64,000 nucleotides of DNA from Promethearchaeota archaeon (GTDB lineage Archaea; Asgardarchaeota; Lokiarchaeia; Sigyniarchaeales; SOKP01), in contig RDOA01000003.1 in assembly GCA_011364925.1 (NCBI GenBank), positions 72,924 through 136,923 on the forward strand, in the 5' to 3' direction. A model generated the notes under the pieces. That model saw only the letters and a list, made by a program, of their open reading frames with translations. It made no database searches and was not told where the DNA came from. How positions within the stretch are numbered: position 1 is the first letter of the stretch; every line of letters begins with the position of its first letter. The position numbers and the translations under genes were made by a program. Positions 1 through 64,000 of the stretch are shown piece after piece.

Positions 1-180
1 TCTTACTATGCTCTTCAAAAAATGAGTAGTTTCATTAGTAACCTCCAAAAAAATACTGATATTTGGAATAAATTACTTAGACATTTTCGAGCAAATCAGA
101 CTATTCAATTGAAAGATTTTCCTTTAATCGATTCCTTAATTACAAATACTTTTCTCGCAGGACATACATCTTCGAAATAA
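1..180 (+). CDS. 3' end (last 59 codons) of a further TPR/longin-like family paralog, truncated by the window edge
   Basis: Frame 1 is open from base 1 to TAA at 178-180. The translation SYYALQKMSSFISNLQKNTDIWNKLLRHFRANQTIQLKDFPLIDSLITNTF... aligns with the C-termini of ORFs 932..2626 and 2782..4464. Confidence 0.75.
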   Translation, partial: SYYALQKMSSFISNLQKNTDIWNKLLRHFRANQTIQLKDFPLIDSLITNTFLAGHTSSK

Positions 181-240
181 TTTTTAACTATGTTTTATTG
201 CGTTCGAATTATTCCCAATTTTCAAGCTGTATCATAGAGA

Positions 241-321
241 ATTGAAACTATCGTGAAACTATCGCGAGCTCAATTATAAATGCAACAATACCTCAAAATC
301 TATTTAGTCATCGTAAAGATG
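241..321 (+). promoter_or_regulatory. Conserved promoter/leader cassette, copy A: tandem TGAAACTATCG x2 (243-264), TATA-like ATTATAAA (273-280), conserved leader GTCATCGTAAAGATGAT with ATG at 319
   Basis: Near-identical to 4502-4582 and related to 8064-8161. The spacing from TATA start to the conserved ATG is 46 nt in all three copies. Confidence 0.6.
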
Positions 322-359
322 ATAAAATTGAGATTTCAATAAAAAAGCGGATTCAGAAA

Positions 360-755
360 ATGACTGAAATTAAAAAATTTACAAAAATCGTGCTTATAGT
401 GGATGCTATTCTTTGGTTCATGTTTACGATATTCCTTATATTTATTTTTGATATGACTATGAATCCTGAGGGTTGGACAAACCCCTATCTCCCAAAATTA
501 TTTGGGGGTGTTATTTTTGTATCTGCTATTTTCGCAATTTTAATGCTTCGTAAAAAAGAATGGGAAGAAATTAAACTGTTATTTGCGTATTTTATAGGGT
601 TACTAATATCGACATTATTCTTTGAAGCTACTGTATTTGCTATTGTAGGATTTGCTTTTGGAACTCTAACGATTATGGTACATTCATTTAATATAACAGT
701 AGAGGCTGTACTTCTAGCGCTTGCAATTATCAGCTGGATAAAACAAAGAGTATAA
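360..755 (+). CDS. small integral membrane protein (about 4 hydrophobic helices), unknown function
   Basis: 131-aa ORF with four long hydrophobic segments. It lies downstream of cassette copy A. The antisense ORF 485..760 looks like a shadow ORF. Confidence 0.6.
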   Translation: MTEIKKFTKIVLIVDAILWFMFTIFLIFIFDMTMNPEGWTNPYLPKLFGGVIFVSAIFAILMLRKKEWEEIKLLFAYFIGLLISTLFFEATVFAIVGFAFGTLTIMVHSFNITVEAVLLALAIISWIKQRV

Positions 756-851
756 AGCAAAAATCAAAATTAAATTTAAAAAATTTTTTTCTTTTTTTGA
801 CATTGAATATCCATTCTAATAGGTATTAGAATTTTAATAGCAGATTGGTGA

Positions 852-931
852 ACATTATATTTAAAACCCAATTTAGCTTATATTAGTAATTATATCCAAA
901 AATGTCTTAAATTAAAATGATTTTTGAGTAG
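852..931 (+). promoter_or_regulatory. Promoter/5' region of the TPR-longin gene, duplicated at 2703-2781
   Basis: ACATTATATTTAAAAC...AATTAGCTTATATTAGTAATTATA...GATTTTTGA.TAGATG is shared almost base for base with 2703-2781. TATA-like AATTATAT sits at 888-895, about 44 nt before the ATG. Confidence 0.55.
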
Positions 932-2626
932 ATGTTTTTTCTTAATCCTGAGATTAAAGGTTTGAATTCAGTTAGGCAACTTATGGAAGATGGGAAAATG
1001 CAGAAAGCCTTCCAAATTGTTTTAGAATTAGAACAAGGAGACGATCTTTCTCCCAAAGAATTACTCTCGTGTAAGCTCGTAAAGGCTAATCTATTACGTG
1101 TAATAGGAAATTATCCAGACGCAATTGAAATTGCTAAGGAAATTTTTCGAGAATTTCAAAAACAAGGTGATTTAGTATCATCGTTAGACGCTTTACTTAT
1201 TCAAGCATATACCTATATGATAACGGTTAATTTAACTCAAAGTGAACATCTTATTCCACAGATAGAAAATTTATTCAAAGCAATTAAAGAACCATTATCA
1301 ATAGATCTCAAAGAAAGAGAATCTTTTTTCTTAAGAATAAAAGCTGCTATTCATTCTCTCAAAGGCGAATTTCAACGATCCTTAGAACTTAACAAAAAAG
1401 CTTATGATCTAGCTAAAGAGACTGGAAACACAGTATTGATTGTTGCGAGTCTTAATAATACTGCTAATGATTATTTCCATATGAAAGAATATGACATGGC
1501 AATAATGTATGGTAAACAAGCTATTAAGAATGATAGTCTAAATTTGGCAGTTGCGTACGCTACCTTAATTGAAACTTATGTCAGCAAGGGAGACATTAAA
1601 GAAGCGATAATTTATCTCGATCGTTTGCATGAATTTTCAGAGAATTACGATTCTAAATGGAATAGAACTTTATATTCCCTAAATAAAGCTTTGATATTAA
1701 AATCAAGTCTCCGAGCAAGAGATCGTATTAAAGCAGAAGATCTATTTAAAAAAATAGCTTTGGACAGTACTGTAGCTGGTACAATGCGGATTGATGCGAT
1801 TATATATTTATGCGATTTATACTTAACTGAACTTCGGATAACTCACGACCCAGAAATAATAAACGAGATTCACCCATATATTCAAGAGTTATTAAGTATT
1901 GCTAAAAAACAAGATTCACATTTATATTTAGCCGAAACTCTACTTTTGCAAGCAAAACTTTCACTATTGACTTTAGATATAAAAGAAGCTAAACGATTTT
2001 TAACTCGAGGCCAAAAAGTAGCAGAATCACATGGTATTAAACAACTAGCAATGAGAATCTCAAACGAACACGATTATTTACTCGGTCAAGAAAAACTCTG
2101 GAATAATTTCAAGCAATCAAAAGTTCCTTTCTCTGAACGCTTGGAACTCGCTGGTTTGAATCAACAGATGGATTATATGACAAAAAGGCAAATATTCACT
2201 ATTCCACAACAACCAGACGAGGAACCGGTGCTCCTTTTATTGCTTTCAGAGGGGGGAGTACCCTTTTTCTCCCACACTTTTGTAGAAGATCGATCCTTCA
2301 AATCGCATCTTTTTGGTGGATTTCTAACCACTATTGATTACTTTATTCGAGAAATGTTTTCTGAAGGATTAGATCGAGCAATCTTTGGAGATTACACACT
2401 TGTTATGAAGTCTCTAACACCTTTTTTTGTTTCCTATATATTTAAAGGTAATTCTTATTACGCTCTCCAAAAAACAGATTATTTTATTGAATGTATTAAG
2501 AAAGATGAGCATATATGGGCAAAACTACTAAAATATCTTCAAGCAAACCAGTCAATTCAATTAAAAGACATCCCTCAACTTGATTCTTTGATAATAGAAA
2601 TCTTTATCCCAGAAAAATCTGTATGA
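932..2626 (+). CDS. TPR-repeat protein with a conserved C-terminal longin/roadblock-like alpha/beta domain (family paralog 1)
   Basis: 564-aa ORF. The N-terminal two thirds are helical TPR-like repeats (e.g. LNNTANDYFHMKEYDMAIMYGKQAI). The C-terminal ~130 aa (nt ~2219-2626, EEPVLLLLLSEGGVPFFSHTF...LFGGFLTTIDYFIREMF...AIFGDYTLVMKSL.PFFVSYIFKG...) has a beta-beta-alpha-beta-beta-beta-alpha pattern. Confidence 0.85.
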   Translation: MFFLNPEIKGLNSVRQLMEDGKMQKAFQIVLELEQGDDLSPKELLSCKLVKANLLRVIGNYPDAIEIAKEIFREFQKQGDLVSSLDALLIQAYTYMITVNLTQSEHLIPQIENLFKAIKEPLSIDLKERESFFLRIKAAIHSLKGEFQRSLELNKKAYDLAKETGNTVLIVASLNNTANDYFHMKEYDMAIMYGKQAIKNDSLNLAVAYATLIETYVSKGDIKEAIIYLDRLHEFSENYDSKWNRTLYSLNKALILKSSLRARDRIKAEDLFKKIALDSTVAGTMRIDAIIYLCDLYLTELRITHDPEIINEIHPYIQELLSIAKKQDSHLYLAETLLLQAKLSLLTLDIKEAKRFLTRGQKVAESHGIKQLAMRISNEHDYLLGQEKLWNNFKQSKVPFSERLELAGLNQQMDYMTKRQIFTIPQQPDEEPVLLLLLSEGGVPFFSHTFVEDRSFKSHLFGGFLTTIDYFIREMFSEGLDRAIFGDYTLVMKSLTPFFVSYIFKGNSYYALQKTDYFIECIKKDEHIWAKLLKYLQANQSIQLKDIPQLDSLIIEIFIPEKSV

Positions 2627-2702
2627 TCTCAATTTGATAGAATCTCAAAAAATGTTTTAATAGGGATATGTTCTTTAAAAAATTGAATATAATCATAAGT
2701 TC

Positions 2703-2781
2703 ACATTATATTTAAAACACAAATTAGCTTATATTAGTAATTATAACCAAAAAGTTTTGGTTTAGCGAGATTTTTGATTAG
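2703..2781 (+). promoter_or_regulatory. Duplicated promoter/5' region of the second TPR-longin gene
   Basis: Near-identical to 852-931. AATTATAA sits at 2739-2746, about 43 nt before the ATG at 2782. Confidence 0.55.
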
Positions 2782-4464
2782 ATGATTCATTTTGATGATA
2801 AAGAACTGATTGAAATCAGTCAAATTATAGAAGAGGGCAAACTGAAGGAAGCTTACCAGGCTATTTTAGAATTGGAGCAAAAAGATGATCTATCTAATAA
2901 AGAAAAAATCTCATGTAAACTCATTAAAGCTAATCTTTTCCGAGTTATGGGACAATATTTGGAATCTATTGAATATGCTGAAACAGTTTTTCAAGAATCT
3001 CAAAAAGGAGGAGATATTCTTTCATCTTTCGATGCTTTAACCATTCAAGCGCATTGCTATACATATATGGTTGACATAATTAAAAGTGAAGAACTTTACA
3101 CTCAAGCACAAGAGATATTTAAAATAATAAAAGAAAGATTTTCCATAGATCTAAGGGAGAGAGAATCTTTCTTGGTAAGGATAAAAGCTGGAATTAACTT
3201 TTTTAAGGGAGATATTAAATCTTATATAAAATTAAATGAGGAGGCTTATGACCTCGCAAAAAATACAAAGAGTGAAAACCTAATTGCTTCTAGCCTTAAC
3301 AACCTTGCTCAAGGTTACTTTCATTTAAAAGAATATGACAAAGCCATACAGTATGCTAAAGAAGCCGTTAAGATTGGAAAATCTTTTACTTTAGCTTATG
3401 CATTAGGAACATTAATTGATATATATCTCGGGATGGGCGATATTAACGAAGCAAAAGCTAATCTTGGAATCTTTCATGATCATGCCAAAGAACTTGGTAC
3501 TGAAAGATACAAAACTCTCTATAATTACTCTAAAGCATCAGTTTTAAAAGCTAGTCTAAGAGCCAGAGACCGTATCAAATCTGAAGATATCTTCCTGAGT
3601 ATTGCATTGGATCATGCAAGACCTAGCGAACAAAGGATTGATGCGATTCTTAGTTTATGTGATTTATACATAACTGAACTTCGGATAACTAATGACCCCG
3701 AAATAATAAACGAGATTCACCCATATATTCAAGAATTGTTAAATATTGCTAAAAAACAACATTCACGTTTATATTTAGCCGAAACATTACTTTTGCAAGC
3801 AAAACTTTCACTACTAACTTTAGATATAAAAGAAACTAAACGATTTTTAAATCAAGGTCAAAAAATAGCAGAATTGTACGGTATTAAACAACTGGCAATG
3901 AGAATCTCAAATGAACATGATAATTTACTCAGTCAAGAAAAAATTTGGGAGAATTTCAAGCAATCAAAAGTACCCTTCTCCGAACGTTTGGAACTCGCCG
4001 GTTTGAATCAACAGATGGATTATATGACGAGAAGGCGAATATCTGTTATCCCACAACAACCCGGCGAGGAACCAGTGCTGCTTTTATTGCTTTCAGAGGG
4101 AGGAGTCCCTTTTTTCTCATACACATTTGGAGAAGATCGATCCTTTAAATCGCATCTTTTTGGTGGATTTTTAACCACTATCGATTACTTTATTCGAGAA
4201 ATGTTTTCTGAAGGATTAGATCGCGCAATCTTTGGAGATTACACTCTTGTCATGAAGTCTGTGACGCCATTTTTCGTTTCCTATATATTTAAAGGCAATT
4301 CTTATTACGCTCTCCAGAAAGCGGATAATTTTATTGATACTATTAAAAACAACGAGCAACTTTGGAAAAAGCTGCTTAAATATTTTCAAGCGAACCAAGC
4401 AATTCAATTAAATGACATCCCTCAACTTGATTCTCTAATAAATGAGGTCTTTATAACAAAATAA
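2782..4464 (+). CDS. TPR-repeat protein with C-terminal longin/roadblock-like domain (paralog 2, tandem duplicate of 932..2626)
   Basis: 560-aa ORF colinear with 932..2626. The 3' ~800 nt are about 90% identical at the nucleotide level by hand alignment, while the 5' half is much more diverged. Confidence 0.85.
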   Translation: MIHFDDKELIEISQIIEEGKLKEAYQAILELEQKDDLSNKEKISCKLIKANLFRVMGQYLESIEYAETVFQESQKGGDILSSFDALTIQAHCYTYMVDIIKSEELYTQAQEIFKIIKERFSIDLRERESFLVRIKAGINFFKGDIKSYIKLNEEAYDLAKNTKSENLIASSLNNLAQGYFHLKEYDKAIQYAKEAVKIGKSFTLAYALGTLIDIYLGMGDINEAKANLGIFHDHAKELGTERYKTLYNYSKASVLKASLRARDRIKSEDIFLSIALDHARPSEQRIDAILSLCDLYITELRITNDPEIINEIHPYIQELLNIAKKQHSRLYLAETLLLQAKLSLLTLDIKETKRFLNQGQKIAELYGIKQLAMRISNEHDNLLSQEKIWENFKQSKVPFSERLELAGLNQQMDYMTRRRISVIPQQPGEEPVLLLLLSEGGVPFFSYTFGEDRSFKSHLFGGFLTTIDYFIREMFSEGLDRAIFGDYTLVMKSVTPFFVSYIFKGNSYYALQKADNFIDTIKNNEQLWKKLLKYFQANQAIQLNDIPQLDSLINEVFITK

Positions 4465-4501
4465 CTTGTTTGATCTCTATTTAGGTAATTGATTAAAAAT
4501 A

Positions 4502-4582
4502 ATTGAAACTATCGCGAAACTATCGATAGCTCAATTATAAATGAGATTTTACCTCCAGATTTAATTAGTCATCGCAAAGATG
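4502..4582 (+). promoter_or_regulatory. Conserved promoter/leader cassette, copy B: GAAACTATCG x2 (4505-4514, 4516-4525), ATTATAAA (4534-4541), leader GTCATCGCAAAGATGAT with ATG at 4580
   Basis: Aligned with copies A and C. Here the conserved ATG is the start of ORF 4580..5332. Confidence 0.65.
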
Positions 4583-5332
4583 ATTACTTTAAATCTAAAC
4601 ACAAGAGAGTTGATAAAAATTAATAGATCAAAAATAGTTAAAAATATAACATTACTTGCGACTATCGGAATTTTACTTCTGGTGTTTTCCACATCAGTGC
4701 AAGGTTGGGGTGGATATAGGAGTCGAATCAATATTAGACCTATAGAGGATTGGAAAGGAGAAGATGTTGTAGGCTGGGCAGATCCAGAATCTGGGTTAGT
4801 TATCCATCCTCAAGCTGTCGAATGGGTCCCCGCTGATCCAGAGAGTCCTAACTTTCCATTTACTCTCTTAGATTGGGAGCGAAAACCCATATGGGAGTGC
4901 GAATATTGGGGAACGATTCTGGAACGAGAATTAGATGATCAAAACACATTAATCTCTATTTATATTTATGTAAAGGAAGTTCCCTTCATGATCTTCACTC
5001 TTACTGGAGCAGATTATATCTATTATCCCCCACTCTATTATGGTGTGATGCAATACTATTTCCAATGCAAGATGCAATTCAATACAGAGTCCCTTTATAA
5101 TATATTTGAAGCTGATGGAAAAATTCCTGCTCTCAATGAAATATTTGGTGCATCCTACGGTTTTTGGCCTTATCCCGAAGAACCAGTTCCACTTGTGACA
5201 TACATGCACATTTTAGGAGTGGGTGAAATAACTGAAGGAGGAGATGGAACTGTATATCTCCATCAACTTGGGATTTTTAACACAGAAATAGGAGATTATG
5301 ATTATCCGTACGAAACGGTAGTCGTTAAGTAG
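4580..5332 (+). CDS. secreted or membrane-anchored protein, unknown function (N-terminal signal/anchor, W/Y/P-rich body)
   Basis: 250-aa ORF. The N-terminus MITLNLNTRELIKINRSKIVKNITLLATIGILLLVFSTSVQG looks like a signal peptide. I recognise no family. Confidence 0.7.
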   Translation: MITLNLNTRELIKINRSKIVKNITLLATIGILLLVFSTSVQGWGGYRSRINIRPIEDWKGEDVVGWADPESGLVIHPQAVEWVPADPESPNFPFTLLDWERKPIWECEYWGTILERELDDQNTLISIYIYVKEVPFMIFTLTGADYIYYPPLYYGVMQYYFQCKMQFNTESLYNIFEADGKIPALNEIFGASYGFWPYPEEPVPLVTYMHILGVGEITEGGDGTVYLHQLGIFNTEIGDYDYPYETVVVK

Positions 5333-5373
5333 AGAGCTTTAGGGCGAGGTTTTATATATTTAAATTACATAAT

Positions 5374-5441
5374 AGAACATGGAGGAATTGGATTAGAAAT
5401 TAAATTTCTACCAATAAACCTCCGTTCTATTTTTTTTTTTT
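5374..5441 (+). terminator. Hairpin plus T11 tract downstream of ORF 4580..5332
   Basis: AGAACATGGAGG (5374-5385) pairs imperfectly with CCTCCGTTCT (5419-5428). An inner palindrome TAGAAATT/AATTTCTA is present, followed by 11 T at 5431-5441. Confidence 0.55.
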
Positions 5442-5534
5442 AATTCCTTAGAAAAGGTAAAATTAATTCAATTGAATAAATATCGAATTCAATTAACTAA
5501 AGTTTTATATTAGGCTATATCTAATTTTACATTA

Positions 5535-6089
5535 ATGACTAATTCTTCTGAATTTGGCTTTAAAATATCTATAATCGGTGATGGCGGGGTTGGTAAGACC
5601 TCCCTAATCAAAAAGTATACAATGGGAACTTTTGAGAAGGATTATGTTAAGACGATAGGTGCTCAATTCTCTAGATATGATCAAGAAATCGATGGAGATC
5701 TAATTAATTTAATATTTTGGGATATCGCAGGTCAGGATGATTTTAAATTCCTGCATCCTTTATTTTATAAAGAGAGCCGAGCTGCTATTATTGTATATAG
5801 TCTTGAAGAAAATGATTTAGGTAATGATAGCTACAAGCATATAATCAATTGGTATAACGAATTAAAGAAATATTGTGGAATTATTCCTGTGGTTATTATT
5901 GCCAATAAAATTGATTTAATTAATCAATCTGAGTTGGATGAGTTTGCAATTCAAAATTTAGTCAAAGAAAATAACTTTCTTGGATATTTTATTACTTCTG
6001 CAAAAACAGGCGAGGGAGTAATAGATGCTTTTAACGCAATTATCAAAAACTTATACTATAAGTATAAAGATTTATCTAGCTCTCAGTAG
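5535..6089 (+). CDS. Rab/Ras-like small GTPase
   Basis: G1 GDGGVGKTS, G2 YVKTIGAQF, G3 WDIAGQ, G4 NKID, G5 TSAKTG. 184 aa, with no C-terminal Cys (no prenylation box). Confidence 0.9.
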   Translation: MTNSSEFGFKISIIGDGGVGKTSLIKKYTMGTFEKDYVKTIGAQFSRYDQEIDGDLINLIFWDIAGQDDFKFLHPLFYKESRAAIIVYSLEENDLGNDSYKHIINWYNELKKYCGIIPVVIIANKIDLINQSELDEFAIQNLVKENNFLGYFITSAKTGEGVIDAFNAIIKNLYYKYKDLSSSQ

Positions 6090-8004
6090 CGTGATTTAAA
6101 GGTATCAAAGATCTATGTTCCTCTATCTCTGCGAGAAAAAGGTCTACAATTGCTAACCATTTATTTTTTGATTCCAAATCGCTTATAATTTTGCTTGTTA
6201 ATTCTTTTCCTCTCTTAAGATTTTGTACAGCTAATTCAAAATTTTCGAGAGCTGTATAACAAATTCCAATTTTGATATAAGTCTGATAGATAAACCAATC
6301 GTTAGAATCAATTTCTATGGCTTTTTGGAATTCATTTATCGCTTCTTCGTATTCTTTAAAGTTTATTAAAATTTCTCCGAATGTATCGTGGAAAATTCCA
6401 TTTTCTGGTTCTTTTTTTACGAGTTCCCGAAGAAGTTCCAATGCTTCTTGTTCTTTATCTAAATAAGATAACCAATACGCTTTATAATTATGAAGCAGAG
6501 TATTGTTTGGATATTTTTCGATTAAATCTTCAATAATTTTTAAGCCTTCTTCTAAGTTTTTATCTTTTTTAAGAGTATAAGCTTTTTTTATCGTAATATC
6601 TATCTCTTTTTTAGGAAATATCTCGAACATGTTTTCTAGTACCATTAAAACATCGTTATACTGATTAAAATAGAGTAAAATTCGTACTTTTGAATTGTAT
6701 AAATCGTAATTCTTTGGACTTAATTCAATTTCATTTTCTATTTCTTTAATTTTCTCTTTGTATTGAGATTCAAATGTTTCAGAATTCTGCGATTGCATTA
6801 TCTCCGTCATGTTCTGCCAAATAATTCCTTCTAGTTTATCGTATGTCTCTACTAATTCTTTTTTTATCTCAATTTTATATGCTAGATATTCCATATACTC
6901 TGGTAAAAATTCTCTTAATGGTTCCTCGAAATCCTTATGAAATAAAAATTGACATACTTCTTCGAGAATATCGTCAATCATCGAATTCATACTTCCTAAT
7001 TCAGCAAATTTTTCTAAATATTTGTTTGCTGCTATATGTTCTTCCGTAATAGCTCGAAGAATTTTCTCTAATTTTTCGTCAAAATGGAAATAGTACCGTT
7101 TCTTGGGGGAAATATCTAAAATAAAAAACTTTAAGTCGTAGAATTCGCTTTCTACAATCTCATGTACCCAATAATCAAGCATTCTCTTCTCTATTTTGTA
7201 AAATCTCGAAAAATCCTCAAAAGATAAGTAATCAGGATAAAAATCGGGATGATTTATTGAAATAAAGAGCAAAATTTTGTAAAAATCCTCCTCATCTTTT
7301 AAGATTGAGTTAACTTTTAAATAATCTAATTTTAAAACCTTATTGAGAAATCTAAATTTTACACGATCGTCAATAATATTGAACTTATCGAAGAAATGCG
7401 ACGCTTTTACAGTGATTTCGTCTATTCGCTTTCTTTCTTCTTCTAAAATTGTTTGTCTGTCTAAATTATAATTTTGTAGAATCCTCGAATATTCTATTTT
7501 CCCTAATTGAGTAATGATATATCTTTTGTTTTCTCTGACGATAAATCCCTTTTGAATTAATAAACTTAGAGTTTTTGATAAAGAGGACTGATTTATAGAG
7601 AAAGGTTTTTCAAGAAAATCAGACCTTTTACAAAACCCATTATTGTACACCATCCAAATAATCCAGTGGGCATAATTTCGCCCTCTCTTCAAAATGACAT
7701 CAGGGGGGAAACTTAGTTTTCGTTCCCTGGTTCTTTCTCTTGATAATTCTTGAAATTTTTGTTCCCCTTCTGGAGTTATCTGGTATTGTCCTCTAGAAAG
7801 TTTCTCTACGAAGCCTTTGAGGATTAATTTTGTTAAATGACGGGAAATTGTAGATATGGGAATTTCAAGCGGTTTTTGTTCGAAATAGGACCATTCACAA
7901 CTTTCATTATTCTTTAACATCCAAAGAATAATATGGTCATAGTTTGGCCTTTTCAGTTTAGAGGAATTAAGAATCTCATCGGAAGGATAATTTATTTTGC
8001 TCAT
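6076..8004 (-). CDS. protein with two N-terminal winged-helix DNA-binding-like domains and C-terminal TPR repeats
   Basis: An internally duplicated N-terminus (ILWMLKNNESCEWSYF...ISRHLTKLILKGFVEK and IIWMVYNNGFCKRSDF...LSKTLSLLIQKGFIVR) resembles MarR/PadR-type wHTH. The C-terminus has TPR-like repeats (AIEIDSNDWFIYQTYIKIGICYTALENFELAV). The 3' end overlaps the GTPase 3' end by 14 bp. Confidence 0.75.
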   Translation of the reverse strand: MSKINYPSDEILNSSKLKRPNYDHIILWMLKNNESCEWSYFEQKPLEIPISTISRHLTKLILKGFVEKLSRGQYQITPEGEQKFQELSRERTRERKLSFPPDVILKRGRNYAHWIIWMVYNNGFCKRSDFLEKPFSINQSSLSKTLSLLIQKGFIVRENKRYIITQLGKIEYSRILQNYNLDRQTILEEERKRIDEITVKASHFFDKFNIIDDRVKFRFLNKVLKLDYLKVNSILKDEEDFYKILLFISINHPDFYPDYLSFEDFSRFYKIEKRMLDYWVHEIVESEFYDLKFFILDISPKKRYYFHFDEKLEKILRAITEEHIAANKYLEKFAELGSMNSMIDDILEEVCQFLFHKDFEEPLREFLPEYMEYLAYKIEIKKELVETYDKLEGIIWQNMTEIMQSQNSETFESQYKEKIKEIENEIELSPKNYDLYNSKVRILLYFNQYNDVLMVLENMFEIFPKKEIDITIKKAYTLKKDKNLEEGLKIIEDLIEKYPNNTLLHNYKAYWLSYLDKEQEALELLRELVKKEPENGIFHDTFGEILINFKEYEEAINEFQKAIEIDSNDWFIYQTYIKIGICYTALENFELAVQNLKRGKELTSKIISDLESKNKWLAIVDLFLAEIEEHRSLIPLNHATES

Positions 8005-8063
8005 GATAGTTGAAAACTTAGTCTTATGATTAATTATGAATATTTATATTTATATCTATTTTT

Positions 8064-8161
8064 CGAAACTTCCACTTTTTTTCGGAATTTCCGTGGAATT
8101 ATCGGAAGCTTAATTATATATGCAAATTTATCTCAAGATTTAATTAATCATCGTAAAGATG
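8064..8161 (+). promoter_or_regulatory. Conserved promoter/leader cassette, copy C (diverged): GGAATTTCCG/GGAATTATCG (8084-8104), ATTATATA (8113-8120), leader ATCATCGTAAAGATGAT with ATG at 8159
   Basis: Same architecture and the same 46-nt TATA-to-ATG spacing as copies A and B. Confidence 0.55.
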
Positions 8162-8192
8162 ATAAAATCTAATATAACTGAAAAAAAAAGAG

Positions 8193-8741
8193 TTGATTAA
8201 AATTAATAGAACAAAATTAGTACCAAAATTAATACTAGTACTCTTAGTATTTACCACTATAACTGGCTTTGCATTTACTTTTGTTGTAGCTAAAGGAGAT
8301 CAAAGGGCAAGTAGATTATCTTTTACAGCTACAGAAACTATGATATGGCCAGATGGTTGGGTTCCTATAGGTGATCCATGGGGTGATGGTAAGTTCATAC
8401 ATCAGATGTACTATAAAAAAGCAATTCTTGATGGCACAATTGAGGAAATAGGGGACTTTTCAGGGTATGATGAATTATATTTGCATGTTAAAATGGACCC
8501 AAATACCTTTGAGGTTATAAGCATTGGTAAAGTAACGATGTATATCTTTTGCGATAACGGACTAGAAGGAACTTTTTATGGATCTGTTATTGCGAAGGGT
8601 ACAGCTGGCTTTGGTCCTTTCGACGGTAAATATACGTTGCAAGGAGCTGGAGGATTTGAAGGAATGAAGCTTTTTGGTATAGTCTGGCTTGAAAGTGGTC
8701 TAGTAAACGGACTTTCTGGTACAATCTTAATCCCAAATTAA
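8193..8741 (+). CDS. secreted protein, unknown function (TTG start as drawn; the conserved ATG at 8159 is out of frame by one base across an A9 tract)
   Basis: 182-aa ORF. The N-terminus (M)IKINRTKLVPKLILVLLVFTTITGFAFTFVVAKG is signal-like and matches ELIKINRSKIV of ORF 4580. Confidence 0.65.
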   Translation: MIKINRTKLVPKLILVLLVFTTITGFAFTFVVAKGDQRASRLSFTATETMIWPDGWVPIGDPWGDGKFIHQMYYKKAILDGTIEEIGDFSGYDELYLHVKMDPNTFEVISIGKVTMYIFCDNGLEGTFYGSVIAKGTAGFGPFDGKYTLQGAGGFEGMKLFGIVWLESGLVNGLSGTILIPN

Positions 8742-8765
8742 AATCAAGAATAAAGGTGAATTCAA

Positions 8766-9854
8766 ATGCAAAAATCAATGCAAAGAAAACTATTGTTGAT
8801 GTTTCTCCTTGGTTCAATATTTTTCGTAATTCCTATTGCGAGCTCTAATGGAACTACATTCACTCCAAAGAAGGTTGCAGAACAATCTCTGTCCGGTGCT
8901 ACAACTCACGTTTATTTGGATGGAGATTACGCATTCATGGGAGTTGGAACATCCGGTCTGGCCATCGTTGATATTTCCCACCCGAAAAATCCAGGAACCC
9001 CGGTCTATAGAGACACCTCCGGCAGGGCGTATAACCTTTGGGTAGAGGGAGGCTACGCCTATGTGGCAGATTTTGATAAGGGTTTAGCTGTCATTGATGT
9101 TTCCGACCCAACAAACCCAGGACCTGCTACGCACGTACTAACAACCCAAGCTTGTGGTGATGTATGTGTTAGTGGAAATTACGCTTATGTGGACGGTGGT
9201 GGCTTAGCGGTTATCGACATTTCTGACCCAGTGCATCCGAACCTGGTCGTAACCAAACCTTTAACTGGAATTCCGTATGGTCTTTGCGTGAGTGGAGAAT
9301 ACGCATACATAGCAACTGCTGATACTGGTTTGGCGATCGTCAATATTTCCGATCCGACCAATCCAGGAACTCCCATTTACGAAGATACGACCGGAACTGC
9401 GTGGGATGTGTGTGTAAGTGGCGGTTACGCCTATGTAACAACCGGTAGTACCGGTTTAGCGATTATCGATGTTTCCGACCCGACAAATCCGGGAACGCCT
9501 GTTTATAGAGACACGACAGGAACTGCATATTTTATTTTTCTAAACGGAAGTTACGCCTATATAGCGGCTGATACTGGAGGCGTGGCGATCATTGATGTAT
9601 CCGACCCGACAAATCCGGGAACGCCGACCTATATAGATGTGGAAGGTCAAGCAATTGATGTGTATGTCAGGGGAGACTATGCTTATGTGGCGGATGAACA
9701 TTACGGCTTGAAAGTCTACGATCTTTTCTATACTACTCCAGAACCTGGTATTCCATTCGATAATTTCTACTTATTATTTATTGGGTTTAGCGTACTATGC
9801 TTAGTATTCATCGTTTCAAAAAAACGCAAAATTACTAGTGAATCTCAAAAATAA
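8766..9854 (+). CDS. LVIVD-repeat (beta-propeller) surface protein with C-terminal TM anchor
   Basis: About 8 repeats of G(L/V)A(I/V)(I/V)D(I/V)SDPTNPG...Y.DT.G.A..V.V.G.YAYV. There is an N-terminal signal peptide, and the C-terminus is PEPGIPFDNFYLLFIGFSVLCLVFIVSKKRK. An AGGTGA Shine-Dalgarno motif precedes the ATG. Confidence 0.85.
   Translation: MQKSMQRKLLLMFLLGSIFFVIPIASSNGTTFTPKKVAEQSLSGATTHVYLDGDYAFMGVGTSGLAIVDISHPKNPGTPVYRDTSGRAYNLWVEGGYAYVADFDKGLAVIDVSDPTNPGPATHVLTTQACGDVCVSGNYAYVDGGGLAVIDISDPVHPNLVVTKPLTGIPYGLCVSGEYAYIATADTGLAIVNISDPTNPGTPIYEDTTGTAWDVCVSGGYAYVTTGSTGLAIIDVSDPTNPGTPVYRDTTGTAYFIFLNGSYAYIAADTGGVAIIDVSDPTNPGTPTYIDVEGQAIDVYVRGDYAYVADEHYGLKVYDLFYTTPEPGIPFDNFYLLFIGFSVLCLVFIVSKKRKITSESQK
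8950..9720 (+). repeat. Coding tandem repeats (~120 bp period) encoding the LVIVD blades
   Basis: Recurrent DNA strings, e.g. GATGTTTCCGACCCGACAAATCCGGGAACGCC at ~9469 and ~9589, with diverged copies near 9097 and 9343. Confidence 0.8.
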
Positions 9855-9875
9855 ATCAAAAATCTAATAATTAAT

Positions 9876-9909
9876 GTTAACACCTAATTGGTGTTAAACA
9901 AATTTTTTT
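9876..9909 (+). terminator. Perfect 9-bp hairpin plus T7
   Basis: GTTAACACC (9876-9884), loop TAATT, GGTGTTAAC (9890-9898), then T7 at 9903-9909. It lies 22 nt after the stop of ORF 8766..9854. Confidence 0.65.
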
Positions 9910-10170
9910 CTTATCTTTTACTGGATTTATAATGCATTTTATCATTTATTTTCAGATTTTATTAATCTTAGAATTCATTTACTAATTCAAGTGATATATA
10001 TGATTTTTAACGAAGTGAATAAATTGAACTTTATAGGGAAGATACATTAAGGTTATCTCTCTTTTCAAATCAAAAATCAATTACATTTAAAATTATAACA
10101 AACATAATATTTTAATTAAATATTATACAATAATGTATCTTTTTCAATCCAATAATTTAGGGACAGGGTC

Positions 10171-12246
10171 TTGTCTCATTCAAAACCTCAAGAATTGGTT
10201 CAGGTAAAACGACTCATTGATCTCGTAAGATTTGATGAAGCTAACCAATTAATTAAAGAGTTTGAGGAAAAACAAGGTCATGCTCTGTATGATGAAGTAC
10301 TATGTAATCTTTTCATGTGTGACATATTATATTACCAAGGATTATATGATGAGGTTATCAAGCTTGCGGAACAAACCTATAAAGAGAGTTTAAAATTAGG
10401 AAAAAACCTACTGTCAGTTGATGCCTTACTAAGAATGGCAGGTGCGTTATCTGGGCATCGTCAATGGGAAAAATTCTGCGATAGGATTAAGCAAGGAGAA
10501 GAGCTGTTAAAGTCATTGACACATGAATTACCAGAAGAATACAAACGAAGAAAGGCTTATTTAGCTCAACTGAAAGGAGATTATTACGAAGTAAAAAATA
10601 AGTTAGATAAGTCAATACAGCAGTTTGAAATCAGTATATCATTGTACGAAGAACTTGGCAATAAAATAGAGATTGTTTGGCCTATTTTAGGAATTGCCAC
10701 CGTGTTTTATTGGCATAAAGGCGATTTTGACGGTGCTTTAAAATATTTGGAGCGAGGGCTAGCAATCGCTAAGGAAAGCGGAAATATAAGGTGTATCGGG
10801 GCTTGTCTTAACCAGATGGCATATGTTCATTTTCTTAAAGGTGAGTTTGATCGCAGTATTATGCTTTTTGAGAAGAGCTTGACAATCTTCGAAGAAACTA
10901 ACCTTGACCTCTGGAGAGCAAGAATTTTTTGTCTTCTAGGGGAATGTTATGCAATGAAAGGGGAAATTAATCGTAGCATTAGATTTTTCGAACAAAGTTT
11001 AGAACTTTGGAAAAAAATAAAACATAAACCCATGATGGCTGATATCTTGAATAATGTATCTGAGTGTTATAGAATGAAAGGAGAATTTGAACATGCGTTA
11101 GAGTGTATAGAACAATCAATGGAGTTAAATCATGAGTTGGGAAACTTGGAAAGATTAGCTAATAATCACCTCTATTTTATTAAGATTTTAATTGATAGGG
11201 GTGAACTTACACGAGCATGGAGCTCTCTTCGTGATTTGGAGCAATTGAACAATCAATTAAAAGACAAAAAAATAAATTATTATTATCTATTTGTTAAAGC
11301 TTTACTATTGAAAACAAGTATGCGAGCCCGTAATAGAGTAAAAGCTGAAGAAATTTTCAATCAACTCCTCGAAGAGGAGTTATATATGGATTTAGATTAT
11401 GAATTGAATATGGGATCTCTTTTAAATTTATGCGAATTACTCCTTATTGAATTGCGCCTGATTAACGATGAAGAAATACTAGACGAAATTAATCCTCTAC
11501 TTGTTCAACTATTGAACAGCGCTGAAAAGTCAAATTCATACTGGATACTTGGTGAAACCTATCTGCTGAGAGCAAAACTCTCACTTTTAACCTTTGATGT
11601 TAAGAAGGCACAACTATTTTTAACCCAAGCTCAGAAGATCGCAGAATCGCACGGGATTAAACGACTAGCAATGCAAATTTCATATGAACACGATGAATTG
11701 CTTAAAAAAGCAAAAGTTTGGGAGAATTTAAAAGAGACAGAAGCACCATTATCAAAACGTTGGGAATTAGCTGGGTTAAACGAACAAATAGAGAAAATGG
11801 TTTGGAAACGAATAGTAGAATCTCCTGAAATCTCTGAAGAAGACCCCGTTATGATATTAATCTTAACTGAGGGTGGTAATCTTTTGTTCTCACAAAAATT
11901 TGTATCGGATTTTTCTTTTGAAGAAGATCTTCTGGGGAGCTTTTTAACTACGACACATTACTTTATTAATGCCGCCTTTTCTGAGGGCCTTGATAGAGCT
12001 GTTTTTGGTCAATATACTCTTCTTATGACGCCCCTTCAACCGTTTTTAATATGTTACATCTTTAAAGGGCACTCCTATTCTGCTCAATTTAAAATTACAA
12101 GTTTTATAGATTCTATACAAAAGGATAGAGATGTTTGGCAAACCTTACAAAAATTCTTCCAATTGAGCAGATCTGTTCACATAAACGATGTACCGATGCT
12201 AGATTCATTGATATCAAATATCTTTACTAAGAAAGTTTCTCAGTAG
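10171..12246 (+). CDS. TPR-repeat protein with C-terminal longin/roadblock-like domain (paralog 3, longer TPR array)
   Basis: 691-aa ORF with a TTG start. It has many TPR-like units (e.g. LNQMAYVHFLKGEFDRSIMLFEKSL). The C-terminal domain EDPVMILILTEGGNLLFSQKF...LLGSFLTTTHYFINAAFSEGLDRAVFGQYTLLMTPLQPFLICYIFKG is homologous to paralogs 1 and 2. Confidence 0.85.
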   Translation: MSHSKPQELVQVKRLIDLVRFDEANQLIKEFEEKQGHALYDEVLCNLFMCDILYYQGLYDEVIKLAEQTYKESLKLGKNLLSVDALLRMAGALSGHRQWEKFCDRIKQGEELLKSLTHELPEEYKRRKAYLAQLKGDYYEVKNKLDKSIQQFEISISLYEELGNKIEIVWPILGIATVFYWHKGDFDGALKYLERGLAIAKESGNIRCIGACLNQMAYVHFLKGEFDRSIMLFEKSLTIFEETNLDLWRARIFCLLGECYAMKGEINRSIRFFEQSLELWKKIKHKPMMADILNNVSECYRMKGEFEHALECIEQSMELNHELGNLERLANNHLYFIKILIDRGELTRAWSSLRDLEQLNNQLKDKKINYYYLFVKALLLKTSMRARNRVKAEEIFNQLLEEELYMDLDYELNMGSLLNLCELLLIELRLINDEEILDEINPLLVQLLNSAEKSNSYWILGETYLLRAKLSLLTFDVKKAQLFLTQAQKIAESHGIKRLAMQISYEHDELLKKAKVWENLKETEAPLSKRWELAGLNEQIEKMVWKRIVESPEISEEDPVMILILTEGGNLLFSQKFVSDFSFEEDLLGSFLTTTHYFINAAFSEGLDRAVFGQYTLLMTPLQPFLICYIFKGHSYSAQFKITSFIDSIQKDRDVWQTLQKFFQLSRSVHINDVPMLDSLISNIFTKKVSQ

Positions 12247-12346
12247 CATTATCTTTTTCTGTTAGTTTAATTTGCCAAAATTTTATATTAAACTAAAACC
12301 AATCTAACATTAAATACTTATAATTTGATTTAGATATAGAAATCTA

Positions 12347-12901
12347 ATGAAACCCTTTGAGGAATTTCGATTTAAAATTGTAATCTTAGGAGATGGTGCA
12401 GTAGGTAAAACATCCCTAATTCAGAAATTCACTAAAGGGGTATTTGAAAAAGAATATGTAAAAACAATCGGAGCTCAGTTTTCAAAATACAACAAAAAGA
12501 TTGATGGAGATATAATTAGATTAATATTTTGGGATATAGCAGGTCAGATAGATTTCAATTTTCTAAATCACTTATTTTATAAAGAAGCTAAAGCAGCAAT
12601 TATAGTATTTAGTCTCGAAACTAATGATTTGGGTCAAAAAAGTTTCATCCATATAACAAACTGGTATAAGGAATTAGAAAAGTATTGCGGTACTATTCCT
12701 GTTGTTACATTTGCGAATAAAGTTGATTTGGTGGATAAAAATAGATTAAATGAGTCTAAAATCCAAAAATTAGCCAAGGAAAATAACTTCCTTGGATATT
12801 ATATCACCTCTGCAAAAACAGGAGAGGGCGTAATAGAAGCTTTTAATGCTATTATTGATAAATTATATTTTAAATATAAAAAATTATCATCAATTGATTG
12901 A
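12347..12901 (+). CDS. Rab/Ras-like small GTPase (paralog of 5535..6089)
   Basis: GDGAVGKTS, YVKTIGAQF, WDIAGQ, NKVD, TSAKTG. 184 aa, colinear with the first GTPase, and 100 bp downstream of TPR-longin paralog 3. Confidence 0.9.
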   Translation: MKPFEEFRFKIVILGDGAVGKTSLIQKFTKGVFEKEYVKTIGAQFSKYNKKIDGDIIRLIFWDIAGQIDFNFLNHLFYKEAKAAIIVFSLETNDLGQKSFIHITNWYKELEKYCGTIPVVTFANKVDLVDKNRLNESKIQKLAKENNFLGYYITSAKTGEGVIEAFNAIIDKLYFKYKKLSSID

Positions 12902-13064
12902 TTTACAATTAATTCTCAAAGAATCTTAACTATGGGAATCTAAAAATAAAGCGAAGTAGAAATTAATTACATTTAATTTTATAAATTGTATATAATTTTA
13001 ATAAATAAGTTTAATCTGACTTACAAAGATCAAGTCAAATTTAACTCTTTTATGGTTGAATTAA

Positions 13065-14522
13065 ATGAGTGATTTAATATGCGTATTTGATATTGGCACC
13101 ACAGGTGCTAGAACAATTGTTTTTGATGTTTATGGTAAAGAAATTGCAAGAAGTTACGAAGAATATCCAACTATTAAACAGCCCGTAGGTGTTTCAGAGC
13201 AAGATCCTGAAGTATGGTGGAACAGTGTAAAAAATACTTGTAACCGAGTGATGAATAAAGTAAATGTCAACGATATTAGAGCAATAAGCGCCGGTATATT
13301 GCGTGTAAATTGTACCATATTAGACAGAGATAGAAAACCATTATATCCAATGATAATTGCAATGGATGAGAGGGGAGTAGATTTTGATAAAGAAGATGGA
13401 TTAAGGTTATCATTACCCAAAATCTTATGGATAAAGCAAGAAAGACCTGATTTATATGAAAAAATCTACAAAATTACTTTTCCAGATACTTATATTTATA
13501 TGAAACTATGTGAAAACGATCTCCTAATCACAGAACCAACAAATGGAATTTATGGTATAATGGATATCAAAACTCAAAAATGGGACCAAGAATTAGCCAG
13601 TAAGTACGATTTACCAATAGATTTATGGCCTGAAATCCGTACTCCTGGAGAAATACTAGGAGATATTTCCGCTAAAACTGCGAAAGAGCTTGGATTGAAA
13701 ACCAATATTCCCGTTATCTTAGGTGGAGGAGATCAACAATGTTCTGCTCTCGGAATGGGTGTAATAAATAAAGGTCAAGCTAAAATAACTATGGGAACGT
13801 ATACTTTTGCTAATTTGGTTACTGGAGATGAGCCAGCTGTCCCTCCAGGAGGAGACATTCCAATCTTCTCATTTCCCCATGTTATTAAAGGGAAATATAT
13901 GCTAGAAGGAGCAATGCCAGGAACTGGAATAGCCTTAAAATGGTTTAAGGATAACTTTTCACGTCTTCTTATTAGGAAATCTGAGGAGAGTAATCTAAAT
14001 ATTTACGATCTTCTGAGCCAGGAAGCCAAGGAAGTAAAACCAGGAAGCGAGGGTTTATTATTTATCCCATTACAGATGTTCAGGAAAGGAACAATCTATG
14101 GTATGGGGTGGAATCATACTCGAGCTCACATGGTTCGATCAATAATGGAAGCATCTGCTTTAAGCGCTCAAATGTATTTAGGGCTAATCGAAGCAGTAAA
14201 TCGCTCTAAAAGCACAGAAGTGGTAGCTGATGGTGGAGGAATGAACAGCGATGTTTGGGCTCAAATACTTGCTGATGTGACAAATAGAAAGATAATTATT
14301 CCTGAAAATAAAGACTGTTCTGCATTAGGTGCTGCTATTTTAGGATTTTGGGGCAATGGGATTTATAGTAATATTGAAGATGCCATACAAAATATGGTCA
14401 GATTCGAGAAAGAATTTAATCCTATTCAAGAAAATGTCAAGGTCTATAAGAAATTAAATAGATTATTCATGCCTACAGTTTTAGATCTCTACAACAAAAA
14501 TCGTATCACTAAAAATCTCTAA
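13065..14522 (+). CDS. FGGY-family carbohydrate kinase (xylulokinase/glycerol-kinase-like)
   Basis: N-terminal FDIGTTGARTIVFD, central GGGDQQCSALGMG, C-terminal ADGGGMNSDVWAQILADV. Confidence 0.8.
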   Translation: MSDLICVFDIGTTGARTIVFDVYGKEIARSYEEYPTIKQPVGVSEQDPEVWWNSVKNTCNRVMNKVNVNDIRAISAGILRVNCTILDRDRKPLYPMIIAMDERGVDFDKEDGLRLSLPKILWIKQERPDLYEKIYKITFPDTYIYMKLCENDLLITEPTNGIYGIMDIKTQKWDQELASKYDLPIDLWPEIRTPGEILGDISAKTAKELGLKTNIPVILGGGDQQCSALGMGVINKGQAKITMGTYTFANLVTGDEPAVPPGGDIPIFSFPHVIKGKYMLEGAMPGTGIALKWFKDNFSRLLIRKSEESNLNIYDLLSQEAKEVKPGSEGLLFIPLQMFRKGTIYGMGWNHTRAHMVRSIMEASALSAQMYLGLIEAVNRSKSTEVVADGGGMNSDVWAQILADVTNRKIIIPENKDCSALGAAILGFWGNGIYSNIEDAIQNMVRFEKEFNPIQENVKVYKKLNRLFMPTVLDLYNKNRITKNL

Positions 14523-14669
14523 ATACCCTAGAGAAAAAAAAGCAATTTAGCTTTAATTTTTTTTAATCCTTTTACTATTCTATCATACCATAAGTATAAA
14601 GGCAATAGCATCTTCAATTTTTAATGGTCATCTGTATTAATGACAAAAAAGTAAAAATGGTAGTAGATA

Positions 14670-15191
14670 ATGGAACAAAAAATGGAACAAGATATTTTTT
14701 TAAAATTTGATGAAGCTATTCAGAAACTGGAAAAGAATTTACCAAATGAAATGCCTAGTGGGTGTGCAGAAGCAACTATGAAAAACATTTTGAACATATT
14801 AGGAATGGAAGAAACATTGATAGATAATATTATGATCCCCTTATCTGGGGGATTTGGTGGCTACAAGTCAGAAGAGGGGAGGTTTGGACCATGTGGGGCT
14901 GTAGTTGGAGGCTGTGGAGCTGTTGGGTTAATCTTAGCTGGAAAAGAAAAAATGGATCAAAGTAAAGTGCTTCCTGCTTATTTAAAATCAGCACAATTTG
15001 CTAAAGAATTCGAGAAGGAATTCGGTTCAATAGTTTGTCCAAATCTATCTGGATATGATTTCAGTGATCCTAATAATATTATGAAATACATGGAAGAGGG
15101 AGTCTGGGGGAAAAAATGCTATAAATATGTGTTGTGGGCAATTGATAACATAAGAAAACTCATGAGAAAAGAACTGAAAAAGAATTGGTAA
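14670..15191 (+). CDS. C_GCAxxG_C_C-family putative redox-active protein
   Basis: GPCGAVVGGCGAVG core with flanking conserved Cys (SGCAEA..., IVCPNL, KKCYKY). Confidence 0.55.
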   Translation: MEQKMEQDIFLKFDEAIQKLEKNLPNEMPSGCAEATMKNILNILGMEETLIDNIMIPLSGGFGGYKSEEGRFGPCGAVVGGCGAVGLILAGKEKMDQSKVLPAYLKSAQFAKEFEKEFGSIVCPNLSGYDFSDPNNIMKYMEEGVWGKKCYKYVLWAIDNIRKLMRKELKKNW

Positions 15192-15427
15192 ATTGCTATT
15201 TTCATTTTAAATCATCTATTTTTTTTAATTTTATCTATGAATAATCACTTTAATGGTTAAAAGAAATCAACAAACGAGATCGTTTAAACGAAACTTTGAT
15301 CAACTAATTTTTTTGAATACATGAAAATAAATACATAAATTCTTATATTTAACTAATAATTCAATCTAATCAAAACAAATGTTTTTAATAATTCTTTGAT
15401 GATAAAAACTTTAGATCTGAAAATTCT

Positions 15428-15706
15428 ATGGGAAATGAATCTAAACCAGAATTAGTTAAAAGAATTAAATCCGAATATCATAAAAATCTGAAAGATTTAG
15501 AAGCAAACTTAGCGGAACAGCATAAAGAGTTAAGTCAAATTGAACAAAAATTGCAGCACGAATCAAAAAAGAGGTATACTTCAACTACTTCCATGCTTTC
15601 TAAACTTAAAGCTGAAAAACTCGATGTAAATTCTAAGATTAGGAGCTTAAAAAAAGAGATCAAACGCCTAAGAGCGGATTATCTCAAAAAGATAAAAAAA
15701 ATATAA
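15428..15706 (+). CDS. small coiled-coil protein, unknown function
   Basis: 92-aa K/E/L-rich ORF with a heptad-like pattern and no recognisable motif. Confidence 0.45.
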   Translation: MGNESKPELVKRIKSEYHKNLKDLEANLAEQHKELSQIEQKLQHESKKRYTSTTSMLSKLKAEKLDVNSKIRSLKKEIKRLRADYLKKIKKI

Positions 15707-15784
15707 TAAATTGATATTCCCTCTTTTCTTATAATTAGGAAAAAACATAAATATTGATCACATAATTAGGTCTATTGAATAACC

Positions 15785-15937
15785 GTGAAAAAGAACAATA
15801 ACTCAATCCATATCACAAAAGCAGACGTAGAAAGAGCATTTAAAAAAGCAGAACAATTCAAACGCTTGCTTAAGCAAGGAAGAACTAAGGAGCATATATT
15901 TAAAGAAATGCTGAGGTTGATTGAAGGTGGAGAGTAA
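15785..15937 (+). CDS. possible small ORF (50 aa, GTG start) overlapping the start of the nucleotidyltransferase-like gene
   Basis: My own translation gives VKKNNNSIHITKADVERAFKKAEQFKRLLKQGRTKEHIFKEMLRLIEGGE*. It is below the ORF-track size cutoff and overlaps ORF 15921 by 17 nt. Confidence 0.25.
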   Translation: MKKNNNSIHITKADVERAFKKAEQFKRLLKQGRTKEHIFKEMLRLIEGGE

Positions 15938-16520
15938 TTTAACTCAAACTATTTTTGGCATCACAACCCACCTCAAAATTCCAGCGATTATTCTTGGCGG
16001 TTTAGCTCTTCCAGCATATAATGTGTTCAGAACAACTTTGGATGTTGATATATGCGTTTTTATAAAAACTCAAGAGAGATTAGATGAATTAATTAACGCT
16101 TTAAAGAAAAAAAATATAATAACTCTACAACAACCTAAAATCCATCACGATTTGTTTACTGTTTTCAAAGATAATTCTGAGGCTGAAATATGGTTAAAAC
16201 CATGTGATGCGTTTTCATGGGATCAACAGATGGTTGAAAAAATTCAGCATTATACTGATGATGTCTTTGTCTTAGCTATAGAAGATTATATCTTAACAAA
16301 GTTAGCAAGAAGCGATCGCAGCTCGATTGATATTGACGACATCCTCCAGATCTTAATCAATAATCATAATGAGATTGACTGGAAATATCTACACTTTAGA
16401 ATAGAATGGGTAAATTTCGTGCAAGACTTTAAAGAAATTTTACGAGCTTTTGAAATTGGTATAGATAAAAAGTTCCAAAAAATTGCTAAAGAAATCATTG
16501 AAAAATTTAATGAAAAGTAA
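15921..16520 (+). CDS. minimal nucleotidyltransferase-fold protein (DUF6036/MNT-like)
   Basis: LGGLALPAYNVFRTTLDVDICV fits the G[GS]...DxD NTase motif. 199 aa with a helical C-terminal half. Confidence 0.5.
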   Translation: MKVESNLTQTIFGITTHLKIPAIILGGLALPAYNVFRTTLDVDICVFIKTQERLDELINALKKKNIITLQQPKIHHDLFTVFKDNSEAEIWLKPCDAFSWDQQMVEKIQHYTDDVFVLAIEDYILTKLARSDRSSIDIDDILQILINNHNEIDWKYLHFRIEWVNFVQDFKEILRAFEIGIDKKFQKIAKEIIEKFNEK

Positions 16521-16594
16521 AAATGGGCTATCCCCTGTAAGAGGAAACTGATTAAACCAGCTAAGTCATTAAATAGTTTTTTCGTCGTTTTAAT

Positions 16595-17701
16595 TTAAAA
16601 CAAGAAGTTTATGGGGAGTCTTTTAGGATGGTCATTTTTTACTTTAACCATTTTAATTGCGTTATTAGGACAATTCGCAGCGCAAACACCACATCCTACG
16701 CAGAATTCTTCTCTGACTTTCATTCTTTCGTCTGATAGATCGGGTTTACTTGGCCAAAGATGATAAATCGCTTCATTTTGGCATTTGTTCATACAAATTT
16801 CGCATTTTGTGCAGAGGTCCATGTCAAATCTAGGAACAAAATTTGTCTCAACTACACCCTTATAGTCGTATTTCTTTGCTGGAAGTAATACTCCACAATG
16901 ACAACTGCAACAGTTACAAATAAACCGTGAGCTTTCTTTACTCGTATCCGCAATTGTATTATGAATAAGACCAGCTTTCTCAGTTTTTCTAAGAAAGTCA
17001 ATAGCCTCCTCTTTAGTTAACCTTCTTGCCTTCCCTCGATTAATCCATTTTTCTGCGCCTTCTCCAACAACAAAACATCCCAATTCGGAACTCGCGACTT
17101 TACAAGGTTCTCCCGTTAATTCTCCAATTAACCGGCATTGGCACGGAATGACTGCAAAAGTATCGTTTTTATCAATCATATCTTTTACTACCTCAAAAGG
17201 GAGAACCTGATTCTCGACCTCAAAGGATTCCTCCACTTTAATTAGCTTTTCTTCAGAATCGTATGGAAGTAATGGACGGAATCCTTTTCGAATGCTATTA
17301 ACATTCTCCAAATCGGGTGCCTTATTTTTAAAAATGTATCGGTATAATTCAGCTACTTTTAGTTGATTTTCTTCGGTATCTTGACGTTTTATAAAATATG
17401 ATTCAAATATACCAGGGACAAGAGGCATTAACCTATAGTCTGAATCGGTCTTTATTATCGTTCCAATATTTACTGATCTCTCTAATATTTCTTCTATTTC
17501 TTGTTCTGGAATACCAGTCTTTTTGCTTAAATTTTTTAGTGAATTTTTTTTGCCAACACTGTCAAAATGGGAAAGTAATTTTATCTCTTCTTCATTCCAG
17601 AGGATCTTCATCAATTTGAAAATTTCCTTGCGGTTAGGTGCTGTAATTCTTCCAATTTGCAGTTTTTGCCTTACGTTTTCGTAATTATCAACTTCAGTCA
17701 T
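16595..17701 (-). CDS. 4Fe-4S dicluster domain protein
   Basis: C-terminal CTKCEICMNKCQNEAI and CVGCGVCAANCPNNAI ferredoxin motifs, plus additional Cys clusters (CQCRL, CNCCSCHC). Confidence 0.7.
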   Translation of the reverse strand: MTEVDNYENVRQKLQIGRITAPNRKEIFKLMKILWNEEEIKLLSHFDSVGKKNSLKNLSKKTGIPEQEIEEILERSVNIGTIIKTDSDYRLMPLVPGIFESYFIKRQDTEENQLKVAELYRYIFKNKAPDLENVNSIRKGFRPLLPYDSEEKLIKVEESFEVENQVLPFEVVKDMIDKNDTFAVIPCQCRLIGELTGEPCKVASSELGCFVVGEGAEKWINRGKARRLTKEEAIDFLRKTEKAGLIHNTIADTSKESSRFICNCCSCHCGVLLPAKKYDYKGVVETNFVPRFDMDLCTKCEICMNKCQNEAIYHLWPSKPDLSDERMKVREEFCVGCGVCAANCPNNAIKMVKVKNDHPKRLPINFLF

Positions 17702-17895
17702 ATTATAAAGAACAGTAAGATTGATTTAAAGCTTAACGGTTTTGACATTATTGACAAAAATGTGAATTGTAAGAATTCTATTGAAACGCATTATTATACG
17801 TTTAAATATTTTTTCTTTTCTTGAAAAATCTTGAATCAAAATACCTCCTCATAACCAGTTTTTTCTTTTATAAGTAGAAACCTGAAGATAAATTT

Positions 17896-19362
17896 ATGAA
17901 AGGAATGGAATTAGAAAGAGAATTAAATTCCAAATATGGGTTATGTCTATTTTGTGGGTATTTTGAAAATGATTTTTGCTATAAATATTTATTACCTAGA
18001 AGTCCTATAGAAGGAAAATGTTGGAAATTTAAGAAAAGTATTCTGTTTTTGCGTAAAAAAGTTAAATCTCGTAACTTTCTTTTAATTTTCTCGCTTTATT
18101 TTATGATTTATTTCTGTGTAGGGATTATACCTCCAAATATTGAAGGTATTATAAACTCTTTACCGTCAATATCTGAGTTTTCAATAAGCACGGCAATATT
18201 ATTTTATCTAATATGTAATTCGGTAAGTGTTCTGTTTTTTGGTTATTTTAGAGAGAGGATTTTGCATACTCTAAGTAGTAAAATCTTATTTTTGTTAACA
18301 AATTTGCTCTGGATTACAAGTTTTGGACTTATATCCATTTCTTTTAGTTATCCTTTTTTCTTCAGCTTGCTTATGATTAGTGCTATCGGGACCGGCGGAT
18401 ATATCCCCTTAGGCTTTTCTAAAATCGGAGAAATGTTTCCAGCCCAAGAACGAGGATCAAGATTCGGGCTAATGCAGTTTGCTCTTATTTTAGGAAATGG
18501 AATTGGTATCATAACAGGTTCAATTTTACATTGGCGTATTGCTTTTAATTTAGGATTTTATATTAGTATGATAGTTATCATTATTTATTTTGTACTCGCA
18601 TTGGATTCATCACATAACACTTTAAATAGAGGAGATCAACTAAATCCTAATAGCTACAATTACAAGTTATCGCGTCATGATCTAGTCTCTTTATTCAAAA
18701 TAAGATCGGTTATAAGCATTCTATTTTATGTACTCACCGGTGGACTTGTCGTCTCTGTTCTTGGTAATTGGGGGATCTATATCTTGAGTTCTAACTTTAA
18801 GAATTCAGATCTAGCTACATTAATTTATCTAATAATTGGTATTGCAGCCCTTCCAGGAGCAATTATCGGAGGAAAAATAAATGATCGTTTGTTTCGAAAA
18901 AGAAAACACCAATTACGCTTTTTAGTTGCTATGATAGGAGTTTTAGGAGGATCGCTCTCCTTATTAATTTTTTATGTCTTTCCATTCGCTATCATGGTTT
19001 TCACGCTCATGCTTGGATTCATAGGATATTTCTTTACCTCTTTTACTACAGGTACCCAATTTGCCGTGTATTCTGAAGTATGCCTTCCAGAAACCCGTAG
19101 TACTGCTAATGCCTTGAATGGTTTAATGGTGAATATAGGAGGAATATGTGGGAACTTTATTCTTTCCATTATTATCTTCCATGAAGGCTTGTCTATCCAA
19201 AATGCAGTGTTTCTAATACTTTTAGTGTGGTTAGCTGGTTCACTTCTTTGGCTATTCCCTATTTTTTATTATCATAAGGATATATTAAAACAACGAGATC
19301 GTCAGATAAAAAGAAGAATTGAAAAAAGTATATATCCAATAGTTCTGGATAACAGTACTTAA
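17896..19362 (+). CDS. MFS-type transporter
   Basis: About 12 hydrophobic helices in a 6+6 arrangement with a central loop. A Cys-containing N-terminal extension makes the start uncertain. Confidence 0.7.
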   Translation: MKGMELERELNSKYGLCLFCGYFENDFCYKYLLPRSPIEGKCWKFKKSILFLRKKVKSRNFLLIFSLYFMIYFCVGIIPPNIEGIINSLPSISEFSISTAILFYLICNSVSVLFFGYFRERILHTLSSKILFLLTNLLWITSFGLISISFSYPFFFSLLMISAIGTGGYIPLGFSKIGEMFPAQERGSRFGLMQFALILGNGIGIITGSILHWRIAFNLGFYISMIVIIIYFVLALDSSHNTLNRGDQLNPNSYNYKLSRHDLVSLFKIRSVISILFYVLTGGLVVSVLGNWGIYILSSNFKNSDLATLIYLIIGIAALPGAIIGGKINDRLFRKRKHQLRFLVAMIGVLGGSLSLLIFYVFPFAIMVFTLMLGFIGYFFTSFTTGTQFAVYSEVCLPETRSTANALNGLMVNIGGICGNFILSIIIFHEGLSIQNAVFLILLVWLAGSLLWLFPIFYYHKDILKQRDRQIKRRIEKSIYPIVLDNST

Positions 19363-19412
19363 TCAGACTTTTTAAAAAAAAGAATTTGTAAATTTATATT
19401 TGAAAAAGGAAC

Positions 19413-21071
19413 TCACATTTTCCGCTTTTTAAGGTAACGATATGCTATGGCAATCACGGCAATTCCACCTATTATAGAAACAACTACAATTACTATAACT
19501 ATAGTTGGATCAAATTCTCCGGGAAGATTCTTCCCTATCGTTACTTCAGCAGTTCCAATATTTCCTGCTATATCTATTGCGTAAAACTTAATTGTAATAG
19601 CACCATCAGACATAGCACTCCAAGCAGATTGCGAGATGGTATCATCTTCTCCGGTAAACGTGTAATTATGCAAGCCATCGTCAAGCGTGTACCACATCGA
19701 AACTACGTAAATATCACTGGCTGTTATAGAGAAAGTTGGCGCCGTATTCCCATATTTGCTGCCGTCTTGCGGAGAATGAATAGTAAGAACTGGCGCTCCA
19801 TCTTCCGCTAAAGGAAAATAATCAATGCTTCCGGCAGATCCACCTATATAAGTATAGGGATCGTCAACGATACCATCTACCGGACTAAAATCCGGATCAG
19901 TATGATTGTCCCAGTAATTACCGATAAAAGTGCTGCTCCATGCATTATCAATTCCATCATCGAACGCATGCACTCCATTCTTTGAAAAGACATTTCGTTC
20001 ATATATCGTGTTATTATCACTGTTATCAATATAGACACCAATAGTGTCATTATAGAGTAAATTTCTACGAACAGTATTACGATCCGAAAAATCGTATATC
20101 CCTATTCCGTTTAATCCATTATAGCTTACGATATTATACGAAACTTTGTTGCCCTCACAATAATCGTACAATTCTATTCCAATTTCTCCGTTGTAATTTG
20201 CAACATTGTTGTTAATGGAATTATCTTGACTATACCAATGTAATGATATTCCATAATCTTGAGTATCGTTTATGAAATTATTCGAAATCTCATTATCCTC
20301 ACAATAATAATATAAATATATACCATTATAGTTATTCTCTTTTATTATGTTTCCCGAGATAATGTTATCATTACTATATTCTTCCAGATATATCCCAGAA
20401 TCTCCGTTTTCATTAAATGTATTGTTTAAAATCTTATTATTATCACAATTATACATATAAACCCCATTACCACCATTATTGCTGACGCTGTTTCCCGAAA
20501 TTGTGGTTAAATTACTATCTACTAAATAAATACCATCTAGTTGGTCATATATTGTATTGCCCGTGATGTTTATATTATTGCAATCTTCTAACCTGATTCC
20601 ATACCCTAAATGATGCATCATATTATCGGTTATTTGACCATGAGTTGTATTTCGTAAGTAAATCCCTGTCATGACTATTGTATTAGTTAATTCGTTCCAT
20701 TTGAAAGTACAATTTCTTATGATGAAATGTTTACTTTGAGAGTTATTAATTTTCAATCCGTCTATTCTCATAGACATATTCCAAATATTACTTTCAATGA
20801 TATAGGGATCCAATAAGGTTCCTGACCCCGAACACCACTCTTGTGTCTCTGCCCACGCCCAATTACCTTCAGTTGTAGTATTAGAGATAAGAAGATCATC
20901 AATTATTATACTAGTATAAACTCCAGAAGTCTTAGGTTTTTTTACATTATTTACCTCATTCGATTGACCTGGTTTCAATTCAGTATTGAAAAAAGAGTAA
21001 TAATTAATAGTTAAAGAAAATACCAATCCGATTAAAAATAAGATTGCTAGCCTTTTTGTTTTAAATTTCAT
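19413..21071 (-). CDS. right-handed parallel beta-helix (PbH1/NosD-like) repeat surface protein with C-terminal TM anchor
   Basis: Signal anchor, then CSGSGTLLDPYIIE, then many ~22-aa repeats (N.I.GN.I..N...GIYL). The C-terminus is PGEFDPTIVIVIVVVSIIGGIAVIAIAYRYLKKRKM. Confidence 0.8.
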   Translation of the reverse strand: MKFKTKRLAILFLIGLVFSLTINYYSFFNTELKPGQSNEVNNVKKPKTSGVYTSIIIDDLLISNTTTEGNWAWAETQEWCSGSGTLLDPYIIESNIWNMSMRIDGLKINNSQSKHFIIRNCTFKWNELTNTIVMTGIYLRNTTHGQITDNMMHHLGYGIRLEDCNNINITGNTIYDQLDGIYLVDSNLTTISGNSVSNNGGNGVYMYNCDNNKILNNTFNENGDSGIYLEEYSNDNIISGNIIKENNYNGIYLYYYCEDNEISNNFINDTQDYGISLHWYSQDNSINNNVANYNGEIGIELYDYCEGNKVSYNIVSYNGLNGIGIYDFSDRNTVRRNLLYNDTIGVYIDNSDNNTIYERNVFSKNGVHAFDDGIDNAWSSTFIGNYWDNHTDPDFSPVDGIVDDPYTYIGGSAGSIDYFPLAEDGAPVLTIHSPQDGSKYGNTAPTFSITASDIYVVSMWYTLDDGLHNYTFTGEDDTISQSAWSAMSDGAITIKFYAIDIAGNIGTAEVTIGKNLPGEFDPTIVIVIVVVSIIGGIAVIAIAYRYLKKRKM

Positions 21072-21278
21072 AATCTTATTCCTATAGAGTGTTGAAGTAC
21101 ATTTATGTCAAGGATGTATATAAAAGTATGTAGAAGTATAAGTAAGATAAATATGTAGTAGTATCTTCCTTGATTCTATCGAGAACGATCGATCAAAAAA
21201 GGATGCTATAAAACAACGGGATCGCTTGAAAAAGGGAAAATTTGAAAAGTATATCTTTCCACTAGCTCTGAATAATAA

Positions 21279-21842
21279 TTAGGTAGGCTTTCGTTTCCAA
21301 ATTTTCATCGATTCAAAAATGAATACACAGGTGCAATAACTTATAAAAAACAAAAAAAGTAGGCTAGCTGGATTTGTTATAAACACATCACCATACAGGA
21401 TTGCAAGATATGCGTACAATATTACACCTAAAATATTAATAACTAAGTATAAAGAATATCGGGGAATCATAAGAGGTCCTATGCGAAAGTAAAAACCTAA
21501 TATGCCTTTTTTAACTCCTTCCTTTACAAAATATTTACCATCTTTATCTTTTTTTGAAATAATCCCTGCTTTCATTAATTTATCTAATTGATATGCTACC
21601 GTTCCAGAAGAGACCATCTTTAATGCCTTCTGAATTTCCCTTACTCCCGCGCTATGATGAGTCAAAATGTACCAATAGATTTGTAGAGTCTTTCCTTGTA
21701 ATATTTTTTTATGATTATTCTTTAGAGCTTCTGCTTCTACCTCAAGATCTGACATCGCAAGGAAGGTTTCATTGTTTGATTTAGATGATATAGGTGTTAT
21801 TGCAGGACTTTCGTTTATATACTTTCGTCTTCTTGGGGTCAT
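21279..21842 (-). CDS. membrane-tethered winged-helix (ArsR/PadR-like) protein
   Basis: wHTH-like YWYILTHHSAGVREIQKALKMVSSGTVAYQLDKLMKAGIISK followed by 2-3 hydrophobic helices. Its ATG overlaps the stop of the upstream beta-helix gene (ATGA at 21839-21842). Confidence 0.65.
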   Translation of the reverse strand: MTPRRRKYINESPAITPISSKSNNETFLAMSDLEVEAEALKNNHKKILQGKTLQIYWYILTHHSAGVREIQKALKMVSSGTVAYQLDKLMKAGIISKKDKDGKYFVKEGVKKGILGFYFRIGPLMIPRYSLYLVINILGVILYAYLAILYGDVFITNPASLLFLFFISYCTCVFIFESMKIWKRKPT

Positions 21843-23452
21843 AAAAACTCTATGTCCTCTTGAGGTTTTCTAAATCTTTTACGATTTTGATATATTATAA
21901 AAACAGAAACTGCAATGATTGTACTACTAATAACGAGAATAGTTGGCAAGTAATTTAACGATGGTGTAATGGGTGGGAGTGTACAATCATTATCTTCGAT
22001 TACATTTCCTTGACAATTAAATTCAACGATGCATTCATCATTTCCTATTAAACTATTACCCGAAATAGTGTTATAACTACTAGTGTAAAGAACTAATCCC
22101 CACTGGTTGTAATTTGCGGTGTTTCCCGAAATGGTGTTATAAATGCTTTCGATTAGAATTATCCCACATTCTATATTATTAAGTGCGGTGTTTCCTGAGA
22201 GGGTGTTATAACTGCAACCTACTAAACATATCCCACTCCAATTATTGTTATTTACAATGTTTCCTGAAATGATATTATTTTTACTATTTTCAAAACAAAT
22301 CCCATGAAACCTTTTAATGTTATTCGCCGTGTTTTCTGAAATAGTATTATTGTCACAATTGATTAAATATAGCCCACCATAATAGTAATTGTAATTAGCA
22401 ACGTTTCCCGAAATAGTATTATTATTGCTATCCCATATCATTAACCCCGAGCAATTATTAGTATTTGCGGCATTTTCTGAAATATAATTGTTATTACTAT
22501 TGTCTAAGAATATCCCATAATAGGTGTTGTTATTCACGGTGTTTCCCGAAATAACACTATTATTACAATAATGTAATGAAATACCAATAGTAGTATAAGA
22601 TATGTTCAAGTTTGATATTAATGACCCACTGCAGTTGACTAAAATCAATTGTCCAGCATTTGGAAAATCGGTTGATCTTAGATTTTCTTGGTTAGTACAA
22701 TAATATACTGGTTTGCCATTCACTAGATTTGTTGTATCTATCTCAGTTGAAAGTAATATCTCAAGATTTCCAATTATTCTAAACCCACATTCATACATTA
22801 AATTTTCCGTAAAAACATTATTAAAACCTTTAGTTTGGTCCGATAGCCATCCCTGCAACGCAATTCCAGAATAGGTATTACTTATCGTGTTTCCTGAAAT
22901 GGTATTGTTACCACTACCGTATAAAGCTATCCCATAACCATAATTATCTTTTACGATATTTCCTGAAATGATGCTATTATTACAATTCCATAAACGGATT
23001 CCCTTATTGTTATTATTGGAACAATTATTGTTAAGTAGTTGTCCATTATTTACATCAACTAATTTTATTCCAGCATCGTCAAAACCTTCTCCAGAATTAA
23101 AAAGAGTACAATTTTCAATTCGAAAATAAACTTCGGAATTATCAATCCAGATGCAACTTCCCGAATTTTCACCATCTATTTCTAAATCTTCAATAATATA
23201 AGGATCAGAATAAATCCCATTCCCCGTACATATTCCATCTTCTTTAGCAACCGTCCAATTAATACTTGGATTGTCATCATCTATATGAATTTTTCCTGAT
23301 ACTGCTGGGGTTTTTGGTTTTTCGTTGTCAGAATCAATTACCTCATTGTCATCAGGAATAAAACTTGAATTAATATTAATCATTCCCACTAAAGCGAAAA
23401 TGATTCCTAAAGTGATTAAAACTGTTATTATTAATTTTGCATTTGATTTCAT
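21839..23452 (-). CDS. parallel beta-helix (PbH1/NosD-like) repeat surface protein with C-terminal TM anchor
   Basis: Signal anchor, then CTGNGIYSDPYIIEDL, then more than 10 repeats of ISGN.(V/A).NN. The DNA shows a ~66-69-bp periodic string GTGTTTCC(C/T)GAAAT. The C-terminal TM is followed by RKRFRK. Confidence 0.8.
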   Translation of the reverse strand: MKSNAKLIITVLITLGIIFALVGMININSSFIPDDNEVIDSDNEKPKTPAVSGKIHIDDDNPSINWTVAKEDGICTGNGIYSDPYIIEDLEIDGENSGSCIWIDNSEVYFRIENCTLFNSGEGFDDAGIKLVDVNNGQLLNNNCSNNNNKGIRLWNCNNSIISGNIVKDNYGYGIALYGSGNNTISGNTISNTYSGIALQGWLSDQTKGFNNVFTENLMYECGFRIIGNLEILLSTEIDTTNLVNGKPVYYCTNQENLRSTDFPNAGQLILVNCSGSLISNLNISYTTIGISLHYCNNSVISGNTVNNNTYYGIFLDNSNNNYISENAANTNNCSGLMIWDSNNNTISGNVANYNYYYGGLYLINCDNNTISENTANNIKRFHGICFENSKNNIISGNIVNNNNWSGICLVGCSYNTLSGNTALNNIECGIILIESIYNTISGNTANYNQWGLVLYTSSYNTISGNSLIGNDECIVEFNCQGNVIEDNDCTLPPITPSLNYLPTILVISSTIIAVSVFIIYQNRKRFRKPQEDIEFL

Positions 23453-23679
23453 TTTGGTTTCACCATTATTATTTAGTGTTTCTAAAATTTGATTTTTAAG
23501 ACATATTTGTCAAATAATTAATTAATTTATTATTTTAAAAAAGTATTTTTTGAACACTCTGTTCTGAGATTTGAATAATTCAATACTATCATTTGATTAT
23601 TTTTTTTGAATCTCTTTAACCAAAATTGAATTTTATAAGTCTATGGCAAATCTTGTCTAAAGTACGGTTGTGCTGAACA

Positions 23680-24186
23680 CTACTTGATAGATGGATGATG
23701 TGGATCTCTTGTAATGTTAAAAGTAACTGTTACTGGATCTTGTAAATCATACCCGATCCATATCTTATATGTCTCTACCATATCAAAAATTACAAAAACA
23801 ATTTTCGTCTTTGGGTCCCTATGAACTTCACCGCCTCTTATTTCAATAAAATATTCCGTACCATCCACATCCCACCAAAATTGAAACTTATATTCCCATG
23901 GCATATTGCGCCCAAAACTGTTCATAAATATCTTGCCAGTATGTTCTCCGCGAAATTCAGGTGAAAATTCATCAGACAAAGTCATCGTGTATTCTGGATT
24001 TGGACCTGCATTCGGACAACAGCCTGCTATTTCCTGTGAGCCTTCCAAGTCCCCGGTGAAGGTTATCAACTCGGTATTTGTTCCTCGTTTACTTAAACCA
24101 GAACTTACGAAAATCATAGTAATTGAAAGAATTAAGGTAATTGAAAGAATTACTAGTGAAATTCTTTTAGATTCCATAAAGACCAC
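23680..24186 (-). CDS. small secreted or anchored protein, unknown function
   Basis: 168-aa ORF with N-terminal hydrophobic segment ISLVILSITLILSITMIFV. No known motif. Confidence 0.6.
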   Translation of the reverse strand: MVFMESKRISLVILSITLILSITMIFVSSGLSKRGTNTELITFTGDLEGSQEIAGCCPNAGPNPEYTMTLSDEFSPEFRGEHTGKIFMNSFGRNMPWEYKFQFWWDVDGTEYFIEIRGGEVHRDPKTKIVFVIFDMVETYKIWIGYDLQDPVTVTFNITRDPHHPSIK

Positions 24187-24290
24187 CTCCTTGTTTATTA
24201 GGTTTGAATGTGATTTTAAACTTTTTTTTCCATTATTGTATAAAATTGCTTATTATACAATTATGTCTTTTATGTAATAATACTATTTTT

Positions 24291-24399
24291 TGAACAACAT
24301 CTAAATCACTGTTCAGTAATTAGAACAACTCAAAAATTCCCCTTCAATTGTTTTAAAAACGAGTGTTTTTTGCGAACAGTGTTAAACTCTTTTCTGTTC
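24291..24399. promoter_or_regulatory. Two GAACA-type inverted repeats upstream of ORF 23680..24186
   Basis: TGAACA-N13-TGTTCA (24291-24315) and GAACAG-N14-CTGTTC (24374-24399), each preceded by a T-run. A related TGAACA-CTC-TGTTC lies at 23551-23564. Confidence 0.4.
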
Positions 24400-24516
24400 A
24401 TTTAAGCTATAAGGAATTTCTCATAATATTAAGGTAAAAGTAACTAATAAAATTGAAGAAGTTATTATTAAAAATAAAGCCTTCAATCAAGTTTGAGATT
24501 AAATGTTAATAAGACT

Positions 24517-25017
24517 CTATTCAGGTATGATTATTGATGTATCTTCCTTAATTCTATCAAGGACAATTTGAGTCTTTACTTCTTCCACTCCCGGAAGGTT
24601 TCGCAACTGTTTAATCAGTTCCATTGAATCTTCGTGATCCATACATTTAGCCATAACAAACAGAGGATATTCACCAGTTACTATGTATCCATATTTTATT
24701 TTTTCCATTTTTTCAATTTTACTCTTAATATCCTCAATTGGTTGCTTAGAGTTCACTCTCAAGGAAGCCATAACCATTTCCCGATATCCTAAATAACGAC
24801 AATCTATTAAAGCAACGTATTTTTTAATTAAAAGTTCTTCTAATTTTTGGACTCGAGCTCTAATAGCTGTCGCACTTTTAGGTTTGTCTAAGCCTAACTT
24901 TTCTGACACTTTTTCGGCAATCTTATTTATAGTTATTTTTCCATCCTGTTGTAATAAGTCTAGGATCTCTCTATCAATCTCATCGATTTCAATTGGTTTA
25001 AAATTATCAGCTGCCAT
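24517..25017 (-). CDS. Lrp/AsnC-family transcriptional regulator
   Basis: N-terminal HTH (IDREILDLLQQDGKITINKIAEKV) plus a C-terminal ligand-binding-like alpha/beta domain. 166 aa. Confidence 0.8.
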   Translation of the reverse strand: MAADNFKPIEIDEIDREILDLLQQDGKITINKIAEKVSEKLGLDKPKSATAIRARVQKLEELLIKKYVALIDCRYLGYREMVMASLRVNSKQPIEDIKSKIEKMEKIKYGYIVTGEYPLFVMAKCMDHEDSMELIKQLRNLPGVEEVKTQIVLDRIKEDTSIIIPE

Positions 25018-25257
25018 TATAAAACTCCCAATTTTTGTTATTCAATAATAAAATAGTGCACACTTATTTATAACTTTTTTCACTATGATCTGTGATCAAC
25101 TTAGTTTTTTTTTGTGAATTTTGTGGGATTTATAAATAGAAAAACTATTATTTAAATAGTGGGAAGCATTTTTGATCCACAAGGAATATCAAATTTAAAC
25201 TTTATTTGGTATTAAAACTGAAAAAAATAGAAAAAATATCTAGAGAAGTTGAAAAAA

Positions 25258-25482
25258 ATGGCAGATAAAACACTTAATGCAATAGGTAAAAAATGCCCTA
25301 TGCCTGTTCTCATGACCAAAAAAGAGCTAAAAAACATGAGTTCAGGACAAACTCTTGAATTGGTTGTCGATGATAAAGGAGCATTAAAAGATGTTCCGGC
25401 ACTTATCAGTAAAACCGGTGATTCAATACTCGAGACGAAAGAAGGCGAAAACCAGATAACATTTATGATTAAAAAGGCTTAA
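25258..25482 (+). CDS. tusA: TusA/SirA-like sulfur carrier protein
   Basis: CPMPVLMTKKELK (CPxP motif), ~75 aa. The ATG at 25258 is preferred over the TTG at 25249. Confidence 0.8.
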   Translation: MADKTLNAIGKKCPMPVLMTKKELKNMSSGQTLELVVDDKGALKDVPALISKTGDSILETKEGENQITFMIKKA

Positions 25483-25511
25483 ACCAGAGATTAAAACACG
25501 CGTGATGTACA

Positions 25512-25880
25512 ATGACAACCTATTCTTTTTTTATTAGTACGGAACCTTACAAATTTGAAGCAAGCGATTCGTTAATCGAAATGGGTAAAGCTTTAATAAA
25601 GAAGGGACACAGTATAAAGGGTTTATTTTTCTTTGGAACTGGCGTATATAACATCAAGGGCGATATTAGTAGTGGAAGCTCAATAAGAAACATTCCAAAA
25701 AAGCTTGAAGAGTTTGCGACTGAGAACAAGATTCCAGTGGTTGGATGTTCCACTTGGGTAAGTTTGACTGGGTTAAAAGAACCAGAGTTTATTGAAGGGG
25801 CAACGGAAGAGGGATTAGGCGACTTTTCAAATTGGGCTGTAGAATCAGACAAATTAATTGTATTTGGAGCGGGGTGTTAA
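25512..25880 (+). CDS. DsrE/TusD-like sulfur-relay subunit
   Basis: 122 aa with a DsrE-like pattern (FFISTEPY...LFFFGTGVY...VVGCSTW). Confidence 0.65.
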   Translation: MTTYSFFISTEPYKFEASDSLIEMGKALIKKGHSIKGLFFFGTGVYNIKGDISSGSSIRNIPKKLEEFATENKIPVVGCSTWVSLTGLKEPEFIEGATEEGLGDFSNWAVESDKLIVFGAGC

Positions 25881-26254
25881 AAATAACAATAGAATCTGTA
25901 GTAATAATAACTGACCAAGGACCGATTGGTAAAAATTCAGCTTTAGAAGCAGTCCGTATTGGTTCCGGATTCGTAGCACTCGGTGAATTTGTGGACTGCA
26001 AAATGGTATTTACAGGAGACGCAGTTTACTTGCTCAATAAAAACGCAAAACCAGAAGCGGTTGGAATGGATCCATACGACGAGGTTATGGAAATTGCAGA
26101 CTTATCAGACTTAGAATTATACGTTCTTGATCAAGCGTTACAAGACGCTGGAATGAGTGCTGAAGATTTAGTTGAGTACGAAAATTTGAGCATAATTACA
26201 TACGACGAACTAGTCGATTTAATTGAAAATGCAACTACGAGTTTTAGATTTTAA
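25874..26254 (+). CDS. DsrF/TusC-like sulfur-relay subunit (GTG start at 25874, in frame with track ORF 25832..26254)
   Basis: VLKITIESVVIITDQGPIGKNSALEAVRIGSGF... has a typical DsrE/F fold pattern. A start at 25874 gives a 7-nt overlap (GTGTTAA) with the upstream gene instead of 49 nt. Confidence 0.6.
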   Translation: MLKITIESVVIITDQGPIGKNSALEAVRIGSGFVALGEFVDCKMVFTGDAVYLLNKNAKPEAVGMDPYDEVMEIADLSDLELYVLDQALQDAGMSAEDLVEYENLSIITYDELVDLIENATTSFRF

Positions 26255-26270
26255 ACGAGGAGAATAAATA

Positions 26271-26612
26271 ATGGCTGAAAACAGAAAAATATTGTATTTA
26301 TTTGGATATAGTGAAATAACAGGAACACATTTGAAGCGGTTATTACCCATTTTAAAAGCACAGATTGCCAAAGGGTCTCAAATTGGACTCGTGTTGATTC
26401 ACGACGGCGTAATCGGGATTAACAAAAAAGGGAATATCCCCGAGATGATGGGCGAACTACTTAGCTTGAATGTAGCAATTTACGCAATGATACCTGATTT
26501 GCAAGCTCGAGGGATTGCTCAAGAAAGTATTCACGACAAGGTTAAGCCGATTGGATATGACGAACTAATCGATATTATTGATGTAACACCAAAAATAATA
26601 TCTTGGATGTAA
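26271..26612 (+). CDS. DsrH/TusB-like sulfur-relay subunit
   Basis: 113 aa: KILYLFGYS...GLVLIHDGVIG. It is third in DsrE-F-H order, and a GAGGAG Shine-Dalgarno motif precedes the ATG. Confidence 0.6.
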   Translation: MAENRKILYLFGYSEITGTHLKRLLPILKAQIAKGSQIGLVLIHDGVIGINKKGNIPEMMGELLSLNVAIYAMIPDLQARGIAQESIHDKVKPIGYDELIDIIDVTPKIISWM

Positions 26613-26726
26613 AAAGTCCAAGAAATCAAAATAGATTTTTTGAAAATTAAGGTAATAAAATATTACAAAATTTTGGAATATAAAATAATTAGAAATTAAA
26701 AAAACAAAAAAAAGAAGTGAAAAAAT

Positions 26727-27143
26727 ATGGGAGAAACTATTAACTTTATAGTTAAGGACAAGTCATTCGAAAAATTCGCAATGATGATGCTCCTAGGTAC
26801 CACAGCAGACGCGATGGACACTAAAACCAACTTTTTCTTTACATTTTGGGGTTTAAAATTATTAACTAAGAAATTTAAACCGAAAGTCGCTGGTATGCCT
26901 TTTCCAATGAAGGGAATGGCTGCAGGCATGTTCAAGAAAAAGATGGCTACATTTGGAATCGAAGATCCATGGGGTATGATTAAAGACGCTGTCGAGAATG
27001 GAAACATGAAATTATTTCCATGCCAAATGACAATGGATTTAATGGGGATTAAGAGAGAAGATCTGATTGACATTGTTGAAGAGCCTGTGGGTGCCGCAAC
27101 TTTCTTAGAGATGAGTGAAGGTGGAAAAATAGTCTCACTATAA
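26727..27143 (+). CDS. DsrE/DsrF-like family protein (DsrE2/DrsE_2 type)
   Basis: FAMMMLLGTTADAMDTKTNFFFTFWGLKLL resembles the FFTFWG signature of the DrsE_2 group. 138 aa. Confidence 0.5.
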   Translation: MGETINFIVKDKSFEKFAMMMLLGTTADAMDTKTNFFFTFWGLKLLTKKFKPKVAGMPFPMKGMAAGMFKKKMATFGIEDPWGMIKDAVENGNMKLFPCQMTMDLMGIKREDLIDIVEEPVGAATFLEMSEGGKIVSL

Positions 27144-27157
27144 AATATACATTAAAA

Positions 27158-27171
27158 TTTTTTTTTTTTTT
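27158..27171 (+). terminator. T14 tract between the DsrE2-like gene and hdrC
   Basis: 14 consecutive T, starting 15 nt after the stop at 27143. Oligo-T tracts act as archaeal termination signals. Confidence 0.4.
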
Positions 27172-27196
27172 CAAGATAATAAATTGGTGAATGTAA

Positions 27197-27757
27197 ATGT
27201 CTGATGTAGAAGAACAACAAAAAAATAGAGAATTCAAGACGGATGATGATTTCGATACTGAATTCTTTAAGAGAATAGAAAATAGGTCAAACATTATGAA
27301 ATGTATCCAATGTGGAACGTGTACCGCGAGTTGTGAAAGTGGTAGATGGACTGCATTAAAAACTCGTTCGATTGTACGAAAAGTTGTTCTCGGAGATTTA
27401 TCAGTACTGGATGACCCGGATATTTGGCTCTGTACGACCTGTTATCAGTGTTATGAGCGATGTCCACGGGATGTAAAACCAACAGATGTTATTATGGAAT
27501 TGCGAAATTACGCAACCAAACGAGGAAATATCTCACCTAACCATAGAGCTGTTGTTGGTTACTTAAAAAATTTTGGCCACGCAGTACCGATAAATGATGA
27601 AGTAAGAAAAAGACGAGTCGAATTAGGTTTAGAAGAATTACCTCCAACTGCTTTTAAATACAAGCAAGAAGGAGATGATAAAGACTTAAAAAAGATTGAA
27701 AAATATATGTTTGATTTACCTCCCGTTAAGGAGGAAAAAAAAGGAGAGGAGAAATAA
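27197..27757 (+). CDS. hdrC: heterodisulfide reductase subunit C-like (2x[4Fe-4S])
   Basis: CIQCGTCTASCESGR and CTTCYQCYERCPRDV. It sits immediately upstream of hdrB. Confidence 0.8.
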   Translation: MSDVEEQQKNREFKTDDDFDTEFFKRIENRSNIMKCIQCGTCTASCESGRWTALKTRSIVRKVVLGDLSVLDDPDIWLCTTCYQCYERCPRDVKPTDVIMELRNYATKRGNISPNHRAVVGYLKNFGHAVPINDEVRKRRVELGLEELPPTAFKYKQEGDDKDLKKIEKYMFDLPPVKEEKKGEEK

Positions 27758-27760
27758 ATA

Positions 27761-28675
27761 ATGGTTAAAGAACATACATTTGCTTTTTTCCTCGGATGTA
27801 TCATGCCCAATAGATATCCTGCGATTGAGAAAGCAACTAAATTCGTGATGGAGAAGCTTGGATATGAAATATTGGAAATGGAGAGGGCTACTTGCTGTCC
27901 AGCTCCAGGAGTATTCCGTTCATTCAATAAATTTGATTGGATGGTTGCGGGAGCTAGAAATTTATGCATTGCTGAACAATTAGATGCTGATATTCTTACT
28001 GTTTGTAATGGATGTTTTGGTACACTCCAAGAAATTAACAAACATCTTAAAGAAAACGAGGAACATCGAATACAAGTAAATGAGAAACTGAAACTCCTCG
28101 GAGACTACGAATTCAAGGGGATAATTGACGTTCGTCATGTTGCCGAAGTACTTGGATACGAAGTTGGACCTTGGGGGATAGAAGACCATATAGTAAGAAA
28201 GCTGAATTTGAAAGCTGCAATTCATTACGGGTGCCACTTTCTAAAACCAACCAGAATTAGAGAAATTGAGAGTTCAGAAGGACCTACAATAATCGAAGAT
28301 TTCGTTGAAGCGTTAGGAATAGAGTCCGTTCGGTTCAAAGAGCAACTTACTTGCTGTGGAGCGGGTGGTGGCGTAAAAGCTTATTCTGGCGATGCGAGCA
28401 TGACCATATTCGGGGAGAAAATGAAAAATATTGATGAAGTTAAACCTGATATTATATTAGATATCTGTCCATTCTGTCACTTACAGTTTGAGACAGGTCA
28501 AGATTATCTCAACAAAAATAAGGAATGTAATTACGATTATCCAGTGTTCCATCTTTCGCAAGTTTTAGCATATTGTATGGGAATGGATGTAGACTTTATT
28601 GGCCTTCAGTATCAAATGATGGGCAGGGACTTTATTTTTGGTGGAGAAGATGTTAAAAAAGAGGAGGCAATTTAA
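27761..28675 (+). CDS. hdrB: heterodisulfide reductase subunit B-like (two CCG domains)
   Basis: ATCCPAPG and LTCCGAGGG CCG motifs plus CPFCHLQF. 304 aa. Confidence 0.85.
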   Translation: MVKEHTFAFFLGCIMPNRYPAIEKATKFVMEKLGYEILEMERATCCPAPGVFRSFNKFDWMVAGARNLCIAEQLDADILTVCNGCFGTLQEINKHLKENEEHRIQVNEKLKLLGDYEFKGIIDVRHVAEVLGYEVGPWGIEDHIVRKLNLKAAIHYGCHFLKPTRIREIESSEGPTIIEDFVEALGIESVRFKEQLTCCGAGGGVKAYSGDASMTIFGEKMKNIDEVKPDIILDICPFCHLQFETGQDYLNKNKECNYDYPVFHLSQVLAYCMGMDVDFIGLQYQMMGRDFIFGGEDVKKEEAI

Positions 28676-30715
28676 ATGACTGTTGAAGAAAAAGTCAAAA
28701 AAACTGACGAAATTAAGGGCGGGGCAGATTCTAAAGAAGCAGAAGAAGAGCCTAGAATTGGTGTTTTTATTTGCCACTGTGGACACAATATTGCTGGTAC
28801 GGTTGATGTTGCCAAAGTGGCAGAATACGCCAAAACTTTACCTAACGTGGTTAAGGCCGAACATTATATGTTCATGTGTAGCAAACCGGGAGTTCAAATG
28901 CTTAAAGATTCGATTGAAGAACTTGGAGTTAATAGAACAGTTGTGGCTTCATGCTCAAAAAATCAACATGGGAGAACCTTTGCTAACGCGATCCAAGAAG
29001 AGGGATTAAATAAACATAGACACCAACAAGTTAACATAAGAGAATTTAATAGTTGGGTTCATCAAAAAGAGAAAGATAAAGCCACAGAAAAAGCGAAAAA
29101 GTTAGTAGAAGCGGGCGTTAACCGAGCAAGGAAATTAGAGGATGTTGAAACTCGCAGAATTGCGACTACTAAAGCTGCTCTGGTTATTGGTGCTGGAATT
29201 GCGGGACTTCGCGCTAGTTATGATTTAGCTGAATTAGGGATACCAGTTTACTTAATAGAGAGGTTATCTACAATTGGAGGGCACATGACTCAATTAAATA
29301 AAACGTTCCCGACACTTGAATGCCCTCAGTGTTCCATAAGTCCATTAACTAATGGAGTTGCGAACCATCCGCTAGTAGAACTTTATACAAACGCTCAGAT
29401 TAAAAATGTTGGTGGCTCTATGGGGAATTTCGAAGTGGAAGTCGAGATTAAACCTCGATATGTTAAGGATAATTGTACTTCATGCGGTGAATGTTCAGCT
29501 CATTGTCCTGTTGAAGTGCCAAGCGAGTGGGATAGTGGAATGTCTATACGTAAAGCGATATATAAGGCTTATCCACAAGCGATACCTGCGACTTTTGTCA
29601 GAGATAAGAAGAACTGTATTGAATGCAACACCTGTGTTAACATATGTCCGGTCAAAGCCGTTGATTTTTCGATGGAGACTGAGACCAAAACGTTCAAAGT
29701 CGGCTCTATTGTTGTAGCTGCGGGTTATGACGAATACGATCCTTCAGAAATCGAACCTTATCACTACGGACAAAAAGGATTCGAAGATGTCATTACACAG
29801 TTGAAATTGGAACGAATGTTAGCTCCAGGATCACTTACAAACAGTCAAGTTTTAAGACCTTCAGATGCAAAAATTCCGAAGAGTGTTGTAATGATCCAGT
29901 GTGTTGGGAGTCGAAATGACCAAGTTGGAAACGAATATTGCACAGGAGTCTGTTGTAAGTTTGCGATTAAGAACGCAAGAATTGTTAAAGAGATGTATCC
30001 TGACACTGACGTGACTATTTGTTATATTGATGTGCGAACTCCAGGGCTCAACTTTGAGGAGTTATATAAATCGGCTCAGGAAGTTGGAGTGAGATTTATC
30101 AGAGGGCGCCCATCAGAGATTGTGAGAGATCCGATATCTGGGAATCTAAAGGTAATCGTTGAAGATACTTTAAGTATGACTCCATTACAGTTGAAAGCTG
30201 ACATGGTGGTATTAAGTGCTGCGATGGTTCCACCTGAAGGAATTGGACCACTTGGGTCAAAACTTCAAGTATTAAGGTCAAAAGAAGGATTTTTGAAGGA
30301 ATTTCATATCAAAATGAACCCTACATTAAGTAGCAAAGGTGGAATTTTTATAGCTGGTGCGATTCAAGGTCCTAAGGATATTTCTGAATCGGTGGCTCAA
30401 GCAGGGAATGCCGCTGCGATCGCTGCTGCACCGTTGGTAAAAGGTTATATCGAAAAAGAAATGCTTATTCCTTCAGTTGATCTTGACCTATGCGTTAGAT
30501 GTGGATTATGCAAAACTGTTTGCGCTCCAGCTGCAATACAAATTAACGACGATGGAACGCCGATGGTGAACGAAGTCGCTTGCAAGTCATGTGGTATGTG
30601 TATGCCTGCATGTCCTACAGGAGCAATACAATTATTAAACTTTAGCGATAAACAACTATTAGATGAAATTATACCAATAGCAGGCGGAGGTGCTGTATGC
30701 GAAGATGAGCTGTGA
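28676..30715 (+). CDS. hdrA: heterodisulfide reductase subunit A (FAD, multiple [4Fe-4S])
   Basis: N-terminal IGVFICHCGHNIAG, FAD fold ALVIGAGIAGLRASYDLAELG, and ferredoxin motifs CTSCGECSAHCP, CIECNTCVNICP, CVRCGLCKTVC and CKSCGMCMPACP. Confidence 0.9.
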   Translation: MTVEEKVKKTDEIKGGADSKEAEEEPRIGVFICHCGHNIAGTVDVAKVAEYAKTLPNVVKAEHYMFMCSKPGVQMLKDSIEELGVNRTVVASCSKNQHGRTFANAIQEEGLNKHRHQQVNIREFNSWVHQKEKDKATEKAKKLVEAGVNRARKLEDVETRRIATTKAALVIGAGIAGLRASYDLAELGIPVYLIERLSTIGGHMTQLNKTFPTLECPQCSISPLTNGVANHPLVELYTNAQIKNVGGSMGNFEVEVEIKPRYVKDNCTSCGECSAHCPVEVPSEWDSGMSIRKAIYKAYPQAIPATFVRDKKNCIECNTCVNICPVKAVDFSMETETKTFKVGSIVVAAGYDEYDPSEIEPYHYGQKGFEDVITQLKLERMLAPGSLTNSQVLRPSDAKIPKSVVMIQCVGSRNDQVGNEYCTGVCCKFAIKNARIVKEMYPDTDVTICYIDVRTPGLNFEELYKSAQEVGVRFIRGRPSEIVRDPISGNLKVIVEDTLSMTPLQLKADMVVLSAAMVPPEGIGPLGSKLQVLRSKEGFLKEFHIKMNPTLSSKGGIFIAGAIQGPKDISESVAQAGNAAAIAAAPLVKGYIEKEMLIPSVDLDLCVRCGLCKTVCAPAAIQINDDGTPMVNEVACKSCGMCMPACPTGAIQLLNFSDKQLLDEIIPIAGGGAVCEDEL

Positions 30716-31154
30716 AGATATAGAGCCAGAAGTAATGGAAAAGATCCAAGATATTGTTGTTTTTATGTGTAACGAATGTGGACAAGGATCGGCAAATACT
30801 GCTGGTGTAGCAAGAATGGCGTATAATCCCGCAATCCGAATCGTTCGAGTCCAATGCACGGGTCAAGTAGGACCTATTCAAATAATGGATGCTTTGAATA
30901 ACGGTGCTGATGCGGTTGCTTGCGTTGGTTGTTGTCTTGGAGCGTGTCATTTCTTTAACGGAAATATTTTATCGATGCATAGAATCAAACTGCTGAAGAA
31001 AGTATTTAAAGAATTAGGGTATAGCGATCAGTTTGTTAATCAATACACATCACGAGCCGCGGAAGGAGAAACAGCTGTAGGAGATTTTGAGGATTTAGTG
31101 ATACGATTGTCTAATGCAATTAGAGAGGAGGGGACAATAAAAGATGGATGTTAG
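30705..31154 (+). CDS. mvhD: MvhD-like (methyl-viologen-reducing hydrogenase delta subunit family) [2Fe-2S] protein
   Basis: VVFMCNECGQGSANTAG...VRVQCTGQV...GADAVACVGC. The ATG at 30705 follows GGAGGTG (30687-30693) and overlaps the hdrA stop. Confidence 0.8.
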   Translation: MSCEDIEPEVMEKIQDIVVFMCNECGQGSANTAGVARMAYNPAIRIVRVQCTGQVGPIQIMDALNNGADAVACVGCCLGACHFFNGNILSMHRIKLLKKVFKELGYSDQFVNQYTSRAAEGETAVGDFEDLVIRLSNAIREEGTIKDGC

Positions 31155-32379
31155 AATTTTTCAATTTAATGGCTGCAATAAATGTTTCAACGAGACGATT
31201 CTCCTTAACGGTGAATCAAAATACAAGATTGAATTCATTGAAGATCCGAAGAATTGGAAAGAGATGAAAACTGATGTTTCTGTTATAACAGGATACCTTT
31301 TACCTGAAGATAAAGATACTTTAGAAAAAATTAAATCAAATTCGAAACGAGTCGTTGGTTACGGAAATTGTACTACGATGGGAGGAATATTTGCTTTAGC
31401 TAATCAAAGAGGCTATGAAGTATCCCCATTGAGTAGTTTCATCGAAGAAACAGAGAAAGTAAATGGTTGTCTGGGAGAAATTGAAGAATTGAGTGTAGCG
31501 ATTAACAGTGAGGCGGCTCCTAAATTACAGAATTTATGTGCGGTTTGCGCAAGAGAAACGACTTGCGATTACTTAGAAAGTGTTCATCGTCAAATAGAAT
31601 TAGAAGACGAGACAACATGTTTTAACGATCTCGGATATCTTTGTAATGGTTTTGTTGCTAAAGAATGTAAAGAGCGATGTATCGATTATAACGCACCTTG
31701 TAGAGGATGTAAACCAATTATAGATCGTTCAGGGATTAGAATGTTAGGAATGTTCGGTACTCTAATGGGCAACATTGAGGTTGCGACAGAGCATTCGGAA
31801 TTAGGCGCTACTGATAAGCTTGCAGATCGAGACGATGATATTACAGATAGTTTACCTGATGTTTTAGGCAATTTCTTTAGATTTACTCTATCGACTTCAG
31901 GACTTCCCAGAGGTAGAATTCCTTCGTCAGGAAATATACTTAACGATGTCTTTACTGGAAGATTAATAGAAGAGTTACCTCTGATTTCTGGGTTATTAGG
32001 TGGGAATCGTTCAATTTCCCTAACGCTAAAAATTATAGAAACATACGAGACCGCGAATAGCATTGAAGTAAGTGAACAAACAAAAAAATATCGTAAAGAA
32101 TTGTTAGATTTGGAAAGCCAGTTGCAGGAAGCTATTAAAAGCAAAGATCCTAAGCAGTATAAAAAGATTACAGACGAAATCAGAAAAATAGGCGGAAATA
32201 TGAATTTATCAAACGTATATTTCGGAGGATTCAAAGCTCAGATCGACGATAAAGACAATTTTGAAGATTATAAAGCCCACGTTTTTGATGTGGTTGAAGG
32301 AACCTATAAGAATGGTTCAGTAGAATTTACGATTGATCCAATCGGTATTGTAAAAGAAATAAAAATTAAAGAGGGATAA
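31144..32379 (+). CDS. MvhG-like [NiFe]-hydrogenase small-subunit homolog with a ~135-aa extra C-terminal region
   Basis: FNGCNKC, GYGNCTTMGGIFALAN, NLCAVCARE, YLCNGFVAKECKERCIDYNAPCRGC and GNFFRFTLS parallel my recollection of MvhG cluster-binding motifs, in the same order. No large-subunit gene is adjacent. Confidence 0.65.
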   Translation: MDVRIFQFNGCNKCFNETILLNGESKYKIEFIEDPKNWKEMKTDVSVITGYLLPEDKDTLEKIKSNSKRVVGYGNCTTMGGIFALANQRGYEVSPLSSFIEETEKVNGCLGEIEELSVAINSEAAPKLQNLCAVCARETTCDYLESVHRQIELEDETTCFNDLGYLCNGFVAKECKERCIDYNAPCRGCKPIIDRSGIRMLGMFGTLMGNIEVATEHSELGATDKLADRDDDITDSLPDVLGNFFRFTLSTSGLPRGRIPSSGNILNDVFTGRLIEELPLISGLLGGNRSISLTLKIIETYETANSIEVSEQTKKYRKELLDLESQLQEAIKSKDPKQYKKITDEIRKIGGNMNLSNVYFGGFKAQIDDKDNFEDYKAHVFDVVEGTYKNGSVEFTIDPIGIVKEIKIKEG

Positions 32380-32381
32380 AC

Positions 32382-34844
32382 ATGAGTTTCGAATTATTAA
32401 GGAGCGAAATTATTGACGCAGGTTTATGTCAAGGTTGCGGTTTATGTGCTGGTTCGTGCAAACACATTAATATGGAAATTGCCAGGCCGGTATTAAAAGA
32501 CTATTGCATCCTTGAAAGAGATGGTGAAGATTGTGGAAAATGTTACCAATCTTGTCCACAAGTGATCCAGAAAAAGTTTAAGGAAAAACAACCATTAGCC
32601 ATATATTCGTTAAGAACAAAAAATCCTGAAATTTTAGCTAAAGCTTCTAATGGAGGATTTGTCACAACTATCGCTAAAGAACTGTTAGAAAGTGAATCTC
32701 TGAAAGAGATTGTGATGGTTCAAGAAGATGACGAAAAACCAAAAGCAGAGATAGTAACGAATCCCGATGAAGTTATTAAAAAAGCAGGAGTCGTCTATGG
32801 TCGTTCTGGGGTACTTGAGCGTTTAATAGATGTTACTGGAGAAACCTTTGACCCTATTGGAATAGTGGGAGTACCCTGTGAAATGAGAGGAGCTGCGGAG
32901 ATCGAAGAAGAAATGAATAGAGAAATCTTGAAGATCGGGCTTTTCTGTAGTTCCCAAATGCGAACAGCTGAGACTGATAAAGGTTTAGTCTGTTCTCCAT
33001 GCTGTAACGGTTGCCCCTCAGGTGTTAATGCTCAAGGGTACGTGTCATTAATTCGTCAGGGAAAATACCAAGAAGCCGTGGATTTAATACGAGAAAATAA
33101 TCCCTTACCGTCCATCTGTGGAAGAATTTGTACAAACGAATGTGAATACGGATGCACATTAATTGGAGACGATCATCCTGTTGCAATCAGAGAACTAAAA
33201 AAATTCGTAACAGAATGGGAAATGGAACATGGGAAGAAGAAGAAGAAAAAGGTTGCTAAAAAGAATGGTAAAAAAGTGGCTATAATTGGAGCGGGACCAG
33301 CGGGATTAACCGCTGCGCATTACTTAGCAAATAGAGGATATTCACCAACTATTTTTGAAAAGACAGATCAAACAGGAGGTATGCTTCGATTTGGAGTCCC
33401 ACAATTCAGATTACCTAATTATGTATTAGATTACGATGTAGAATCAATAACAGATGCAGGTGTTGAGCTCGTTCTTAACAAACCTTTAGGACCTGATATG
33501 ACGATCAATGATTTAAAAAAGGAAGGTTTTGAAGCAATTTTTATTGCAACTGGTCAGTATAAACCAAGAACTTTGCACTTAGAAGGAGAAGACTTACCTA
33601 ATGTTTACGTAGCTATTAACTTCCTTATGGACAGGAAGTATAGATATTGGGAAAATAAAGAAGAATTTAATGGTAAAACAATTGGCATCATTGGGGGAGG
33701 TCCGGTTGCTGTAGATGTTGCTCAAACTGCGCTGAGACTTGGAGCGGAAAAAGTTCACCTCGTTGACATCATGAACGAAAAAGAACTCGAATTAGTCCTA
33801 AAAGATATCCCTGAAAATGAATACGAATATATGAAGTATCATTTTGCCACATCCACTTCTAAAATAACGCAAAACAAAGACGGAAAGTTAGTTTTGAACT
33901 GCTACAATATCGAATGGGGTGCTCCTGACAAGACGGGTAGACGACCTCTAAATAAAGTTGAGGGTTCTGATTACGAGATACCCATTGATGTTATTATAAT
34001 GGCAGTAGGACAAGCTGTTGACTTTGATTTAATCGATGTAGCAACCGAAAATAAGATTGAAAAAGAGCGAAATAGGATCAAGATAAATCCGGTAACGTTT
34101 GAAACAAGTATTCCCGGAGTGTTTGCTGGAGGTGATATCGTTTCAAACTCTAAAGCTGTCGCGATTGCTGGTATTGCTCATGGGAAAGAAGCTGCGATTT
34201 CAATAGACAGATATTTGAACGGTGAGGATTTAGAAGAAGGCAGAAATTATCGAAGTCAAATGTTTTTTACTGGTCCTCGTAAACCACCTAAAGATTACTC
34301 TTTAAAACCAGAAAATTTAGAGGATGCTACTGAAGAAATACAGTGGACATTCGATGAAATTGATGAAATGTTCAACGAAGATATGGCTTTAAGGGAGGCA
34401 AGGAGATGTTTGAGTTGTAACCACTTCTGTTCCCATTGTCAAGATTTTCCTGCCATATATTCTGACGTTACGGCAGGTGAAGTTGGTTCAGAAAAAGGTT
34501 ATACAACGGTAGTTGCTTGGACAGAAAAAGGTAAAGAACTTGTTGATAACGCGATCGCGAAGGGATTATTTGACCAAGGAAAGGTTAACGAAGGAGAGTT
34601 AAAAACGGCAATAAACCTTAAATCGAAACGAGAACTTATGAATTTCGAAAAAACTCCACGAACTCAGGTATTAGACTACGTAAAAATCCAAGGACCAAGT
34701 ACTATTAGCGATATAGCTCGAAATACTGGACTTGAGCAGAAAAAGGTCAGGTATGAAGCACTTCGATTAGTTCAGTTAATGGAATTTGAAATGAAAGCAG
34801 ATCCTGATATGACCGAACCGCTGTTTTCTATTGTATGTGATTAA
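32382..34844 (+). CDS. fusion oxidoreductase: 2x[4Fe-4S] + FrhB/FdhB-like domain interrupted by a GltD-like FAD/NAD(P) module + C-terminal wHTH-like tail
   Basis: CQGCGLCAGSC/CGKCYQSCP; FrhB-like NGGFVTTIAKELL and GVPCEMRGA...IGLFCS; GltD-like NPLPSICGRICTNECEYGC, KVAIIGAGPAGLTAAHYLANRGY and IGIIGGGPVAVDVAQTA; a return to FrhB-like SDVTAGEVGSEKGYTTVVAWTEKGKELV; tail STISDIARNTGLEQKKVRYEALRLVQL. Confidence 0.7.
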   Translation: MSFELLRSEIIDAGLCQGCGLCAGSCKHINMEIARPVLKDYCILERDGEDCGKCYQSCPQVIQKKFKEKQPLAIYSLRTKNPEILAKASNGGFVTTIAKELLESESLKEIVMVQEDDEKPKAEIVTNPDEVIKKAGVVYGRSGVLERLIDVTGETFDPIGIVGVPCEMRGAAEIEEEMNREILKIGLFCSSQMRTAETDKGLVCSPCCNGCPSGVNAQGYVSLIRQGKYQEAVDLIRENNPLPSICGRICTNECEYGCTLIGDDHPVAIRELKKFVTEWEMEHGKKKKKKVAKKNGKKVAIIGAGPAGLTAAHYLANRGYSPTIFEKTDQTGGMLRFGVPQFRLPNYVLDYDVESITDAGVELVLNKPLGPDMTINDLKKEGFEAIFIATGQYKPRTLHLEGEDLPNVYVAINFLMDRKYRYWENKEEFNGKTIGIIGGGPVAVDVAQTALRLGAEKVHLVDIMNEKELELVLKDIPENEYEYMKYHFATSTSKITQNKDGKLVLNCYNIEWGAPDKTGRRPLNKVEGSDYEIPIDVIIMAVGQAVDFDLIDVATENKIEKERNRIKINPVTFETSIPGVFAGGDIVSNSKAVAIAGIAHGKEAAISIDRYLNGEDLEEGRNYRSQMFFTGPRKPPKDYSLKPENLEDATEEIQWTFDEIDEMFNEDMALREARRCLSCNHFCSHCQDFPAIYSDVTAGEVGSEKGYTTVVAWTEKGKELVDNAIAKGLFDQGKVNEGELKTAINLKSKRELMNFEKTPRTQVLDYVKIQGPSTISDIARNTGLEQKKVRYEALRLVQLMEFEMKADPDMTEPLFSIVCD

Positions 34845-34879
34845 ATTTAAACCAAAATAAAATCAAGGAGAGAAAAAAT

Positions 34880-35119
34880 ATGAATTTTGACCAAGAATTA
34901 AATGTCTGCGGATTAGTCTGTCCCGTTCCAGCGCTTAAAACCAAAAAACAATTAATGAAGATGCGCCCTGGAACCGTGTTAAAGGTAATAACAGACTATA
35001 AACCTGCAAGTGAATCTGTTCCAAGAGATTTAGCTAAACAAACTAAGCACAAACACTTAGGAACAGAATTTCTCGAAGACGAAGAACAGTGGTATATGTA
35101 TTTTGAAGCTGTAAAATAG
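34880..35119 (+). CDS. second TusA/SirA-like sulfur carrier protein
   Basis: CGLVCPVPALKTKKQLMKM (CPxP motif). 79 aa, and a GGAGAG Shine-Dalgarno motif lies upstream. Confidence 0.75.
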   Translation: MNFDQELNVCGLVCPVPALKTKKQLMKMRPGTVLKVITDYKPASESVPRDLAKQTKHKHLGTEFLEDEEQWYMYFEAVK

Positions 35120-35335
35120 GTTCACAGAAAGTTAAAATTATAATATTTTATAATTCTTTTTTTATTAATATTGCTATAGAATTCACCATGTAATGTAGTG
35201 TATTATGAGTTTTAGATTGGAACCATATTAACGCTCTAACTTTTATGAATTTCAATCTCAGATGTAAATATTGATATTATTAACATCGTTATATGGATTA
35301 ATAGAGAATCATCAGAAACTATTAATTTGAAAAAC

Positions 35336-36928
35336 ATGGCAAAACCTAATATTATCTTAATATTAAATGACGACATGGGATATTCAGATTTAGGTTGCTA
35401 TGGAGGAGAAGTTCAAACTCCTAATTTAGATAATTTAGCAAAAAACGGGATTAGATTTACTAATTTCTATAATACGGCTCGGTGTTCTCCTTCACGGGCT
35501 TCGCTATTGACAGGACTACATCCTCATCAGACGGGTATAGGAGTTTTGGTTAACAATGATGGTCCAGAAGGATATGCCGGTTCGTTAAACAATAAATGTG
35601 TTACTATCGCAGAAGTCTTGAGAGAAGATGGATACAAGACATATGTAAGTGGTAAATGGCACGTCTCGAATTCTCCTTACAAAGAAGCTGATAGCTGGCC
35701 AACTAAACGCGGATTTGACCATCATTATGGCATCCTCCAAGGAGCTACTGATTATTTCTATCCTATTAAGTTAAGAAGAGATGGAAAAAACATTGAAGAG
35801 GAAGCGAGAAACGATCCTAATTATTATCTAACAGATGCCATTAGCGACCAAGCCGTAGCTTTCCTTAAGGAGCACCATCAAAATTTTCCAGAAGACCCAT
35901 ACTTCCTATATATTGCGTACACTGCCCCTCATTGGCCGCTTCACGCTAAAGAATCGGATATCAAAAAATATGAAGGACGGTTTATCGTAGGATGGGACAT
36001 TCTTCGCGAAGAAAGACTCCAAAGAATGAAAAAATTAGGTCTTTGTGATGAAAATTTAAAGCTTTCTGAACGCGATCCCACCCAACGAGCATGGGATTTA
36101 ACTAAAAACAAAGAGTGGGAAGCTCGTAGAATGGCTGTATATACTGCTCAAATTGACAATATGGACCAAGGCATAGGTCGAATTATTGCGGAAGTTAAAA
36201 AACAAAATCAGTTGGAGAATACTGTGATCGTTTTTCTTTCGGATAATGGTGGTTGTGCGGAACCTATGGGTCGTGCCATGAAAAAATTGACAAATTTAGA
36301 TGAGTGGAAGAGTGGTCGTATAAAAACCAAGGATGGTCGTGATATTCTTTATGGGAATAGGAAGTCCGTTATTCCAGGACCCGCTAACACTTACGCAAGC
36401 TATGGTACAGCTTGGGCAAATCTTTCAAATACCCCTTTCCGGAAGTATAAACATTGGGTACATGAAGGTGGAATTGCCACTCCATTAATTATTCATTGGC
36501 CTAATGGCATAAAGTTTAAAGGGAAGATCTGTCATCAACCAGGTCAACTCCCCGATATCATGGCGACAATTATTGAAATTACACATTCTCCTTATCCTGA
36601 GAAATACAATGGAGACAAAATTCTACCTTTGGAAGGACAAAGCTTAGCTTTAAGCTTTTCTAGTACCACCTCTATTGAACGAACACTATTTTTTGAGCAC
36701 GAAGGGAACGCAGCGGTAATACAAGGAAACTGGAAATTAGTTAAAGAATATCCCTATTCATGGGAATTGTATGATAGAGAATCTGACCGAACTGAACTAG
36801 ATAATATTATCTCGAGATATCCCGTAAAAGCTCGAGAATTGGAATTAGCATTTCACCAATGGGCTAAACGCTGTGGCGTTATTCCATGGGATTTATACCT
36901 TACAAATAACAGATTTATCCAATATTAA
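35336..36928 (+). CDS. arylsulfatase (Cys-type formylglycine sulfatase family)
   Basis: LNDDMGYSDLGCYG and the CSPSRASLLTG (C-x-P-x-R) motif. The ATG at 35336 is preferred over the TTG at 35327. Confidence 0.85.
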   Translation: MAKPNIILILNDDMGYSDLGCYGGEVQTPNLDNLAKNGIRFTNFYNTARCSPSRASLLTGLHPHQTGIGVLVNNDGPEGYAGSLNNKCVTIAEVLREDGYKTYVSGKWHVSNSPYKEADSWPTKRGFDHHYGILQGATDYFYPIKLRRDGKNIEEEARNDPNYYLTDAISDQAVAFLKEHHQNFPEDPYFLYIAYTAPHWPLHAKESDIKKYEGRFIVGWDILREERLQRMKKLGLCDENLKLSERDPTQRAWDLTKNKEWEARRMAVYTAQIDNMDQGIGRIIAEVKKQNQLENTVIVFLSDNGGCAEPMGRAMKKLTNLDEWKSGRIKTKDGRDILYGNRKSVIPGPANTYASYGTAWANLSNTPFRKYKHWVHEGGIATPLIIHWPNGIKFKGKICHQPGQLPDIMATIIEITHSPYPEKYNGDKILPLEGQSLALSFSSTTSIERTLFFEHEGNAAVIQGNWKLVKEYPYSWELYDRESDRTELDNIISRYPVKARELELAFHQWAKRCGVIPWDLYLTNNRFIQY

Positions 36929-37034
36929 TTAGGTACTAAAATTGTAAATAACACTAAATTCATTATTTATTCACATTCTTAAATTATAAATTCAAATGTA
37001 ATTTTATAAAATTAATAGCGCTAATGTGATAAAC

Positions 37035-37889
37035 ATGAATTTTGAGACCATTAAGTTTGAATTGCAAGAAAACGGAATTGGAATACTGACGCTTAATCGT
37101 CCTGAGAAACTAAACGCTATGTCCTTTCAAATGATTAAGGATTTACACGCGTTATTCGACTCTTTAATGGTAAATTTAGACTGTCGCGTTCTTATCTTAA
37201 AAGCAGAAGGGAGAGCGTTTTGTGCTGGATTAGATTTGAAAGAATCGACAATTTTACAATCGAAAAAGAAACCTCCAGAGTTAAAAGAGAAGTTTCATTT
37301 TCTAAACGCTCCCGATAAAGATATAATAAAGGCAAAATTGTACGCTCAATGGTATACCAGCAACATTATTGTGAAAATGCGTAAAATTAATCAACCAATC
37401 ATTGCCTTAGTTCAAGGGGCAGCATCTGGAGCCGGATTCGCTTTCTCTTTAGCAGCAGACATTAGAATTGCCAGTAAAAACGCAAGGTTCAATAACGCAT
37501 TTATCAATGTTGGGTTTTCCGGCTCAGACTTAGGATCTAGCTATTATCTTCCGCGACTTATAGGGATGTCAAGAGCGGCAGAGATTCTATACACGGGAAG
37601 ATTTGTAGACGCTTATGAAGCTGAAAGGATTGGGCTCGTATTGAATGTCGTAGAAGAAGCGGAATTGCTCGATACTGCAATTAAATTAGCAGAAAACATG
37701 TTACATAAAAGCCCATTAGGGTTGCGTATGACTAAGCAAACGCTCAATTTATCCCTTGATTCTCCAAGCCTAGAAACCATTCTTCAGTTAGAAAACCGAG
37801 CACAGATGCTTTGCTCTGCGTCTGATGATATTATGGAAGGAATTCAATCTTTTTTTGAAAAAAGAGAGCCAAAATATCCGTTAACCTGA
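37035..37889 (+). CDS. enoyl-CoA hydratase/isomerase (crotonase) family protein
   Basis: LNRPEKLNA, GRAFCAGLDL, VQGAASGAGFAFSLAADIRIA. The ATG at 37035 is preferred over the GTG at 37026. Confidence 0.85.
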   Translation: MNFETIKFELQENGIGILTLNRPEKLNAMSFQMIKDLHALFDSLMVNLDCRVLILKAEGRAFCAGLDLKESTILQSKKKPPELKEKFHFLNAPDKDIIKAKLYAQWYTSNIIVKMRKINQPIIALVQGAASGAGFAFSLAADIRIASKNARFNNAFINVGFSGSDLGSSYYLPRLIGMSRAAEILYTGRFVDAYEAERIGLVLNVVEEAELLDTAIKLAENMLHKSPLGLRMTKQTLNLSLDSPSLETILQLENRAQMLCSASDDIMEGIQSFFEKREPKYPLT

Positions 37890-37934
37890 AAATCTAGATT
37901 ATAGTAAAGAAATAGAAAAATAAAAGTGAGAAAG

Positions 37935-38780
37935 ATGGAATATCAGACTATTAAATTTGAACTGAAAGAGAATGGGATTGGAATTTTGTCCCTCAATCGT
38001 CCTGAAAAATTAAACGCGATTAACTTCCAAATGGAACAAGAATTACACGAGGCATTGGACCATTTAATGATAAATTTAGACTGTCGCATATTGATTTTAC
38101 GGGCGGAAGGAAGAGCTTTTTGCGCTGGAACTGATTTACAAGAGGGTTTAATATTACACCAGAAAAAATTTCCAGAGGGATACGAGAAATATTATTTTCT
38201 GGAAGTTCCAGAACCGATTAAAAAGAAGATGTATCATCAATGGCGTATTAGCTCAATTTTCGTAAAAATGCGGAAAATAAGCCAACCGATAATTGCGTTG
38301 GTTCAAGGTGCGGCTGCCGGGGGAGGATTTGGTTTCGCGATGGCCTCGGACTTTCGGATAGTGGCTTCGGATGTTAATTTTATGAACGCCTCAATTAATA
38401 TAGGCTTGTCAGGAGCAGATGTGGGAGGAAGCTATTTTCTTCCTAGATTAATTGGATCAGCTCGAGCGTCTGAAATTATGTATACTGGAAGATCTGTAGG
38501 AGCTGAAGAAGCGGTGAATATTGGATTAGCACTAAAATCAGTTGATTCGGAAGAACTATTGAATTCAGCTCTGGAATTAGCGAATGGACTACTGAAAAAG
38601 AGCCCTTTAGGTCTTCGAATGACAAAACAAGCCCTGAATTTAACACTGGACTCTCCAAGTTTAGAGACTATTTGTCAATTAGAAAATTCCAGCATTGTTC
38701 TTACATTTAGTTCTAAAGATGTTAACGAAGCTTCAGCGGCTTTTTTTAGTAAACGAGATCCTAAATATCCACTTCGATAA
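37935..38780 (+). CDS. enoyl-CoA hydratase/isomerase (crotonase) family protein, tandem paralog
   Basis: LNRPEKLNA, GRAFCAGTDL, VQGAAAGGGFGFAMASDFRIV. Colinear with 37035..37889. Confidence 0.85.
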   Translation: MEYQTIKFELKENGIGILSLNRPEKLNAINFQMEQELHEALDHLMINLDCRILILRAEGRAFCAGTDLQEGLILHQKKFPEGYEKYYFLEVPEPIKKKMYHQWRISSIFVKMRKISQPIIALVQGAAAGGGFGFAMASDFRIVASDVNFMNASINIGLSGADVGGSYFLPRLIGSARASEIMYTGRSVGAEEAVNIGLALKSVDSEELLNSALELANGLLKKSPLGLRMTKQALNLTLDSPSLETICQLENSSIVLTFSSKDVNEASAAFFSKRDPKYPLR

Positions 38781-39010
38781 TTAATTACTTTACTACTTTA
38801 AGAGGATAATTAACGTTTTTGGTAAAAGATTTTATATAAATGAAATAAATTAAATCTTAATTATCCTAAATTAATGCATATTCTAATTATAAGGCGAAGT
38901 TTTTAAAGAATACATAAAAATCTAAGTAAAAAAGCTTCAATCTATTCAAGTGGAATTATTGATAATTCTGGAAATCCAAATATAAAATAAAATAAAATTA
39001 AATAGAGAAT

Positions 39011-39520
39011 TTAATCTCTAATTTGTAATTTTGGAGTAATAGGTGAAGCTCCACCCATATTTGTAATAATTGGACAGTGCGTAAAAACTTTTTCCATCAT
39101 TTCTTCAATTTTTTCTTTCGGAGCATTTGCTTTAATTCTAATAACAGGCTCGAGATTGTCGTATCCCGCGAGTTTACTATCGTCGATACCAAAGATCGCT
39201 CCAAGATTAATGTGCCCACGAGAAAACACTTTTAATTCTATAATTTCAATGTCCATGATTTTAGCCCAAAAACGGGTTACTGCCACTATGCATGCCCCTA
39301 CTGAGGCTAAAATTAGTAATAAAGGTGAGGGTCCTTCATTGGTTCCGTCTAAACCTGGAGGTGCGTCAATTAATATTTCAAAAGGTTTCGCTCCCATAGT
39401 ACATTTAACTTGCATACCTTCTGGTAACATTTCGCACTCAACGTTGAAGTTTTTTTCGCCGTTGGCCCAATCTACTTTAATTGCTTCATACGTTTCTTTA
39501 AAACTTGGCATTTTTATCAT
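39011..39520 (-). CDS. OsmC/Ohr-family protein
   Basis: DGTNEGPSPLLLILASVGACIV and a C-terminal THCPI motif are typical of the OsmC fold. 169 aa. Confidence 0.7.
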   Translation of the reverse strand: MIKMPSFKETYEAIKVDWANGEKNFNVECEMLPEGMQVKCTMGAKPFEILIDAPPGLDGTNEGPSPLLLILASVGACIVAVTRFWAKIMDIEIIELKVFSRGHINLGAIFGIDDSKLAGYDNLEPVIRIKANAPKEKIEEMMEKVFTHCPIITNMGGASPITPKLQIRD

Positions 39521-39854
39521 ATTTTAATATTGTTTTACTATAATGAATAATCATCCATTATTCAAAATATATACTTTAGAATTAAGAATCTTATATAAAT
39601 TTCTCTAATTTGAGAACGACTTCCGAGAGTTGTATTTTCTTGTGTTTTACCATAATATCGGATTCTTTCTAGCTTTACTTCTTGGTTTCCAATTGAAACT
39701 TTTTTTGATGATCTCGTAGTAGATTGAAACTTGAAGGTATTCCATTGTTTAAGTTGATCTATAAGCGATATATTTAAATACTAGTAAAGAGAAATAAATT
39801 TTAGATAAATAGAAATTCAAAGGTGATGTAAAAAAAGTAGAAATTGAAAAAGCA

Positions 39855-40589
39855 ATGGAAATAGATGACAGCAATAAGAGATCTTTTATGATCTTTGCTG
39901 GGATTCTGGTTTTTACTTTATTGTCTATTTTCATGATAATCTTATTGGGAGTTGGGAGCGCAAGAGTTTACAATCAAAACAGTATCACGATGTTAGGTGG
40001 AGACCTTCAGCAAAACATCACATTAAGTAACGGAAATAAGGGCACAGGAAGCAAAGAAATCGAACTAATAGCTTATAGAGGTTTGGTCGATGGCCTAGAC
40101 ACAGAACAGGGTTATATTAAGGTTCTTGATTATAATTTTGATTATCCATTACCTTTGCATCTATCACAAGAAGAAGTCTCTGATTGGTTTGTAACATTGG
40201 AAGTAAGAGGTGGCTACGAACCATTAGAAGGCTATATTGATATATGCCAGAAAGGAGAAGACAAAGGAAGGCTTTGGATGGATTGGACCTACCTTGGATT
40301 AAGACCAAGCTGGTACGAATATTGGAATGTAACCTTCAAGCCTGAAGGAAATATCTATCTTGACAGCAATCAATTCCCTGCAGTGGATCATGATTGGTTC
40401 TGGATCGATAAAGATGGGGAAATCCCCGGTAAAGACGTCAAATTTGATGTTTATACCCTGTGGACTGGATGTGGCCAAGAAGATCAGAACTTCGAGATAA
40501 TATTGGTTCAAACGTTTTGTTTCCAGAGTCCTCAACACCCGAATGTGAAATTTAAATCACCGTTTGAATTTCTATTTATCGGTATTTAA
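39855..40589 (+). CDS. membrane-anchored/secreted protein, unknown function
   Basis: 244-aa ORF with N-terminal TM SFMIFAGILVFTLLSIFMIILLGV. The body is W/Y/D-rich and I recognise no family. Confidence 0.6.
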   Translation: MEIDDSNKRSFMIFAGILVFTLLSIFMIILLGVGSARVYNQNSITMLGGDLQQNITLSNGNKGTGSKEIELIAYRGLVDGLDTEQGYIKVLDYNFDYPLPLHLSQEEVSDWFVTLEVRGGYEPLEGYIDICQKGEDKGRLWMDWTYLGLRPSWYEYWNVTFKPEGNIYLDSNQFPAVDHDWFWIDKDGEIPGKDVKFDVYTLWTGCGQEDQNFEIILVQTFCFQSPQHPNVKFKSPFEFLFIGI

Positions 40590-40800
40590 GATTGCTTAGT
40601 GATCGACCTCGATCTTGGATTGATTGACCTCGATTATCGGTTATCTTAAAACTTTTATTTAATAATTACTCTTTGTTAATATTTTAACGAATTATAAATA
40701 AGAGCCTGTATCTTCCTTCTTCCTCTTAGAATGTAAAAATAGAATAGTCTTACTATAACTTTTTATTAAGCGAAACATAGAATAATGTATATTTTAATAG

Positions 40801-42144
40801 GTGTATGTGTTGGAAGAAGGAGAAAAAAAAGCTCAATTAAAACGAAGAGTAACCCTATTCGGAGCAACTGCCTACGGAGTTGGTAATATCTTAGGAGCGG
40901 GGATATATGCCTTAATTGGAATTGTTATAGGAGACACAGGAAACTATTCGTGGATAATTTTTGTTATTGCTGCAATTATCGGAGCTTTTACTGGGTTATC
41001 TTACGCTGAGCTTTCTGCTATGTACCCTAAAAGCGCTGCTGAATTTGTCTATACCGAAGAAGCTTTTAGAATTCGGATTTTATCGTTTCTTTTAGGATGG
41101 ATAATAATTTTTTCGGGAGTTCTCTCTGCGGCTACGGTTGCATTAGGTTTTGCGGGGTACTTATCAAACTTACTTGGAATTTCTATGGAGATACTTATAT
41201 CAATAATGGCTGTCATTCTGATCGTGATTTTAGGTCTTATAAATTTCTTTGGTATAAGAGCATCTACATGGACAAATGTTTTGTTTACATTAATTGAAGC
41301 TTCAGGACTTATTTTAATTATCATAATCGGGATTCCCAAATTTGGTACCGTCAATTATTTCGTTTTACCTCCCTCTAGTTCTGTTTTTTCAGTTTTTTCA
41401 ACGGTTGGTTTAGTGTTTTTCGCGTATATTGGGTTCGAAGATGTCGCAAACATCGCGGAGGAGGTGAAAAGACCAGCAAAAAATCTGCCGCGAGCAATTA
41501 TTATTTCGATCGTTATAACAACTCTTTTGTATTGTTTTACTGCTATATCCGTAGTGAGTATAAAACCTTTTGATACAATTGATCCTTCAGCCCCATTAAG
41601 CGATGTCGCCATAACAATACTTGGTCCAATCGGTGGCGTAATTATGTCGCTTATCGCTCTTTTTGCCACTGCTAATACCGTTTTGATAATGTTAATTGTT
41701 ACCTCTAGAATGATGTACGGTATGGCGAGGGATAAAGCGTTACCAGAAGGAATAGGAAAAATTTCTCCAAAGTTTAAAACTCCTGCTTTAGCTGTTCTAT
41801 TAACAACAATTTTTACCATTATTCCGTTGTTTTTTGGAGATATCCGCCTTGTAGCTGATGCCACTGTTTTTGGTGTATTAGTTACTTTTTTCCTCGTAAA
41901 TCTAAGTTTAATTGTTTTACGCAAGAAAAAACCCGAGCTAGAACGACCATTTAAACAAAAGCCAAACATTAAATGGATGCCGATTATTGCATTCCTCGGT
42001 TGCCTTGCGTGTTTAGGATTGCTCTTTACTTTTGCGGATTTAAACGGCTTATGGACTGTACTTATTCAAGGAATAATAATCGTGTGCGGTATAATAGTAT
42101 TTTACGCAATGAAATCAAAAATCCAAACAAGTGTTAGAAAGTAA
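40801..42144 (+). CDS. APC-superfamily amino acid permease
   Basis: About 12 TM helices. N-terminal GATAYGVGNILGAGIYALIG and a mid-protein FAYIGFEDVANIAEEVKRP motif are typical of APC transporters. Confidence 0.8.
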   Translation: MYVLEEGEKKAQLKRRVTLFGATAYGVGNILGAGIYALIGIVIGDTGNYSWIIFVIAAIIGAFTGLSYAELSAMYPKSAAEFVYTEEAFRIRILSFLLGWIIIFSGVLSAATVALGFAGYLSNLLGISMEILISIMAVILIVILGLINFFGIRASTWTNVLFTLIEASGLILIIIIGIPKFGTVNYFVLPPSSSVFSVFSTVGLVFFAYIGFEDVANIAEEVKRPAKNLPRAIIISIVITTLLYCFTAISVVSIKPFDTIDPSAPLSDVAITILGPIGGVIMSLIALFATANTVLIMLIVTSRMMYGMARDKALPEGIGKISPKFKTPALAVLLTTIFTIIPLFFGDIRLVADATVFGVLVTFFLVNLSLIVLRKKKPELERPFKQKPNIKWMPIIAFLGCLACLGLLFTFADLNGLWTVLIQGIIIVCGIIVFYAMKSKIQTSVRK

Positions 42145-42335
42145 CTAGTAAATATTTATCCATACTTATCTTTCCATTTTTTTTGTCGTTCTTCTACGTC
42201 TCCTTTCATTTTACACGATTTATGTATCTGATCTTGCATTTCCCACTGTTTTTCTAATTCATCCTCAAGATCATCCTTTTTCTCATTATTCTTGTTCTTA
42301 TGTCCTTTATTTTTCTCGCTTATTTCACTCACCTT

Positions 42336-43094
42336 TTATTCGTCTAAATACTCGTATAGTTCGTTTATCTTACAATATCCAATTATATTATCTCTTAAAT
42401 AGATCTGGAATGACAATTCCTTATTTCTATAAGGTTTTAGGATGTTAAGTAGCGTGATGTGTTCTGGCTGTTGGAATATTTCTTTATAATCCTCTCCAAC
42501 ACCTTCAGAGTATTGATATTGTTGGAGGACAAAATCACCCTTGAACCGATTTTTCTTTAGAAATGCGATTATCTTATCGATATCACTTGGTTCTATTAAA
42601 TTTTCCACATAAGTTGTCCTAATTTCAAAATCAATATCTTCATAACTATTTACAATATTAAATGTCTGAAGAATCAAGTCAGAATTAACTTGGTTTCCCG
42701 TAATTTTCGCTAATCTTTTATTATTAAGAGGACCTTTCAAATCTAAAGCTATTCTGTTAATATGTGGCAATAACTCCTTAATAGCGCTTGGTTTTGTTCC
42801 GTTAGTATCAATACTAACATATTTTCCAAATTGATTAATCTCCCTACATAACTCCAATAGATCTTTTTGGAGGGTAGGTTCTCCTCCTGAAATACTAACT
42901 GCGCTAACTAGCATGTTACTTTTGATTTGTTCCATGAGTTCAGGAACACCGATGTCCCTTCCAACATCTTTATATAATAGATACTTATTGTGGCAGAATC
43001 CACAACTTAGGTTGCACCCAACAGTGAATATAACCATTGTTGATCTATTAGGGATGTCTTTCGTCGAAATATCTACAATTCCACCGACTCTCAT
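42336..43094 (-). CDS. radical SAM activating enzyme (NrdG/PflA-like)
   Basis: GCNLSCGFCHN (CxxxCxxC) near the N-terminus, and SISGGEPTLQ. 252 aa. Confidence 0.75.
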   Translation of the reverse strand: MRVGGIVDISTKDIPNRSTMVIFTVGCNLSCGFCHNKYLLYKDVGRDIGVPELMEQIKSNMLVSAVSISGGEPTLQKDLLELCREINQFGKYVSIDTNGTKPSAIKELLPHINRIALDLKGPLNNKRLAKITGNQVNSDLILQTFNIVNSYEDIDFEIRTTYVENLIEPSDIDKIIAFLKKNRFKGDFVLQQYQYSEGVGEDYKEIFQQPEHITLLNILKPYRNKELSFQIYLRDNIIGYCKINELYEYLDE

Positions 43095-43221
43095 GATAAA
43101 GATTAATTTTATGATTTTACGAGTTTCTTCGCTACTGTATGGTTTCTAAAAAGTATGTCAAATTTAAAAAATAATCCTTTATTTTAGATGTTATTAAATT
43201 TTAAATAAATTAAATCGTAAA

Positions 43222-44451
43222 GTGATGTTATTGGACGGACATGTTCATTTTGAGGATTTAAATATTGAATATGGTTATTCGTGCATGCCAGATAGGTTGC
43301 ACTTCTATACAAAAGAAGAAAACGATTTCAGAATGGAAGTGCGAGAGTGGTGCAGAGATAATATCGAGCCCTATGCTGAGAAAATAGATCGAGAGAGAAA
43401 TTACGACTTAGCGGTGGAAATCTTGCGTAAGATGAAACCATACTTAAATATTATTATCCCTGAAGAAGCAGGAGGGCTTGGGAAAGGAATTTTGTATCGA
43501 ACAATATTTGGAGAAGAACTTACCGCTTTTAATTATGCTCTTGCAGGCATTTTTGGAGCTTCTTCGTGCTTATTTGCCGGACCTGTTATTGAATTCGGAA
43601 CATTAGAACAAAAGAAGAAGTATCTCTCCGGTATAGCAGATGGCTCAAAAATCGGTGCGATTGGAATAACTGAGCCTACTGGGGGTTCTGACGCAATAGG
43701 CGGGATGAGACTGAAAGCTGTAAGAGAGGGTGATTATTACGTGCTCAACGGAGAAAAATGTTTCATCACCAACGGAAGCGTAGCAGATTACATCTGTCTA
43801 TACACAAAAACAAACGATCAAGTAAAAGCACATCAGGGTATCACCGCGTTTATCTTTGAGACTGACACACCTGGCTTTGAAGTGATAAAAAATTACAACC
43901 ATATGGGGCGTAGAGGAATGCCTAACTCTCACCTACGTTTTACCAACTGTAAAGTTCCAGTTGAAAATATGCTTCATCGAGAGAATGAAGGTGCAGACGT
44001 TTTATTGTTTGGTCTTGATGGTGAAAGAACATTCACTGCGTCTCAGTACGTTGGACTCGCTCGAAGCGCTATGGAAGTCGCTTATAGATATGCTCACAAA
44101 CGCGTACAGTTTAAGCAACCGCTATACAACTTTGAAGGAATTTCCTTCAAGATAGCTGAAATGTTTATGGATATTGAGTTAAATAGAATGGCTATTGCTC
44201 AAATCGCCAGAATGCTTGACGAAGGCCATAATTGTAGAGCCTCAGTTGCAGCTGTTAAAACGAGGATCGCTGACGCGACCGTGAGAATCACCCAAGACGC
44301 AGTTCAAATAGCTGGAGGTCTCGGATACTCTGAAGAATATCCCTTAGAACGATACTATCGAGATTCAAAGATTGGACAGATCTCGGCAGGCACTTCCGAA
44401 ATTATGAGGTATATCGTAACAAGGGAAATGATAAGAATGTGGGGTAAATAA
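43222..44451 (+). CDS. acyl-CoA dehydrogenase
   Basis: GITEPTGGSDA, FITNGSVADY, GGLGYSEEYPLERYYRDSKI. Confidence 0.85.
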   Translation: MMLLDGHVHFEDLNIEYGYSCMPDRLHFYTKEENDFRMEVREWCRDNIEPYAEKIDRERNYDLAVEILRKMKPYLNIIIPEEAGGLGKGILYRTIFGEELTAFNYALAGIFGASSCLFAGPVIEFGTLEQKKKYLSGIADGSKIGAIGITEPTGGSDAIGGMRLKAVREGDYYVLNGEKCFITNGSVADYICLYTKTNDQVKAHQGITAFIFETDTPGFEVIKNYNHMGRRGMPNSHLRFTNCKVPVENMLHRENEGADVLLFGLDGERTFTASQYVGLARSAMEVAYRYAHKRVQFKQPLYNFEGISFKIAEMFMDIELNRMAIAQIARMLDEGHNCRASVAAVKTRIADATVRITQDAVQIAGGLGYSEEYPLERYYRDSKIGQISAGTSEIMRYIVTREMIRMWGK

Positions 44452-44531
44452 GTTTAAAACGAATTTCTATTTTATTACCTTTTTAATTATTACTCAAAAA
44501 AAAAGAAAATATAAAAATATGTAAATAAAAA

Positions 44532-44798
44532 CTACTCGTAGATCAAAAGCGGATTTTCTTTTGCATCTTCATTGAGAATACTATCTAATATTCTCTCTTC
44601 AATTTTATATATACTTGAAGCTTCTGTTATAAAACAATTCCAATCGTAACACTTACGGTCGTCTTCAAAAACAACTCCATGACCTATTGTAATTTTATCG
44701 CAATCAGCATATAAAGCGTGAATTCTACCGCACTTTTCACAATTTATCACTTTTTTTTTCACATCACCTTTTTTTTTTGAATGGGAAAAAGTTCCCAA
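44532..44798 (-). CDS. small Cys-containing protein, unknown function
   Basis: 88-aa ORF with CEKCGRIH...CDK and CYDWNC. It may bind zinc. Confidence 0.4.
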   Translation of the reverse strand: MGTFSHSKKKGDVKKKVINCEKCGRIHALYADCDKITIGHGVVFEDDRKCYDWNCFITEASSIYKIEERILDSILNEDAKENPLLIYE

Positions 44799-45092
44799 TT
44801 AATATAATAATAGACAAAATGATTTATAAATATTACTCCTTTTTTCAGTTTTTTTCAGCAATAGTTAAAAAAAAGAATTGCTACATTAGCATTATATTAA
44901 ACATTTTTTAATAGAAAATTTGTTCTGATATACAAATCAACAAATTTTGATCGAGAAAATAATGTAATTTGAACAGATTTCAGATAAAATCAGAGTAAAA
45001 CGACAAAAATATAATTTTTTGATATATTACATCCATAAATCATATCAAAATTGTGAAAAATTCTTAAAGAGAGTCATACATTTAAGTGATTA

Positions 45093-45305
45093 ATGAAGAA
45101 AGAACGGAAAAAAGCATTTTTTATTTACCTGTTGCTTTTTGTTGTTTTTTTAATTGGAACCGTATTCTCGATAATGTATCTTGTCGTGAAACAATTTGAG
45201 AATTGGGTGCAATATCAAATTGCTGTTATAGTAATGGTTAGCATAATCTTTTTCATGGGATTTTTTTTCTTTTCGGCGCTCCATTATGTAATCCGGAAGG
45301 GTTAA
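45093..45305 (+). CDS. small two-TM membrane protein
   Basis: 70-aa ORF with two hydrophobic helices. Confidence 0.45.
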   Translation: MKKERKKAFFIYLLLFVVFLIGTVFSIMYLVVKQFENWVQYQIAVIVMVSIIFFMGFFFFSALHYVIRKG

Positions 45306-45319
45306 AGTGATTGGATTGG

Positions 45320-46045
45320 TCATTTTCCATTAATGGACTTGAGAATTGCGTCAACAAATGCTTTAACTAGTTTTTTCGTTTGTAAAGCATCAGTACGAAT
45401 GTATTTTGCTACTTCTATTTGAATCGTGTTAACTTGCTTAACATTATAAAACTGGTGAGTAATGTATCCTCCAGAATACGCTAAACTATATTCCGATTCG
45501 GCGAATCCGTTATCGATACTAAAGTGTTTTGAAATTTCCGCTTCTAACTGATAACAACCCCAAAATTTCTCGCAAGCTTTACTTGTATTATCGTGAACGA
45601 GATCAAGAGTTTGACCGAAGATGTGTCCAAAAATAACATCGGGATAGGATTCATACGGGCGTGTAAAGCCGTGAAAGTCTATTACAAGAGCTTTTTCAAA
45701 TTGAGCAATACAGTCTTGAGAGAATTCTATTAATTGGTCGTGAAAAGCGTGGAACACACCATTTGCTTCCGTAGAAGTTTTATCAAAAGCCATGGAAGAA
45801 TGAGGTGGCCTATTCAAATCTATTTTACTCCTGTGAATTTTACTAAGAATATAGTAGATTTTGATTCCTTTTGCTTTGAGTAGATTGGTAATTAATTTTG
45901 CAATAAAATATGTGTTTTTATCAGCAATTCTTGGACCAAGGGGTTTATCTGGTATCCTTATAGGTTTTTTGTAACCACCGTGTGGGCATGATAGGATTAC
46001 TGGCGCGTTACCTTCAGCGAAATCGAAATATTTGTGAAAATCCAT
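45320..46045 (-). CDS. N-formylglutamate amidohydrolase-family protein
   Basis: PVILSCPHGG near the N-terminus, DLNR and DFHG motifs. 241 aa. Confidence 0.65.
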   Translation of the reverse strand: MDFHKYFDFAEGNAPVILSCPHGGYKKPIRIPDKPLGPRIADKNTYFIAKLITNLLKAKGIKIYYILSKIHRSKIDLNRPPHSSMAFDKTSTEANGVFHAFHDQLIEFSQDCIAQFEKALVIDFHGFTRPYESYPDVIFGHIFGQTLDLVHDNTSKACEKFWGCYQLEAEISKHFSIDNGFAESEYSLAYSGGYITHQFYNVKQVNTIQIEVAKYIRTDALQTKKLVKAFVDAILKSINGK

Positions 46046-46281
46046 TAAGATAAAAAATTAATTTCGCATTATAAAGTTTGATAAATAACTTTGAAGTTGA
46101 TAAGGATAACGATTTTGAGGGTTTTTTAAAGTTAGAACGATTGAATATAAATTTGTCGGTAAATGTCTTAAGTTGTTAATTATGGACTTAATAAATATTT
46201 CCAAAATGTTTAATAAATCTAAATTATTTATTACAAATAAGTAAATTATAAAGTTACCATTTAATTGAGGTATTAGATAGA

Positions 46282-46569
46282 TTGACAATTGACGACTTAA
46301 TAAGTTTCTTGAAAAAGAAAGGTTTTAGAGATACTTTAGAAGTGTTAATGAACACTAAAGGCCATAAAATTGACAAGCATGCGTTCTATAGCGAGTTGAA
46401 CAAGTTTAGTTACTACAATTCGTATTTCAGAGTAAAAGAAGATTTAATCGACCGTGGCTTAATAGCTATTGAGCAGAATAACAAAAAGAAATTCGTTAAA
46501 CTAACACCGAAAGGTTTAGATGTGTATAATAGGCTTGTTGAAATCAATAAGCTAATTAATAACAAGTAA
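46282..46569 (+). CDS. small winged-helix-like protein
   Basis: 95 aa with a TTG start. The pattern ...LIDRGLIAIEQNNKKKFVKLTPKGLDVYNRL resembles a wHTH wing. Confidence 0.45.
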   Translation: MTIDDLISFLKKKGFRDTLEVLMNTKGHKIDKHAFYSELNKFSYYNSYFRVKEDLIDRGLIAIEQNNKKKFVKLTPKGLDVYNRLVEINKLINNK

Positions 46570-46668
46570 AACGAACTTTTTGCTCTTTTCTTAAAACTTA
46601 GTAATAATTTTTTATTCATTCTTTCTTTTTTTATTATATAAACCTATTTATTTAGGAGTTGGGAACTG

Positions 46669-47301
46669 TTGATTTTTAGGAAATTAATTGTTGGACCTCT
46701 AGGGACAAATTGCTATATTTTCGGATCTGATGAGACTGGTGAAGTTGTTGTAATAGATCCTGGAGGTAACGCAGATAAAATTATCGCATCTATAGAGGAA
46801 TTGGGGGGTAAACCAATAGCTGTTTTATTAACTCATGGACACTTCGATCACACAACAAAAGTTGGAAGGATGCTGCGACACTTCCAAATCCCGCTGATGT
46901 ATAGCAGAAAGGAGTACGATTTTGGTACGTTTACGCAAAAAGAAGCTGATAGATGGTTAGTTGAGGGGGACATTATCAGTGTTGGTGAAATTACACTTCA
47001 CACTTTAGAGACTCCAGGACATAGCCCGGGTTCTCTTTGTTTTTATTCCACAGATGTTAAAGAGTTTAACGGTAAAGCAATAGATGGAATAGTGTTTTCG
47101 GGGGATTTAATCTTCAGGGGGAGCATTGGTCGTTCAGACTTTCAAGGTGGCGATCAAAAAGCTCTATTTTCAAGCATTAAAACTAAAATTATGTATAATA
47201 AAAATCTGACCGATAACATGATACTTTGTTCTGGTCACATGGAGTTAACAACGATAGGAATAGAAAGAGCGTCAAATATGTTTAGAAAATATTTCCTCTA
47301 A
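46669..47301 (+). CDS. metallo-beta-lactamase-fold hydrolase (glyoxalase II-like)
   Basis: LLTHGHFDH, TPGHSPGS, SGDLIFRGSIGRSDF. Confidence 0.8.
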   Translation: MIFRKLIVGPLGTNCYIFGSDETGEVVVIDPGGNADKIIASIEELGGKPIAVLLTHGHFDHTTKVGRMLRHFQIPLMYSRKEYDFGTFTQKEADRWLVEGDIISVGEITLHTLETPGHSPGSLCFYSTDVKEFNGKAIDGIVFSGDLIFRGSIGRSDFQGGDQKALFSSIKTKIMYNKNLTDNMILCSGHMELTTIGIERASNMFRKYFL

Positions 47302-47362
47302 TGATTAATATCAACTCTGGATATTAAGGAGCAAGAGAGAGTTAAAATCCAAGAAGAAGATC

Positions 47363-47647
47363 TTACTTTAGGATAATTAGAATTAGTTGTTCTTCTAAAG
47401 CAATCATAGTTTCTCCTTTCGATGTCTCCAAGCGAATAAATTTCAGACCACCTTCTTTCAGAGCATCGACCACTTGTTTACCTTTACCGATGAGTGAGGT
47501 TACGTAAGCTGATATCTCTTCACTAATTTCAATATCCATGTTAGAATCGATTGGTAAACCGCTTGAATCACAAATTATCACACCGCGAATACCTTCTCGT
47601 TCTTCAAAGCGACGAATGATGGCTTTTACTTCTTGACGATTAATCAA
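47363..47647 (-). CDS. Roadblock/LC7-domain protein
   Basis: 94 aa: ...GIRGVIICDSSGLPIDS...ISAYVTSLIGKGKQVV...LKFIRLETSKGETMIA, with the alpha-beta-beta-alpha-beta-beta layout typical of Roadblock/MglB. Confidence 0.7.
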   Translation of the reverse strand: MINRQEVKAIIRRFEEREGIRGVIICDSSGLPIDSNMDIEISEEISAYVTSLIGKGKQVVDALKEGGLKFIRLETSKGETMIALEEQLILIILK

Positions 47648-47929
47648 ATTCTAATTTTCACCATTTAGACAATAAATAGATTAAAATTTCAATTATATGA
47701 TATAAATATAATATATTTAGTATTTAAAAAACTATCATCTTCTTTTAATGCTTTTAATAAGACGCAAATAATTTAAGGAAGTTTTAGTACTCAATATTTT
47801 AACGAAATGTCCTAAAATAAATTTAAATTACTTTAAAATATATATATATTTAAGAATTTATCAGTTCAAATTTGAATAAGCTAATTCAGAAATCAAACTG
47901 ATAAAAATACAGTAAAGAGTAGCGTTACA

Positions 47930-48283
47930 ATGGTAGACAAAAATGTAATCGAACAGAAATTGGCAGAATTGATGGATATTGTACCAGAATGTGAAGGATT
48001 AATCGCTGCAGATCTTGAAGGTAAAGTGATTGTAGGTCAGACTATTACTGAAATGAACCACGGTGAAATCGCAAAAAAATGCAGCACAATAGTAAGAGAT
48101 TCCAATGGATTAGGTAACCACACGGGAAAAGGGTCTTTAAAATCTGCTACTATAGAGTTAGAAAGTGGATACGCTGTAATCGTTGGTTCTGACACTGGGA
48201 TTTTGATCGCATTAGCAGGGGTAGATGGAAAATCCTCACTCTCGCTTCTAAAGAGAAATTTAGTTTCAATCTCAAACTTATAA
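47930..48283 (+). CDS. Roadblock/LC7-domain protein
   Basis: 117 aa: LAELMDIVPECEGLIAADLEGKVIVGQT...EIAKKCSTIVRDS...LKSATIELESGYAVIVGSDTGILIALAG. Confidence 0.7.
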   Translation: MVDKNVIEQKLAELMDIVPECEGLIAADLEGKVIVGQTITEMNHGEIAKKCSTIVRDSNGLGNHTGKGSLKSATIELESGYAVIVGSDTGILIALAGVDGKSSLSLLKRNLVSISNL

Positions 48284-48332
48284 TTTTATTTCCTCTTTTT
48301 AAAAAATAAGGATGAAAAGTTAAGTTAGAATC

Positions 48333-51300
48333 TTAATCTTTAAGACCCTTTTCTTCTAATAAGGAGTCTAAATCTGTTTTTTCTTCTTCTTCTTCCTCAA
48401 CTTTCTCTTTTTTAGCTTTCTTCTTTTTAATTTTTTTAAGTTTTACTTCGCGAATTTCTTCTGTCTTTTCTTCTTGCACTTTGAGAGGTAATTCTCTCAC
48501 TGAAACGTATTTTCCTCTCCTTGGTCGTGGTTTAATTGGTTCCTCAAGAGGAGTTTCAATTTTCCTGATTGTTCTTCTTATATAAAGCAAAGAGATCGCC
48601 CACACTATTACGAAAATGCCAATCATTATCAAAGCGAAATAGGATATAAGCAACGAATCAAGTGGAGCATCGTAAATTGTAAAATCTACAGTTTTTTGGA
48701 ACACTACATTCTCCTGTGTTTGTTCGTTTCTTGCATCAATCGTCATGGAGAATGATATTTGGTCAACTGAAGATATATCTATTTTAACTATTATTGTTGT
48801 TATGTCATTTGGTTTGAATTCAGCTAATTTCATGAAGTTAATTTGCTCAATACTGTACGATAAAGTTGGAGAAATTTGAATAGTAATATTTTGGATTAAT
48901 ACTTTAAGTTCAGAATCACCAATATTACTTAATGTAATGCTAATCGCCGACGGAGTGTTTTTAAACAACTGATCCACATCCTTAGTGATCCTCAACGAGA
49001 TATTATTACGTGCTCGGAACATTGTTACAGTTATGTTTTGCGAATTGGCGAGGGTGTATTGATCTCCTTGCCAACTTAATCGAAATGTAAACTCATCCTC
49101 ATGAGGCAACAAGAGAGTGTCGATCTCAAAATTTGTTGTTCCATTTTCGTCAGTCATCTGAGTCGAAAAGTTTTGCCACGCATTGTTATCAAAATAAAGG
49201 AGCGAGACATTCTTAGCGGGGAATCTATCTCCAAATTCAGTGCTTAACACGGAACTTATGTTAAATTTTTGACCATATATCGGTGTGTGAGGGATAGTTG
49301 AAATCTCTGAAAATTTGCTATTAATTTTCAATGAGAATGAGCTAATGAAATCGTTATAACTGCTAACATAATTCTTATCGTAAATGTTAACGATGAATGT
49401 AGTTTTGTTAGGTAAGTATAAGCATTCGTCTCTTTTGAATGGCTTTAGGATCGATGCGCTTGTGACCTGTTTATCTTTTTTTAAGGCAATAAGGTATCCT
49501 TCAAATTCTGATTGAGTGCTATTTACGAGTAAGGATGTATCTGCACTTTTATAAGTTCCAACTTCATGACTTTTCCCGCCGTATTCAAAGTAAATAGTAA
49601 ATTTTGTCGTCACCCCTCCTTTTCTTACAGGTGCATTCACGCCCTTCCAAATTCCGTTTCCGAGAAGGTCTGGAATTGTGAGATCGACAAAGAAATCTTT
49701 CGTATCGTCCCCATTTGGATCGATACTTGGTTTTAACGTTTGAATTCCTGTAGTTTTTTCAGCAATTATCCATTTTTCGTTAGCAAAAGAAACCAATTGA
49801 ACTTTAACTTTGACCTTTAAATCAAGAAAATCGTGTAGATTATGAATTCTAGTGCCTATCCTTATGTCCTCATTCGGATTTAAGATGGTCTCGTTTTGCA
49901 CAAAAGTTTCAACGAGAATAGGGATTTCTTCATTGTTTACCTTATGAATAAATTCTTTATTAATGTTAGTTTTATTGATTGCGAAAAATCCGGGTCTATA
50001 TCGATCGTCTGTCACATTAACAGTGCCAATTAAAATTGAATAGCTTTCATAGACTCTATCAACTATTCCAACCAAAATATTGCGATCTAGATTTTCTTCG
50101 TAGAAACAATCTTGTAAATTAACATCGTAAGAATCAATATATAATTTAAGTTTTTGACAACCTATAGCAGATCCGTTCTCCCAAAAGAACCCTAAATAGT
50201 AGTTTCCGAGAAGAGGTGTAGCTTGATTAACATCTAAAATTGTAAGGTTGTTAAAGTCGTACTTAAGGTAATCGTCTACAATAACTCCCACTCCTGAATT
50301 CATTTCTGCTCCTGGAACTTTTGTTTTATTGTTTGGATAGAATAAAACTACATTAGCATTTCCATTGGTTGGGGGTTCCCCATCTGGTCTTTGAACATCG
50401 AGGCTAACAGAAATATTATCACCATACATAAATCCATTTGTTTCCCATAAAATGTCGTTATAGTTGATATAACTGTGCATATTGTAAATTAAATTACTGC
50501 TATTTAAAGCTAGAGAATATTGACCACTTATACCATTGATAATATAATAAGGAACAGCCGTATAATCAAATGATGGTCTGGAAACCAACGAACGTTCTCC
50601 TCCTGTGTTGTTTATTACTTCTCTATAAATATCATCGTAATTAGGATTTGTTAAATTATGTGCAGCATAATCGTTGGGGTACACAAACCAAACTTCTTGA
50701 AATGTCCACTCGTTCAAGTTCGGATCGGCAAGATTTAAAGTGAAATTTAGTTGCCATTCAGGAGTAGTATCATACGATACTTTATAATAGCTGTTCGCGT
50801 TTTCTATCCAATAAGCTCTTACCGTATATGATACATTAAATTCAAATCCTTTAATGACACTTTTATTCCAAGTGAGAACTATAGGAAAATTGTAAGAACC
50901 GTCATTGACTATCTCTGGTGTGAAGTGACTCGTCCATTGTCCTAAACCCCATGTTAAAGAGGAACTTACATCGTAAGGAGGAGCAGCAATAACGCTATTG
51001 TTTAATGGAATATTCTGAATCTTCAATGTATCTTCACTATCGTATGGATTTATAAAATCCGACGGCATGTAAGCCCTCGTCACGTTCAATTTAAACGCTG
51101 CTGCGTCTAGTTGTTCCGAGAGATATAGTGGCACTGAAGGGACTTGTTTTTTAGCTATGTTCCATGTAGATCCACTATCTTCGGATAAAAGTAATTTATG
51201 GTCTATTCGATTATCGGGATCACCATATGTCTGTCGGGGTAACGTGACCAAACTGTAGACCAAATCTGTCCGATTAGATTTGATCACGATAAAATAATTA

Positions 51301-52532
51301 TAAAGATTTAATTTTTGAGTGTTGCCAAGATTGAATCCAAAATATGTAAGTGAATCACCATGATATTCATTAAAACCAATTATTTTTGAATCAATAAGTT
51401 GAGAATTATTAGGTTTAAGATTGTTTGCAATTAAATAGGATTGAGTTCGAGGGATTGTAGAATTTGCTTTGTATAACGAGATATTTAATTCTGCGTTTGC
51501 AGCTTTGGCTAAATCTAAAGTTCTTATCCACGCGTAAAATCCATTTACTGTTGTACTTATTCCTTTTAGATCAAATTCCAACGCTAGTTGTTTGTTTTCG
51601 GTTATAGGTAAATCGAATCCGTATGTTGATACTAATTTAAATTCTCTTAAGGTGAGAATAAAATCACTAGAATCGTATTTCTGCACATAAAATTGAAGTT
51701 GGTTAACATCAGAACCATTAATGTAGTTTAAATTTTCGTTAATAATGCGATCTTCAAACTGTTGCGTGCCCAGACTGCTATTGATGAACAATCTGTCAGT
51801 TACATTGACCCACATAGAATCATAGATATTATACATCTTCAGAGTTAAAAACACATCATTGTTAAGACTACCAGAAAAGGTCGATATCAACCCTAATATC
51901 AAGGATCTATTAAAGTCTACATTAAACACTGGTCCGTCAAAAATCGTGTTAGTAAAGCTGGAATCGATTGTGAAATTCAATATTCCACCTGAAGAACTCA
52001 ACCTTATGTATGTAGATGGATTATTATCAACTAACTTATTGAAATTAATGGCATCTAAGTTTGTACCTGTATTGATGTTCATAAGCGATGCGTCTTCATC
52101 GTATGTAAACTTTATAAAATCATTTGCATATAGCGCACCCGTATTTTCAATAATATAATCGGTTGTAAAGTTATTTTGAAAAGTGAAATTGAAATTCCCA
52201 TATGAAAGGTATGTCGTGTCTGTAGTTGACATAGATGGAATGTTAAAAGAACCAACATTATTAGCATTAGAATTAGAGTTATTCAGCGCGTAAATTCTAA
52301 CATCTTGATTGGATCCCGAGCCGGTTATGTAGTAATCTGTTAAATATGGATCAGCAGCAGAAGATTCGGGATTCTCTTCACGATCGGACCAATATTGTTC
52401 TAAGGTATTGTTTGTATTGTGATTAAAATTACTGAAAATCTGAATATTGGCTAACAACATAAAAATAATAAACATACTTGCCACAATTATTCTTGTAACA
52501 TCATTTTTTCGGCGTTGAATCAAATAAACCAA
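48333..52532 (-). CDS. giant (1399 aa) single-pass surface protein with a K/E-rich cytoplasmic tail
   Basis: N-terminal hydrophobic anchor, then a ~1250-aa N/S/T/Y-rich body with many N-x-S/T sequons, then TM LLISYFALIMIGIFVIVWAISLLYI, then a ~95-aa tail ending KKIKKKKAKKEKVEEEEEEKTD... Confidence 0.8.
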   Translation of the reverse strand: MVYLIQRRKNDVTRIIVASMFIIFMLLANIQIFSNFNHNTNNTLEQYWSDREENPESSAADPYLTDYYITGSGSNQDVRIYALNNSNSNANNVGSFNIPSMSTTDTTYLSYGNFNFTFQNNFTTDYIIENTGALYANDFIKFTYDEDASLMNINTGTNLDAINFNKLVDNNPSTYIRLSSSGGILNFTIDSSFTNTIFDGPVFNVDFNRSLILGLISTFSGSLNNDVFLTLKMYNIYDSMWVNVTDRLFINSSLGTQQFEDRIINENLNYINGSDVNQLQFYVQKYDSSDFILTLREFKLVSTYGFDLPITENKQLALEFDLKGISTTVNGFYAWIRTLDLAKAANAELNISLYKANSTIPRTQSYLIANNLKPNNSQLIDSKIIGFNEYHGDSLTYFGFNLGNTQKLNLYNYFIVIKSNRTDLVYSLVTLPRQTYGDPDNRIDHKLLLSEDSGSTWNIAKKQVPSVPLYLSEQLDAAAFKLNVTRAYMPSDFINPYDSEDTLKIQNIPLNNSVIAAPPYDVSSSLTWGLGQWTSHFTPEIVNDGSYNFPIVLTWNKSVIKGFEFNVSYTVRAYWIENANSYYKVSYDTTPEWQLNFTLNLADPNLNEWTFQEVWFVYPNDYAAHNLTNPNYDDIYREVINNTGGERSLVSRPSFDYTAVPYYIINGISGQYSLALNSSNLIYNMHSYINYNDILWETNGFMYGDNISVSLDVQRPDGEPPTNGNANVVLFYPNNKTKVPGAEMNSGVGVIVDDYLKYDFNNLTILDVNQATPLLGNYYLGFFWENGSAIGCQKLKLYIDSYDVNLQDCFYEENLDRNILVGIVDRVYESYSILIGTVNVTDDRYRPGFFAINKTNINKEFIHKVNNEEIPILVETFVQNETILNPNEDIRIGTRIHNLHDFLDLKVKVKVQLVSFANEKWIIAEKTTGIQTLKPSIDPNGDDTKDFFVDLTIPDLLGNGIWKGVNAPVRKGGVTTKFTIYFEYGGKSHEVGTYKSADTSLLVNSTQSEFEGYLIALKKDKQVTSASILKPFKRDECLYLPNKTTFIVNIYDKNYVSSYNDFISSFSLKINSKFSEISTIPHTPIYGQKFNISSVLSTEFGDRFPAKNVSLLYFDNNAWQNFSTQMTDENGTTNFEIDTLLLPHEDEFTFRLSWQGDQYTLANSQNITVTMFRARNNISLRITKDVDQLFKNTPSAISITLSNIGDSELKVLIQNITIQISPTLSYSIEQINFMKLAEFKPNDITTIIVKIDISSVDQISFSMTIDARNEQTQENVVFQKTVDFTIYDAPLDSLLISYFALIMIGIFVIVWAISLLYIRRTIRKIETPLEEPIKPRPRRGKYVSVRELPLKVQEEKTEEIREVKLKKIKKKKAKKEKVEEEEEEKTDLDSLLEEKGLKD

Positions 52533-52682
52533 CCGTATTTCTCTATTTTTTAGTTATTAAATAATTTAAGAATATTAAAATTTGCTAATTTATATTAAAT
52601 TTATTCGATAGATTACTAAATGACAAGATATTCAAATAACTTAACGATAAAAAATTAAATGAAACCATAGTTTAATAAAATT

Positions 52683-54041
52683 ATGACAGAAGAATTAATT
52701 ATCAGGAAAATCGATGAAGAAAAAGAAAAATACATCGAATTCTTTAGAAAACTTGTCCAATGCGATTCAATTAATCCTCCTGGAAATGAAATGAATGTAG
52801 CGCTCGTAGTGGAAGCGTTTTTAAAGGAGGTTGGAATTAAAACTGAATTATTCCCTTTTGGGAATAATCGAGCAAATTTAGTGGCATATTTAACTAATAC
52901 TTTCAACGGAAAAAATTTACTATTTAATGGTCATATGGATACTGTTCCTCCTGGTACAGAAAATGATTGGAAATATCCTCCTTTAAGTGCTACAATTAAG
53001 CGAAATAAGTTAATTTTTGGGAGAGGGACCACTGACATGAAAGGGGGATTAGCAGCTATGGTCATTACTTTAAAAATTCTAAAGGAGTTAGATGTTCACA
53101 TTGATGGAAACTTGATTTTAAACGCTGTAGCAGATGAAGAAATAGGGGGAGAATTCGGAACGGGTTGGAGTGTAGAAAATCCACTTAAGAATATAAAGTG
53201 CAATTTTGCGATTATAGGTGAAGCCTCGGCTCTTAGTCCACTTCCAAAAGCGATATTAGTTGGAGAAAAAGGACATCTTCAAATTAAAATTACTACCAAC
53301 GGAATATCTGGTCATTCAGGAATGCCATCTATTAGTAAGAATGCAATTTACATGATGAGTGAAATAATTGAAAAGCTGGATAAACTTGATGAGCTGATTC
53401 CAACGCCTAAACCTCCAATGAGTTTAGAAAAAGTCAAAAGTTTAATAGGGGTAGTCTTTCCTAGTAGGGAAATATTCGAAAGGATAATGAAGGAACAACC
53501 TGAATTGGAGGGAGTTATGCTATCGATAACATCATATTCAAAAGCACTTACCATGATTCGAGGGGGAGTCAAAGAGAATGTAATCCCAGACTCCTGTGAA
53601 GGAGTACTTGACGTTAGACTTCTACCTAATCAGAAGAGTGAACCGATTGTGGATGCTTTGAAGAAATTGATCGAAGAAGATGTTGGTTATGAAGTAAGAG
53701 ATAAGGACTCTACCAGTCCAACTAAAATTTTTGTTGAACTTGAAGTAATATGTGACTCTGAAGGGTCTTACTGGGATGAGTGGGAGGATTCGGAAGACTT
53801 AAAGTTATTATACAGTATCGTTGAAGACATTTACGAAAAAAAACCTTTTTACTTCCTACTGCCAGGTTCTGCCGACGCCCGTTATTTACGTAATAAAGGT
53901 TACTGTCCCCAAACTGTCCTTTTTGGCCCTGGTGAAGGAAGATCTGCCCACGCCGTAGATGAACACGTTGAAATTCAAGATTTTCTGAGATCGATTAAAG
54001 TTTATTCGATTTTTGCTTACAGATTTCTATCAAAAAATTAA
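52683..54041 (+). CDS. M20-family metallopeptidase (ArgE/DapE-like deacylase)
   Basis: FNGHMDTVPPG, GRGTTDMKGG, ADEEIGGEFG. Confidence 0.8.
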   Translation: MTEELIIRKIDEEKEKYIEFFRKLVQCDSINPPGNEMNVALVVEAFLKEVGIKTELFPFGNNRANLVAYLTNTFNGKNLLFNGHMDTVPPGTENDWKYPPLSATIKRNKLIFGRGTTDMKGGLAAMVITLKILKELDVHIDGNLILNAVADEEIGGEFGTGWSVENPLKNIKCNFAIIGEASALSPLPKAILVGEKGHLQIKITTNGISGHSGMPSISKNAIYMMSEIIEKLDKLDELIPTPKPPMSLEKVKSLIGVVFPSREIFERIMKEQPELEGVMLSITSYSKALTMIRGGVKENVIPDSCEGVLDVRLLPNQKSEPIVDALKKLIEEDVGYEVRDKDSTSPTKIFVELEVICDSEGSYWDEWEDSEDLKLLYSIVEDIYEKKPFYFLLPGSADARYLRNKGYCPQTVLFGPGEGRSAHAVDEHVEIQDFLRSIKVYSIFAYRFLSKN

Positions 54042-54147
54042 AAAGGTTGAGAAAAAGTTAAGTATAAAGAATCAGATTAGATTTTTATTAAGAGCCCTCC
54101 TATACTGAAACTTTTATTTTTAAGGTAGATATTATAGAGACAAGAAA

Positions 54148-55335
54148 GTGCAAGATTTAGTAAAGATTGAGGATTGTGTTATTCTTATAGATTCTTCAAG
54201 ATCTATGGTTAGGAAAGATTTTAAACCAAGTCGATTAGCAATTGCCTTAGAAACTGCAAAAAAATTTATTCACGAGAAATTCCTAATAGATCCTAAGGAT
54301 CGGATCGCGATTCTTTCGTTTGGAGCAAATGTTACTAAATTATGCCCATTCAGTTTCGACGAAGAAAAACTCTTGAATGCATTAAATCGAATTCAGGTAT
54401 CTGGGAGCGGTACGCTTAATGAAGGTCTCGCGTTTTCAGTTCAATATTTAGTAGGAGAAATGCGTAAACTTGGAGGTAAGACAAATAGAATTTTTGTCAT
54501 CTCCGATAATAAAGTAGAATATACTGATAAGATAAGAAAAATCATCAATATCGCTAATGGATTAGGCATTTACATTGACGCATGTCAATTAGGAAAGACC
54601 GAGGACCATTCTGAAAGTATTTTAAAGAAAATTGCCAAAACTACAGGCGGAAATTTTGGTTTTTTCAATAATTCGAAAGCGATGTTAAATGCTGGAGCTT
54701 TATACGCATCAAAAAAAGAACTAAAAGAATCCATTGACTACTTTGGTCCAGAACAAAAGAGTGAGAATGCTCCACTTATCAGCGAGATCGCATTACAATT
54801 GAGAAGACCAAATGTTCTGGATATTCGTTTATTGATGAGTAGTAAAGAACGAGGTCAGGAAAAGTGTCAGATCTGTCACTCCACGAAATCTCAAATAACT
54901 GGCGCTGATTTTTACAGTGAGGGCCGATATTGCCCCTCATGTGAAAGACCTATGCATTTATCTTGCGTTGCTATGTGGGCTAAGAAAACTGAATACAAGG
55001 AAAATGTGTTCAGATGCCCGTTCTGCTTCTTCTTATTAGAACTCCCTCCTAGTGCGGTAAAATTGGTTGAAGAAAAAGTCCCAACGGAAGAACCAAAAAT
55101 TAAATTAATCGATGAGAGTGGAATTAATATGGTCTATGTCAATCAAGTTCCAGAAGTGGAAATTGATGAAATTAACGCGTCTTGTACTTATTGTCACAGT
55201 ATATTCTTAGGTGATTATAAGGTCTATCAATGCGAGAAATGTAAAGCATATTACCACGAACCATGTCTAAAAAAGATGTATAATGAAATCAGTGCGTGTA
55301 GAAATTGTGGAGCACAGATAATTATTAATGATTAA
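54148..55335 (+). CDS. vWA-domain protein with two C-terminal C4HC3 (PHD/RING-variant-like) zinc fingers
   Basis: MIDAS motif DSSRSM in VILIDSSRSMVRKDFKPSRL. Finger 1 is CQIC-x18-CPSC-x4-H-x2-C-x16-CPFC, and finger 2 is CTYC-x12-CEKC-x4-H-x2-C-x10-CRNC. Confidence 0.75.
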   Translation: MQDLVKIEDCVILIDSSRSMVRKDFKPSRLAIALETAKKFIHEKFLIDPKDRIAILSFGANVTKLCPFSFDEEKLLNALNRIQVSGSGTLNEGLAFSVQYLVGEMRKLGGKTNRIFVISDNKVEYTDKIRKIINIANGLGIYIDACQLGKTEDHSESILKKIAKTTGGNFGFFNNSKAMLNAGALYASKKELKESIDYFGPEQKSENAPLISEIALQLRRPNVLDIRLLMSSKERGQEKCQICHSTKSQITGADFYSEGRYCPSCERPMHLSCVAMWAKKTEYKENVFRCPFCFFLLELPPSAVKLVEEKVPTEEPKIKLIDESGINMVYVNQVPEVEIDEINASCTYCHSIFLGDYKVYQCEKCKAYYHEPCLKKMYNEISACRNCGAQIIIND

Positions 55336-55517
55336 AAATATTCCGAGTTTCATTCATATTTAGATTCTATTTATTGTAAAAAAATTAATTCCACTCTAAC
55401 ACATAAATTTGAAATAATAAAGTAGATTACTTTAATTACTTTCATAATCATTGATAAATGTTAAAAACATTATCGTAAGCTCACGCTGCTCCAATCAAAT
55501 AAAGGAGGTAATGCACG

Positions 55518-57566
55518 ATGACGAAGAATGAAAAAAATAAATGGGTAATTACTTCAGCATGGCCCTATGTCAACGCTATACCACATTTAGGCAATATGAT
55601 AGGAAGTGTGTTATCTTCTGATGTATTTGCTAGGTTTTGTAGACTAATTGGAGACGAAGTTGTTTTTGTTTCCGGCTCTGACTCTCATGGAACTCCGGTG
55701 GCTGTAGCTGCAAAGCAACAAAATGTACCTGTAAAAGATTTAGCGTTCAAAAATCACGTTATTATTAAAGAATTATTTGAAAAATGGCAAATTTCTTACG
55801 ATAACTATACTATTACACATACTCCAACTCATATCGATTTTGTGCAGAAATTCTATTTAGATGTTCAGAAAAACGGTTATATATTTGAAAAAGAGATCGA
55901 ATCGTTATATTGTGAACCAGATAATCTTTATTTACCCGATAGATTCGTAGAAGGAACATGTCCTCACTGTGGTGATGAGGGAGCAAGGGGGGATCAATGT
56001 GACACGTGTCAAAGACTTCTTACTCCCTTAGAATTGATTAATCCACGTTGTGCGATTTGTGGTACTACTCCTTCGATAAAGAATACGAAGCATTGGTATC
56101 TGGATTTACCAAAACTCCAAAATCAATTAAAAGTTCTAATTGAAAAAAATGAGATCATTCCTTCTAATGCTAAACAAATGCTGCTAAATAGTATTGCTGA
56201 AGGATTACCTGCGAGAGCAATTACTCGAGATTTGGAATGGGGAATACCAGCCAAATTTAAAGGAGCAGAGGGAAAAACAATTTATGTATGGTTCGAAGCA
56301 GTACTCGGATATATTTCTGCTTGTCAGGAGTGGGCCGAAAAGATTATAAACAACCCAAAAAAATTTGATTATTTTTGGAAAGATCAAAAAACTAAGACAG
56401 TTTTCTTTATAGGAAAAGATAACATTATATTTCATTTAATCGTGTTTCCTGGGTTACTGTTAGGCTATAATGCAGATAAAATTGAAGGAGACAAATTTGT
56501 TCTCCCTTATAATGTATCATCGACAGAATGGTTAATGTATGAAAATCAAAAATTCTCAAAATCAAGGGGAATCGGAATCTGGATCGACGAAGCGTTAAAG
56601 ATAGCACCTTTAGATTATTGGCGATTTACTTTAGTATATAATCGACCAGAAACTAGCGATACTAGTTTTTTATGGTCAGAATTTGAGAATAACATTAAAA
56701 CATTAAACGATAACATTGGAAATTTTATTCACAGAACATTAACTTTTATCGACAAGCAATTTAAAGGAATCGTTCCTAAAAAACTAGAGTACGATGAGAC
56801 AGATAAAAAGTTCGTTGATCTTATAAATAATATCGGCTTTGAAATTGGAGAAAGTATAAGAAATTTTAAGTTAAGAAAAGCTATAAGAGACATCGTTAAT
56901 TTTGGAAAGGAAGGGAACGTTTATCTTAATAGTAAAGCTCCCTGGCATTTGATTAAAAAGGATAAGAGTGCTGCTGGTCACGTATTCAATATTTGTACTC
57001 AAGCAGTTTACGCGTTTGGAGTACTCTTAAGTCCATTTATTCCGGGAACTGCTGAAAAAATATTGTCGTATTTGAATCATCCTAATTTGAGCGAATTAAG
57101 ATGGGATTCAATTAACGAAAATTCTGTAAAAGAGGGTCAAAAAATAAAACACCCAGAACCCCTTTTTCAAAAACTTGATATTAATGAGATAAAAATTAAA
57201 CTTCAAAAAATAAGGGAAGGAACGGAACATATTGGTGGTAAAGAATTGGTTTCTTACGAGGATTTTAAAAAGTTAGACATAAGAGTTGCTCTTATTGAGA
57301 ACGTAGAAAAGGTACCTAAAGCAGATAAGTTGTATAAACTATCTATTGATCTTGGAGATGAGAAGCGGATATTAGTCGCAGGGTTAGCCGAACATTATAA
57401 AGAAGAAGATTTAAAAGGTAAAAAGATCGTAATCCTCGCTAATCTGGAACCAAGGAAATTGAGAGGGATTCTAAGCCAAGGGATGCTGCTAGCAGCAGTT
57501 GAAGGCGATACTGTATCGGTATTAACACCTGAGAAAGATATTCCATCAGGAGCAAAAGTAGAATAG
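55518..57566 (+). CDS. metG: methionyl-tRNA synthetase with C-terminal tRNA-binding (EMAPII/Trbp111-like) domain
   Basis: PHLGNMIG (HIGH-type), KFSKSRG (KMSKS), zinc knuckles CPHCG...CDTCQ...CAICG, and C-terminal DIRVALIENVEKVPKADKLYKLSIDLG. An AAGGAGGT Shine-Dalgarno motif lies upstream. Confidence 0.9.
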   Translation: MTKNEKNKWVITSAWPYVNAIPHLGNMIGSVLSSDVFARFCRLIGDEVVFVSGSDSHGTPVAVAAKQQNVPVKDLAFKNHVIIKELFEKWQISYDNYTITHTPTHIDFVQKFYLDVQKNGYIFEKEIESLYCEPDNLYLPDRFVEGTCPHCGDEGARGDQCDTCQRLLTPLELINPRCAICGTTPSIKNTKHWYLDLPKLQNQLKVLIEKNEIIPSNAKQMLLNSIAEGLPARAITRDLEWGIPAKFKGAEGKTIYVWFEAVLGYISACQEWAEKIINNPKKFDYFWKDQKTKTVFFIGKDNIIFHLIVFPGLLLGYNADKIEGDKFVLPYNVSSTEWLMYENQKFSKSRGIGIWIDEALKIAPLDYWRFTLVYNRPETSDTSFLWSEFENNIKTLNDNIGNFIHRTLTFIDKQFKGIVPKKLEYDETDKKFVDLINNIGFEIGESIRNFKLRKAIRDIVNFGKEGNVYLNSKAPWHLIKKDKSAAGHVFNICTQAVYAFGVLLSPFIPGTAEKILSYLNHPNLSELRWDSINENSVKEGQKIKHPEPLFQKLDINEIKIKLQKIREGTEHIGGKELVSYEDFKKLDIRVALIENVEKVPKADKLYKLSIDLGDEKRILVAGLAEHYKEEDLKGKKIVILANLEPRKLRGILSQGMLLAAVEGDTVSVLTPEKDIPSGAKVE

Positions 57567-57567
57567 A

Positions 57568-58800
57568 TTATAATTTAAGGGAAAATATTGGATTCAATCG
57601 AGCGATAATCTCACCAAGGTCCAATTGAAGCGTTTTGAGGATCACATCTCTTCCTCTGTACTCGAATTGCAATTCTTTGACATTCCGGACGATTTTTAAT
57701 TTATTCCTGTCTTTCATTAATTCACAAGCGAAGTATCTTTGATCTTTGTATTCTAGTACTTTTTGCACTTGACTAATGTCCGGTAACCTATATCCCCCTC
57801 CATGAGGCAACAAATTAGCGTTTAATAATAGGTCTAACATTTCAAGTCGGTTGGCTCTTTCCAAAAAGTCGTTATTTTTGAGCGTTGTTTCTGAAAAATT
57901 ATTTTTCCCTCTAAACAAGTAACTTGATAGATCCGCTCGGAGTGTTGTCGGAAAAATATTAGATGAATCACTTTCAGTACAGTTGCTCCCTATATACATG
58001 TTGTTGTAATCCTTTAGGAATTGGTGCGCTGAATTACAAATAACTGTAAATTTGGAGCTGAATAAATTCATAGCAACTATTTCTCTTTTTACATTTGAAA
58101 AGATTAATGCTTTTTTATTGAACTCGAGATATTCTTTTGCGTCTGAATCTAACAAAACAAACTGGGTTCCAAATTCAGTCGTCTCTTTAATTGCTCGGCT
58201 CATTAGAGATTTGGAACCATCGATATATAGTCCTATACCATACTTATCGTCGCGAAATTCTGGAGCAGAACCATGGATCATGAACATATACGGAGGAAAA
58301 TCCAGATTAGAAAGATTTTTCGTTTCGTAACAGTTGATAAAGTGATTAGAAATTCCATAATCCCAATTTATCAATATATCTCCACTATATAGTTCTGTAC
58401 TCTTTACACTGTCTATTTTTTTAATGATCTCGTAGGGATCTGGTAGTTCTTCTAACCCGCCCACTAAAATACCGCAGCAATTTGGTTTAATATTTAAGAA
58501 AACTAATTTATCTTTCCCAGAACCCCAATTTAATCTCCCACCATAACCAAGACCAGAGTTCCATCGAAAATTATTTTTTGAAATCGTTTCATCTGGGGAT
58601 GAGATGAAGGTAGCTTTTGGTTCAAATCCATATTTCTCTTGAATCAAGTGGAATTGCGCCAAACCGTATTTCATGTTCGCTCTGCATAATTTAGAAGCTC
58701 CATCGTTTAATCCCGTTGAGAAAATGAAATCATTTGCTCTTTGAAGTAAATCTGTCTTAGATAGTTCAGATACTTTATTGGATAACTCAAATGAACCCAT
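57568..58800 (-). CDS. highly divergent RtcB-like protein (tentative)
   Basis: Colinear degenerate matches to RtcB signatures as I recall them: NIKPNCCG (cf. DIGCGM), ISNHF (GNHF), MIHGSAPE (HSGSRG), NSAHQ (HHN), IFPTTLRADLSSYLFRG (IPGSMGAKSFIVRG), LPHGGGY (HGAGR). 410 aa. Confidence 0.45.
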   Translation of the reverse strand: MGSFELSNKVSELSKTDLLQRANDFIFSTGLNDGASKLCRANMKYGLAQFHLIQEKYGFEPKATFISSPDETISKNNFRWNSGLGYGGRLNWGSGKDKLVFLNIKPNCCGILVGGLEELPDPYEIIKKIDSVKSTELYSGDILINWDYGISNHFINCYETKNLSNLDFPPYMFMIHGSAPEFRDDKYGIGLYIDGSKSLMSRAIKETTEFGTQFVLLDSDAKEYLEFNKKALIFSNVKREIVAMNLFSSKFTVICNSAHQFLKDYNNMYIGSNCTESDSSNIFPTTLRADLSSYLFRGKNNFSETTLKNNDFLERANRLEMLDLLLNANLLPHGGGYRLPDISQVQKVLEYKDQRYFACELMKDRNKLKIVRNVKELQFEYRGRDVILKTLQLDLGEIIARLNPIFSLKL

Positions 58801-58887
58801 TCTACTTAATAATTAGATATTATTATATTTATATATACGATAGTATGTTTGTAAGTTAGGAAAAAGTAATCTCAATTTAGCATAATT

Positions 58888-59526
58888 ATGAGCGATCCAG
58901 ACAACACAATTTTATTCGACTCGGTGAAAGGAATACAATTAGAGGGAGAGTTTGAAGGGTCCATAATTACCCGATGCAAAGACGATAACAATTCTATTAT
59001 TTTTTCGGACAATCTTAAAATCTCTAACTCAGAAGGTATTTTTATCGTCAACGGATTCAGAGTCGGCTTTGAATTAGATTATAATAAAAAGTCTGCTTTT
59101 TCTCGAAAAATTGAAGCGCAATGGTACGAGGATTTTGAATCCATTGAATATTCAATACTCATTTCAGAAGATATAATGCAAATCTATGGAGAAGGCCAGT
59201 TTTCAGATGCTTACCCATATACTTTAAACAAGCTTAATACAGCTACCCTTTATTTTGATGATTATGGACATAAAATTAACCATTTGGACTTCTTCAAGGG
59301 AGAAATGCTTAAGAATCCCATAGCTCTTGTGGGAAATGGCGTTATAGTTGCAGACAGAGTTGTTATAGATGAAAGAATCGATCCTGTATTTTACGATTGT
59401 TTAATCGTTGGACGAGATGAAAATGAAAATCTTTCGGTGTCATTTGAACCATATATGAATGTGAAAAAATCTTTAACACATGTTAAATACATCATTATCT
59501 TAGGAATAGAAGAATTGAAACTTTAG
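58888..59526 (+). CDS. hypothetical protein
   Basis: 212-aa ORF with normal composition and no recognisable motif. Confidence 0.5.
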   Translation: MSDPDNTILFDSVKGIQLEGEFEGSIITRCKDDNNSIIFSDNLKISNSEGIFIVNGFRVGFELDYNKKSAFSRKIEAQWYEDFESIEYSILISEDIMQIYGEGQFSDAYPYTLNKLNTATLYFDDYGHKINHLDFFKGEMLKNPIALVGNGVIVADRVVIDERIDPVFYDCLIVGRDENENLSVSFEPYMNVKKSLTHVKYIIILGIEELKL

Positions 59527-59652
59527 GTAACTCAGCAACTTATATATTCTTGGAATTCTTGCAACTTTATCATCAATTTTATATTGATTAACTTGTAATT
59601 AAAGTATAATAGAGCGTAGTTAATTAAGATTTGATTATAAAGATCTAAAAAG

Positions 59653-60888
59653 ATGATACTATACGAAAATAATAGCGCTAGATTGCTTAATATAATAAAG
59701 TGGGGAAATAATCCTTTCAAAAAGTTTGTAAGTACCAGTGAAATTAAAGAAGAATTAGATTTTGTAAAATCACGGGAGGGTCTCATTAATAGAATTAAGA
59801 CAATCGTGAAAGAAGACCGCAATTTTATCCTTCCCGTTATCGGGGAAGTAGGTTCAGGAAAGACTCATCTCTATTGGGCTCTAAAAAATAGTCTTTATTA
59901 TTATAATACGTTCTATATCTCTCTAGAATCCGTATACAAAAAGTTTTTTTATAATATTTACTCTGAATTCATAGAAAAACTTGAAATAGCGCCCTTGAAA
60001 TTCGTAGTGAACCAATTATGCGAAAATTGGGGTGCTTTAGAGAGGAAGTATGGATTTTTTCAAGTAGTTGACATTGAAAAAATTAAAAAGACGGCAATCA
60101 ATCAGTTATCTGCTAAATACAGCGAAATCGAACCAGAAATTCTAAAGGACGCAATCACGGGGATTACAACCCATCAATTAGACCCATATAAAAAAATTGA
60201 GGCTGAAAGATGGTTATTAGGCAAATTATTGGACGCAAAAGAATTGTCCATTCTAAATATTACTCACGATCTTCATAAGGGTAAAAATGCTTACGTTCTT
60301 TTAAGGCTCTTTATTGAAAATTCCAAGCTAGGAACGATTCTTTTTATCGACGATTTTGAAAAAATTGTTGGAATCTCGAATCCACAAGATGATTTAGTCG
60401 AAGAAGTGTTCGATCCTAGTTGGCTCTACGGAGCTGAAAGGTCTCCTAACGATATCGCTTCTGAAAAGATTTTTTCAAAAATAACCCAACTACAAAATAT
60501 TGATGGATTACGCGTAATTATTACTTTAAAATCAATAGACTCACTAGAACAAATCAAAAAAAAATATCAAGATATTGATTCCGAATTGTTACCACCAATA
60601 AAAGAACCCATTTTTCTTGAAAATTTTAGCGAAGAGGATATCTTCGAGTTATATAAGAGTACGATGAGGAATTTCTTCAACAATATTGAATGTAATGAAT
60701 TTACAAAAGAGTTCGAGAACAACTACTTTCCATTAAATTCAACGATATTGAAAAATGTCTTTAGACAGGCTCACGGAAATCCTAGGGTCATTATAAAGAC
60801 ATTAATTAGGATTTTCAACGAGATCATTGAAGATGAGGAAGATCTTGAGACAATTTTAAAAAATTATGAAAATTTAACAACCAATTAA
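59653..60888 (+). CDS. P-loop NTPase (archaeal-ATPase/AAA+-like)
   Basis: Walker A GEVGSGKTHL and Walker B ILFIDDFE. The N-terminal FV....E...L.F context resembles the archaeal ATPase family. Confidence 0.65.
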   Translation: MILYENNSARLLNIIKWGNNPFKKFVSTSEIKEELDFVKSREGLINRIKTIVKEDRNFILPVIGEVGSGKTHLYWALKNSLYYYNTFYISLESVYKKFFYNIYSEFIEKLEIAPLKFVVNQLCENWGALERKYGFFQVVDIEKIKKTAINQLSAKYSEIEPEILKDAITGITTHQLDPYKKIEAERWLLGKLLDAKELSILNITHDLHKGKNAYVLLRLFIENSKLGTILFIDDFEKIVGISNPQDDLVEEVFDPSWLYGAERSPNDIASEKIFSKITQLQNIDGLRVIITLKSIDSLEQIKKKYQDIDSELLPPIKEPIFLENFSEEDIFELYKSTMRNFFNNIECNEFTKEFENNYFPLNSTILKNVFRQAHGNPRVIIKTLIRIFNEIIEDEEDLETILKNYENLTTN

Positions 60889-60908
60889 TACTTTAGATAT
60901 AAATAGCC

Positions 60909-62318
60909 TTAAGAATCCTTTGTTTCTGTAGAATCATCTAAATCCAATGGGACATTAGAAATGTCTAAGTCTTTTCTTTCTTGTTCACCAGAATTTTCTC
61001 CTTGTTCACCAATTAACTTTTTACTTCTTAGGTAATTTTGGAATTCCCAGTCGCTAATTTTGTTGGATTCAAGTGCGCCGCTATTAATAAGGTAATTTTT
61101 AAAATCAGAAACGATGTGAATGACTTCTTCTTGTTTAAATAGCTTTTTCACGATTAAACCTTTCTTCTCTAAAATATACTGCGAATAGATCCAGTAGAAA
61201 ACGATGGTAATCAACAAGACCATGAAATTATTCGTTAGATTTACTTGGCTGCGACTTGTGTACGTTCCCGAAATTGAGCCAGCTCCCGTTATCATAACTA
61301 TCTGACCTTCAATATAGATTAATGTAAATGCAAATAAGAAAAAGGCTAAATTATTAGAATTAAATATTTTAAATCTAAATGTTCTATTACCTAAACCTCT
61401 GATGACCAGAATTGCAGTAAAGATCATTAATAACACATCAATAACTGCCCGAAAAGCATCAATACCAACAGCCTGAGTAACGCTTCTAAAAGAATTTATA
61501 AAACTAAAGGATCGATACCAAATAATAATCCAAACTAAGATATAAAAAATTGAGGAAAAGACATTGTACGTATCGTTTTTCATACTTTTTATGTAAAGAA
61601 AAATTAGTCGATAAGAAATCAAAAATATAATAATGTACATAGCGATGTTCCAACCATTAAACCACCAAAGAGATTCTAAAGAATAATCTGGAGGTTGAGG
61701 TTCAAAAAATGAAATGAACGAAAAATAGGTTCCTAACTGAGCTAAAACTGGGACTAGAACCGCGAGAATTAAAAAAACCATGCTAAAAATCTTAATTCTA
61801 TTTGATCCTCTATGCGACAAAACCTTATTATCTAGACTTTCGGAAATATTTACGAAACTAGTCCTTAAAAAGAATATTTGCGCCATATTCCACCCAAAGT
61901 ATAAAACGATAAAAAATCCTGGGAGGATATAATCCCATCCTAAAAATTGAATAGGAATTTGTGTAGAACTACCGAATAGAAAATATAAAAGAACGATAAG
62001 AGCACTTATACCTAACGAACCAACAAAAATCAACACTTTGTGTTGATCTAAGCTTTTAGTAAAAAGGAATCGATCAAATTTAGAATTGATGCCGAGAAAC
62101 ATTAGTACGATAAAGGATAGAGAGAAAGTAGTCGCTAAATACAAACCAACATTGCCTAAACTTGTAGCACCTAAAAAGAAAAATAGAATCAAGGCCAGTA
62201 CCTCAATGAAAAAGAAAATTGTATACGCTATATGACTCGGATTAAATATCTTGTGGAAATATTTATCCAGTTTAGCTCCTATTTTGGAACGTGCTATTGA
62301 CTCAGACATAAAACTCAC
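60909..62318 (-). CDS. polytopic membrane protein (~11 TM) with an acidic C-terminal tail, unknown function
   Basis: 469-aa ORF with many hydrophobic helices. The tail is ...GEQGENSGEQERKDLDISNVPLDLDDSTETKDS. Confidence 0.65.
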   Translation of the reverse strand: MSFMSESIARSKIGAKLDKYFHKIFNPSHIAYTIFFFIEVLALILFFFLGATSLGNVGLYLATTFSLSFIVLMFLGINSKFDRFLFTKSLDQHKVLIFVGSLGISALIVLLYFLFGSSTQIPIQFLGWDYILPGFFIVLYFGWNMAQIFFLRTSFVNISESLDNKVLSHRGSNRIKIFSMVFLILAVLVPVLAQLGTYFSFISFFEPQPPDYSLESLWWFNGWNIAMYIIIFLISYRLIFLYIKSMKNDTYNVFSSIFYILVWIIIWYRSFSFINSFRSVTQAVGIDAFRAVIDVLLMIFTAILVIRGLGNRTFRFKIFNSNNLAFFLFAFTLIYIEGQIVMITGAGSISGTYTSRSQVNLTNNFMVLLITIVFYWIYSQYILEKKGLIVKKLFKQEEVIHIVSDFKNYLINSGALESNKISDWEFQNYLRSKKLIGEQGENSGEQERKDLDISNVPLDLDDSTETKDS

Positions 62319-62493
62319 AGATCAAATATCACTAATATAATCTTGAATCTTCTAAATTAACTAATTAATGATATAAAATACTTATTCTTAAGCTTTAATG
62401 TTAACATAAAAAAGGGGACATAAATTTAAATAAGAAGTTCGTTCTTAAAGTCTTAGTAAATCCAAAATAATTTAATTAAAAGAAGTGTAAAAA

Positions 62494-64000
62494 TTGAGAA
62501 AATATAAGCAATTCATTACTGTTTTATTTACATTAGTTCTCTCTATCACTGCAATAAACATCGGATTCTATTTATCTAATTTGAATTCAATAACTCCTAT
62601 AACACAATTTGATGATTTTAACAGTCCAAAGACTTCAATGGTGCATCATATTACAATTTTCATCGATGATACAAATCCTGCTCAAAACTGGGCAGCTGTA
62701 AAAGCAGCAGGAAATTGCACTGGTTCAGGGACATCGGGTGATCCATATATTATAAGCAATGATGTATTTAACACAACTATCGGCAGTATTTGTTTGGATA
62801 TTCGTAATTCTAGAAAGTATTTTCGAGTTCTTGACTGTGAATTTATAATATCTGGGATTGCAGCAGGAATTTACCTTAATAATGTTACCAATGGTTTAAT
62901 TCGAGGTAATCAATTGCCGAGAAACGTTTTCTATGGTATCTTTGTTGACAATTGTAGCCAAATAACACTCAGGGACAACAATTGTTCAACATGTCTTGCT
63001 GGTATTATTGTCGCGAATTCTAGAGACAGCACTCTAGATTCCAACACGGTTAACAATAATGCTGGTCAAGGGATAAATCTAGACAATTGCAAAGATGTCG
63101 TAATTGAGAATAACGATGTTATAGAAAACTCAAATGAAGGAATATACTATAGTGATTGTGTGTCTTTAACAATTAGAGATAATATCATAATAAATAATAC
63201 TATTGGGATTAATACTTACATCTCAAACGATTCGCGAATATTAACTAATACCCTTTCAGGAAACACTAACCATGGTATTCGAATTTTCCTAAGTCATAGG
63301 TGTGAAATTAAAGGTAATAATATCTTATTGAGTGTTAATGATGGTATCCGAGTTGAACAAAGTACTCATAATTTAATTGATTCCAATAAAGCAAACGAAA
63401 ACTCGTATGGAATTCACTTAATGACAACCTCAAATTTTAATACTGTTTCAAAAAATACGGCTAACGATAACCTATTGGTTGGGATATACTTAAATGGTGT
63501 TTATTATAATAGTGTAGTTCATAATACTGGAAATTATAACTCAGCCGAAGGCTTTTGGACTAATAATGCTGATCATAATATAATATCAGATAACATCGCT
63601 TACCATAACGGGGGTTTTGGTTTCCGCTTCAATGCTGGTGTTAATATAACTATTAACGATAACGAGGCAAGTGAAAATAGTGATGCTGGGATTCGATTAT
63701 ATAATATAGACGATTCAATAATTACGAATAATTACGCACATCATAATGGATGGGACGGGTTTCGATTACGATCAGGAAGCGAACGGAATGTTGTTCAAGG
63801 GAATACTGCCATGTTTAATAATTTAAGTGGATTCTACATCTTTGAAAGTAGTAATCCATCTGTAATTGTCCAAAATGTTGCATCTAAAAACGAAGAGCAC
63901 GGTATTTTTCTCGAAACTATAACAAATTCCCTCATCATGGGTAATATTGCCGAGGACAATAATTTGAACGGAATTTACTTAAACACATGTGATGGAAATT
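62494..64000 (+). CDS. parallel beta-helix (PbH1/NosD-like) surface protein, 5' part (runs off the window end; absent from the ORF track)
   Basis: My own translation from TTG 62494 gives (M)RKYKQFITVLFTLVLSITAINIG...CTGSGTSGDPYIISNDVF...N.I.GN... repeats. It is open to base 64000 and homologous to 19413..21071 and 21839..23452. Confidence 0.75.
   Translation, partial: MRKYKQFITVLFTLVLSITAINIGFYLSNLNSITPITQFDDFNSPKTSMVHHITIFIDDTNPAQNWAAVKAAGNCTGSGTSGDPYIISNDVFNTTIGSICLDIRNSRKYFRVLDCEFIISGIAAGIYLNNVTNGLIRGNQLPRNVFYGIFVDNCSQITLRDNNCSTCLAGIIVANSRDSTLDSNTVNNNAGQGINLDNCKDVVIENNDVIENSNEGIYYSDCVSLTIRDNIIINNTIGINTYISNDSRILTNTLSGNTNHGIRIFLSHRCEIKGNNILLSVNDGIRVEQSTHNLIDSNKANENSYGIHLMTTSNFNTVSKNTANDNLLVGIYLNGVYYNSVVHNTGNYNSAEGFWTNNADHNIISDNIAYHNGGFGFRFNAGVNITINDNEASENSDAGIRLYNIDDSIITNNYAHHNGWDGFRLRSGSERNVVQGNTAMFNNLSGFYIFESSNPSVIVQNVASKNEEHGIFLETITNSLIMGNIAEDNNLNGIYLNTCDGN

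What the first reader, a model, noticed from the sequence alone, without database searches (positions are those of the whole stretch)
30705..32379. MvhD and an MvhG-like hydrogenase small subunit without any [NiFe] large subunit, plus a novel C-terminal extension
**Seen in the sequence**
- ORF 31144..32379 carries, in order, Cys motifs that match my recollection of MvhG: GC..C, GYG.C...GG, NLC.VC.RE and the PCRGC block, then G.F..FTL.
- It continues for ~135 further residues (from about ...LIEELPLISGLLGG to the end) that I cannot assign.
- No MvhA-like large-subunit gene is present in the cluster. The next gene is the FrhB::GltD fusion.

**Inference**
- The small-subunit-like protein may have been recruited as a pure iron-sulfur wire between a flavoprotein dehydrogenase and HdrA/MvhD. 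That would replace H2 as the electron donor.
Basis: partly seen in the sequence, partly recalled or inferred. Interest (0 to 1): 0.55.

Follow-up and report, generated by a model that had tools for sequence, protein, structure and literature searches.

The report
Fossil hydrogenase wired to heterodisulfide reductase
A Lokiarchaeal gene encodes a hydrogenase small subunit fused to a shrunken, cysteine-free remnant of the catalytic large subunit, and it most likely acts as an iron-sulfur wire from an NAD(P)H/F420H2 flavoprotein into a heterodisulfide-reductase complex, so genome surveys should not count it as a hydrogenase.

Summary
ORF 31144..32379 (411 aa) aligns to MvhG/VhuG and keeps all 12 cysteines needed for three [4Fe-4S] clusters. 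MvhD lies just upstream with an 11-nt overlap. A FrhB::GltD fusion follows 3 nt downstream. No large-subunit or Hyp gene was found in the 64-kb window.

The new point is the "unassignable" C-terminal ~150 residues. They are a miniaturised [NiFe] large subunit that has lost all Ni-Fe cysteines (RxCGxC has become GLLGGN, and the protein ends before DPCxxC). Three tests agree:
- profile versus PDB sequences: FrhA, E=1.7e-4;
- hhalign versus MvhA: E=1e-5, with 0 of 200 shuffles reaching the score;
- Foldseek on a pLDDT-93 model: the top hits are large subunits.

The domain is under strong purifying selection (dN/dS 0.03-0.06).

The operon TusA-DsrE-DsrE-DsrH-DrsE_2-HdrCBA-MvhD-this gene-FrhB::GltD-TusA is syntenic in about 60 Lokiarchaeial species, including cultured MK-D1. 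There the gene is listed as "MvhG", while the true MvhA sits elsewhere with its own MvhG.

The most likely function is a dead-hydrogenase scaffold and wire that feeds NAD(P)H/F420H2 electrons through MvhD to HdrA. This parallels Elp-Hdr. It is a new variant of a known kind, and no biochemistry was done.

The parts
24517..25017 (-). Lrp/AsnC-family regulator, divergently placed upstream of the operon
   Evidence: tblastn synteny shows it conserved at this position in most related loci. Pfam HTH_AsnC/AsnC_trans_reg is recorded on the ortholog in L001 and L076.
25249..25482 (+). TusA-like sulfur carrier (CPMP motif)
   Evidence: ORF listed. The orthologous genes in L001 and L076 carry PF01206 TusA.
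25512..25880 (+). DsrE/TusD-like protein
   Evidence: Pfam DsrE at 4.3e-11; syntenic.
25832..26254 (+). Second DsrE/DsrF-like protein. The true start is probably near 25886, judging from the gene calls in homologous loci.
   Evidence: ORF. Orthologs are called as 122-126 aa DsrE in L001 and L076.
26271..26612 (+). DsrH/TusB-like protein
   Evidence: Orthologs carry PF04077 DsrH; syntenic.
26727..27143 (+). DrsE_2 family protein
   Evidence: Pfam DrsE_2 at 1.1e-22.
27197..27757 (+). HdrC (2x[4Fe-4S] ferredoxin-like)
   Evidence: Pfam Fer4_9/Fer4_17/Fer4_8. The MK-D1 ortholog DSAG12_01145 is annotated HdrC.
27761..28675 (+). HdrB (two CCG domains)
   Evidence: Pfam CCG at 4e-36 with two stretches.
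28676..30715 (+). HdrA, canonical length (679 aa), with FAD domain plus inserted and C-terminal ferredoxin domains
   Evidence: Pfam Fer4 families at 260-328 and 598-653, and FAD/NAD_binding at 168-212.
30705..31154 (+). MvhD ([2Fe-2S] connector). It overlaps the hdrA stop by 11 nt.
   Evidence: Pfam FlpD at 5.7e-31; NCBIfam VhuD at 7.4e-26; sequence.
31144..31518 (+). MvhG-like protein, residues 1-125: flavodoxin-like small-subunit domain with the four proximal-cluster cysteines (C11, C14, C76, C109)
   Evidence: Oxidored_q6 over residues 22-110. The cysteines are invariant in 33 of 33 members. AF2 pLDDT is about 90 here, and the top fold hit is MvhG 5odi_E at E=6e-8.
31519..31914 (+). MvhG-like protein, residues 126-257: medial and distal [4Fe-4S] region (C132, C135, C159, C167, C175, C179, C186, C189) ending in GNFFRFTL
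   Evidence: Residue-by-residue alignment to MvhG 9sw2_E and 5odc_E; cysteine census. The AF2 model is poor in this region (pLDDT below 50).
31915..32379 (+). MvhG-like protein, residues 258-411 plus stop: vestigial [NiFe] large-subunit domain with no cysteines. The L1 RxCGxC motif is replaced by GLLGGN, and the protein ends before the DPCxxC position.
   Evidence: Profile versus PDB: FrhA 6qgt_A at E=1.7e-4, with 9 large subunits in the same register. hhalign versus MvhA: E=1e-5, score 44.4 against a shuffle maximum of 22.4. AF2 pLDDT 93.3. Foldseek top hits are large subunits, TMq 0.5-0.6. dN/dS is 0.03-0.06.
32382..34844 (+). FrhB::GltD flavoprotein: N-terminal 2x[4Fe-4S] domain, FrhB_N, an inserted GltD/NfnB-like NAD(P)H:FAD module with Fer4_20, FrhB_C, and a C-terminal tail that looks like a winged helix
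   Evidence: Pfam FrhB_FdhB_N at 75-146, Fer4_20 at 190-284, Pyr_redox_2 at 297-596 and FrhB_FdhB_C at 666-733. NCBIfam glutamate-synthase small-subunit-like and FpoF/FrhB hits, all below their cutoffs.
34880..35119 (+). Second TusA-like protein (CPVP motif) closing the operon
   Evidence: ORF. Orthologs in L001 and L076 carry PF01206 TusA.

Best explanation
ORF 31144..32379 is a catalytically dead, single-chain descendant of a soluble (group 3, Mvh-like) [NiFe] hydrogenase. Its first ~257 residues are a small subunit that still binds three [4Fe-4S] clusters. Its last ~150 residues are a miniaturised large subunit. That remnant keeps the helix pair around the former L1 motif and the beta-hairpin that precedes the former C-terminal motif, but it has lost all four Ni-Fe cysteines and about two thirds of the polypeptide. 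The protein is co-translated with MvhD and the FrhB::GltD flavoprotein. I infer that it forms the electron-input arm of an HdrABC complex. In this model a hydride from NAD(P)H (GltD module) and/or F420H2 (FrhB module) enters a flavin. Single electrons then pass along the iron-sulfur chain of the MvhG-like subunit to the [2Fe-2S] cluster of MvhD and on to the bifurcating FAD of HdrA. From HdrA one branch goes to ferredoxin. The other goes through HdrBC to a disulfide or persulfide, probably one presented by the TusA/DsrE-family carriers encoded in the same operon. The reaction may run in the reverse, confurcating direction in vivo. The vestigial large-subunit domain is inferred to be structural: it would cap the proximal-cluster face and/or provide a docking surface.

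Shown here: homology of both halves, loss of the catalytic ligands, retention of the cluster ligands, purifying selection, conserved synteny, and a separate true Mvh locus in MK-D1.

Inferred: complex formation, the electron path, donor and acceptor identities, and direction.
For: - **Small-subunit identity.** Supported by Pfam, NCBIfam, PDB sequence hits and fold search.
- **Cluster ligands.** Twelve cluster cysteines are conserved in 32-33 of 33 members.
- **Extension is a large-subunit relic.** hmmsearch of the extension profile against PDB sequences puts FrhA first (E=1.7e-4). Eight further large subunits (FrhA, SHI alpha, MvhA, HyhL, MbhL) align in the same register over the L1 region. 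hhalign against a 16-sequence MvhA alignment gives E=1e-5 and score 44.4, while 200 column shuffles gave mean 15.0 and maximum 22.4. A second collinear piece matches the beta-hairpin of MvhA at 401-414. The AF2 model of the extension has pLDDT 93.3. Its Foldseek hits are [NiFe] large subunits or NuoD, aligning 120-147 of 154 residues at TMq 0.5-0.6.
- **Dead active site.** There is no cysteine in the extension (sequence).
- **Selection.** dN/dS of the extension is 0.03-0.06, as low as the cluster-binding region.
- **Operon.** Overlapping or abutting genes, and the same gene order in about 60 Lokiarchaeial species.
- **Constant partner.** A divergent locus, L068, pairs the protein with a plain FrhB lacking GltD, so FrhB is the constant partner.
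- **Not a split operon.** MK-D1 has MvhA DSAG12_03951 with its own MvhG DSAG12_03954, away from the ortholog DSAG12_01149.
- **Precedent.** In ElpABC-HdrABC a truncated non-catalytic FdhA accompanies an FrhB-type F420H2 oxidase and an MvhD homologue.
Against: - There is no biochemical or structural evidence for the complex. Complex prediction was not possible with these tools.
- The AF2 model of the medial/distal cluster region is poor (pLDDT below 50).
- The sequence signal for the relic rests mainly on one 53-65-residue stretch. Single-sequence scores against an MvhA HMM are marginal (best E=0.004 in a small database). Foldseek E-values are weak (best 0.035). Pfam NiFeSe_Hases was not hit by the extension at E<=10.
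- In Frh and Mvh both FrhB and MvhD dock near the distal cluster, so it is unclear whether the proximal and medial clusters lie on the pathway.
- The FrhB family does not by itself prove F420 use.
- Locus L064 (Harpocratesius) has only a 142-aa ferredoxin-plus-tail remnant in place of FrhB::GltD, so the flavoprotein is not universally required.
Confidence: 0.7

Rival explanations
1. Split hydrogenase: the MvhG-like protein is the functional small subunit of a genuine MvhA encoded elsewhere, so the cluster still oxidises or evolves H2.
For: Lokiarchaeia do encode group 3c [NiFe] hydrogenases. The proximal-cluster cysteines that face the large subunit are retained.
Against: In the one complete genome checked (MK-D1), MvhA has its own adjacent MvhG at a distant locus. 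By homology, the fused relic occupies the large-subunit position. The family lacks the ~40-residue segment that true MvhG proteins carry after the GLANL motif. The nearest true MvhG relatives are only about 27-34% identical (E >= 3.8e-13, against 1e-29 or better within the family) and are each followed by a real large-subunit gene. Genome-wide co-occurrence could not be tested here.
Confidence: 0.07
2. The C-terminal extension is an unrelated helical/beta domain, for example a dimerisation or docking module, and only resembles the large-subunit core by chance or convergence.
For: Pfam gives only weak unrelated hits (DUF272, DISC1_C). Foldseek E-values are above 0.01. Only about 150 of about 450 residues would be retained.
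Against: Three independent methods pick the same family, in the same register and in collinear order. The hhalign score is about 11 sd above the column shuffles. The more divergent family members (P0128, P0129: GRPAEE...I.SR.(F/Y)G) look more like the L1 motif (GRPxEExPRIxxRICGxC) than the window protein does, and they score best against the MvhA HMM.
Confidence: 0.13
3. A decaying remnant: the gene is a non-functional leftover of a lost hydrogenase, carried along in the hdr operon.
For: The active-site ligands are gone and most of the large subunit is deleted.
Against: dN/dS is 0.03-0.2 in all three regions. Length is constant at about 411 aa in more than 100 clusters at 70-95% identity. All 12 cluster cysteines are invariant or nearly so. 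Synteny spans about 60 species.
Confidence: 0.02
4. The composition is the same, but the MvhG-like protein is mainly a scaffold or electron store, and FrhB::GltD passes electrons directly to the HdrA N-terminal domain and MvhD. This is the situation in Elp-Hdr, where ElpA is off-pathway.
For: In the Elp-Hdr cryo-EM structure, electrons run from ElpB through the HdrA N-terminal clusters to ElpC, and the truncated FdhA is not described as part of the path. FrhB::GltD has its own extra N-terminal 2x[4Fe-4S] domain.
Against: All three clusters of the MvhG-like part are strictly conserved, which is more than a pure scaffold would need. In Mvh-Hdr, MvhG is the direct donor to MvhD (established structure 5ODC; fold and sequence match).
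Confidence: 0.08

Closest known systems
[quoted passage not shown]
   Same: MvhD, a canonical four-domain HdrA, HdrB with two CCG domains and HdrC are all present. The small-subunit part is most similar to MvhG/VhuG in both sequence and fold and has the same 12 cluster cysteines.
   Different: There is no MvhA gene. The large subunit is reduced to a fused ~150-aa cysteine-free relic. A FrhB::GltD flavoprotein takes the place of the catalytic subunit. The operon also carries TusA/DsrE/DsrH genes rather than methanogenesis genes.
ElpABC-HdrABC of Methanothermobacter (Nomura et al., Nature 2025, PMC12350162), and the non-catalytic Molybdop/FdhB Hdr clusters of ANME (PMC12054007)
   Same: An Hdr donor arm built from an FrhB-family flavoprotein, an MvhD homologue and a degenerate, cofactor-less relic of a former catalytic subunit. 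It replaces H2 with a soluble hydride carrier.
   Different: The relic there is a truncated formate dehydrogenase FdhA. Here it is a hydrogenase: an intact small subunit plus a vestigial large subunit in one chain. FrhB here has a GltD/NfnB-type NAD(P)H module inserted. The host is a non-methanogenic Asgard archaeon, and the disulfide substrate is unknown.
FlxABCD-HdrABC (Flox-Hdr) of Desulfovibrio and syntrophs (Ramos et al. 2015, cited)
   Same: A pyridine-nucleotide-oxidising flavoprotein module linked through an MvhD-like subunit to HdrABC in non-methanogens. It has been proposed for Lokiarchaeia as an alternative to Mvh.
   Different: In the MK-D1 table the Flox subunits are sulfhydrogenase beta/gamma-like and FrhB-related, and they lie in other clusters (DSAG12_03218-23, 03717-26). 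The cluster studied here is listed separately and contains no FloxA or FloxB. Flx sequences were not compared directly.
Complex I NuoB/NuoD, and Fqo/Fpo with fused B-C-D subunits (derived from group 4 [NiFe] hydrogenases)
   Same: Small- and large-subunit homologues that lost the Ni-Fe cysteines and became non-hydrogenase electron-transfer modules. They are sometimes fused into one polypeptide. NuoD and NuoB chains also appear among the fold hits.
   Different: Those descend from membrane-bound group 4 enzymes, keep a full-size NuoD that forms the quinone site, and retain only one cluster in NuoB. Here the ancestor is a soluble group 3 enzyme, three clusters are kept, and the large subunit is cut to about one third.
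FrhAGB (group 3a F420-reducing hydrogenase)
   Same: A small subunit partnered with an FrhB flavoprotein. The best sequence hit of the relic is FrhA.
   Different: FrhG is not among the sequence hits of the small-subunit part. There is no FrhA, and MvhD and Hdr are present.

Membership tests
[NiFe]-hydrogenase small subunit (Pfam Oxidored_q6; MvhG/VhuG type) | Flavodoxin-like N-terminal domain with four Cys ligands of the proximal [4Fe-4S] cluster | tested here: met
   PF01058 at 41.2 bits against a cutoff of 27. C11, C14, C76 and C109 are invariant in 33 of 33 members. Fold hit to 5odi_E at E=6e-8.
[NiFe]-hydrogenase small subunit (Pfam Oxidored_q6; MvhG/VhuG type) | Eight further Cys for the medial and distal [4Fe-4S] clusters, in the MvhG pattern | tested here: met
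   Aligned to 9sw2_E and 5odc_E. C132, C135, C159, C167, C179, C186 and C189 occur in 33 of 33 members and C175 in 32 of 33.
[NiFe]-hydrogenase small subunit (Pfam Oxidored_q6; MvhG/VhuG type) | Equivalog-level score to VhuG/MvhG | tested here: not met
   NF045875 scores 41 bits against a cutoff of 450. Identity to true MvhG-like proteins is about 25-28%.
[NiFe]-hydrogenase small subunit (Pfam Oxidored_q6; MvhG/VhuG type) | Pairs with a catalytic large subunit encoded alongside | tested here: not met
   No large-subunit gene occurs in the operon, the window or about 60 syntenic loci. By contrast, true MvhG relatives P0150 and P0154 are followed by NiFeSe_Hases genes.
[NiFe]-hydrogenase large subunit (Pfam NiFeSe_Hases) | N-terminal L1 motif RxCGxC, which provides two Ni-Fe ligands | tested here: not met
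   The aligned position reads GLLGGN (consensus G-l-l-G-G) and the extension has no Cys.
[NiFe]-hydrogenase large subunit (Pfam NiFeSe_Hases) | C-terminal DPCxxC motif, which provides two Ni-Fe ligands | tested here: not met
   The protein ends about 5 residues after the hairpin aligned to MvhA 401-414. MvhA has DPC at 454-456.
[NiFe]-hydrogenase large subunit (Pfam NiFeSe_Hases) | Homology or fold of the core (helices around L1, hairpin before L5) | tested here: met
   hmmsearch E=1.7e-4. hhalign E=1e-5 with a shuffle control. Foldseek TMq 0.5-0.6 to FrhA, SHI alpha and MvhA. This holds for a fragment only: PF00374 itself was not hit.
Mvh-Hdr type electron-bifurcating complex | MvhD plus HdrA, HdrB and HdrC encoded together | tested here: met
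   Pfam FlpD, CCG x2 and Fer4/FAD domains on contiguous, overlapping genes.
Mvh-Hdr type electron-bifurcating complex | H2 as electron donor through a Ni-Fe site | tested here: not met
   No Ni-Fe ligands exist anywhere in the operon. Enzyme activity is not testable here.
Mvh-Hdr type electron-bifurcating complex | Physical complex and flavin-based bifurcation | not testable with these tools
   This needs purification, cryo-EM or multimer prediction.
Elp-Hdr type (F420H2-dependent donor arm with a non-catalytic relic) | FrhB/FdhB-family flavoprotein next to MvhD/ElpC and HdrABC | tested here: met
   FrhB_FdhB_N and FrhB_FdhB_C domains on the adjacent gene. A plain FrhB sits in divergent locus L068.
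Elp-Hdr type (F420H2-dependent donor arm with a non-catalytic relic) | ElpA, a truncated FdhA (molybdopterin-family relic) | tested here: not met
   No molybdopterin-family gene is present. The relic here is hydrogenase-derived.
FlxABCD-HdrABC | FlxA/FlxB (sulfhydrogenase gamma/beta-like) NADH-oxidising subunits | not tested
   No Flx reference sequences were available. The MK-D1 table lists Flox genes in other clusters and not in this one.

The most novel reading that the evidence does not exclude
This would be the first recognised case of a soluble, group 3 [NiFe] hydrogenase converted into a non-hydrogenase redox module. The conversion shrank the large subunit to a cysteine-free ~150-aa cap and fused it to an intact three-cluster small subunit. 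It would be a soluble counterpart of the step from group 4 hydrogenase to complex I, and a hydrogenase-derived parallel to ElpA. The module is conserved across Lokiarchaeia, including cultured MK-D1, and is annotated as MvhG/FrhG. Some genomic inferences of 'Mvh-Hdr' H2 metabolism in Asgard archaea may therefore rest on a protein that cannot touch H2 and that instead links NAD(P)H/F420H2 to TusA/DsrE-borne sulfur and ferredoxin.
Probability: 0.5. Interest if true: 0.7.

Novelty: new variant of a known kind. Interest (0 to 1): 0.58.

Why it matters
Asgard archaea are central to models of eukaryote origins that depend on hydrogen and sulfur syntrophy. Those models lean on genome annotations of Mvh-Hdr. 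This work shows that one of the best-conserved Lokiarchaeial hdr operons carries a hydrogenase fossil rather than a hydrogenase. The fossil is coupled to an NAD(P)H/F420-type flavoprotein and to sulfur-carrier proteins.

Four consequences follow:
- Annotation: hits to MvhD, MvhG or FrhG do not imply H2 metabolism.
- A concrete, purifiable candidate complex is identified in cultured MK-D1 and L. ossiferum.
- There is now a second, independent example, after ElpA/FdhA, of a catalytic subunit kept as a non-catalytic scaffold in Hdr donor arms.
- It suggests how soluble hydrogenases can be turned into general redox wiring.

Tried and rejected
- **Motif scan.** I scanned all six frames of the window for RxCGxC, DPCxxC, RxEGH and the HypC N-terminus and found nothing.
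- **Pfam on other ORFs.** Scans of 30 other large window ORFs found no hydrogenase or Hyp families.
- **Pfam on the extension alone.** Only weak unrelated hits came back (DUF272, DUF6809, IR1-M). I treat these as coiled-coil or low-information noise.
- **MvhA HMM against single family sequences.** Results were marginal (best E=0.004 in an 863-sequence test set, with one shuffled sequence at 0.11). This test does not stand on its own.
- **Search for a split-gene intermediate** (extension as a separate ORF). P0137 and P0151 are fragments on contigs of about 1 kb or less, with chimeric or continuous upstream sequence. P0139 looks like an assembly chimera. None gives evidence for a stand-alone version.
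- **FlxC as a precedent.** I asked whether Flx/Flox FlxC is a small-subunit homologue. The MK-D1 table calls FloxC 'FrhB-related', and a separate cluster holds a 'FrhG-like oxidoreductase'. Pereira 2011 is not held in the library.
- **Literature.** Searches for an earlier description of MvhG without MvhA, or of a degenerate large subunit in Asgard archaea, found only the uninterpreted MK-D1 table entry.
- **Not possible here.** Genome-wide presence of mvhA and hyp genes in the window's own organism could not be tested, because only the window is available. Multimer structure prediction was also not possible.

Full report
**1. What is at the locus**

The window has about 33% G+C. Its proteins find their closest relatives in MAGs named Promethearchaeota/Lokiarchaeota.

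On the + strand, 25249 to 35119 holds a tightly packed operon:
- TusA-like (25249-25482)
- DsrE (25512-25880)
- a second DsrE/F-like gene (to 26254)
- DsrH (26271-26612)
- DrsE_2 (26727-27143)
- HdrC (27197-27757)
- HdrB (27761-28675; two CCG domains, E=4e-36)
- HdrA (28676-30715)
- MvhD (30705-31154; FlpD, E=5.7e-31)
- the 411-aa ORF (31144-32379)
- an 820-aa FrhB_N / GltD / FrhB_C protein (32382-34844)
- a second TusA-like gene (34880-35119)

hdrA and mvhD overlap by 11 nt, as do mvhD and the 411-aa ORF. The next gene starts 3 nt after the ORF's stop.

**2. Checking the observation**

The ORF matches Oxidored_q6 above Pfam's threshold (41.2 bits against 27). It matches NCBIfam VhuG weakly (1.3e-10, far below the equivalog cutoff). 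It also matches the MvhG chains of solved Mvh-Hdr complexes (9sw2_E at 1e-11, 5odc_E at 4e-10), with residue-level alignment from about residue 34 to 256.

In alignments with family members and true MvhG proteins, four N-terminal cysteines (C11, C14, C76, C109) and eight further cysteines (C132, C135, C159, C167, C175, C179, C186, C189) are invariant or nearly so. The protein can therefore still bind the proximal, medial and distal [4Fe-4S] clusters.

The family differs from true MvhG in two ways. It lacks a ~40-residue segment after the GLANL motif, and it continues about 150 residues beyond the point where MvhG ends. A full-length AF2 model has a confident N-terminal domain and C-terminal part and a poor middle (pLDDT below 50). 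Its best PDB fold match is MvhG 5odi_E (E=6e-8).

No large-subunit signature occurs in any frame of the window. Pfam scans of the other large ORFs found no hydrogenase or Hyp protein.

**3. The C-terminal extension is a vestigial large subunit**

I built a profile of residues 258-411 from 21 family members and tested it in several ways.

- **Profile against PDB sequences.** The best hit is the F420-reducing hydrogenase large subunit FrhA (6qgt_A, E=1.7e-4). Eight other [NiFe] large subunits follow: FrhA from other species, sulfhydrogenase alpha, MvhA 9sw2_F, HyhL and MbhL. All align extension positions ~10-64/74 with large-subunit residues ~43-108, the helix pair that carries the L1 motif RxCGxC. 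The register is easy to read: family GRLIEELPLISGLLGGNRSISLTLKIIETYE against FrhA GKTMEQVPKIASRVCGICPIAHTLASTEAME.
- **Profile-profile comparison.** Against 16 MvhA sequences obtained through a true Mvh locus, hhalign gives probability 82%, E=1e-5 and score 44.4 for the same stretch. Two hundred column-shuffled controls gave mean 15.0, sd 2.6 and maximum 22.4, and the reversed profile scored 19.8. A second, collinear sub-optimal alignment pairs FTIDPIGIVKEIKI with the MvhA hairpin Y-x-D-x-x-G-I-x-x-x-V-N-L at 401-414 (E=0.054). By eye, the preceding VEGTYKNGSVEF lines up, with identical spacing, with the VEAPRGTLFHHY motif of MvhA (consensus).
- **Structure.** The extension folded alone gives a confident model (pLDDT 93.3, pTM 0.88). 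Foldseek against the PDB returns almost only [NiFe] large subunits and their complex-I homologues at the top: 6qgr_A (TMq 0.60, 142 columns), 9nez_D, 5odc_F (MvhA), 5xf9_D, 7z0s_E, 7t2r_D, 5yxy_B and 7q5y_B. The E-values are weak, 0.035 at best.

The extension contains no cysteine, and the protein stops before the DPCxxC position. All four Ni-Fe ligands are therefore gone.

The more divergent members (P0128, P0129: GRPAEE...I.SR.(F/Y)G) look more like the ancestral motif and score best against an MvhA HMM. Those single-sequence scores are marginal.

The relic is not decaying. dN/dS is 0.03-0.06 in five pairwise comparisons, as low as in the cluster-binding region. Its mean identity among close members is 75%.

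**4. Conservation and context**

The family is narrow. At 50% clustering there are only a handful of full-length representatives. Scores then drop sharply to ordinary MvhG/FrhG-like proteins of 250-330 aa without the extension.

A scan of one genome per species found 71 loci, nearly all named Promethearchaeota. A few MAGs carry the names Hodarchaeota, Hermodarchaeota or Odinarchaeota. The set includes the cultured Promethearchaeum syntrophicum MK-D1 and Harpocratesius repetitus. The order AsnC(-) / DsrE-DsrE-DsrH-DrsE_2-HdrC-HdrB-HdrA-MvhD-MvhG-like-FrhB::GltD is kept in essentially every locus long enough to show it (gene calls).

Two informative variants exist:
- In the divergent locus L068, the partner is a plain 347-aa FrhB without the GltD insert.
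- In L064, only a 142-aa ferredoxin-plus-tail remnant follows.

FrhB, not GltD, is therefore the older partner.

**5. Is it a split operon?**

In the MK-D1 supplementary table, the ortholog is DSAG12_01149. [quoted passage not shown] The genuine MvhA (DSAG12_03951) lies elsewhere with HdrB, HdrC and its own MvhG, DSAG12_03954.

The nearest non-family relatives, P0150 and P0154, sit in ordinary MvhD-MvhG-MvhA clusters. Together with the fused relic, this makes a trans-acting MvhA unlikely. A genome-wide co-occurrence test could not be run.

**6. How it most likely works (inference)**

The model rests on analogy with two solved complexes:
- Mvh-Hdr: small-subunit clusters, then the MvhD [2Fe-2S] cluster, then the HdrA FAD.
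- Elp-Hdr: an FrhB-type F420H2 oxidase, an MvhD homologue, and a truncated non-catalytic FdhA.

The donor arm here would work as follows. FrhB::GltD takes a hydride from NAD(P)H at the GltD/NfnB-like module; its second dinucleotide motif reads GGGPVA. It may also take a hydride from F420H2 at the FrhB module. Electrons then pass into the three-cluster MvhG-like wire, and the relic caps the face that once held the Ni-Fe site. From HdrA, electrons would split between ferredoxin and the HdrBC site.

The co-operonic TusA, DsrE, DsrH and DrsE_2 genes suggest that the HdrB substrate is a carrier-bound persulfide or disulfide. A recent preprint on another Asgard archaeon proposes the same substrate, with H2 as donor. 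Direction, donor and acceptor are all untested.

**7. Comparison with what is known, and novelty**

The closest relatives by descent are Mvh/Frh hydrogenases. The closest by working principle are Elp-Hdr, the non-catalytic Molybdop/FdhB Hdr clusters of ANME, Flx-Hdr, and the NuoB/NuoD pair of complex I, including fused Fqo B-C-D proteins. Modular reuse of the group 3 small subunit has also been noted in hybrid [FeFe]/[NiFe] enzymes.

The gene arrangement was tabulated for MK-D1 without comment. Within the searchable library I found no description of the relic, or of a group 3 hydrogenase turned into a non-hydrogenase.

I rate it a new variant of a known kind. Confidence is about 0.7 for the overall reading and about 0.85 that the extension is a large-subunit relic.

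Noticed in passing
window 25249-27143 and 34880-35119: Two TusA-like genes and DsrE, DsrE/F, DsrH and DrsE_2 genes bracket the hdr genes in one operon. This is conserved in about 60 species. It suggests the HdrB substrate is a carrier-bound persulfide or disulfide rather than CoM-S-S-CoB. A 2025 preprint on another Asgard archaeon proposes the same.
   Followed up: partly
window 32382-34844; L068 10781-11824; L064 11283-11711: In the FrhB::GltD protein, the whole GltD/NfnB-like module is inserted between the FrhB N and C domains. It also has an N-terminal 2x[4Fe-4S] domain, a lysine-rich linker (HGKKKKKKVAKKNGKK), and a conserved C-terminal tail that looks like a winged helix. The tail persists in the plain-FrhB variant (L068) and in the 142-aa remnant of Harpocratesius (L064).
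   Followed up: partly
MK-D1 genome (Imachi 2020 Supplementary table, DSAG12_03218-03223): A second orphan small-subunit homologue, labelled 'FrhG-like oxidoreductase' (sulfhydrogenase delta-like), sits between HdrC and HdrA next to FloxA and FloxB, again with no large subunit listed. I did not check whether it also carries a relic domain.
   Followed up: no
L074 1734-3495: A 239-aa small-subunit-like gene (P0153) follows an HdrA-like polyferredoxin protein. It is followed in turn by a divergent large-subunit-like ORF (weak NiFeSe_Hases hit, E=4e-4) that keeps a WCGTC motif. The contig ends before the C-terminal motif. It could be a very divergent hydrogenase or another degenerating one.
   Followed up: no
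L046 10001-11410: One family member spans about 59 more codons than the usual 411, which suggests an insertion. I did not examine it.
   Followed up: no
window 5535-6089 and 12347-12901, with 932-4464, 6076-8004 and 10171-12246: Two Ras/Roc-family small GTPases (E about 1e-39) are each flanked by large TPR proteins. This is an Asgard-typical, eukaryote-like signature.
   Followed up: no
window 48333-52532 (-) and 57568-62318: A 1399-aa ORF and four consecutive ORFs of 212-469 aa have no Pfam match at E<=1e-5.
   Followed up: no
window 35327-36928, 37026-38780 and 43222-44451: A sulfatase lies immediately downstream of the operon and is also present in L076. Two tandem enoyl-CoA hydratase paralogs and an acyl-CoA dehydrogenase lie nearby.
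   Followed up: no
window 19413-21071 (-) and 21839-23452 (-): Two NosD/beta-helix repeat proteins with a transmembrane anchor lie upstream. A similar beta-helix gene occupies the same position in L001.
   Followed up: no

Follow-up and report, generated by a model that had tools for sequence, protein, structure and literature searches.

The gene at 54148..55335 of the window, by which we mean the whole stretch of 64,000 nucleotides analysed, encodes a 395-residue protein of an Asgard-specific (Promethearchaeota/Lokiarchaeia), multi-paralogue family, in which a vWA domain is followed by two zinc fingers predicted to be of the cross-brace type. This p44-like vWA–double-RING family is real and apparently undescribed: a literature search returned no description of it, an earlier mention elsewhere being possible. 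We suppose, at about even chances, that these are cytosolic proteins serving as interaction scaffolds with a RING-E3-like capacity, and that the closest characterised relative of their vWA domain is that of the TFIIH subunit p44/Ssl1. The features of the locus are listed below.

54112..54123, + strand: TATA-like A/T-rich element TTTTATTTTTAA, ~30 nt 5' of the start codon, read from the sequence
54148..55335, + strand: open reading frame of 395 aa, GTG start, stop included; type A of the Asgard vWA–double-RING family
54169..54711, + strand: vWA domain, aa 8-188; alternating beta-alpha fold; Pfam VWA_2, VWA, Ssl1
54190..54204, + strand: MIDAS DxSxS, D15-S16-S17-R18-S19, then a p44-like RSM..DFKPSRL stretch
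54712..54864, + strand: linker from the vWA domain to finger 1, aa 189-239; carries ASKK...DYF...APLxSEIALxLRRP..LDxRLMM
54865..55026, + strand: zinc finger 1, aa 240-293; C4HC3 RING-variant; I242 (CxIC), W277 (HxxCxxxW), P291 (CPxC)
55027..55182, + strand: inter-finger linker, aa 294-345; short helix, disordered stretch, beta strand into finger 2
55183..55308, + strand: zinc finger 2, aa 346-387; C4HC3 RING-type; ligand spacing like that of the p44 C-terminal C4C4 RING

Gene, family and genomic context

The open reading frame of the original prediction was borne out, its ends falling exactly at 54148 and 55335 on the + strand, and the strings quoted from it (VILIDSSRSMVRKDFKPSRLAIALETAKKFI, DRIAILSFGANV and HLSCVAMW) are found in its translation. 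Intergenic gaps of 106 bp and 182 bp separate the gene from the upstream M20 gene and from MetRS, respectively. A scan of the locus for bacterial-type promoters and terminators was uninformative, the host being an archaeon; the element TTTTATTTTTAA is a possible promoter of the vWA–double-RING gene itself, with a very short leader.

Searches at E<=1e-3 gathered 384 homologues of the window protein. The best 120 of these are 60-96% identical to it and mostly full length, and every organism-named one among them is Asgard. Across GTDB species representatives, 80 orthologous loci were found, with 56-84% identity across these species-level genomes; a single exception to the Asgard labelling is locus L010, in a record labelled bacterial. 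One complete genome carries at least two full-length paralogues, type A, to which the window protein belongs, and type B, which are 34% identical; further, more divergent forms exist. All but one of the 16 zinc ligands are unchanged in 33 homologues, whose identity goes down to 26%; the exception, C373, is found in at least 90% of them. The motifs and Pfam matches of the window protein lie far beyond chance.

In most of the 80 species the gene order is Lactamase_B, Roadblock, a 1399-aa protein, M20 peptidase, the type A gene, MetRS and three unknowns. This conserved block contains no ubiquitin-, repair-, transcription- or proteasome-linked gene around the type A gene and looks like general synteny, so that we give the neighbourhood no weight as functional evidence; the M20 peptidase, MetRS and the unknown neighbours say nothing on the function of the vWA–double-RING protein. 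A Pfam survey of essentially all ORFs of at least 110 aa in the 64-kb window found no E1, E2, ubiquitin or JAB gene. XPD/XPB and proteasome genes are absent from the window and from the conserved neighbourhood, and the type A and type B neighbourhoods examined hold neither a helicase nor another TFIIH-like gene. PADLOC returned zero matches for the gene or its neighbours, and membership of a defence system was rejected on this ground. As side observations, Roadblock/LC7 genes lie two genes away from the type A gene, and type B paralogues are always divergent neighbours of a gene for a 402-aa Arf/RagA-like GTPase.

The vWA domain and its likeness to p44

Pfam VWA_2 and VWA match the window protein at 63.9 and 54.3 bits; Ssl1 (PF04056) reaches 33.3 bits, above its cut-off of 27 and below the score of the generic VWA_2. 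In the AF2 model, with a blockwise pLDDT of ~55-91 (mostly 75-90), strands and helices alternate over ~180 residues in the Rossmann-like fold of the vWA superfamily, with TM 0.7-0.83 to solved vWA domains. The MIDAS had been described as intact, and the window protein does carry D15, S17, S19, T89 and D120, the last two of which we take to be MIDAS positions from their match to the CMG2 motif GET..EGL / TDG. This description does not extend to the family for T89: all of 33 diverse members have D15 and S19, and at least 90% have S17 and D120, whereas the T89 position varies even in close orthologues (S/L/I/V/Q/F). The predicted MIDAS would bind metal. Downstream, many columns of the aa 189-239 linker are invariant among orthologues, with A215 and L218 kept in at least 90% of members family-wide; at aa 191-235 the pLDDT falls below 50 (AF2) and the linker is not confidently modelled.

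When the full-length model is compared with the PDB by Foldseek, the top 23 matches are all p44/Ssl1 chains, over ~390-415 aligned columns. Full-length p44 chains score 5e-16 against 3e-12 for the vWA-only p44 entries, so that the fingers add to the match; the vWA-only p44/Ssl1 entries superpose with TM 0.81-0.83 and an rmsd of 2.6-2.7 Å. By hhalign, the family and p44 align from the vWA domain through finger 2 (Prob 99.3%, E 1.6e-20, 319 columns). In these alignments human p44 reads DGSRTMEDQDLKPNRL opposite the family MIDAS stretch, and the IALxLRRP of the linker stands opposite p44 SLIRMGFP. Searched against the sequences of solved structures, the family profile puts an Rpn10 or p44/Ssl1 entry in each of the first 16 places (1e-9 to 2e-5); the best-placed prokaryotic vWA, 4rck_A, comes 17th at 3e-5.

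A resemblance of the vWA opening to both Rpn10 and p44 had been proposed, and only the p44 half of it proved specific. A p44 vWA profile, built from vertebrate sequences only, gives a median of 31 bits for type A and 40 bits for type B, whereas generic prokaryotic vWA proteins range from none to 28. The Rpn10 vWA is the top or joint-top sequence match among solved structures (2.8e-6 with the single sequence, 1.1e-9 with the profile), but with the reverse Rpn10 profile generic prokaryotic vWA proteins reach up to 36.7 bits, as high as the family (medians of 36.8 for type A and 27.3 for type B), and a specific Rpn10 relationship was rejected. In the Foldseek ranking, too, every full-length p44 chain and a Bat-type protein come ahead of Rpn10. 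With the family profile itself, some vWA-only proteins score 58-83 bits against ~40 bits for p44 or Rpn10; those scanned are ordinary Pfam VWA_2/VWA matches. In a control search with P0213, a generic vWA protein, p44/Rpn10 came behind Bat-type and other vWA structures. A Sec23/24-like identity was likewise rejected: no Sec23/24 chain is found in the top 50 structural matches (Foldseek, full-length model), zf-Sec23_Sec24 gives E 0.83 with the window protein, and no further domain follows finger 2.

The two zinc fingers

The ligand spacings that had been read from the sequence are confirmed, as C240-x2-C243-x18-C262-x2-C265-x4-H270-x2-C273-x16-C290-x2-C293 for finger 1 and C346-x2-C349-x12-C362-x2-C365-x4-H370-x2-C373-x10-C384-x2-C387 for finger 2. 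The cross-brace topology had been put forward subject to modelling of the fingers. The AF2 finger model is confident, with an overall pLDDT of 81.9 (finger 1 ~88-92, finger 2 88-95), and the folds nearest to it are those of cross-brace RING-type domains rather than of zinc ribbons. Between the fingers it contains a helix at 301-310, a stretch with pLDDT below 50 at aa 312-324 and a strand at 328-334. Top Foldseek matches are the RING domains of 4ccg_Y (a chain of an E2-E3 complex), RNF165, RNF38, Slx1, NSE1, listerin and RNF12, with prob 0.97-1.0 and TM 0.54-0.73; the finger pair as a tandem also matches RING1B-BMI1, p44, the DPF3b double PHD finger and PHF7. From these fold matches, zinc itself being absent from the model, both fingers are probably binuclear cross-braces, and both would bind zinc.

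In sequence, the nearest motifs to finger 1 are the C4HC3 RING-like domain of NSE1, the RING-H2 of EL5 and the RING of listerin, all weak (E 0.15-0.43). The family profile of finger 2 finds the RING-H2 of Arkadia at 9.9e-5, and also RNF165, the PKC C1 domain and the PHD fingers of KMT2D, PYGO and TAF3. Pfam zf-RING_2 gives 14.5 bits with the window protein, below its cut-off of 27.3, which is passed by the distant paralogues P0131 (32.4 bits) and P0140 (33.2 bits). Pfam PHD matches finger 1 at 24.8 bits against a cut-off of 24, and the C4HC3 pattern of PHD fingers with C-x2-C-x(4-5)-H-x2-C spacing is present in both fingers. Where PHD fingers have their signature Trp, two positions ahead of ligand 7, type A has F288 and other members have A/T/I. 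RING domains bind E2 through an Ile or Val after ligand 1, a Trp in the central helix and a Pro after ligand 7. Hydrophobic residues of this E2 type, assigned by alignment with EL5, NSE1 and Arkadia and from established RING-E2 knowledge, are present in finger 1: across 33 family members neither I242 nor W277 nor any ligand of this finger varies, and at least 90% have P291. Finger 1 has no linchpin Arg behind its final Cys (F/Y294), and finger 2 is without the RING-type Trp and Pro.

The fingers also bear on the possible kinship with the p44 architecture put forward in the original prediction. In the hhalign alignment over the vWA domain and fingers, finger 2 faces the p44 RING, seven of its eight ligand positions falling inside the aligned block, and C262/C265 and C290/C293 (ligands 3, 4, 7 and 8 of finger 1) stand opposite the p44 C4 finger. 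With the fingers alone the similarity is weak (hhalign Prob 37%, E 3.6e-4), and the p44 profile in HMMER falls in register on the fingers with insignificant domain scores of 0-6 bits. Pfam C1_4 (PF07975), the p44 C-terminal model, has no match in the window protein at E<=10. Homology of the fingers to p44 is suggestive only. The p44 RING itself has RNF38 and Ark2C as its best structural matches (PMC5737387); RNF165 (Ark2C) and RNF38 are also top matches of the window fingers.

Proposed role, alternatives and known systems

In the role that we propose, the MIDAS face of the vWA domain would dock a partner or substrate. Finger 1 keeps Ile, Trp and Pro at the typical RING positions for E2 binding, and is therefore proposed to bring in an Asgard E2 charged with ubiquitin or a ubiquitin-like protein; an Asgard E1/E2/RING-E3 cascade has been reconstituted in vitro (bioRxiv 10.1101/2023.07.25.550441). 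Finger 2 would be a p44-RING-like module for protein-protein contacts, possibly with a paralogue's vWA domain, on the model of TFIIH, where the RING of p44 contacts the vWA of p34 much as an E3 does an E2 (PMC5737387). E2 recruitment, E3 activity, partners and any oligomerisation are predicted for the window protein. Against this explanation are the absence of ubiquitin genes from the window, the lack of a linchpin Arg, RING models below their Pfam cut-offs, the weak p44 homology of the fingers alone, and some vWA-only proteins outscoring p44/Rpn10 with the family profile.

Two rival explanations carry some probability. The protein could be a functional counterpart or progenitor of p44, its vWA domain binding and stimulating an XPD-type SF2 helicase and its zinc modules joining it to a paralogue with the part of p34, in a proto-TFIIH core for repair or transcription. 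Agreeing with this are p44/Ssl1 as best structural match, the 99.3% hhalign alignment over the vWA and the C-terminal RING, the p44-specific signal of the reverse profile, strongest in type B, the shared vWA opening, a finger 2 with nearly the ligand spacing of p44, and two full-length paralogues in one complete genome, reminiscent of the paralogous p44 and p34. We nevertheless hold it to be rather unlikely, since the ~55-residue N-terminal extension is missing, a full binuclear module stands in place of the mononuclear C4 finger, C1_4 is unmatched, p34/Tfb4 is not among the solved-structure matches and gives faint Tfb4 Pfam matches only, and no helicase gene is linked in the neighbourhoods examined. 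Somewhat less probable again is that the fingers are readers of the PHD/C1 type and not E3 RINGs, binding a peptide (e.g. a histone or other lysine-rich tail), a lipid or a small ligand, with the vWA domain as second binding module and no ubiquitin transfer. The PHD-like ligand pattern and spacing (C4HC3, C-x2-C-x4-H-x2-C) and the Pfam PHD score at its cut-off would fit such a reader, as would the matches of finger 2 to C1_1 and PHD_NSD, the C1 and PHD domains found by its profile, and DPF3b and PHF7 among the tandem matches. Yet the PHD-signature Trp is not conserved, the RING-type Trp (H-x2-C-x3-W) is invariant instead, and E3 RINGs are the best neighbours by both structure and sequence.

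The remaining candidates are in our opinion very improbable. An Rpn10-like ubiquitin receptor or proteasome factor, whose vWA domain would dock the proteasome or an AAA activator and whose fingers would replace the UIMs, draws on the rank of the Rpn10 vWA among solved-structure sequences, but the Rpn10 profile cannot separate the family from generic prokaryotic vWA proteins, no UIM is detected (Pfam, E<=10), Rpn10 ranks structurally below full-length p44 and a Bat-type protein, and proteasome genes are not nearby. That the protein belongs with the ordinary vWA proteins of prokaryotes, as a BatA-like protein or a MoxR partner, with generic zinc ribbons and a coincidental eukaryote-like look, has been largely refuted: VWA_2 is indeed the best Pfam model, the NCBIfam matches are weak ones to BatA/acidobacterial vWA only, and some vWA-only proteins do score well with the family profile; but the fingers match RINGs, not ribbons, the affinity to p44 is specific according to the reverse p44 profile and to the control with P0213, named members are all Asgard apart from L010, and no signal peptide, transmembrane segment or partner MoxR ATPase was noticed in the sequence of the protein or among its annotated neighbours. 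Little probability is also left for a Sec23/24-like proto-coat component or small-GTPase effector, with a vWA trunk binding an Arf/Rag-like GTPase, as the trunk of Sec23/24 is vWA-like. The divergent GTPase gene beside type B and the Roadblock/LC7 gene near type A point this way, though such adjacency is weak evidence because synteny is broadly conserved in the clade; Sec23/24 chains are missing from the top structural matches, zf-Sec23_Sec24 stays insignificant, and beta-barrel, helical and gelsolin domains are absent. Asgard Sec23-like proteins are a different family, having beta-barrel and helical domains and returning Sec23 in Foldseek (PMC11914678).

As a tentative proposal, to which we give clearly less credit than to the scaffold/E3-like role, the Asgard family, with at least two full-length paralogues per genome, could be the archaeal stock of p44 and perhaps of p34; the C4 finger would then be what is left of a complete RING (site 2 of finger 1), with RING-vWA contacts between Asgard paralogues as the source of the p44-RING/p34-vWA contact. 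To our knowledge, the structural subunits p44, p34, p52, p62 and p8 of TFIIH are regarded as eukaryotic inventions, and we know of archaeal homologues only for its XPB and XPD helicases. A conserved, paralogous Asgard family with p44/Ssl1 as its closest characterised relative by profile, domain order and predicted fold would be a candidate precursor. If this is true, the eukaryote-only structural core of TFIIH would gain an Asgard origin, and the origin of the XPD regulation by p44 and of its reported E3 activity would become directly testable. The family would also add a second, architecturally distinct RING-type class to the Asgard ubiquitin toolkit. Should the likeness to p44 be convergent, it would still be a family highly conserved in Asgard.

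Among known systems, the Asgard Sec23/24-like proteins, like the window protein, possess both a zinc finger and a vWA-like trunk; Foldseek returns Sec23 for them (PMC11914678) and p44 for the window protein. Rpn10/PSMD4 and the family have in common the DxS..M...D[YF]xPxR[LF] opening; the UIMs of the former are absent from the window protein (Pfam, E<=10), whose C-terminal half consists of zinc fingers. The plant E3 ligases RGLG1/2 carry a vWA domain and then a C-terminal RING, so that a vWA–RING E3 is a workable design; in RGLG the vWA domain is copine-type and the single RING a RING-HC.

The window fingers share the eight-ligand motif, and in the model the beta-beta-alpha core, of RING-H2/RING-variant E3s (Arkadia/RNF111, RNF165/Ark2C, RNF38, EL5) and of NSE1 (zf-RING-like, PF08746). 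The CxIC, H-x2-C-x3-W and CPxC of finger 1 are as in E2-binding RINGs, and this finger resembles the CNICHS...C..C...MHL.CVA...RCPHC of NSE1. Set against this group, the fourth ligand is Cys, the C-x2-C-x4-H spacing is PHD-like, and the window protein carries a pair of these modules behind its vWA domain. Matches of finger 2 to Prok-RING_1 (PF14446) are weak, 16.6 bits here and up to 27.1 in paralogues, all under the cut-off of 29.1.

Finally, p44 has the same size as the window protein (395 aa), the same domain order (vWA, zinc module, C-terminal binuclear cross-brace RING) and the same vWA opening, D-x-S-R-[ST]-M...D-[FL]-K-P-[NS]-R-L, the two vWA domains being only 24% identical. In the C-terminal module the spacing is x12 in the window protein and x11 in p44, and the fifth ligand His and Cys, respectively; the middle module is a binuclear C4HC3 RING-variant in the former and a mononuclear C4 finger (human C291, C294, C305, C308) in the latter. 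The N-terminal extension of p44 (~55 residues, human) is absent, the window vWA domain starting at residue 8 and the alignment at p44 residue 61. With this difference, the weak similarity of the fingers alone and the unmatched C1_4, we do not consider the protein a member of the p44 family; the closest known match of its layout is p44/Ssl1, and it may therefore be a relative of p44.

The vWA–double-RING protein and its family

All the strings on which the original prediction was based were found in a single entry of the ORF list, whose translation also confirmed the Cys/His spacings of both fingers:

54148..55335, + strand, vWA–double-RING gene, GTG start, 395 aa

The ligands are C240-x2-C243-x18-C262-x2-C265-x4-H270-x2-C273-x16-C290-x2-C293 for finger 1 and C346-x2-C349-x12-C362-x2-C365-x4-H370-x2-C373-x10-C384-x2-C387 for finger 2. 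In Pfam, the protein matches VWA_2 (63.9 bits), VWA (54.3), Ssl1 (33.3 bits, cut-off 27) and PHD (24.8 bits, cut-off 24), and finger 2 hits the C1, Prok-RING_1 and RING models, all below threshold; NCBIfam gives weak generic vWA matches and nothing else. A TATA-like A/T-rich element some 30 nt ahead of the start codon and flanking intergenic gaps of 106 and 182 bp, together with an N-terminus where no signal peptide or membrane segment is obvious, suggest that the gene may be independently transcribed and its product cytosolic.

A search of a 5.8-billion-sequence collection detected 384 homologues. Of the best 120, at 60-96% identity, most are full length, and those with names come from Asgard MAGs (Loki-, Thor-, Hod-, Hermod-archaeota or Promethearchaeota labels). 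Among 1.84 billion cluster representatives, the family profile retrieved 59 sequences below 1e-30, many of them full-length (about 390-418 aa), and the distant members carrying names are also Asgard (Promethearchaeota, Lokiarchaeia, Helarchaeota). In the complete genome CP070831.1, at least two full-length paralogues occur together, P0057 of type A (orthologues of the window protein) and P0369 of type B, which shares the domain architecture and is 34% identical from end to end. In other groups the DxSxS motif has degenerated, and some members are longer, at 619-686 aa.

Across 33 members with identity down to 26%, the invariant residues are D15, S19 and R29 in the vWA domain, C240, I242, C243, R260, C262, C265, H270, C273, W277, R289, C290, C293 and L296 in the finger 1 region, and C346, C349, C362, C365, H370, C384 and C387 in finger 2, and conservation reaches at least 90% for S17, D120, P291 and C373. 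The sole visible ligand change, Cys to His in P0144, still provides a ligand. Such a pattern cannot be due to chance.

Divergent branches include P0146, P0154 and P0157, with N-terminal 'ILGTYDLEKKVED', and the 'RSEDTLIF' group (P0201-P0259); some lack DxSxS and in some zinc ribbons replace finger 2. The long forms P0155 (labelled Helarchaeota), P0158 and P0164 bear extra C-terminal double zinc ribbons. DxSxS is also lost in p34 and in many non-metal-binding vWA domains.

No description of the family was found in the searchable full-text literature. Public records name its members just 'VWA domain-containing protein', and precomputed Pfam Ssl1 matches are openly visible. An Asgard Sec23-like identity was rejected, published Asgard Sec23-like proteins belonging to a different family.

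Genomic context

The content of the window is typical of Asgard archaea, with Ras-family GTPases beside TPR proteins and with Roadblock/LC7, Hdr/Mvh-like and DsrE/F/H-like genes:

932..2626, 2782..4464 and 10171..12246, large TPR-repeat proteins upstream of the GTPases
5535..6089 and 12347..12901, Ras/Roc-family small GTPase genes, 184 aa each
6076..8004, strand opposite to the TPR–GTPase genes, TPR + winged-helix protein
25512..34844, one strand, redox cluster

The TPR–GTPase arrangement occurs twice (932..6089 and 10171..12901). The redox cluster has, in this order, DsrE/DsrF/DsrH-like genes, HdrC/HdrB-like (Fer4, CCG) and HdrA-like flavoprotein genes, MvhD/FlpD, a gene resembling Oxidored_q6 and one for a large fusion of FrhB and Pyr_redox; its GC content and GC skew exceed those of the rest of the window. 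Pfam scans of essentially all ORFs of at least 110 aa in these 64 kb found no gene for E1, E2, ubiquitin, JAB, the proteasome or a helicase, and for the vWA–double-RING gene and its neighbours the PADLOC defence-system search gave no matches.

The gene lies in a nine-gene block on both strands (46669..60888) in the order Lactamase_B, Roadblock, 1399-aa protein, M20, vWA–double-RING, MetRS and three unknowns (410, 212 and 411 aa); of 80 species-level Promethearchaeota genomes (L005-L084), most retain this block. Each gene is present in 45-76 of the 80, and the vWA–double-RING orthologues there are 56-84% identical. This synteny is unusually deep for genes without obvious common function, and the conserved order gives no functional clue. 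One of these loci, L010 (DATKTW010000029.1), has a 77%-identical orthologue and Asgard synteny, yet was deposited as 'Candidatus Nanopelagicaceae bacterium'; this MAG contig has probably been binned or labelled wrongly. Four conserved proteins in or just beside the block lack matches in the databases listed:

48333..52532, - strand, large 1399-aa protein, no match in Pfam or NCBIfam
57568..58800, - strand, 410-aa protein, no match in Pfam, NCBIfam, PADLOC or PDB sequences
58888..59526, + strand, 212-aa protein, no match in Pfam, NCBIfam or PADLOC
60909..62318, - strand, 469-aa protein, no match in Pfam, NCBIfam or PADLOC

The 1399-aa protein looks like a large surface glycoprotein, with a hydrophobic segment at its N-terminus, a great many N-x-S/T sequons, a C-terminal transmembrane segment and a Lys/Glu-rich tail; its gene stands beside Roadblock genes in 66/80 loci. 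The 410-aa and 212-aa genes keep their syntenic position in 67 and 58 of the 80 genomes, respectively.

Type B genes are always divergently adjacent to a gene for a 402-aa Arf/Gtr1-RagA-like GTPase; the two genes share about 200-300 bp of intergenic sequence and may form a functional pair:

L004, 6572..9206, type B–GTPase locus
L085, 4585..7194, type B–GTPase locus
L086, 4488..7194, type B–GTPase locus
L087, 1890..4506, type B–GTPase locus

Genes for DUF8180, MtrH-like and TPR-like proteins are found near this pair.

Zinc fingers and vWA domain

The fingers were modelled on residues 231-395 with an alignment of types A and B (mean pLDDT 81.9; fingers about 88-95, low in the linker only), each showing a beta hairpin and then a helix beginning at its H-x2-C ligands. 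In the PDB, Foldseek put them beside RING-type cross-brace domains throughout: 4ccg_Y (chain of an E2-E3 complex), RNF165/Ark2C, RNF38, the Slx1 RING and NSE1 (32% identity), then listerin, RNF12, deltex and TRIM23 (probability 0.97-1.0, TM 0.54-0.73, rmsd 2.2-3.8 Å), with E-values modest (9e-3 or above), in line with 60-residue domains. Among the tandem matches are the RING1B-BMI1 fusion, p44 chains, PHF7 and DPF3b with its double PHD finger. These fold matches thus predict a cross-brace topology, as originally proposed, rather than independent ribbons. Sequence comparisons agree with this: the finger-2 profile finds Arkadia RING-H2 at 9.9e-5, then C1 and PHD fingers, distant paralogues pass the Pfam zf-RING_2 cut-off, and finger 1 weakly matches the NSE1 C4HC3 RING-like domain, EL5 RING-H2 and listerin. 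Finger 1 carries I242 in C-x-I-C, W277 four residues after ligand 6 and P291 in C-P-x-C, positions of the type that form the E2-binding surface in established RING-E2 structures; it lacks the linchpin Arg.

Concerning the vWA domain, Rpn10 and p44/Ssl1 are its best relatives of solved structure, more clearly by family profile than by single sequence. With the profile, Rpn10 and p44/Ssl1 take all of the first 16 places among distinct sequences (1e-9 to 2e-5), and the first prokaryotic vWA, 4rck_A, ranks 17 (3e-5), with more Ssl1 chains just beneath. P0213, a generic vWA-only control among the nearest non-family matches, has its best matches in mussel PTMP1, 4rck and Bat proteins and reaches Ssl1 and Rpn10 at about 5e-5 at best; the preference for Rpn10 and p44/Ssl1 is therefore not general to VWA_2-type domains. 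A p44 vWA profile made of vertebrate sequences only (the human p44 sequence used being 100% identical to PDB chain 28jm_E) gave medians of 31 bits for type A and 40 bits for type B (maximum 52.7), against none or up to 28 bits for generic vWA proteins, whereas the Rpn10 profile gave 37 and 27 bits, with generic proteins up to 37 bits. Consequently, the family is told apart from generic vWA by the p44 profile and not by that of Rpn10, so that of the proposed Rpn10/p44 resemblance, the p44 part is specific and the Rpn10 part is not. The openings are strikingly similar, LIDSSRSMVRKDFKPSRL in the window protein versus VVDGSRTMEDQDLKPNRL in p44, but identity over the vWA domain is just 24%. Some unnamed vWA-only proteins score 58-83 bits with the family profile, above p44 or Rpn10 (about 40 bits), and those of them that were scanned have ordinary VWA_2/VWA matches in Pfam.

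Comparison with TFIIH p44

For the full-length model (mean pLDDT 66.6; vWA good, linker disordered), p44/Ssl1 chains of TFIIH structures fill the first 23 places among PDB matches. Full-length p44 chains (about 390-415 columns, E 5e-16 to 1e-10) out-score vWA-only p44 entries (about 3e-12 to 5e-11), and thus the fingers contribute to the match; Bat proteins, Rpn10, CMG2 and vWF A3 come next (about 1e-10 to 1e-9). The large rmsd to p44 reflects only that the domains are placed differently relative to each other. By hhalign, the 33-member family aligns with p44 from DxSxS to the last zinc pair (99.3% probability, E 1.6e-20, 319 columns), finger 2 standing opposite the p44 C4C4 RING with 7 of 8 ligand positions within the aligned block. 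The vWA domain supplies most of this score: with fingers only, finger 2 alone aligns with the p44 RING (Prob 37%, E 3.6e-4), and HMMER domain scores are insignificant.

The evidence best supports a scaffold protein of the cytosol, of vWA–double-RING type and with a probable RING-E3-like capacity via finger 1, whose vWA domain is specifically related to p44/Ssl1 and whose architecture is collinear with p44. Among the rival readings, that of a true proto-TFIIH p44 acting with XPD receives most confidence, ahead of a PHD/C1-type reader, against which counts that the PHD-signature Trp ahead of ligand 7 is missing from finger 1. An Rpn10-like receptor follows, weakened by a profile that scores generic vWA proteins as high. 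Then come an ordinary prokaryotic vWA protein, which the p44 profile and the P0213 control largely refute, and a GTPase effector or proto-coat. The family may have implications for how the TFIIH core arose and for the Asgard ubiquitin system.

The proposed kinship with p44/Ssl1 is supported for the vWA domain and for domain order, but the window protein does not belong to the p44 family as defined: unlike p44, it is without N-terminal extension and without match to Pfam C1_4, the p44 C-terminal model, and its middle module is binuclear where p44 has a C4 finger. In the hhalign alignment, finger 1 ligands 3, 4, 7 and 8 (GRYCPxC, RCPxC; aa 259-265 and 289-293), those that would make zinc site 2 of a cross-brace, stand opposite this C4 finger (GYFCPQC, ECKxC; human p44 288-294 and 304-308). 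From this single profile alignment with one cross-brace site, the mononuclear C4 finger of p44 may be a half-degraded RING. According to PMC5737387, binding of the p34 vWA domain by the p44 RING is E3/E2-like, and RNF38 and Ark2C are this RING's best structural matches; similarly, RNF165 (Ark2C) and RNF38 top the finger lists of the window protein.

Follow-up and report, generated by a model that had tools for sequence, protein, structure and literature searches.

A gene in the 64-kb window (the whole stretch of DNA that was analysed, from a Lokiarchaeota archaeon) encodes a 410-aa protein that we consider, on balance, to be a catalytically competent, deeply divergent enzyme of the RtcB superfamily with RtcB-type chemistry, probably present in addition to the canonical tRNA-splicing ligase. 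To our knowledge, RtcB is the only type of ligase that joins a 3'-phosphate to a 5'-OH via a histidine-GMP intermediate; neither tRNA splicing nor the unfolded-protein response can do without it, and it also has a part in RNA repair. The gene and its neighbours are as follows:

57568..58800, minus strand: CDS of the divergent protein with a predicted RtcB fold, 410 aa, from the ORF listing, with an ATG start and the stop codon included.
55518..57566, plus strand: metG, methionyl-tRNA synthetase (PF09334 tRNA-synt_1g E 5e-143, Anticodon_3 and C-terminal tRNA_bind).
58801..58887, no strand: AT-rich divergent intergenic region of 87 bp, read directly, with TATA-like runs such as 'tatttatatatacg'.
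58888..59526, plus strand: p212, a clade-specific conserved protein of 212 aa and the divergent neighbour of the RtcB-like gene.
59653..60888, plus strand: 411-aa P-loop ATPase downstream of p212, with a weak PF01637 ATPase_2 match (E 1e-4, below cut-off) and a weak Hda/AAA match.

The ORF listing agreed exactly with the initial annotation, which had placed a 410-aa minus-strand ORF at 57568-58800. Its statement that the gene ends 1 nt from the metG stop in convergent orientation was likewise borne out by the sequence and by Pfam (PF09334): exactly one base (57567) lies between the two stops, and the junction reads ...GTAGAA TAG a TTA...

Single-sequence searches of the protein (Pfam; phmmer against the PDB) returned nothing, and in Pfam there was no match even at E <= 10, PF01139 included. 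NCBIfam gave two RtcB models only, both far below cut-off: NF007153 (14.4 bits, cut-off 407) and TIGR03073 ('release_rtcB'; 12.3 bits, cut-off 271.8, E 0.061). The protein is below the threshold of all three curated RtcB families (PF01139, NF007153, TIGR03073). When a shallow profile (A1, 71-87% identity) was searched against PDB sequences, the best match was an unrelated C-S lyase (E 0.074). With a family profile built from 71 diverse homologues (23-75% identity), RtcB chains came out on top (E 0.03), and RtcB was the only Pfam family matched by more than one of the members (5/71, best PF01139 E 0.0071).

A profile search had been suggested in the initial annotation, and with hhalign it found RtcB: the family profile gave 94% and E 1.5e-7 against the single E. 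coli RtcB sequence, and 97.3%, E 2.2e-11 and a score of 88.6 over 218 columns against a 9-sequence RtcB profile. The alignment was collinear, running from residues 147-409 of the protein against 162-407 of E. coli RtcB. As controls, the reversed profile scored 17.9 (E 0.2) and block-shuffled profiles scored 30-38 (E 3e-4 to 4e-3); the motif pattern is therefore beyond chance, as the profile E of 2.2e-11 stands against 0.2 to 3e-4 in the controls. The N-terminal 146 residues alone, which include the Cys motif, remained below significance (hhalign E 0.13).

The AlphaFold model of the protein had a pLDDT of 96.1 and a pTM of 0.93. A Foldseek comparison with the PDB, also suggested in the initial annotation, gave RtcB ligases as the sole significant matches. 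These were 14 matches from four organisms (Pyrococcus, human, zebrafish and Thermus), with E between 2e-9 and 1e-6 and a probability of 1.00, and comprised all those at E <= 1e-3; the next match was at E 0.26. On this predicted structure, the protein belongs to the RtcB fold. Its TM of 0.39-0.48 and rmsd of about 10 A against the RtcB structures (Foldseek) indicate that large parts of the fold have been remodelled. Taken together, profile and model support the protein as a very distant relative of RtcB.

All six degenerate RtcB-like motif strings that had been read in the protein were located at verified coordinates, and hhalign and HMMER gave the same motif-to-motif pairings with RtcB as had been proposed. 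They are given here with a C-terminal element:

58471..58485, minus strand: PNCCG (P106-G110), proposed counterpart of RtcB D-x-G-C-G-M (local hhalign, conservation).
58339..58350, minus strand: SNHF (S151-F154), paired with RtcB GNHF (HMMER and hhalign).
58258..58278, minus strand: IHGSAPE (I175-E181), paired with RtcB H-S/T-G-S-R-G (HMMER and hhalign).
58021..58032, minus strand: SAHQ (S257-Q260), paired with RtcB C-H-H-N (hhalign).
57907..57957, minus strand: IFPTTLRADLSSYLFRG (I282-G298), paired with the RtcB IPGSMGAKSFIVRG strand-loop-strand (hhalign).
57790..57807, minus strand: PHGGGY (P332-Y337), paired with RtcB S-H-G-A-G-R (hhalign).
57574..57660, minus strand: C-terminal element from Y381-R382-G383 to K409, paired with RtcB Y-K ... 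K (HMMER and hhalign).

The roles of the RtcB manganese ligands, the alpha-phosphate-binding Asn and the GMP-acceptor His were taken from published work (PMC10630183, PMC10944509), in which the Mn(A) ligands of P. horikoshii RtcB (PhoRtcB) are Cys98, His234 and His329 (PMC10630183). Their proposed counterparts C109, H176 and H259 are all kept in the present family, with H176 exact, H259 off by one and C109 in a non-significant alignment. H176 (71 of 71 members; E181 of the same motif in 58/71) falls on PhoRtcB H234 with HMMER and on E. coli H185 with hhalign, and would be the counterpart of the Mn(A) ligand His234. H259, also invariant (71/71), is put by hhalign on E. coli H280, which directly precedes the ligand H281, beside a 14-residue deletion, and is probably equivalent to the Mn(A) ligand His329. 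For PNCCG, the local hhalign alignment sets N107, C109 and G110 against E. coli D75, C78 and G79 via a one-residue deletion and reaches E 0.13 when taken alone; C109 is conserved in 67/71, G110 in 68/71 and N107 in 64/71, with Asp in two members. Cys109 is proposed as the metal-bridging Cys common with RtcB, and Asn107 would stand at the position of the Asp ligand.

The Mn(B) set (Asp95, Cys98, His203) is incomplete, with H153 exact and the Asp position taken by Asn107, one residue nearer the Cys. SNHF is aligned with N202-H203-F204 of PhoRtcB (HMMER) and with N167-H168-F169 of E. coli RtcB (hhalign), and is nearly invariant (H153 71/71, N152 69/71, F154 70/71). His153 is the likely counterpart of the Mn(B) ligand PhoRtcB His203, and Asn152 that of the alpha-phosphate-binding Asn. 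Conserved acidic residues that are candidate stand-ins for the Asp ligand are D147 (63/71), D70 (66/71) and D33 (65/71). In human RtcB, the D119A variant retains weak guanylylation and its ligation is abolished (PMC10944509).

PHGGGY is aligned with E. coli H337-G-A-G-R341 (hhalign), with Tyr337 at the place of the Arg. Its conservation is high (H333 71/71, P332 70/71, G334 68/71, G336 69/71, Y337 54/71), and His333 is the candidate nucleotidyl-accepting His, corresponding to His404 in P. horikoshii and His428 in human RtcB. IFPTTLRADLSSYLFRG was aligned with E. coli 'IIPGSMGAKSFIVRG' (hhalign); P284 is kept in 64/71 and position 294 (Y294) is aromatic in 62/71. The C-terminal 'lpfeYRg...rpvlslk' was matched to PhoRtcB 443-480 'APGAYKN...RPIGVAK' by HMMER and to E. 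coli 'IPMAYKD...VVCVK' by hhalign, position 381 (Y381) being aromatic in 65/71, R382 present in 63/71 and position 409 (K409) basic in 52/71. The roles that we take Tyr451, Lys480 and Arg408 of RtcB to have carry no weight as evidence here. Overall, the initial annotation read the active site well: the putative metal-binding Cys and His residues and the candidate nucleotidyl-accepting His are retained, the four His being invariant and, like Cys109, aligned with those of RtcB, and the first Asp and the final Arg are lost, with Asn107 and Tyr337 in their places.

Because the Cys/three-His centre and the acceptor His are kept, we infer RtcB-type chemistry. In the proposed mechanism, the centre would bind a divalent metal (Mn2+-type) and an NTP would nucleotidylate His333; the NMP would then be passed from His333 to a phosphate-terminated substrate, and attack by a hydroxyl on the phosphate thus activated would yield a phosphodiester. 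By homology, the likeliest substrate would be an RNA end carrying a 3'-phosphate or a 2',3'-cyclic phosphate, to be ligated to a 5'-OH. The Asp-to-Asn and Arg-to-Tyr changes and the remodelled N-terminal third suggest nucleotide or substrate handling unlike that of canonical RtcB. A survey based on PF01139 recorded RtcB in all near-complete archaeal genomes examined, in a study that covered Asgard archaea (PMC12918454), and PF01139 does not match the 410-aa protein, so that the latter is probably an extra enzyme beside the canonical tRNA-splicing ligase.

Some observations count against this explanation, namely the Asn that most members (64/71) carry at the position of the Asp ligand, the Tyr in place of the HGAGR Arg, the E of 0.13 for the N-terminal third, the low TM and high rmsd against RtcB structures, the abolished ligation of the human D119A variant, and the lack of RNA-repair partners near the gene in the lineages inspected.

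Conservation of the locus was assessed in a comparison set of 81 Loki-type loci, for which the 80 closest were drawn from a scan of species-representative genomes. The RtcB-like gene is present as one intact, full-length, syntenic copy per locus in all 81. It is convergent with metG within 60 nt in 73/79 loci, with the stops 0-1 nt apart in 62, and among the related loci inspected outside the Loki-type clade none has metG beside it. Its divergent adjacency with p212 is kept in 71/73 loci, and the 87 bp between the two probably hold the promoter region for both. The P-loop ATPase is full-length in 61/81 loci, on the strand of p212 and mostly at a distance of 620-900 nt from the RtcB-like ORF. 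Across 51 complete loci the RtcB-like protein had a median identity of 72%, as against 75% in MetRS, and four other neighbours had 53-62%; in Loki-type Asgard archaea the gene behaves like a housekeeping gene, present once and slow to evolve.

p212 had no match in Pfam, NCBIfam, PADLOC or PHROGs. Its homologues form 438 clusters, and the source names among the 120 listed are all Asgard archaea. The best Foldseek matches of its model (pLDDT 72.9) were all Sm/LSm proteins (E 4e-3 to 4e-2, about 70 residues), and p212 is possibly a small Sm-like beta-barrel. That it might be a cryptic archease was considered and rejected, archease being absent among these best matches.

No archease was found among the window ORFs scanned or in the Pfam annotations of the related loci inspected, and no RtcA, RtcR, PrfH or other RNA-repair partner was found near the gene in the window and these loci. 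Neither the window nor the fetched loci, whose roughly 1.4 Mb cover only a small part of the genomes concerned, showed a canonical RtcB, and the whole 64-kb window contained no tRNA genes or Rfam RNAs. There was likewise no evidence of an association with mobile elements or defence: the RtcB-like protein and its neighbours had no match in PADLOC or PHROGs, and no copies were found in phages, plasmids or IMG/VR.

At 50% identity the wider family falls into 252 clusters. Relatives occur in 337 species-representative genomes, and the distribution over many archaea and some bacteria (Streptomyces, myxobacteria) is patchy and HGT-like; the most divergent subclade is in Streptomyces. The family is modelled by no curated database and falls outside every curated RtcB model, and the literature, Pfam and NCBIfam yielded no account of the divergent clade or of its motif changes, partners and occurrence in Asgard archaea. 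One member, P0272 of Methanonatronarchaeum thermophilum, is labelled 'RNA-splicing ligase RtcB family' in GenBank, which shows that at least one annotator had already seen the RtcB relationship. P0272 is 77% identical to P0184, itself about 30% identical to the window protein, and it falls in the cassette-bearing subclade described below, outside the Loki-type one.

In that subclade, the RtcB-like gene is the first of a same-strand cassette, followed by an ATP-grasp ligase and then an AstE/AspA amidohydrolase, at four loci, two from archaea (L085, L101) and two from bacteria (L102, L103), with partner proteins 34-57% identical between loci. In one lineage, represented by two independent assemblies, an APH-type kinase (phosphotransferase) is fused to the RtcB-like protein. 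A Hanks-type kinase lies directly downstream of the gene in a single myxobacterium, and a tandem-HD phosphohydrolase downstream of it in a single soil bacterium. A family-wide operon partner was rejected, as L084, L104 and L105 have no related gene downstream in common (a Hanks kinase, a tandem HD protein and a membrane protein). The recurrent partners (ATP-grasp with AstE/AspA; the APH fusion) are not classic RNA-repair contexts, an observation that also counts against the preferred explanation.

These contexts bear on a second reading, possible though rather unlikely, in which the RtcB scaffold has been re-purposed to join or activate a phosphorylated small molecule, peptide or protein, and the Loki-type protein is a housekeeping metabolic or protein-modifying enzyme. 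We know of no RtcB relative with a non-nucleic-acid substrate. Candidate substrates, put forward tentatively, would be a kinase-made phosphomonoester or an intermediate handled by the ATP-grasp amide ligase and the M14-type amidohydrolase. Besides the cassette in its four loci, the APH fusion and the Hanks-type kinase and tandem-HD contexts, such a reading is favoured by the position of the most divergent subclade in Streptomyces, by the alteration of two RtcB phosphate/nucleotide-contacting residues, and by the finding of RNA-repair partners in none of the loci inspected. However, ATP-grasp, AstE/AspA, APH, kinase and HD partners were found within 6-10 kb in neither the window nor the 81 Loki-type, Heimdall or Altiarchaeota loci. 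The Loki-type and cassette clades are separate in a rough tree, so that the context may not transfer, and the kinase and HD contexts are one observation each. The Loki-type neighbours, MetRS and possibly an Sm-like protein, are weak hints towards RNA, and ATP-grasp enzymes may be RNA ligases themselves (PMC11494293).

Taken further, the same evidence might point to a distinct enzyme class on the RtcB scaffold, whose Cys/His centre and histidine-NMP would activate a phosphomonoester on a substrate other than broken RNA. Speculative candidates for it would be a phospho-metabolite made by a kinase, a phosphopeptide, or a conjugate of RNA with an amino acid or peptide. The ATP-grasp amide ligase and M14-type amidohydrolase could, at a similarly low level of confidence, be co-workers in some lineages, with the protein a housekeeping enzyme in Lokiarchaeia.

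It is improbable that the protein is instead the sole RNA-splicing ligase, an orthologue that has diverged fast, taken the place of canonical RtcB, and now seals tRNA exon halves and makes rRNA precursors circular. The single syntenic copy in 81 Loki-type loci, the relatives in 337 species-representative genomes, the MetRS-like conservation with intact catalytic residues, and canonical RtcB having gone unseen in the window and the small 1.4-Mb sample would fit this, but PF01139-type RtcB is present in every near-complete archaeal genome examined (PMC12918454), and the present family is undetectable by PF01139. The family is also patchy in archaea and present in Streptomyces and myxobacteria, a distribution that resembles an accessory or paralogous family rather than an orthologous replacement. 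We know of no tRNA-splicing endonuclease pathway in these bacteria.

The initial annotation had proposed a neofunctionalised or an inactivated RtcB paralog; the kinship with RtcB stood (hhalign E 2.2e-11, Foldseek) and inactivation did not, since the four putative active-site His are invariant. That the protein is a dead pseudoenzyme serving in structure or RNA binding, or that the gene is decaying, is very improbable. Either would account for the lost Mn(B) Asp ligand and HGAGR Arg and for the curated models giving no match above cut-off, but none of the 71 members lacks any of the four His, and 67-70 of them retain the Cys, the NHF Asn and the PHGGG loop, down to 23% identity, a degree of constraint not expected at a dead site; copies are intact and full-length in all loci. 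Most members carry the same replacement residues (Asn 64/71, Tyr 54/71), a sign of an active site that has changed and not been lost, and one intact syntenic copy with MetRS-like slow evolution argues in the same direction. Least probable of all is a role in phage defence or inter-genomic conflict, as an RNA-repair module of the PrfH-RtcB2 or Rtc-operon kind: canonical RtcB paralogues are often found in such systems (PMC6514570) and the wider family has a patchy, HGT-like spread over archaea and bacteria, but the conflict-system role raised in the initial annotation is opposed by empty defence-library searches (PADLOC, PHROGs), no phage, plasmid or IMG/VR copies, a chromosomal context fixed among housekeeping genes in 81 Loki-type genomes, slow evolution in contrast to the fast turnover usual in defence genes, and the absence of PrfH, RtcA, RtcR and toxin neighbours.

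With the divergent RtcB-type enzyme as the preferred reading, a large family keeps the catalytic core, alters two phosphate/metal-contacting residues and is without a curated model; PF01139-based surveys miss it, and it deserves a model of its own. Asgard archaea are relatives of the eukaryotic ancestor, and conservation as tight as that of an aminoacyl-tRNA synthetase in their Loki-type members implies an important function. The ATP-grasp and AstE/AspA cassette and the APH-kinase fusion provide concrete handles on the substrate, and members in cultured organisms (Methanonatronarchaeum, Streptomyces) make the family experimentally tractable. If the distinct class outlined above were real, RtcB-type chemistry would reach beyond RNA ligation and Asgard archaea would hold an unrecognised core enzyme.

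Among known systems, the RtcB-archease tRNA-splicing module differs in its archease partner, often operonic, which was not found at the RtcB-like loci inspected. PrfH-associated RtcB2 and further bacterial RtcB paralogues are reported to have specialised on substrates other than tRNA introns, with 16S rRNA repair as the instance (PMC13166195, PMC9223846). The RtcB2 model, TIGR03073, is one of the two NCBIfam models matching the 410-aa protein, far below cut-off, and the locus has no PrfH neighbour. The RtcB homologue TTHA1785 of Thermus thermophilus (2epg, 'hypothetical protein' to its depositors) led the Foldseek matches in target-normalised TM (0.42), had the smallest rmsd (8.4 A), and was also matched by the family profile (E 0.26), but at 13% identity it is no nearer than other RtcB structures. 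From canonical RtcB (PF01139; PH1602 1uc2/4dwq, human RTCB 7p3b/8odp, E. coli RtcB), the protein is set apart by an identity of about 10-13%, an Asn equivalent to Asp95, a Tyr replacing the HGAGR Arg, a length some 70 residues below that of archaeal RtcB (410 vs 481 aa), the 14-residue deletion before His259, about 23 unaligned residues inserted after the FRG strand and ahead of PHGGGY (hhalign), an N-terminal third unalignable by sequence, and no archease nearby. It shares with canonical RtcB the same overall predicted fold, collinear profile homology over its C-terminal two thirds, putative equivalents of Cys98, His203, His234, His329 and the GMP-accepting His404, and also the NHF Asn, the conserved Arg (R239) that follows the long helix, and a C-terminal pair of one aromatic and one basic residue.

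The RtcB-like ORF, its strand and the length of its product (410 aa) in the ORF listing matched the initial annotation exactly. The six motif strings proposed there were all found, and their window coordinates were checked by translation. The single nucleotide described between the stops of this gene and the convergent metG was also read directly in the DNA (...GTA GAA TAG a TTA...). The genes concerned are:

55518..57566, + strand: metG, convergent neighbour, methionyl-tRNA synthetase (MetRS; PF09334, E 5e-143, with anticodon-binding domain and C-terminal tRNA-binding domain)
57568..58800, - strand: RtcB-like ORF, ATG start, 410 aa
58888-59526, + strand: p212, 212-aa product, divergently adjoining the RtcB-like gene

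The window is AT-rich (GC ~30–39 %), and a protein neighbouring the RtcB-like ORF is 100 % identical to EAX91_02335 from a ‘Candidatus Lokiarchaeota archaeon’ MAG. Neither tRNA genes (ARAGORN) nor Rfam families at gathering score were detected in the whole 64 kb. A very large ORF (48333-52532, - strand, 1399 aa) gave no Pfam match at E <= 1e-3; a gene of ~1380 aa is similarly placed in the related locus L001.

Searched as a single sequence, the RtcB-like protein had no Pfam match at E <= 10 and nothing meaningful among PDB sequences. NCBIfam returned just two matches. Each was to an RtcB model, scoring 14 and 12 bits where the cut-offs are 407 and 272, which is a lead and not a test. A word-indexed search retrieved 681 homologues, the best 120 of which were ‘hypothetical proteins’ of Asgard MAGs with 71–96 % identity. 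A seed profile was then run exhaustively with HMMER against 1.84 billion representative proteins and matched 252 clusters at E <= 1e-3, a large number of them over the full length; 71 members (23–75 % identical to the window protein) were drawn from these for a diverse alignment. Using this alignment as a profile, the best matches among PDB sequences were the RtcB chains 1uc2, 4dwr and 7lfq (E ~0.03), with SNHF placed on N202-H203-F204 and H176 on H234 of P. horikoshii RtcB (PhoRtcB). RtcB was also the sole Pfam family matched by more than one of the 71 members (5/71).

Profile-profile comparison (hhalign) of the alignment with the single E. coli RtcB gave 94 % probability (E 1.5e-7). Against a small profile of E. 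coli RtcB and eight diverse IMG/VR RtcBs, this rose to 97.3 % (E 2.2e-11), residues 147–409 being aligned to E. coli 162–407. When the RtcB profile was reversed, the score fell from 88.6 to 17.9 (E 0.2), and when it was shuffled in 10-column blocks short motif matches remained (E 3e-4 to 4e-3); the signal therefore reflects collinear homology and not composition, which supports the RtcB reading of the initial annotation. By fold and homology the protein belongs to the RtcB superfamily, and it has a conserved Cys/His constellation and a conserved His in a glycine-rich loop. It scores below the thresholds of the curated RtcB family and lacks one defining ligand, the Asp.

In PhoRtcB, Mn(A) is bound by Cys98, His234 and His329, Mn(B) by Asp95, Cys98 and His203, and GMP is attached at His404 (PMC10630183). 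In the human enzyme the corresponding residues are C122/H259/H353, D119/C122/H227 and H428, with N226 binding the alpha-phosphate; alanine mutants of all five human metal ligands lack ligation, and D119A retains weak guanylylation (PMC10944509). Among the 71 aligned members, H153, H176, H259 and H333 of the window protein were each invariant (71/71), followed by F154 and P332 (70/71), N152 and G336 (69/71), G110, R239 and G334 (68/71) and C109 (67/71). H153 and H176 were paired with PhoRtcB His203 and His234, and H333 with the GMP-accepting His. H259 was placed on the first His of the E. coli C-H-H-N, one residue ahead of the ligand and beside a 14-residue deletion, and is probably equivalent to the metal-ligand His. 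Aligned by itself, the N-terminal third, which holds the Cys motif, showed no significant similarity to RtcB (E 0.13); the best local match, also not significant, set N107/C109/G110 on E. coli D75/C78/G79 with a one-residue deletion.

The position of the Asp ligand was Asn in 64/71 members and Asp in 2, and the Arg of H-G-A-G-R was replaced by Tyr in 54/71. This agrees with the initial annotation, in which the metal-binding Cys and His and the nucleotidyl-accepting His appeared retained and the first Asp and final Arg lost, H259 being a presumed ligand and H333 a candidate nucleotide acceptor. Since the substitutions are themselves conserved, the alignment points to an active site that was altered, not decayed. 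The C-terminal Y381-R382 ... K409, which aligns with the Y-K ... K of RtcB, is likewise constrained.

Outside the Loki-type clade (the window protein and its Promethearchaeota-type relatives), the family extends to distant members such as P0184 (~30 % identical to the window protein). Around P0184 were found Methanonatronarchaeum and Methanohalarchaeum, archaeal MAGs labelled Altiarchaeota, Methanofastidiosia, Hydrothermarchaeales, Thermoproteota, Heimdall- and Hodarchaeales, and bacterial MAGs labelled Actinobacteria, Bipolaricaulia and Polyangiaceae; the most divergent subclade of the family came from cultured Streptomyces strains. In a rough neighbour-joining tree that carries no support values, the Loki-type clade grouped with unlabelled and bacterial members, apart from the Heimdall/Hod and Methanonatronarchaeia clades.

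Gene neighbourhoods varied by lineage. The sole recurrent set was a same-strand cassette of the RtcB-like gene, then a 428–448-aa ATP-grasp enzyme, then a 306–311-aa AstE/AspA (M14-like) amidohydrolase, found in two archaeal loci (Methanonatronarchaeia, Methanohalarchaeum) and on two bacterial contigs:

L085:7001-10402, same-strand: RtcB-like, ATP-grasp, AstE/AspA (archaeal)
L101:6001-9417, same-strand: RtcB-like, ATP-grasp, AstE/AspA (archaeal)
L102:6001-9637, same-strand: RtcB-like, ATP-grasp, AstE/AspA (bacterial)
L103:6001-9469, same-strand: RtcB-like, ATP-grasp, AstE/AspA (bacterial)

The partners were 34–57 % identical across loci, and all four ATP-grasp copies had multiple ATP-grasp/TTL matches (TTL/ATPgrasp_ST-like). 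No description of this association was found in the literature. On the L085 contig (Methanonatronarchaeia), genes with haloarchaeal pleomorphic virus envelope and VP3 domains (PF26255 Viral_env_HRPV, PF26064 VP3; L085:1-1825) suggest an integrated provirus ~5 kb from the cassette. In two independent metagenome assemblies, an APH-type phosphotransferase (PF01636, E 3e-20) was fused N-terminally to the RtcB-like domain (residues ~338–735; P0141, 743 aa, and P0465, 748 aa). Single cases of a Hanks-type protein kinase (8239-9687 of the myxobacterial locus L084) and of a tandem-HD protein were seen immediately downstream of the RtcB-like gene. Neither the window nor the Loki-type loci had any of these partners near the RtcB-like gene, and archease, RtcA, RtcR and PrfH were absent from all loci inspected (window neighbourhood and related loci).

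Following RtcB enzymology (PMC10630183, PMC10944509), the protein would bind divalent metal and take up an NMP on His333 for transfer to a terminal phosphate, after which attack by a hydroxyl would form a phosphodiester. By homology, the default substrate would be RNA with 3'-P or 2',3'-cP and 5'-OH ends. Use of a nucleotide or substrate other than that of canonical RtcB is less likely in our view but a serious alternative, given the Asp to Asn and Arg to Tyr changes, the remodelled N-terminal third and partners in other lineages that are not of RNA-repair type.

Relatives were present in 337 genomes of a species-representative scan, the best 80 loci all being from Promethearchaeota-type MAGs (65–84 % identity to the window protein), and each of 81 Loki-type loci had one intact copy. 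Of these near-identical syntenic loci, L003–L082 bear NCBI labels as diverse as Promethearchaeota, Hermodarchaeota, Hodarchaeota, Thorarchaeota and Odinarchaeota, and L011 is even labelled ‘Nanopelagicaceae bacterium’, so the phylum-level labels of these MAG records are unreliable. Median identity to the proteins of the window, taken over the 51 loci in which all six genes were full length, was 72 % for the RtcB-like protein and 75 % for MetRS; the VWA protein reached 62 %, the M20 peptidase 57 %, p212 56 % and the ATPase 53 %. The RtcB-like protein is thus slow to evolve, at about the pace of an essential translation enzyme. Such slow evolution poorly fits a fast-turnover defence gene, and the conflict-system role first considered is further weakened by PADLOC and PHROGs, which had no matches for the protein and its neighbours, and by phage, plasmid and IMG/VR collections, which held no copies. 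An inactivated protein, also offered initially, is rejected by the slow evolution together with the invariant catalytic residues.

metG was convergent and at most 60 nt away in 73/79 Loki-type loci. The tail-to-tail junction (57564-57570 in the window) was kept at 0–1 nt between stops in 62 of the 79 despite protein divergence to ~70 % identity; as it leaves no space for separate terminators, each transcript's 3' end must fall within or very near the other gene. Convergence does not imply co-transcription, the arrangement is absent outside the Loki-type clade, and no functional link between the two genes is read from it. Directly upstream of metG, and syntenic across Loki-type loci, is a 395-aa protein (54148-55335, + strand) whose von Willebrand A / Ssl1-like domain at the N-terminus and Cys-rich zinc fingers, PHD-like and C1-like, at the C-terminus are eukaryote-type signature domains.

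The p212 gene was divergent and adjoining in 71/73 Loki-type loci. It had no match in Pfam, NCBIfam, PADLOC or PHROGs, and its homologues (438 clusters) were confined to Asgard archaea/the Loki-type clade among the matches listed. The best PDB matches of its AlphaFold model (pLDDT 72.9, moderate confidence) were Sm/LSm proteins throughout, with E-values of 4e-3 to 4e-2 across ~70 residues, a weak hint that p212 may be Sm-like; identity as an archease was rejected on these matches.

A PF01139-based survey, part of a study in which Asgard archaea were included, detected canonical RtcB in every near-complete archaeal genome it covered (PMC12918454). As the present family is invisible to PF01139, we infer that the RtcB-like protein exists in addition to a canonical enzyme and is not the only splicing ligase. 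For the clade itself, neither a publication nor a curated model was found. We regard it as a large, deeply divergent and unmodelled branch of the RtcB superfamily, in which the active site is altered and the genomic associations are new. The family could widen the range of RtcB chemistry; it is of considerable size, under tight conservation in Asgard archaea and amenable to experiment. We infer the function of the protein, and its RtcB affinity was not entirely unrecognised before: the record of P0272 (M. thermophilum) already carries the name ‘RNA-splicing ligase RtcB family’, so an annotator had noticed the relationship. With one record so named, and with the fold and probable chemistry of RtcB, the clade is not categorically new.
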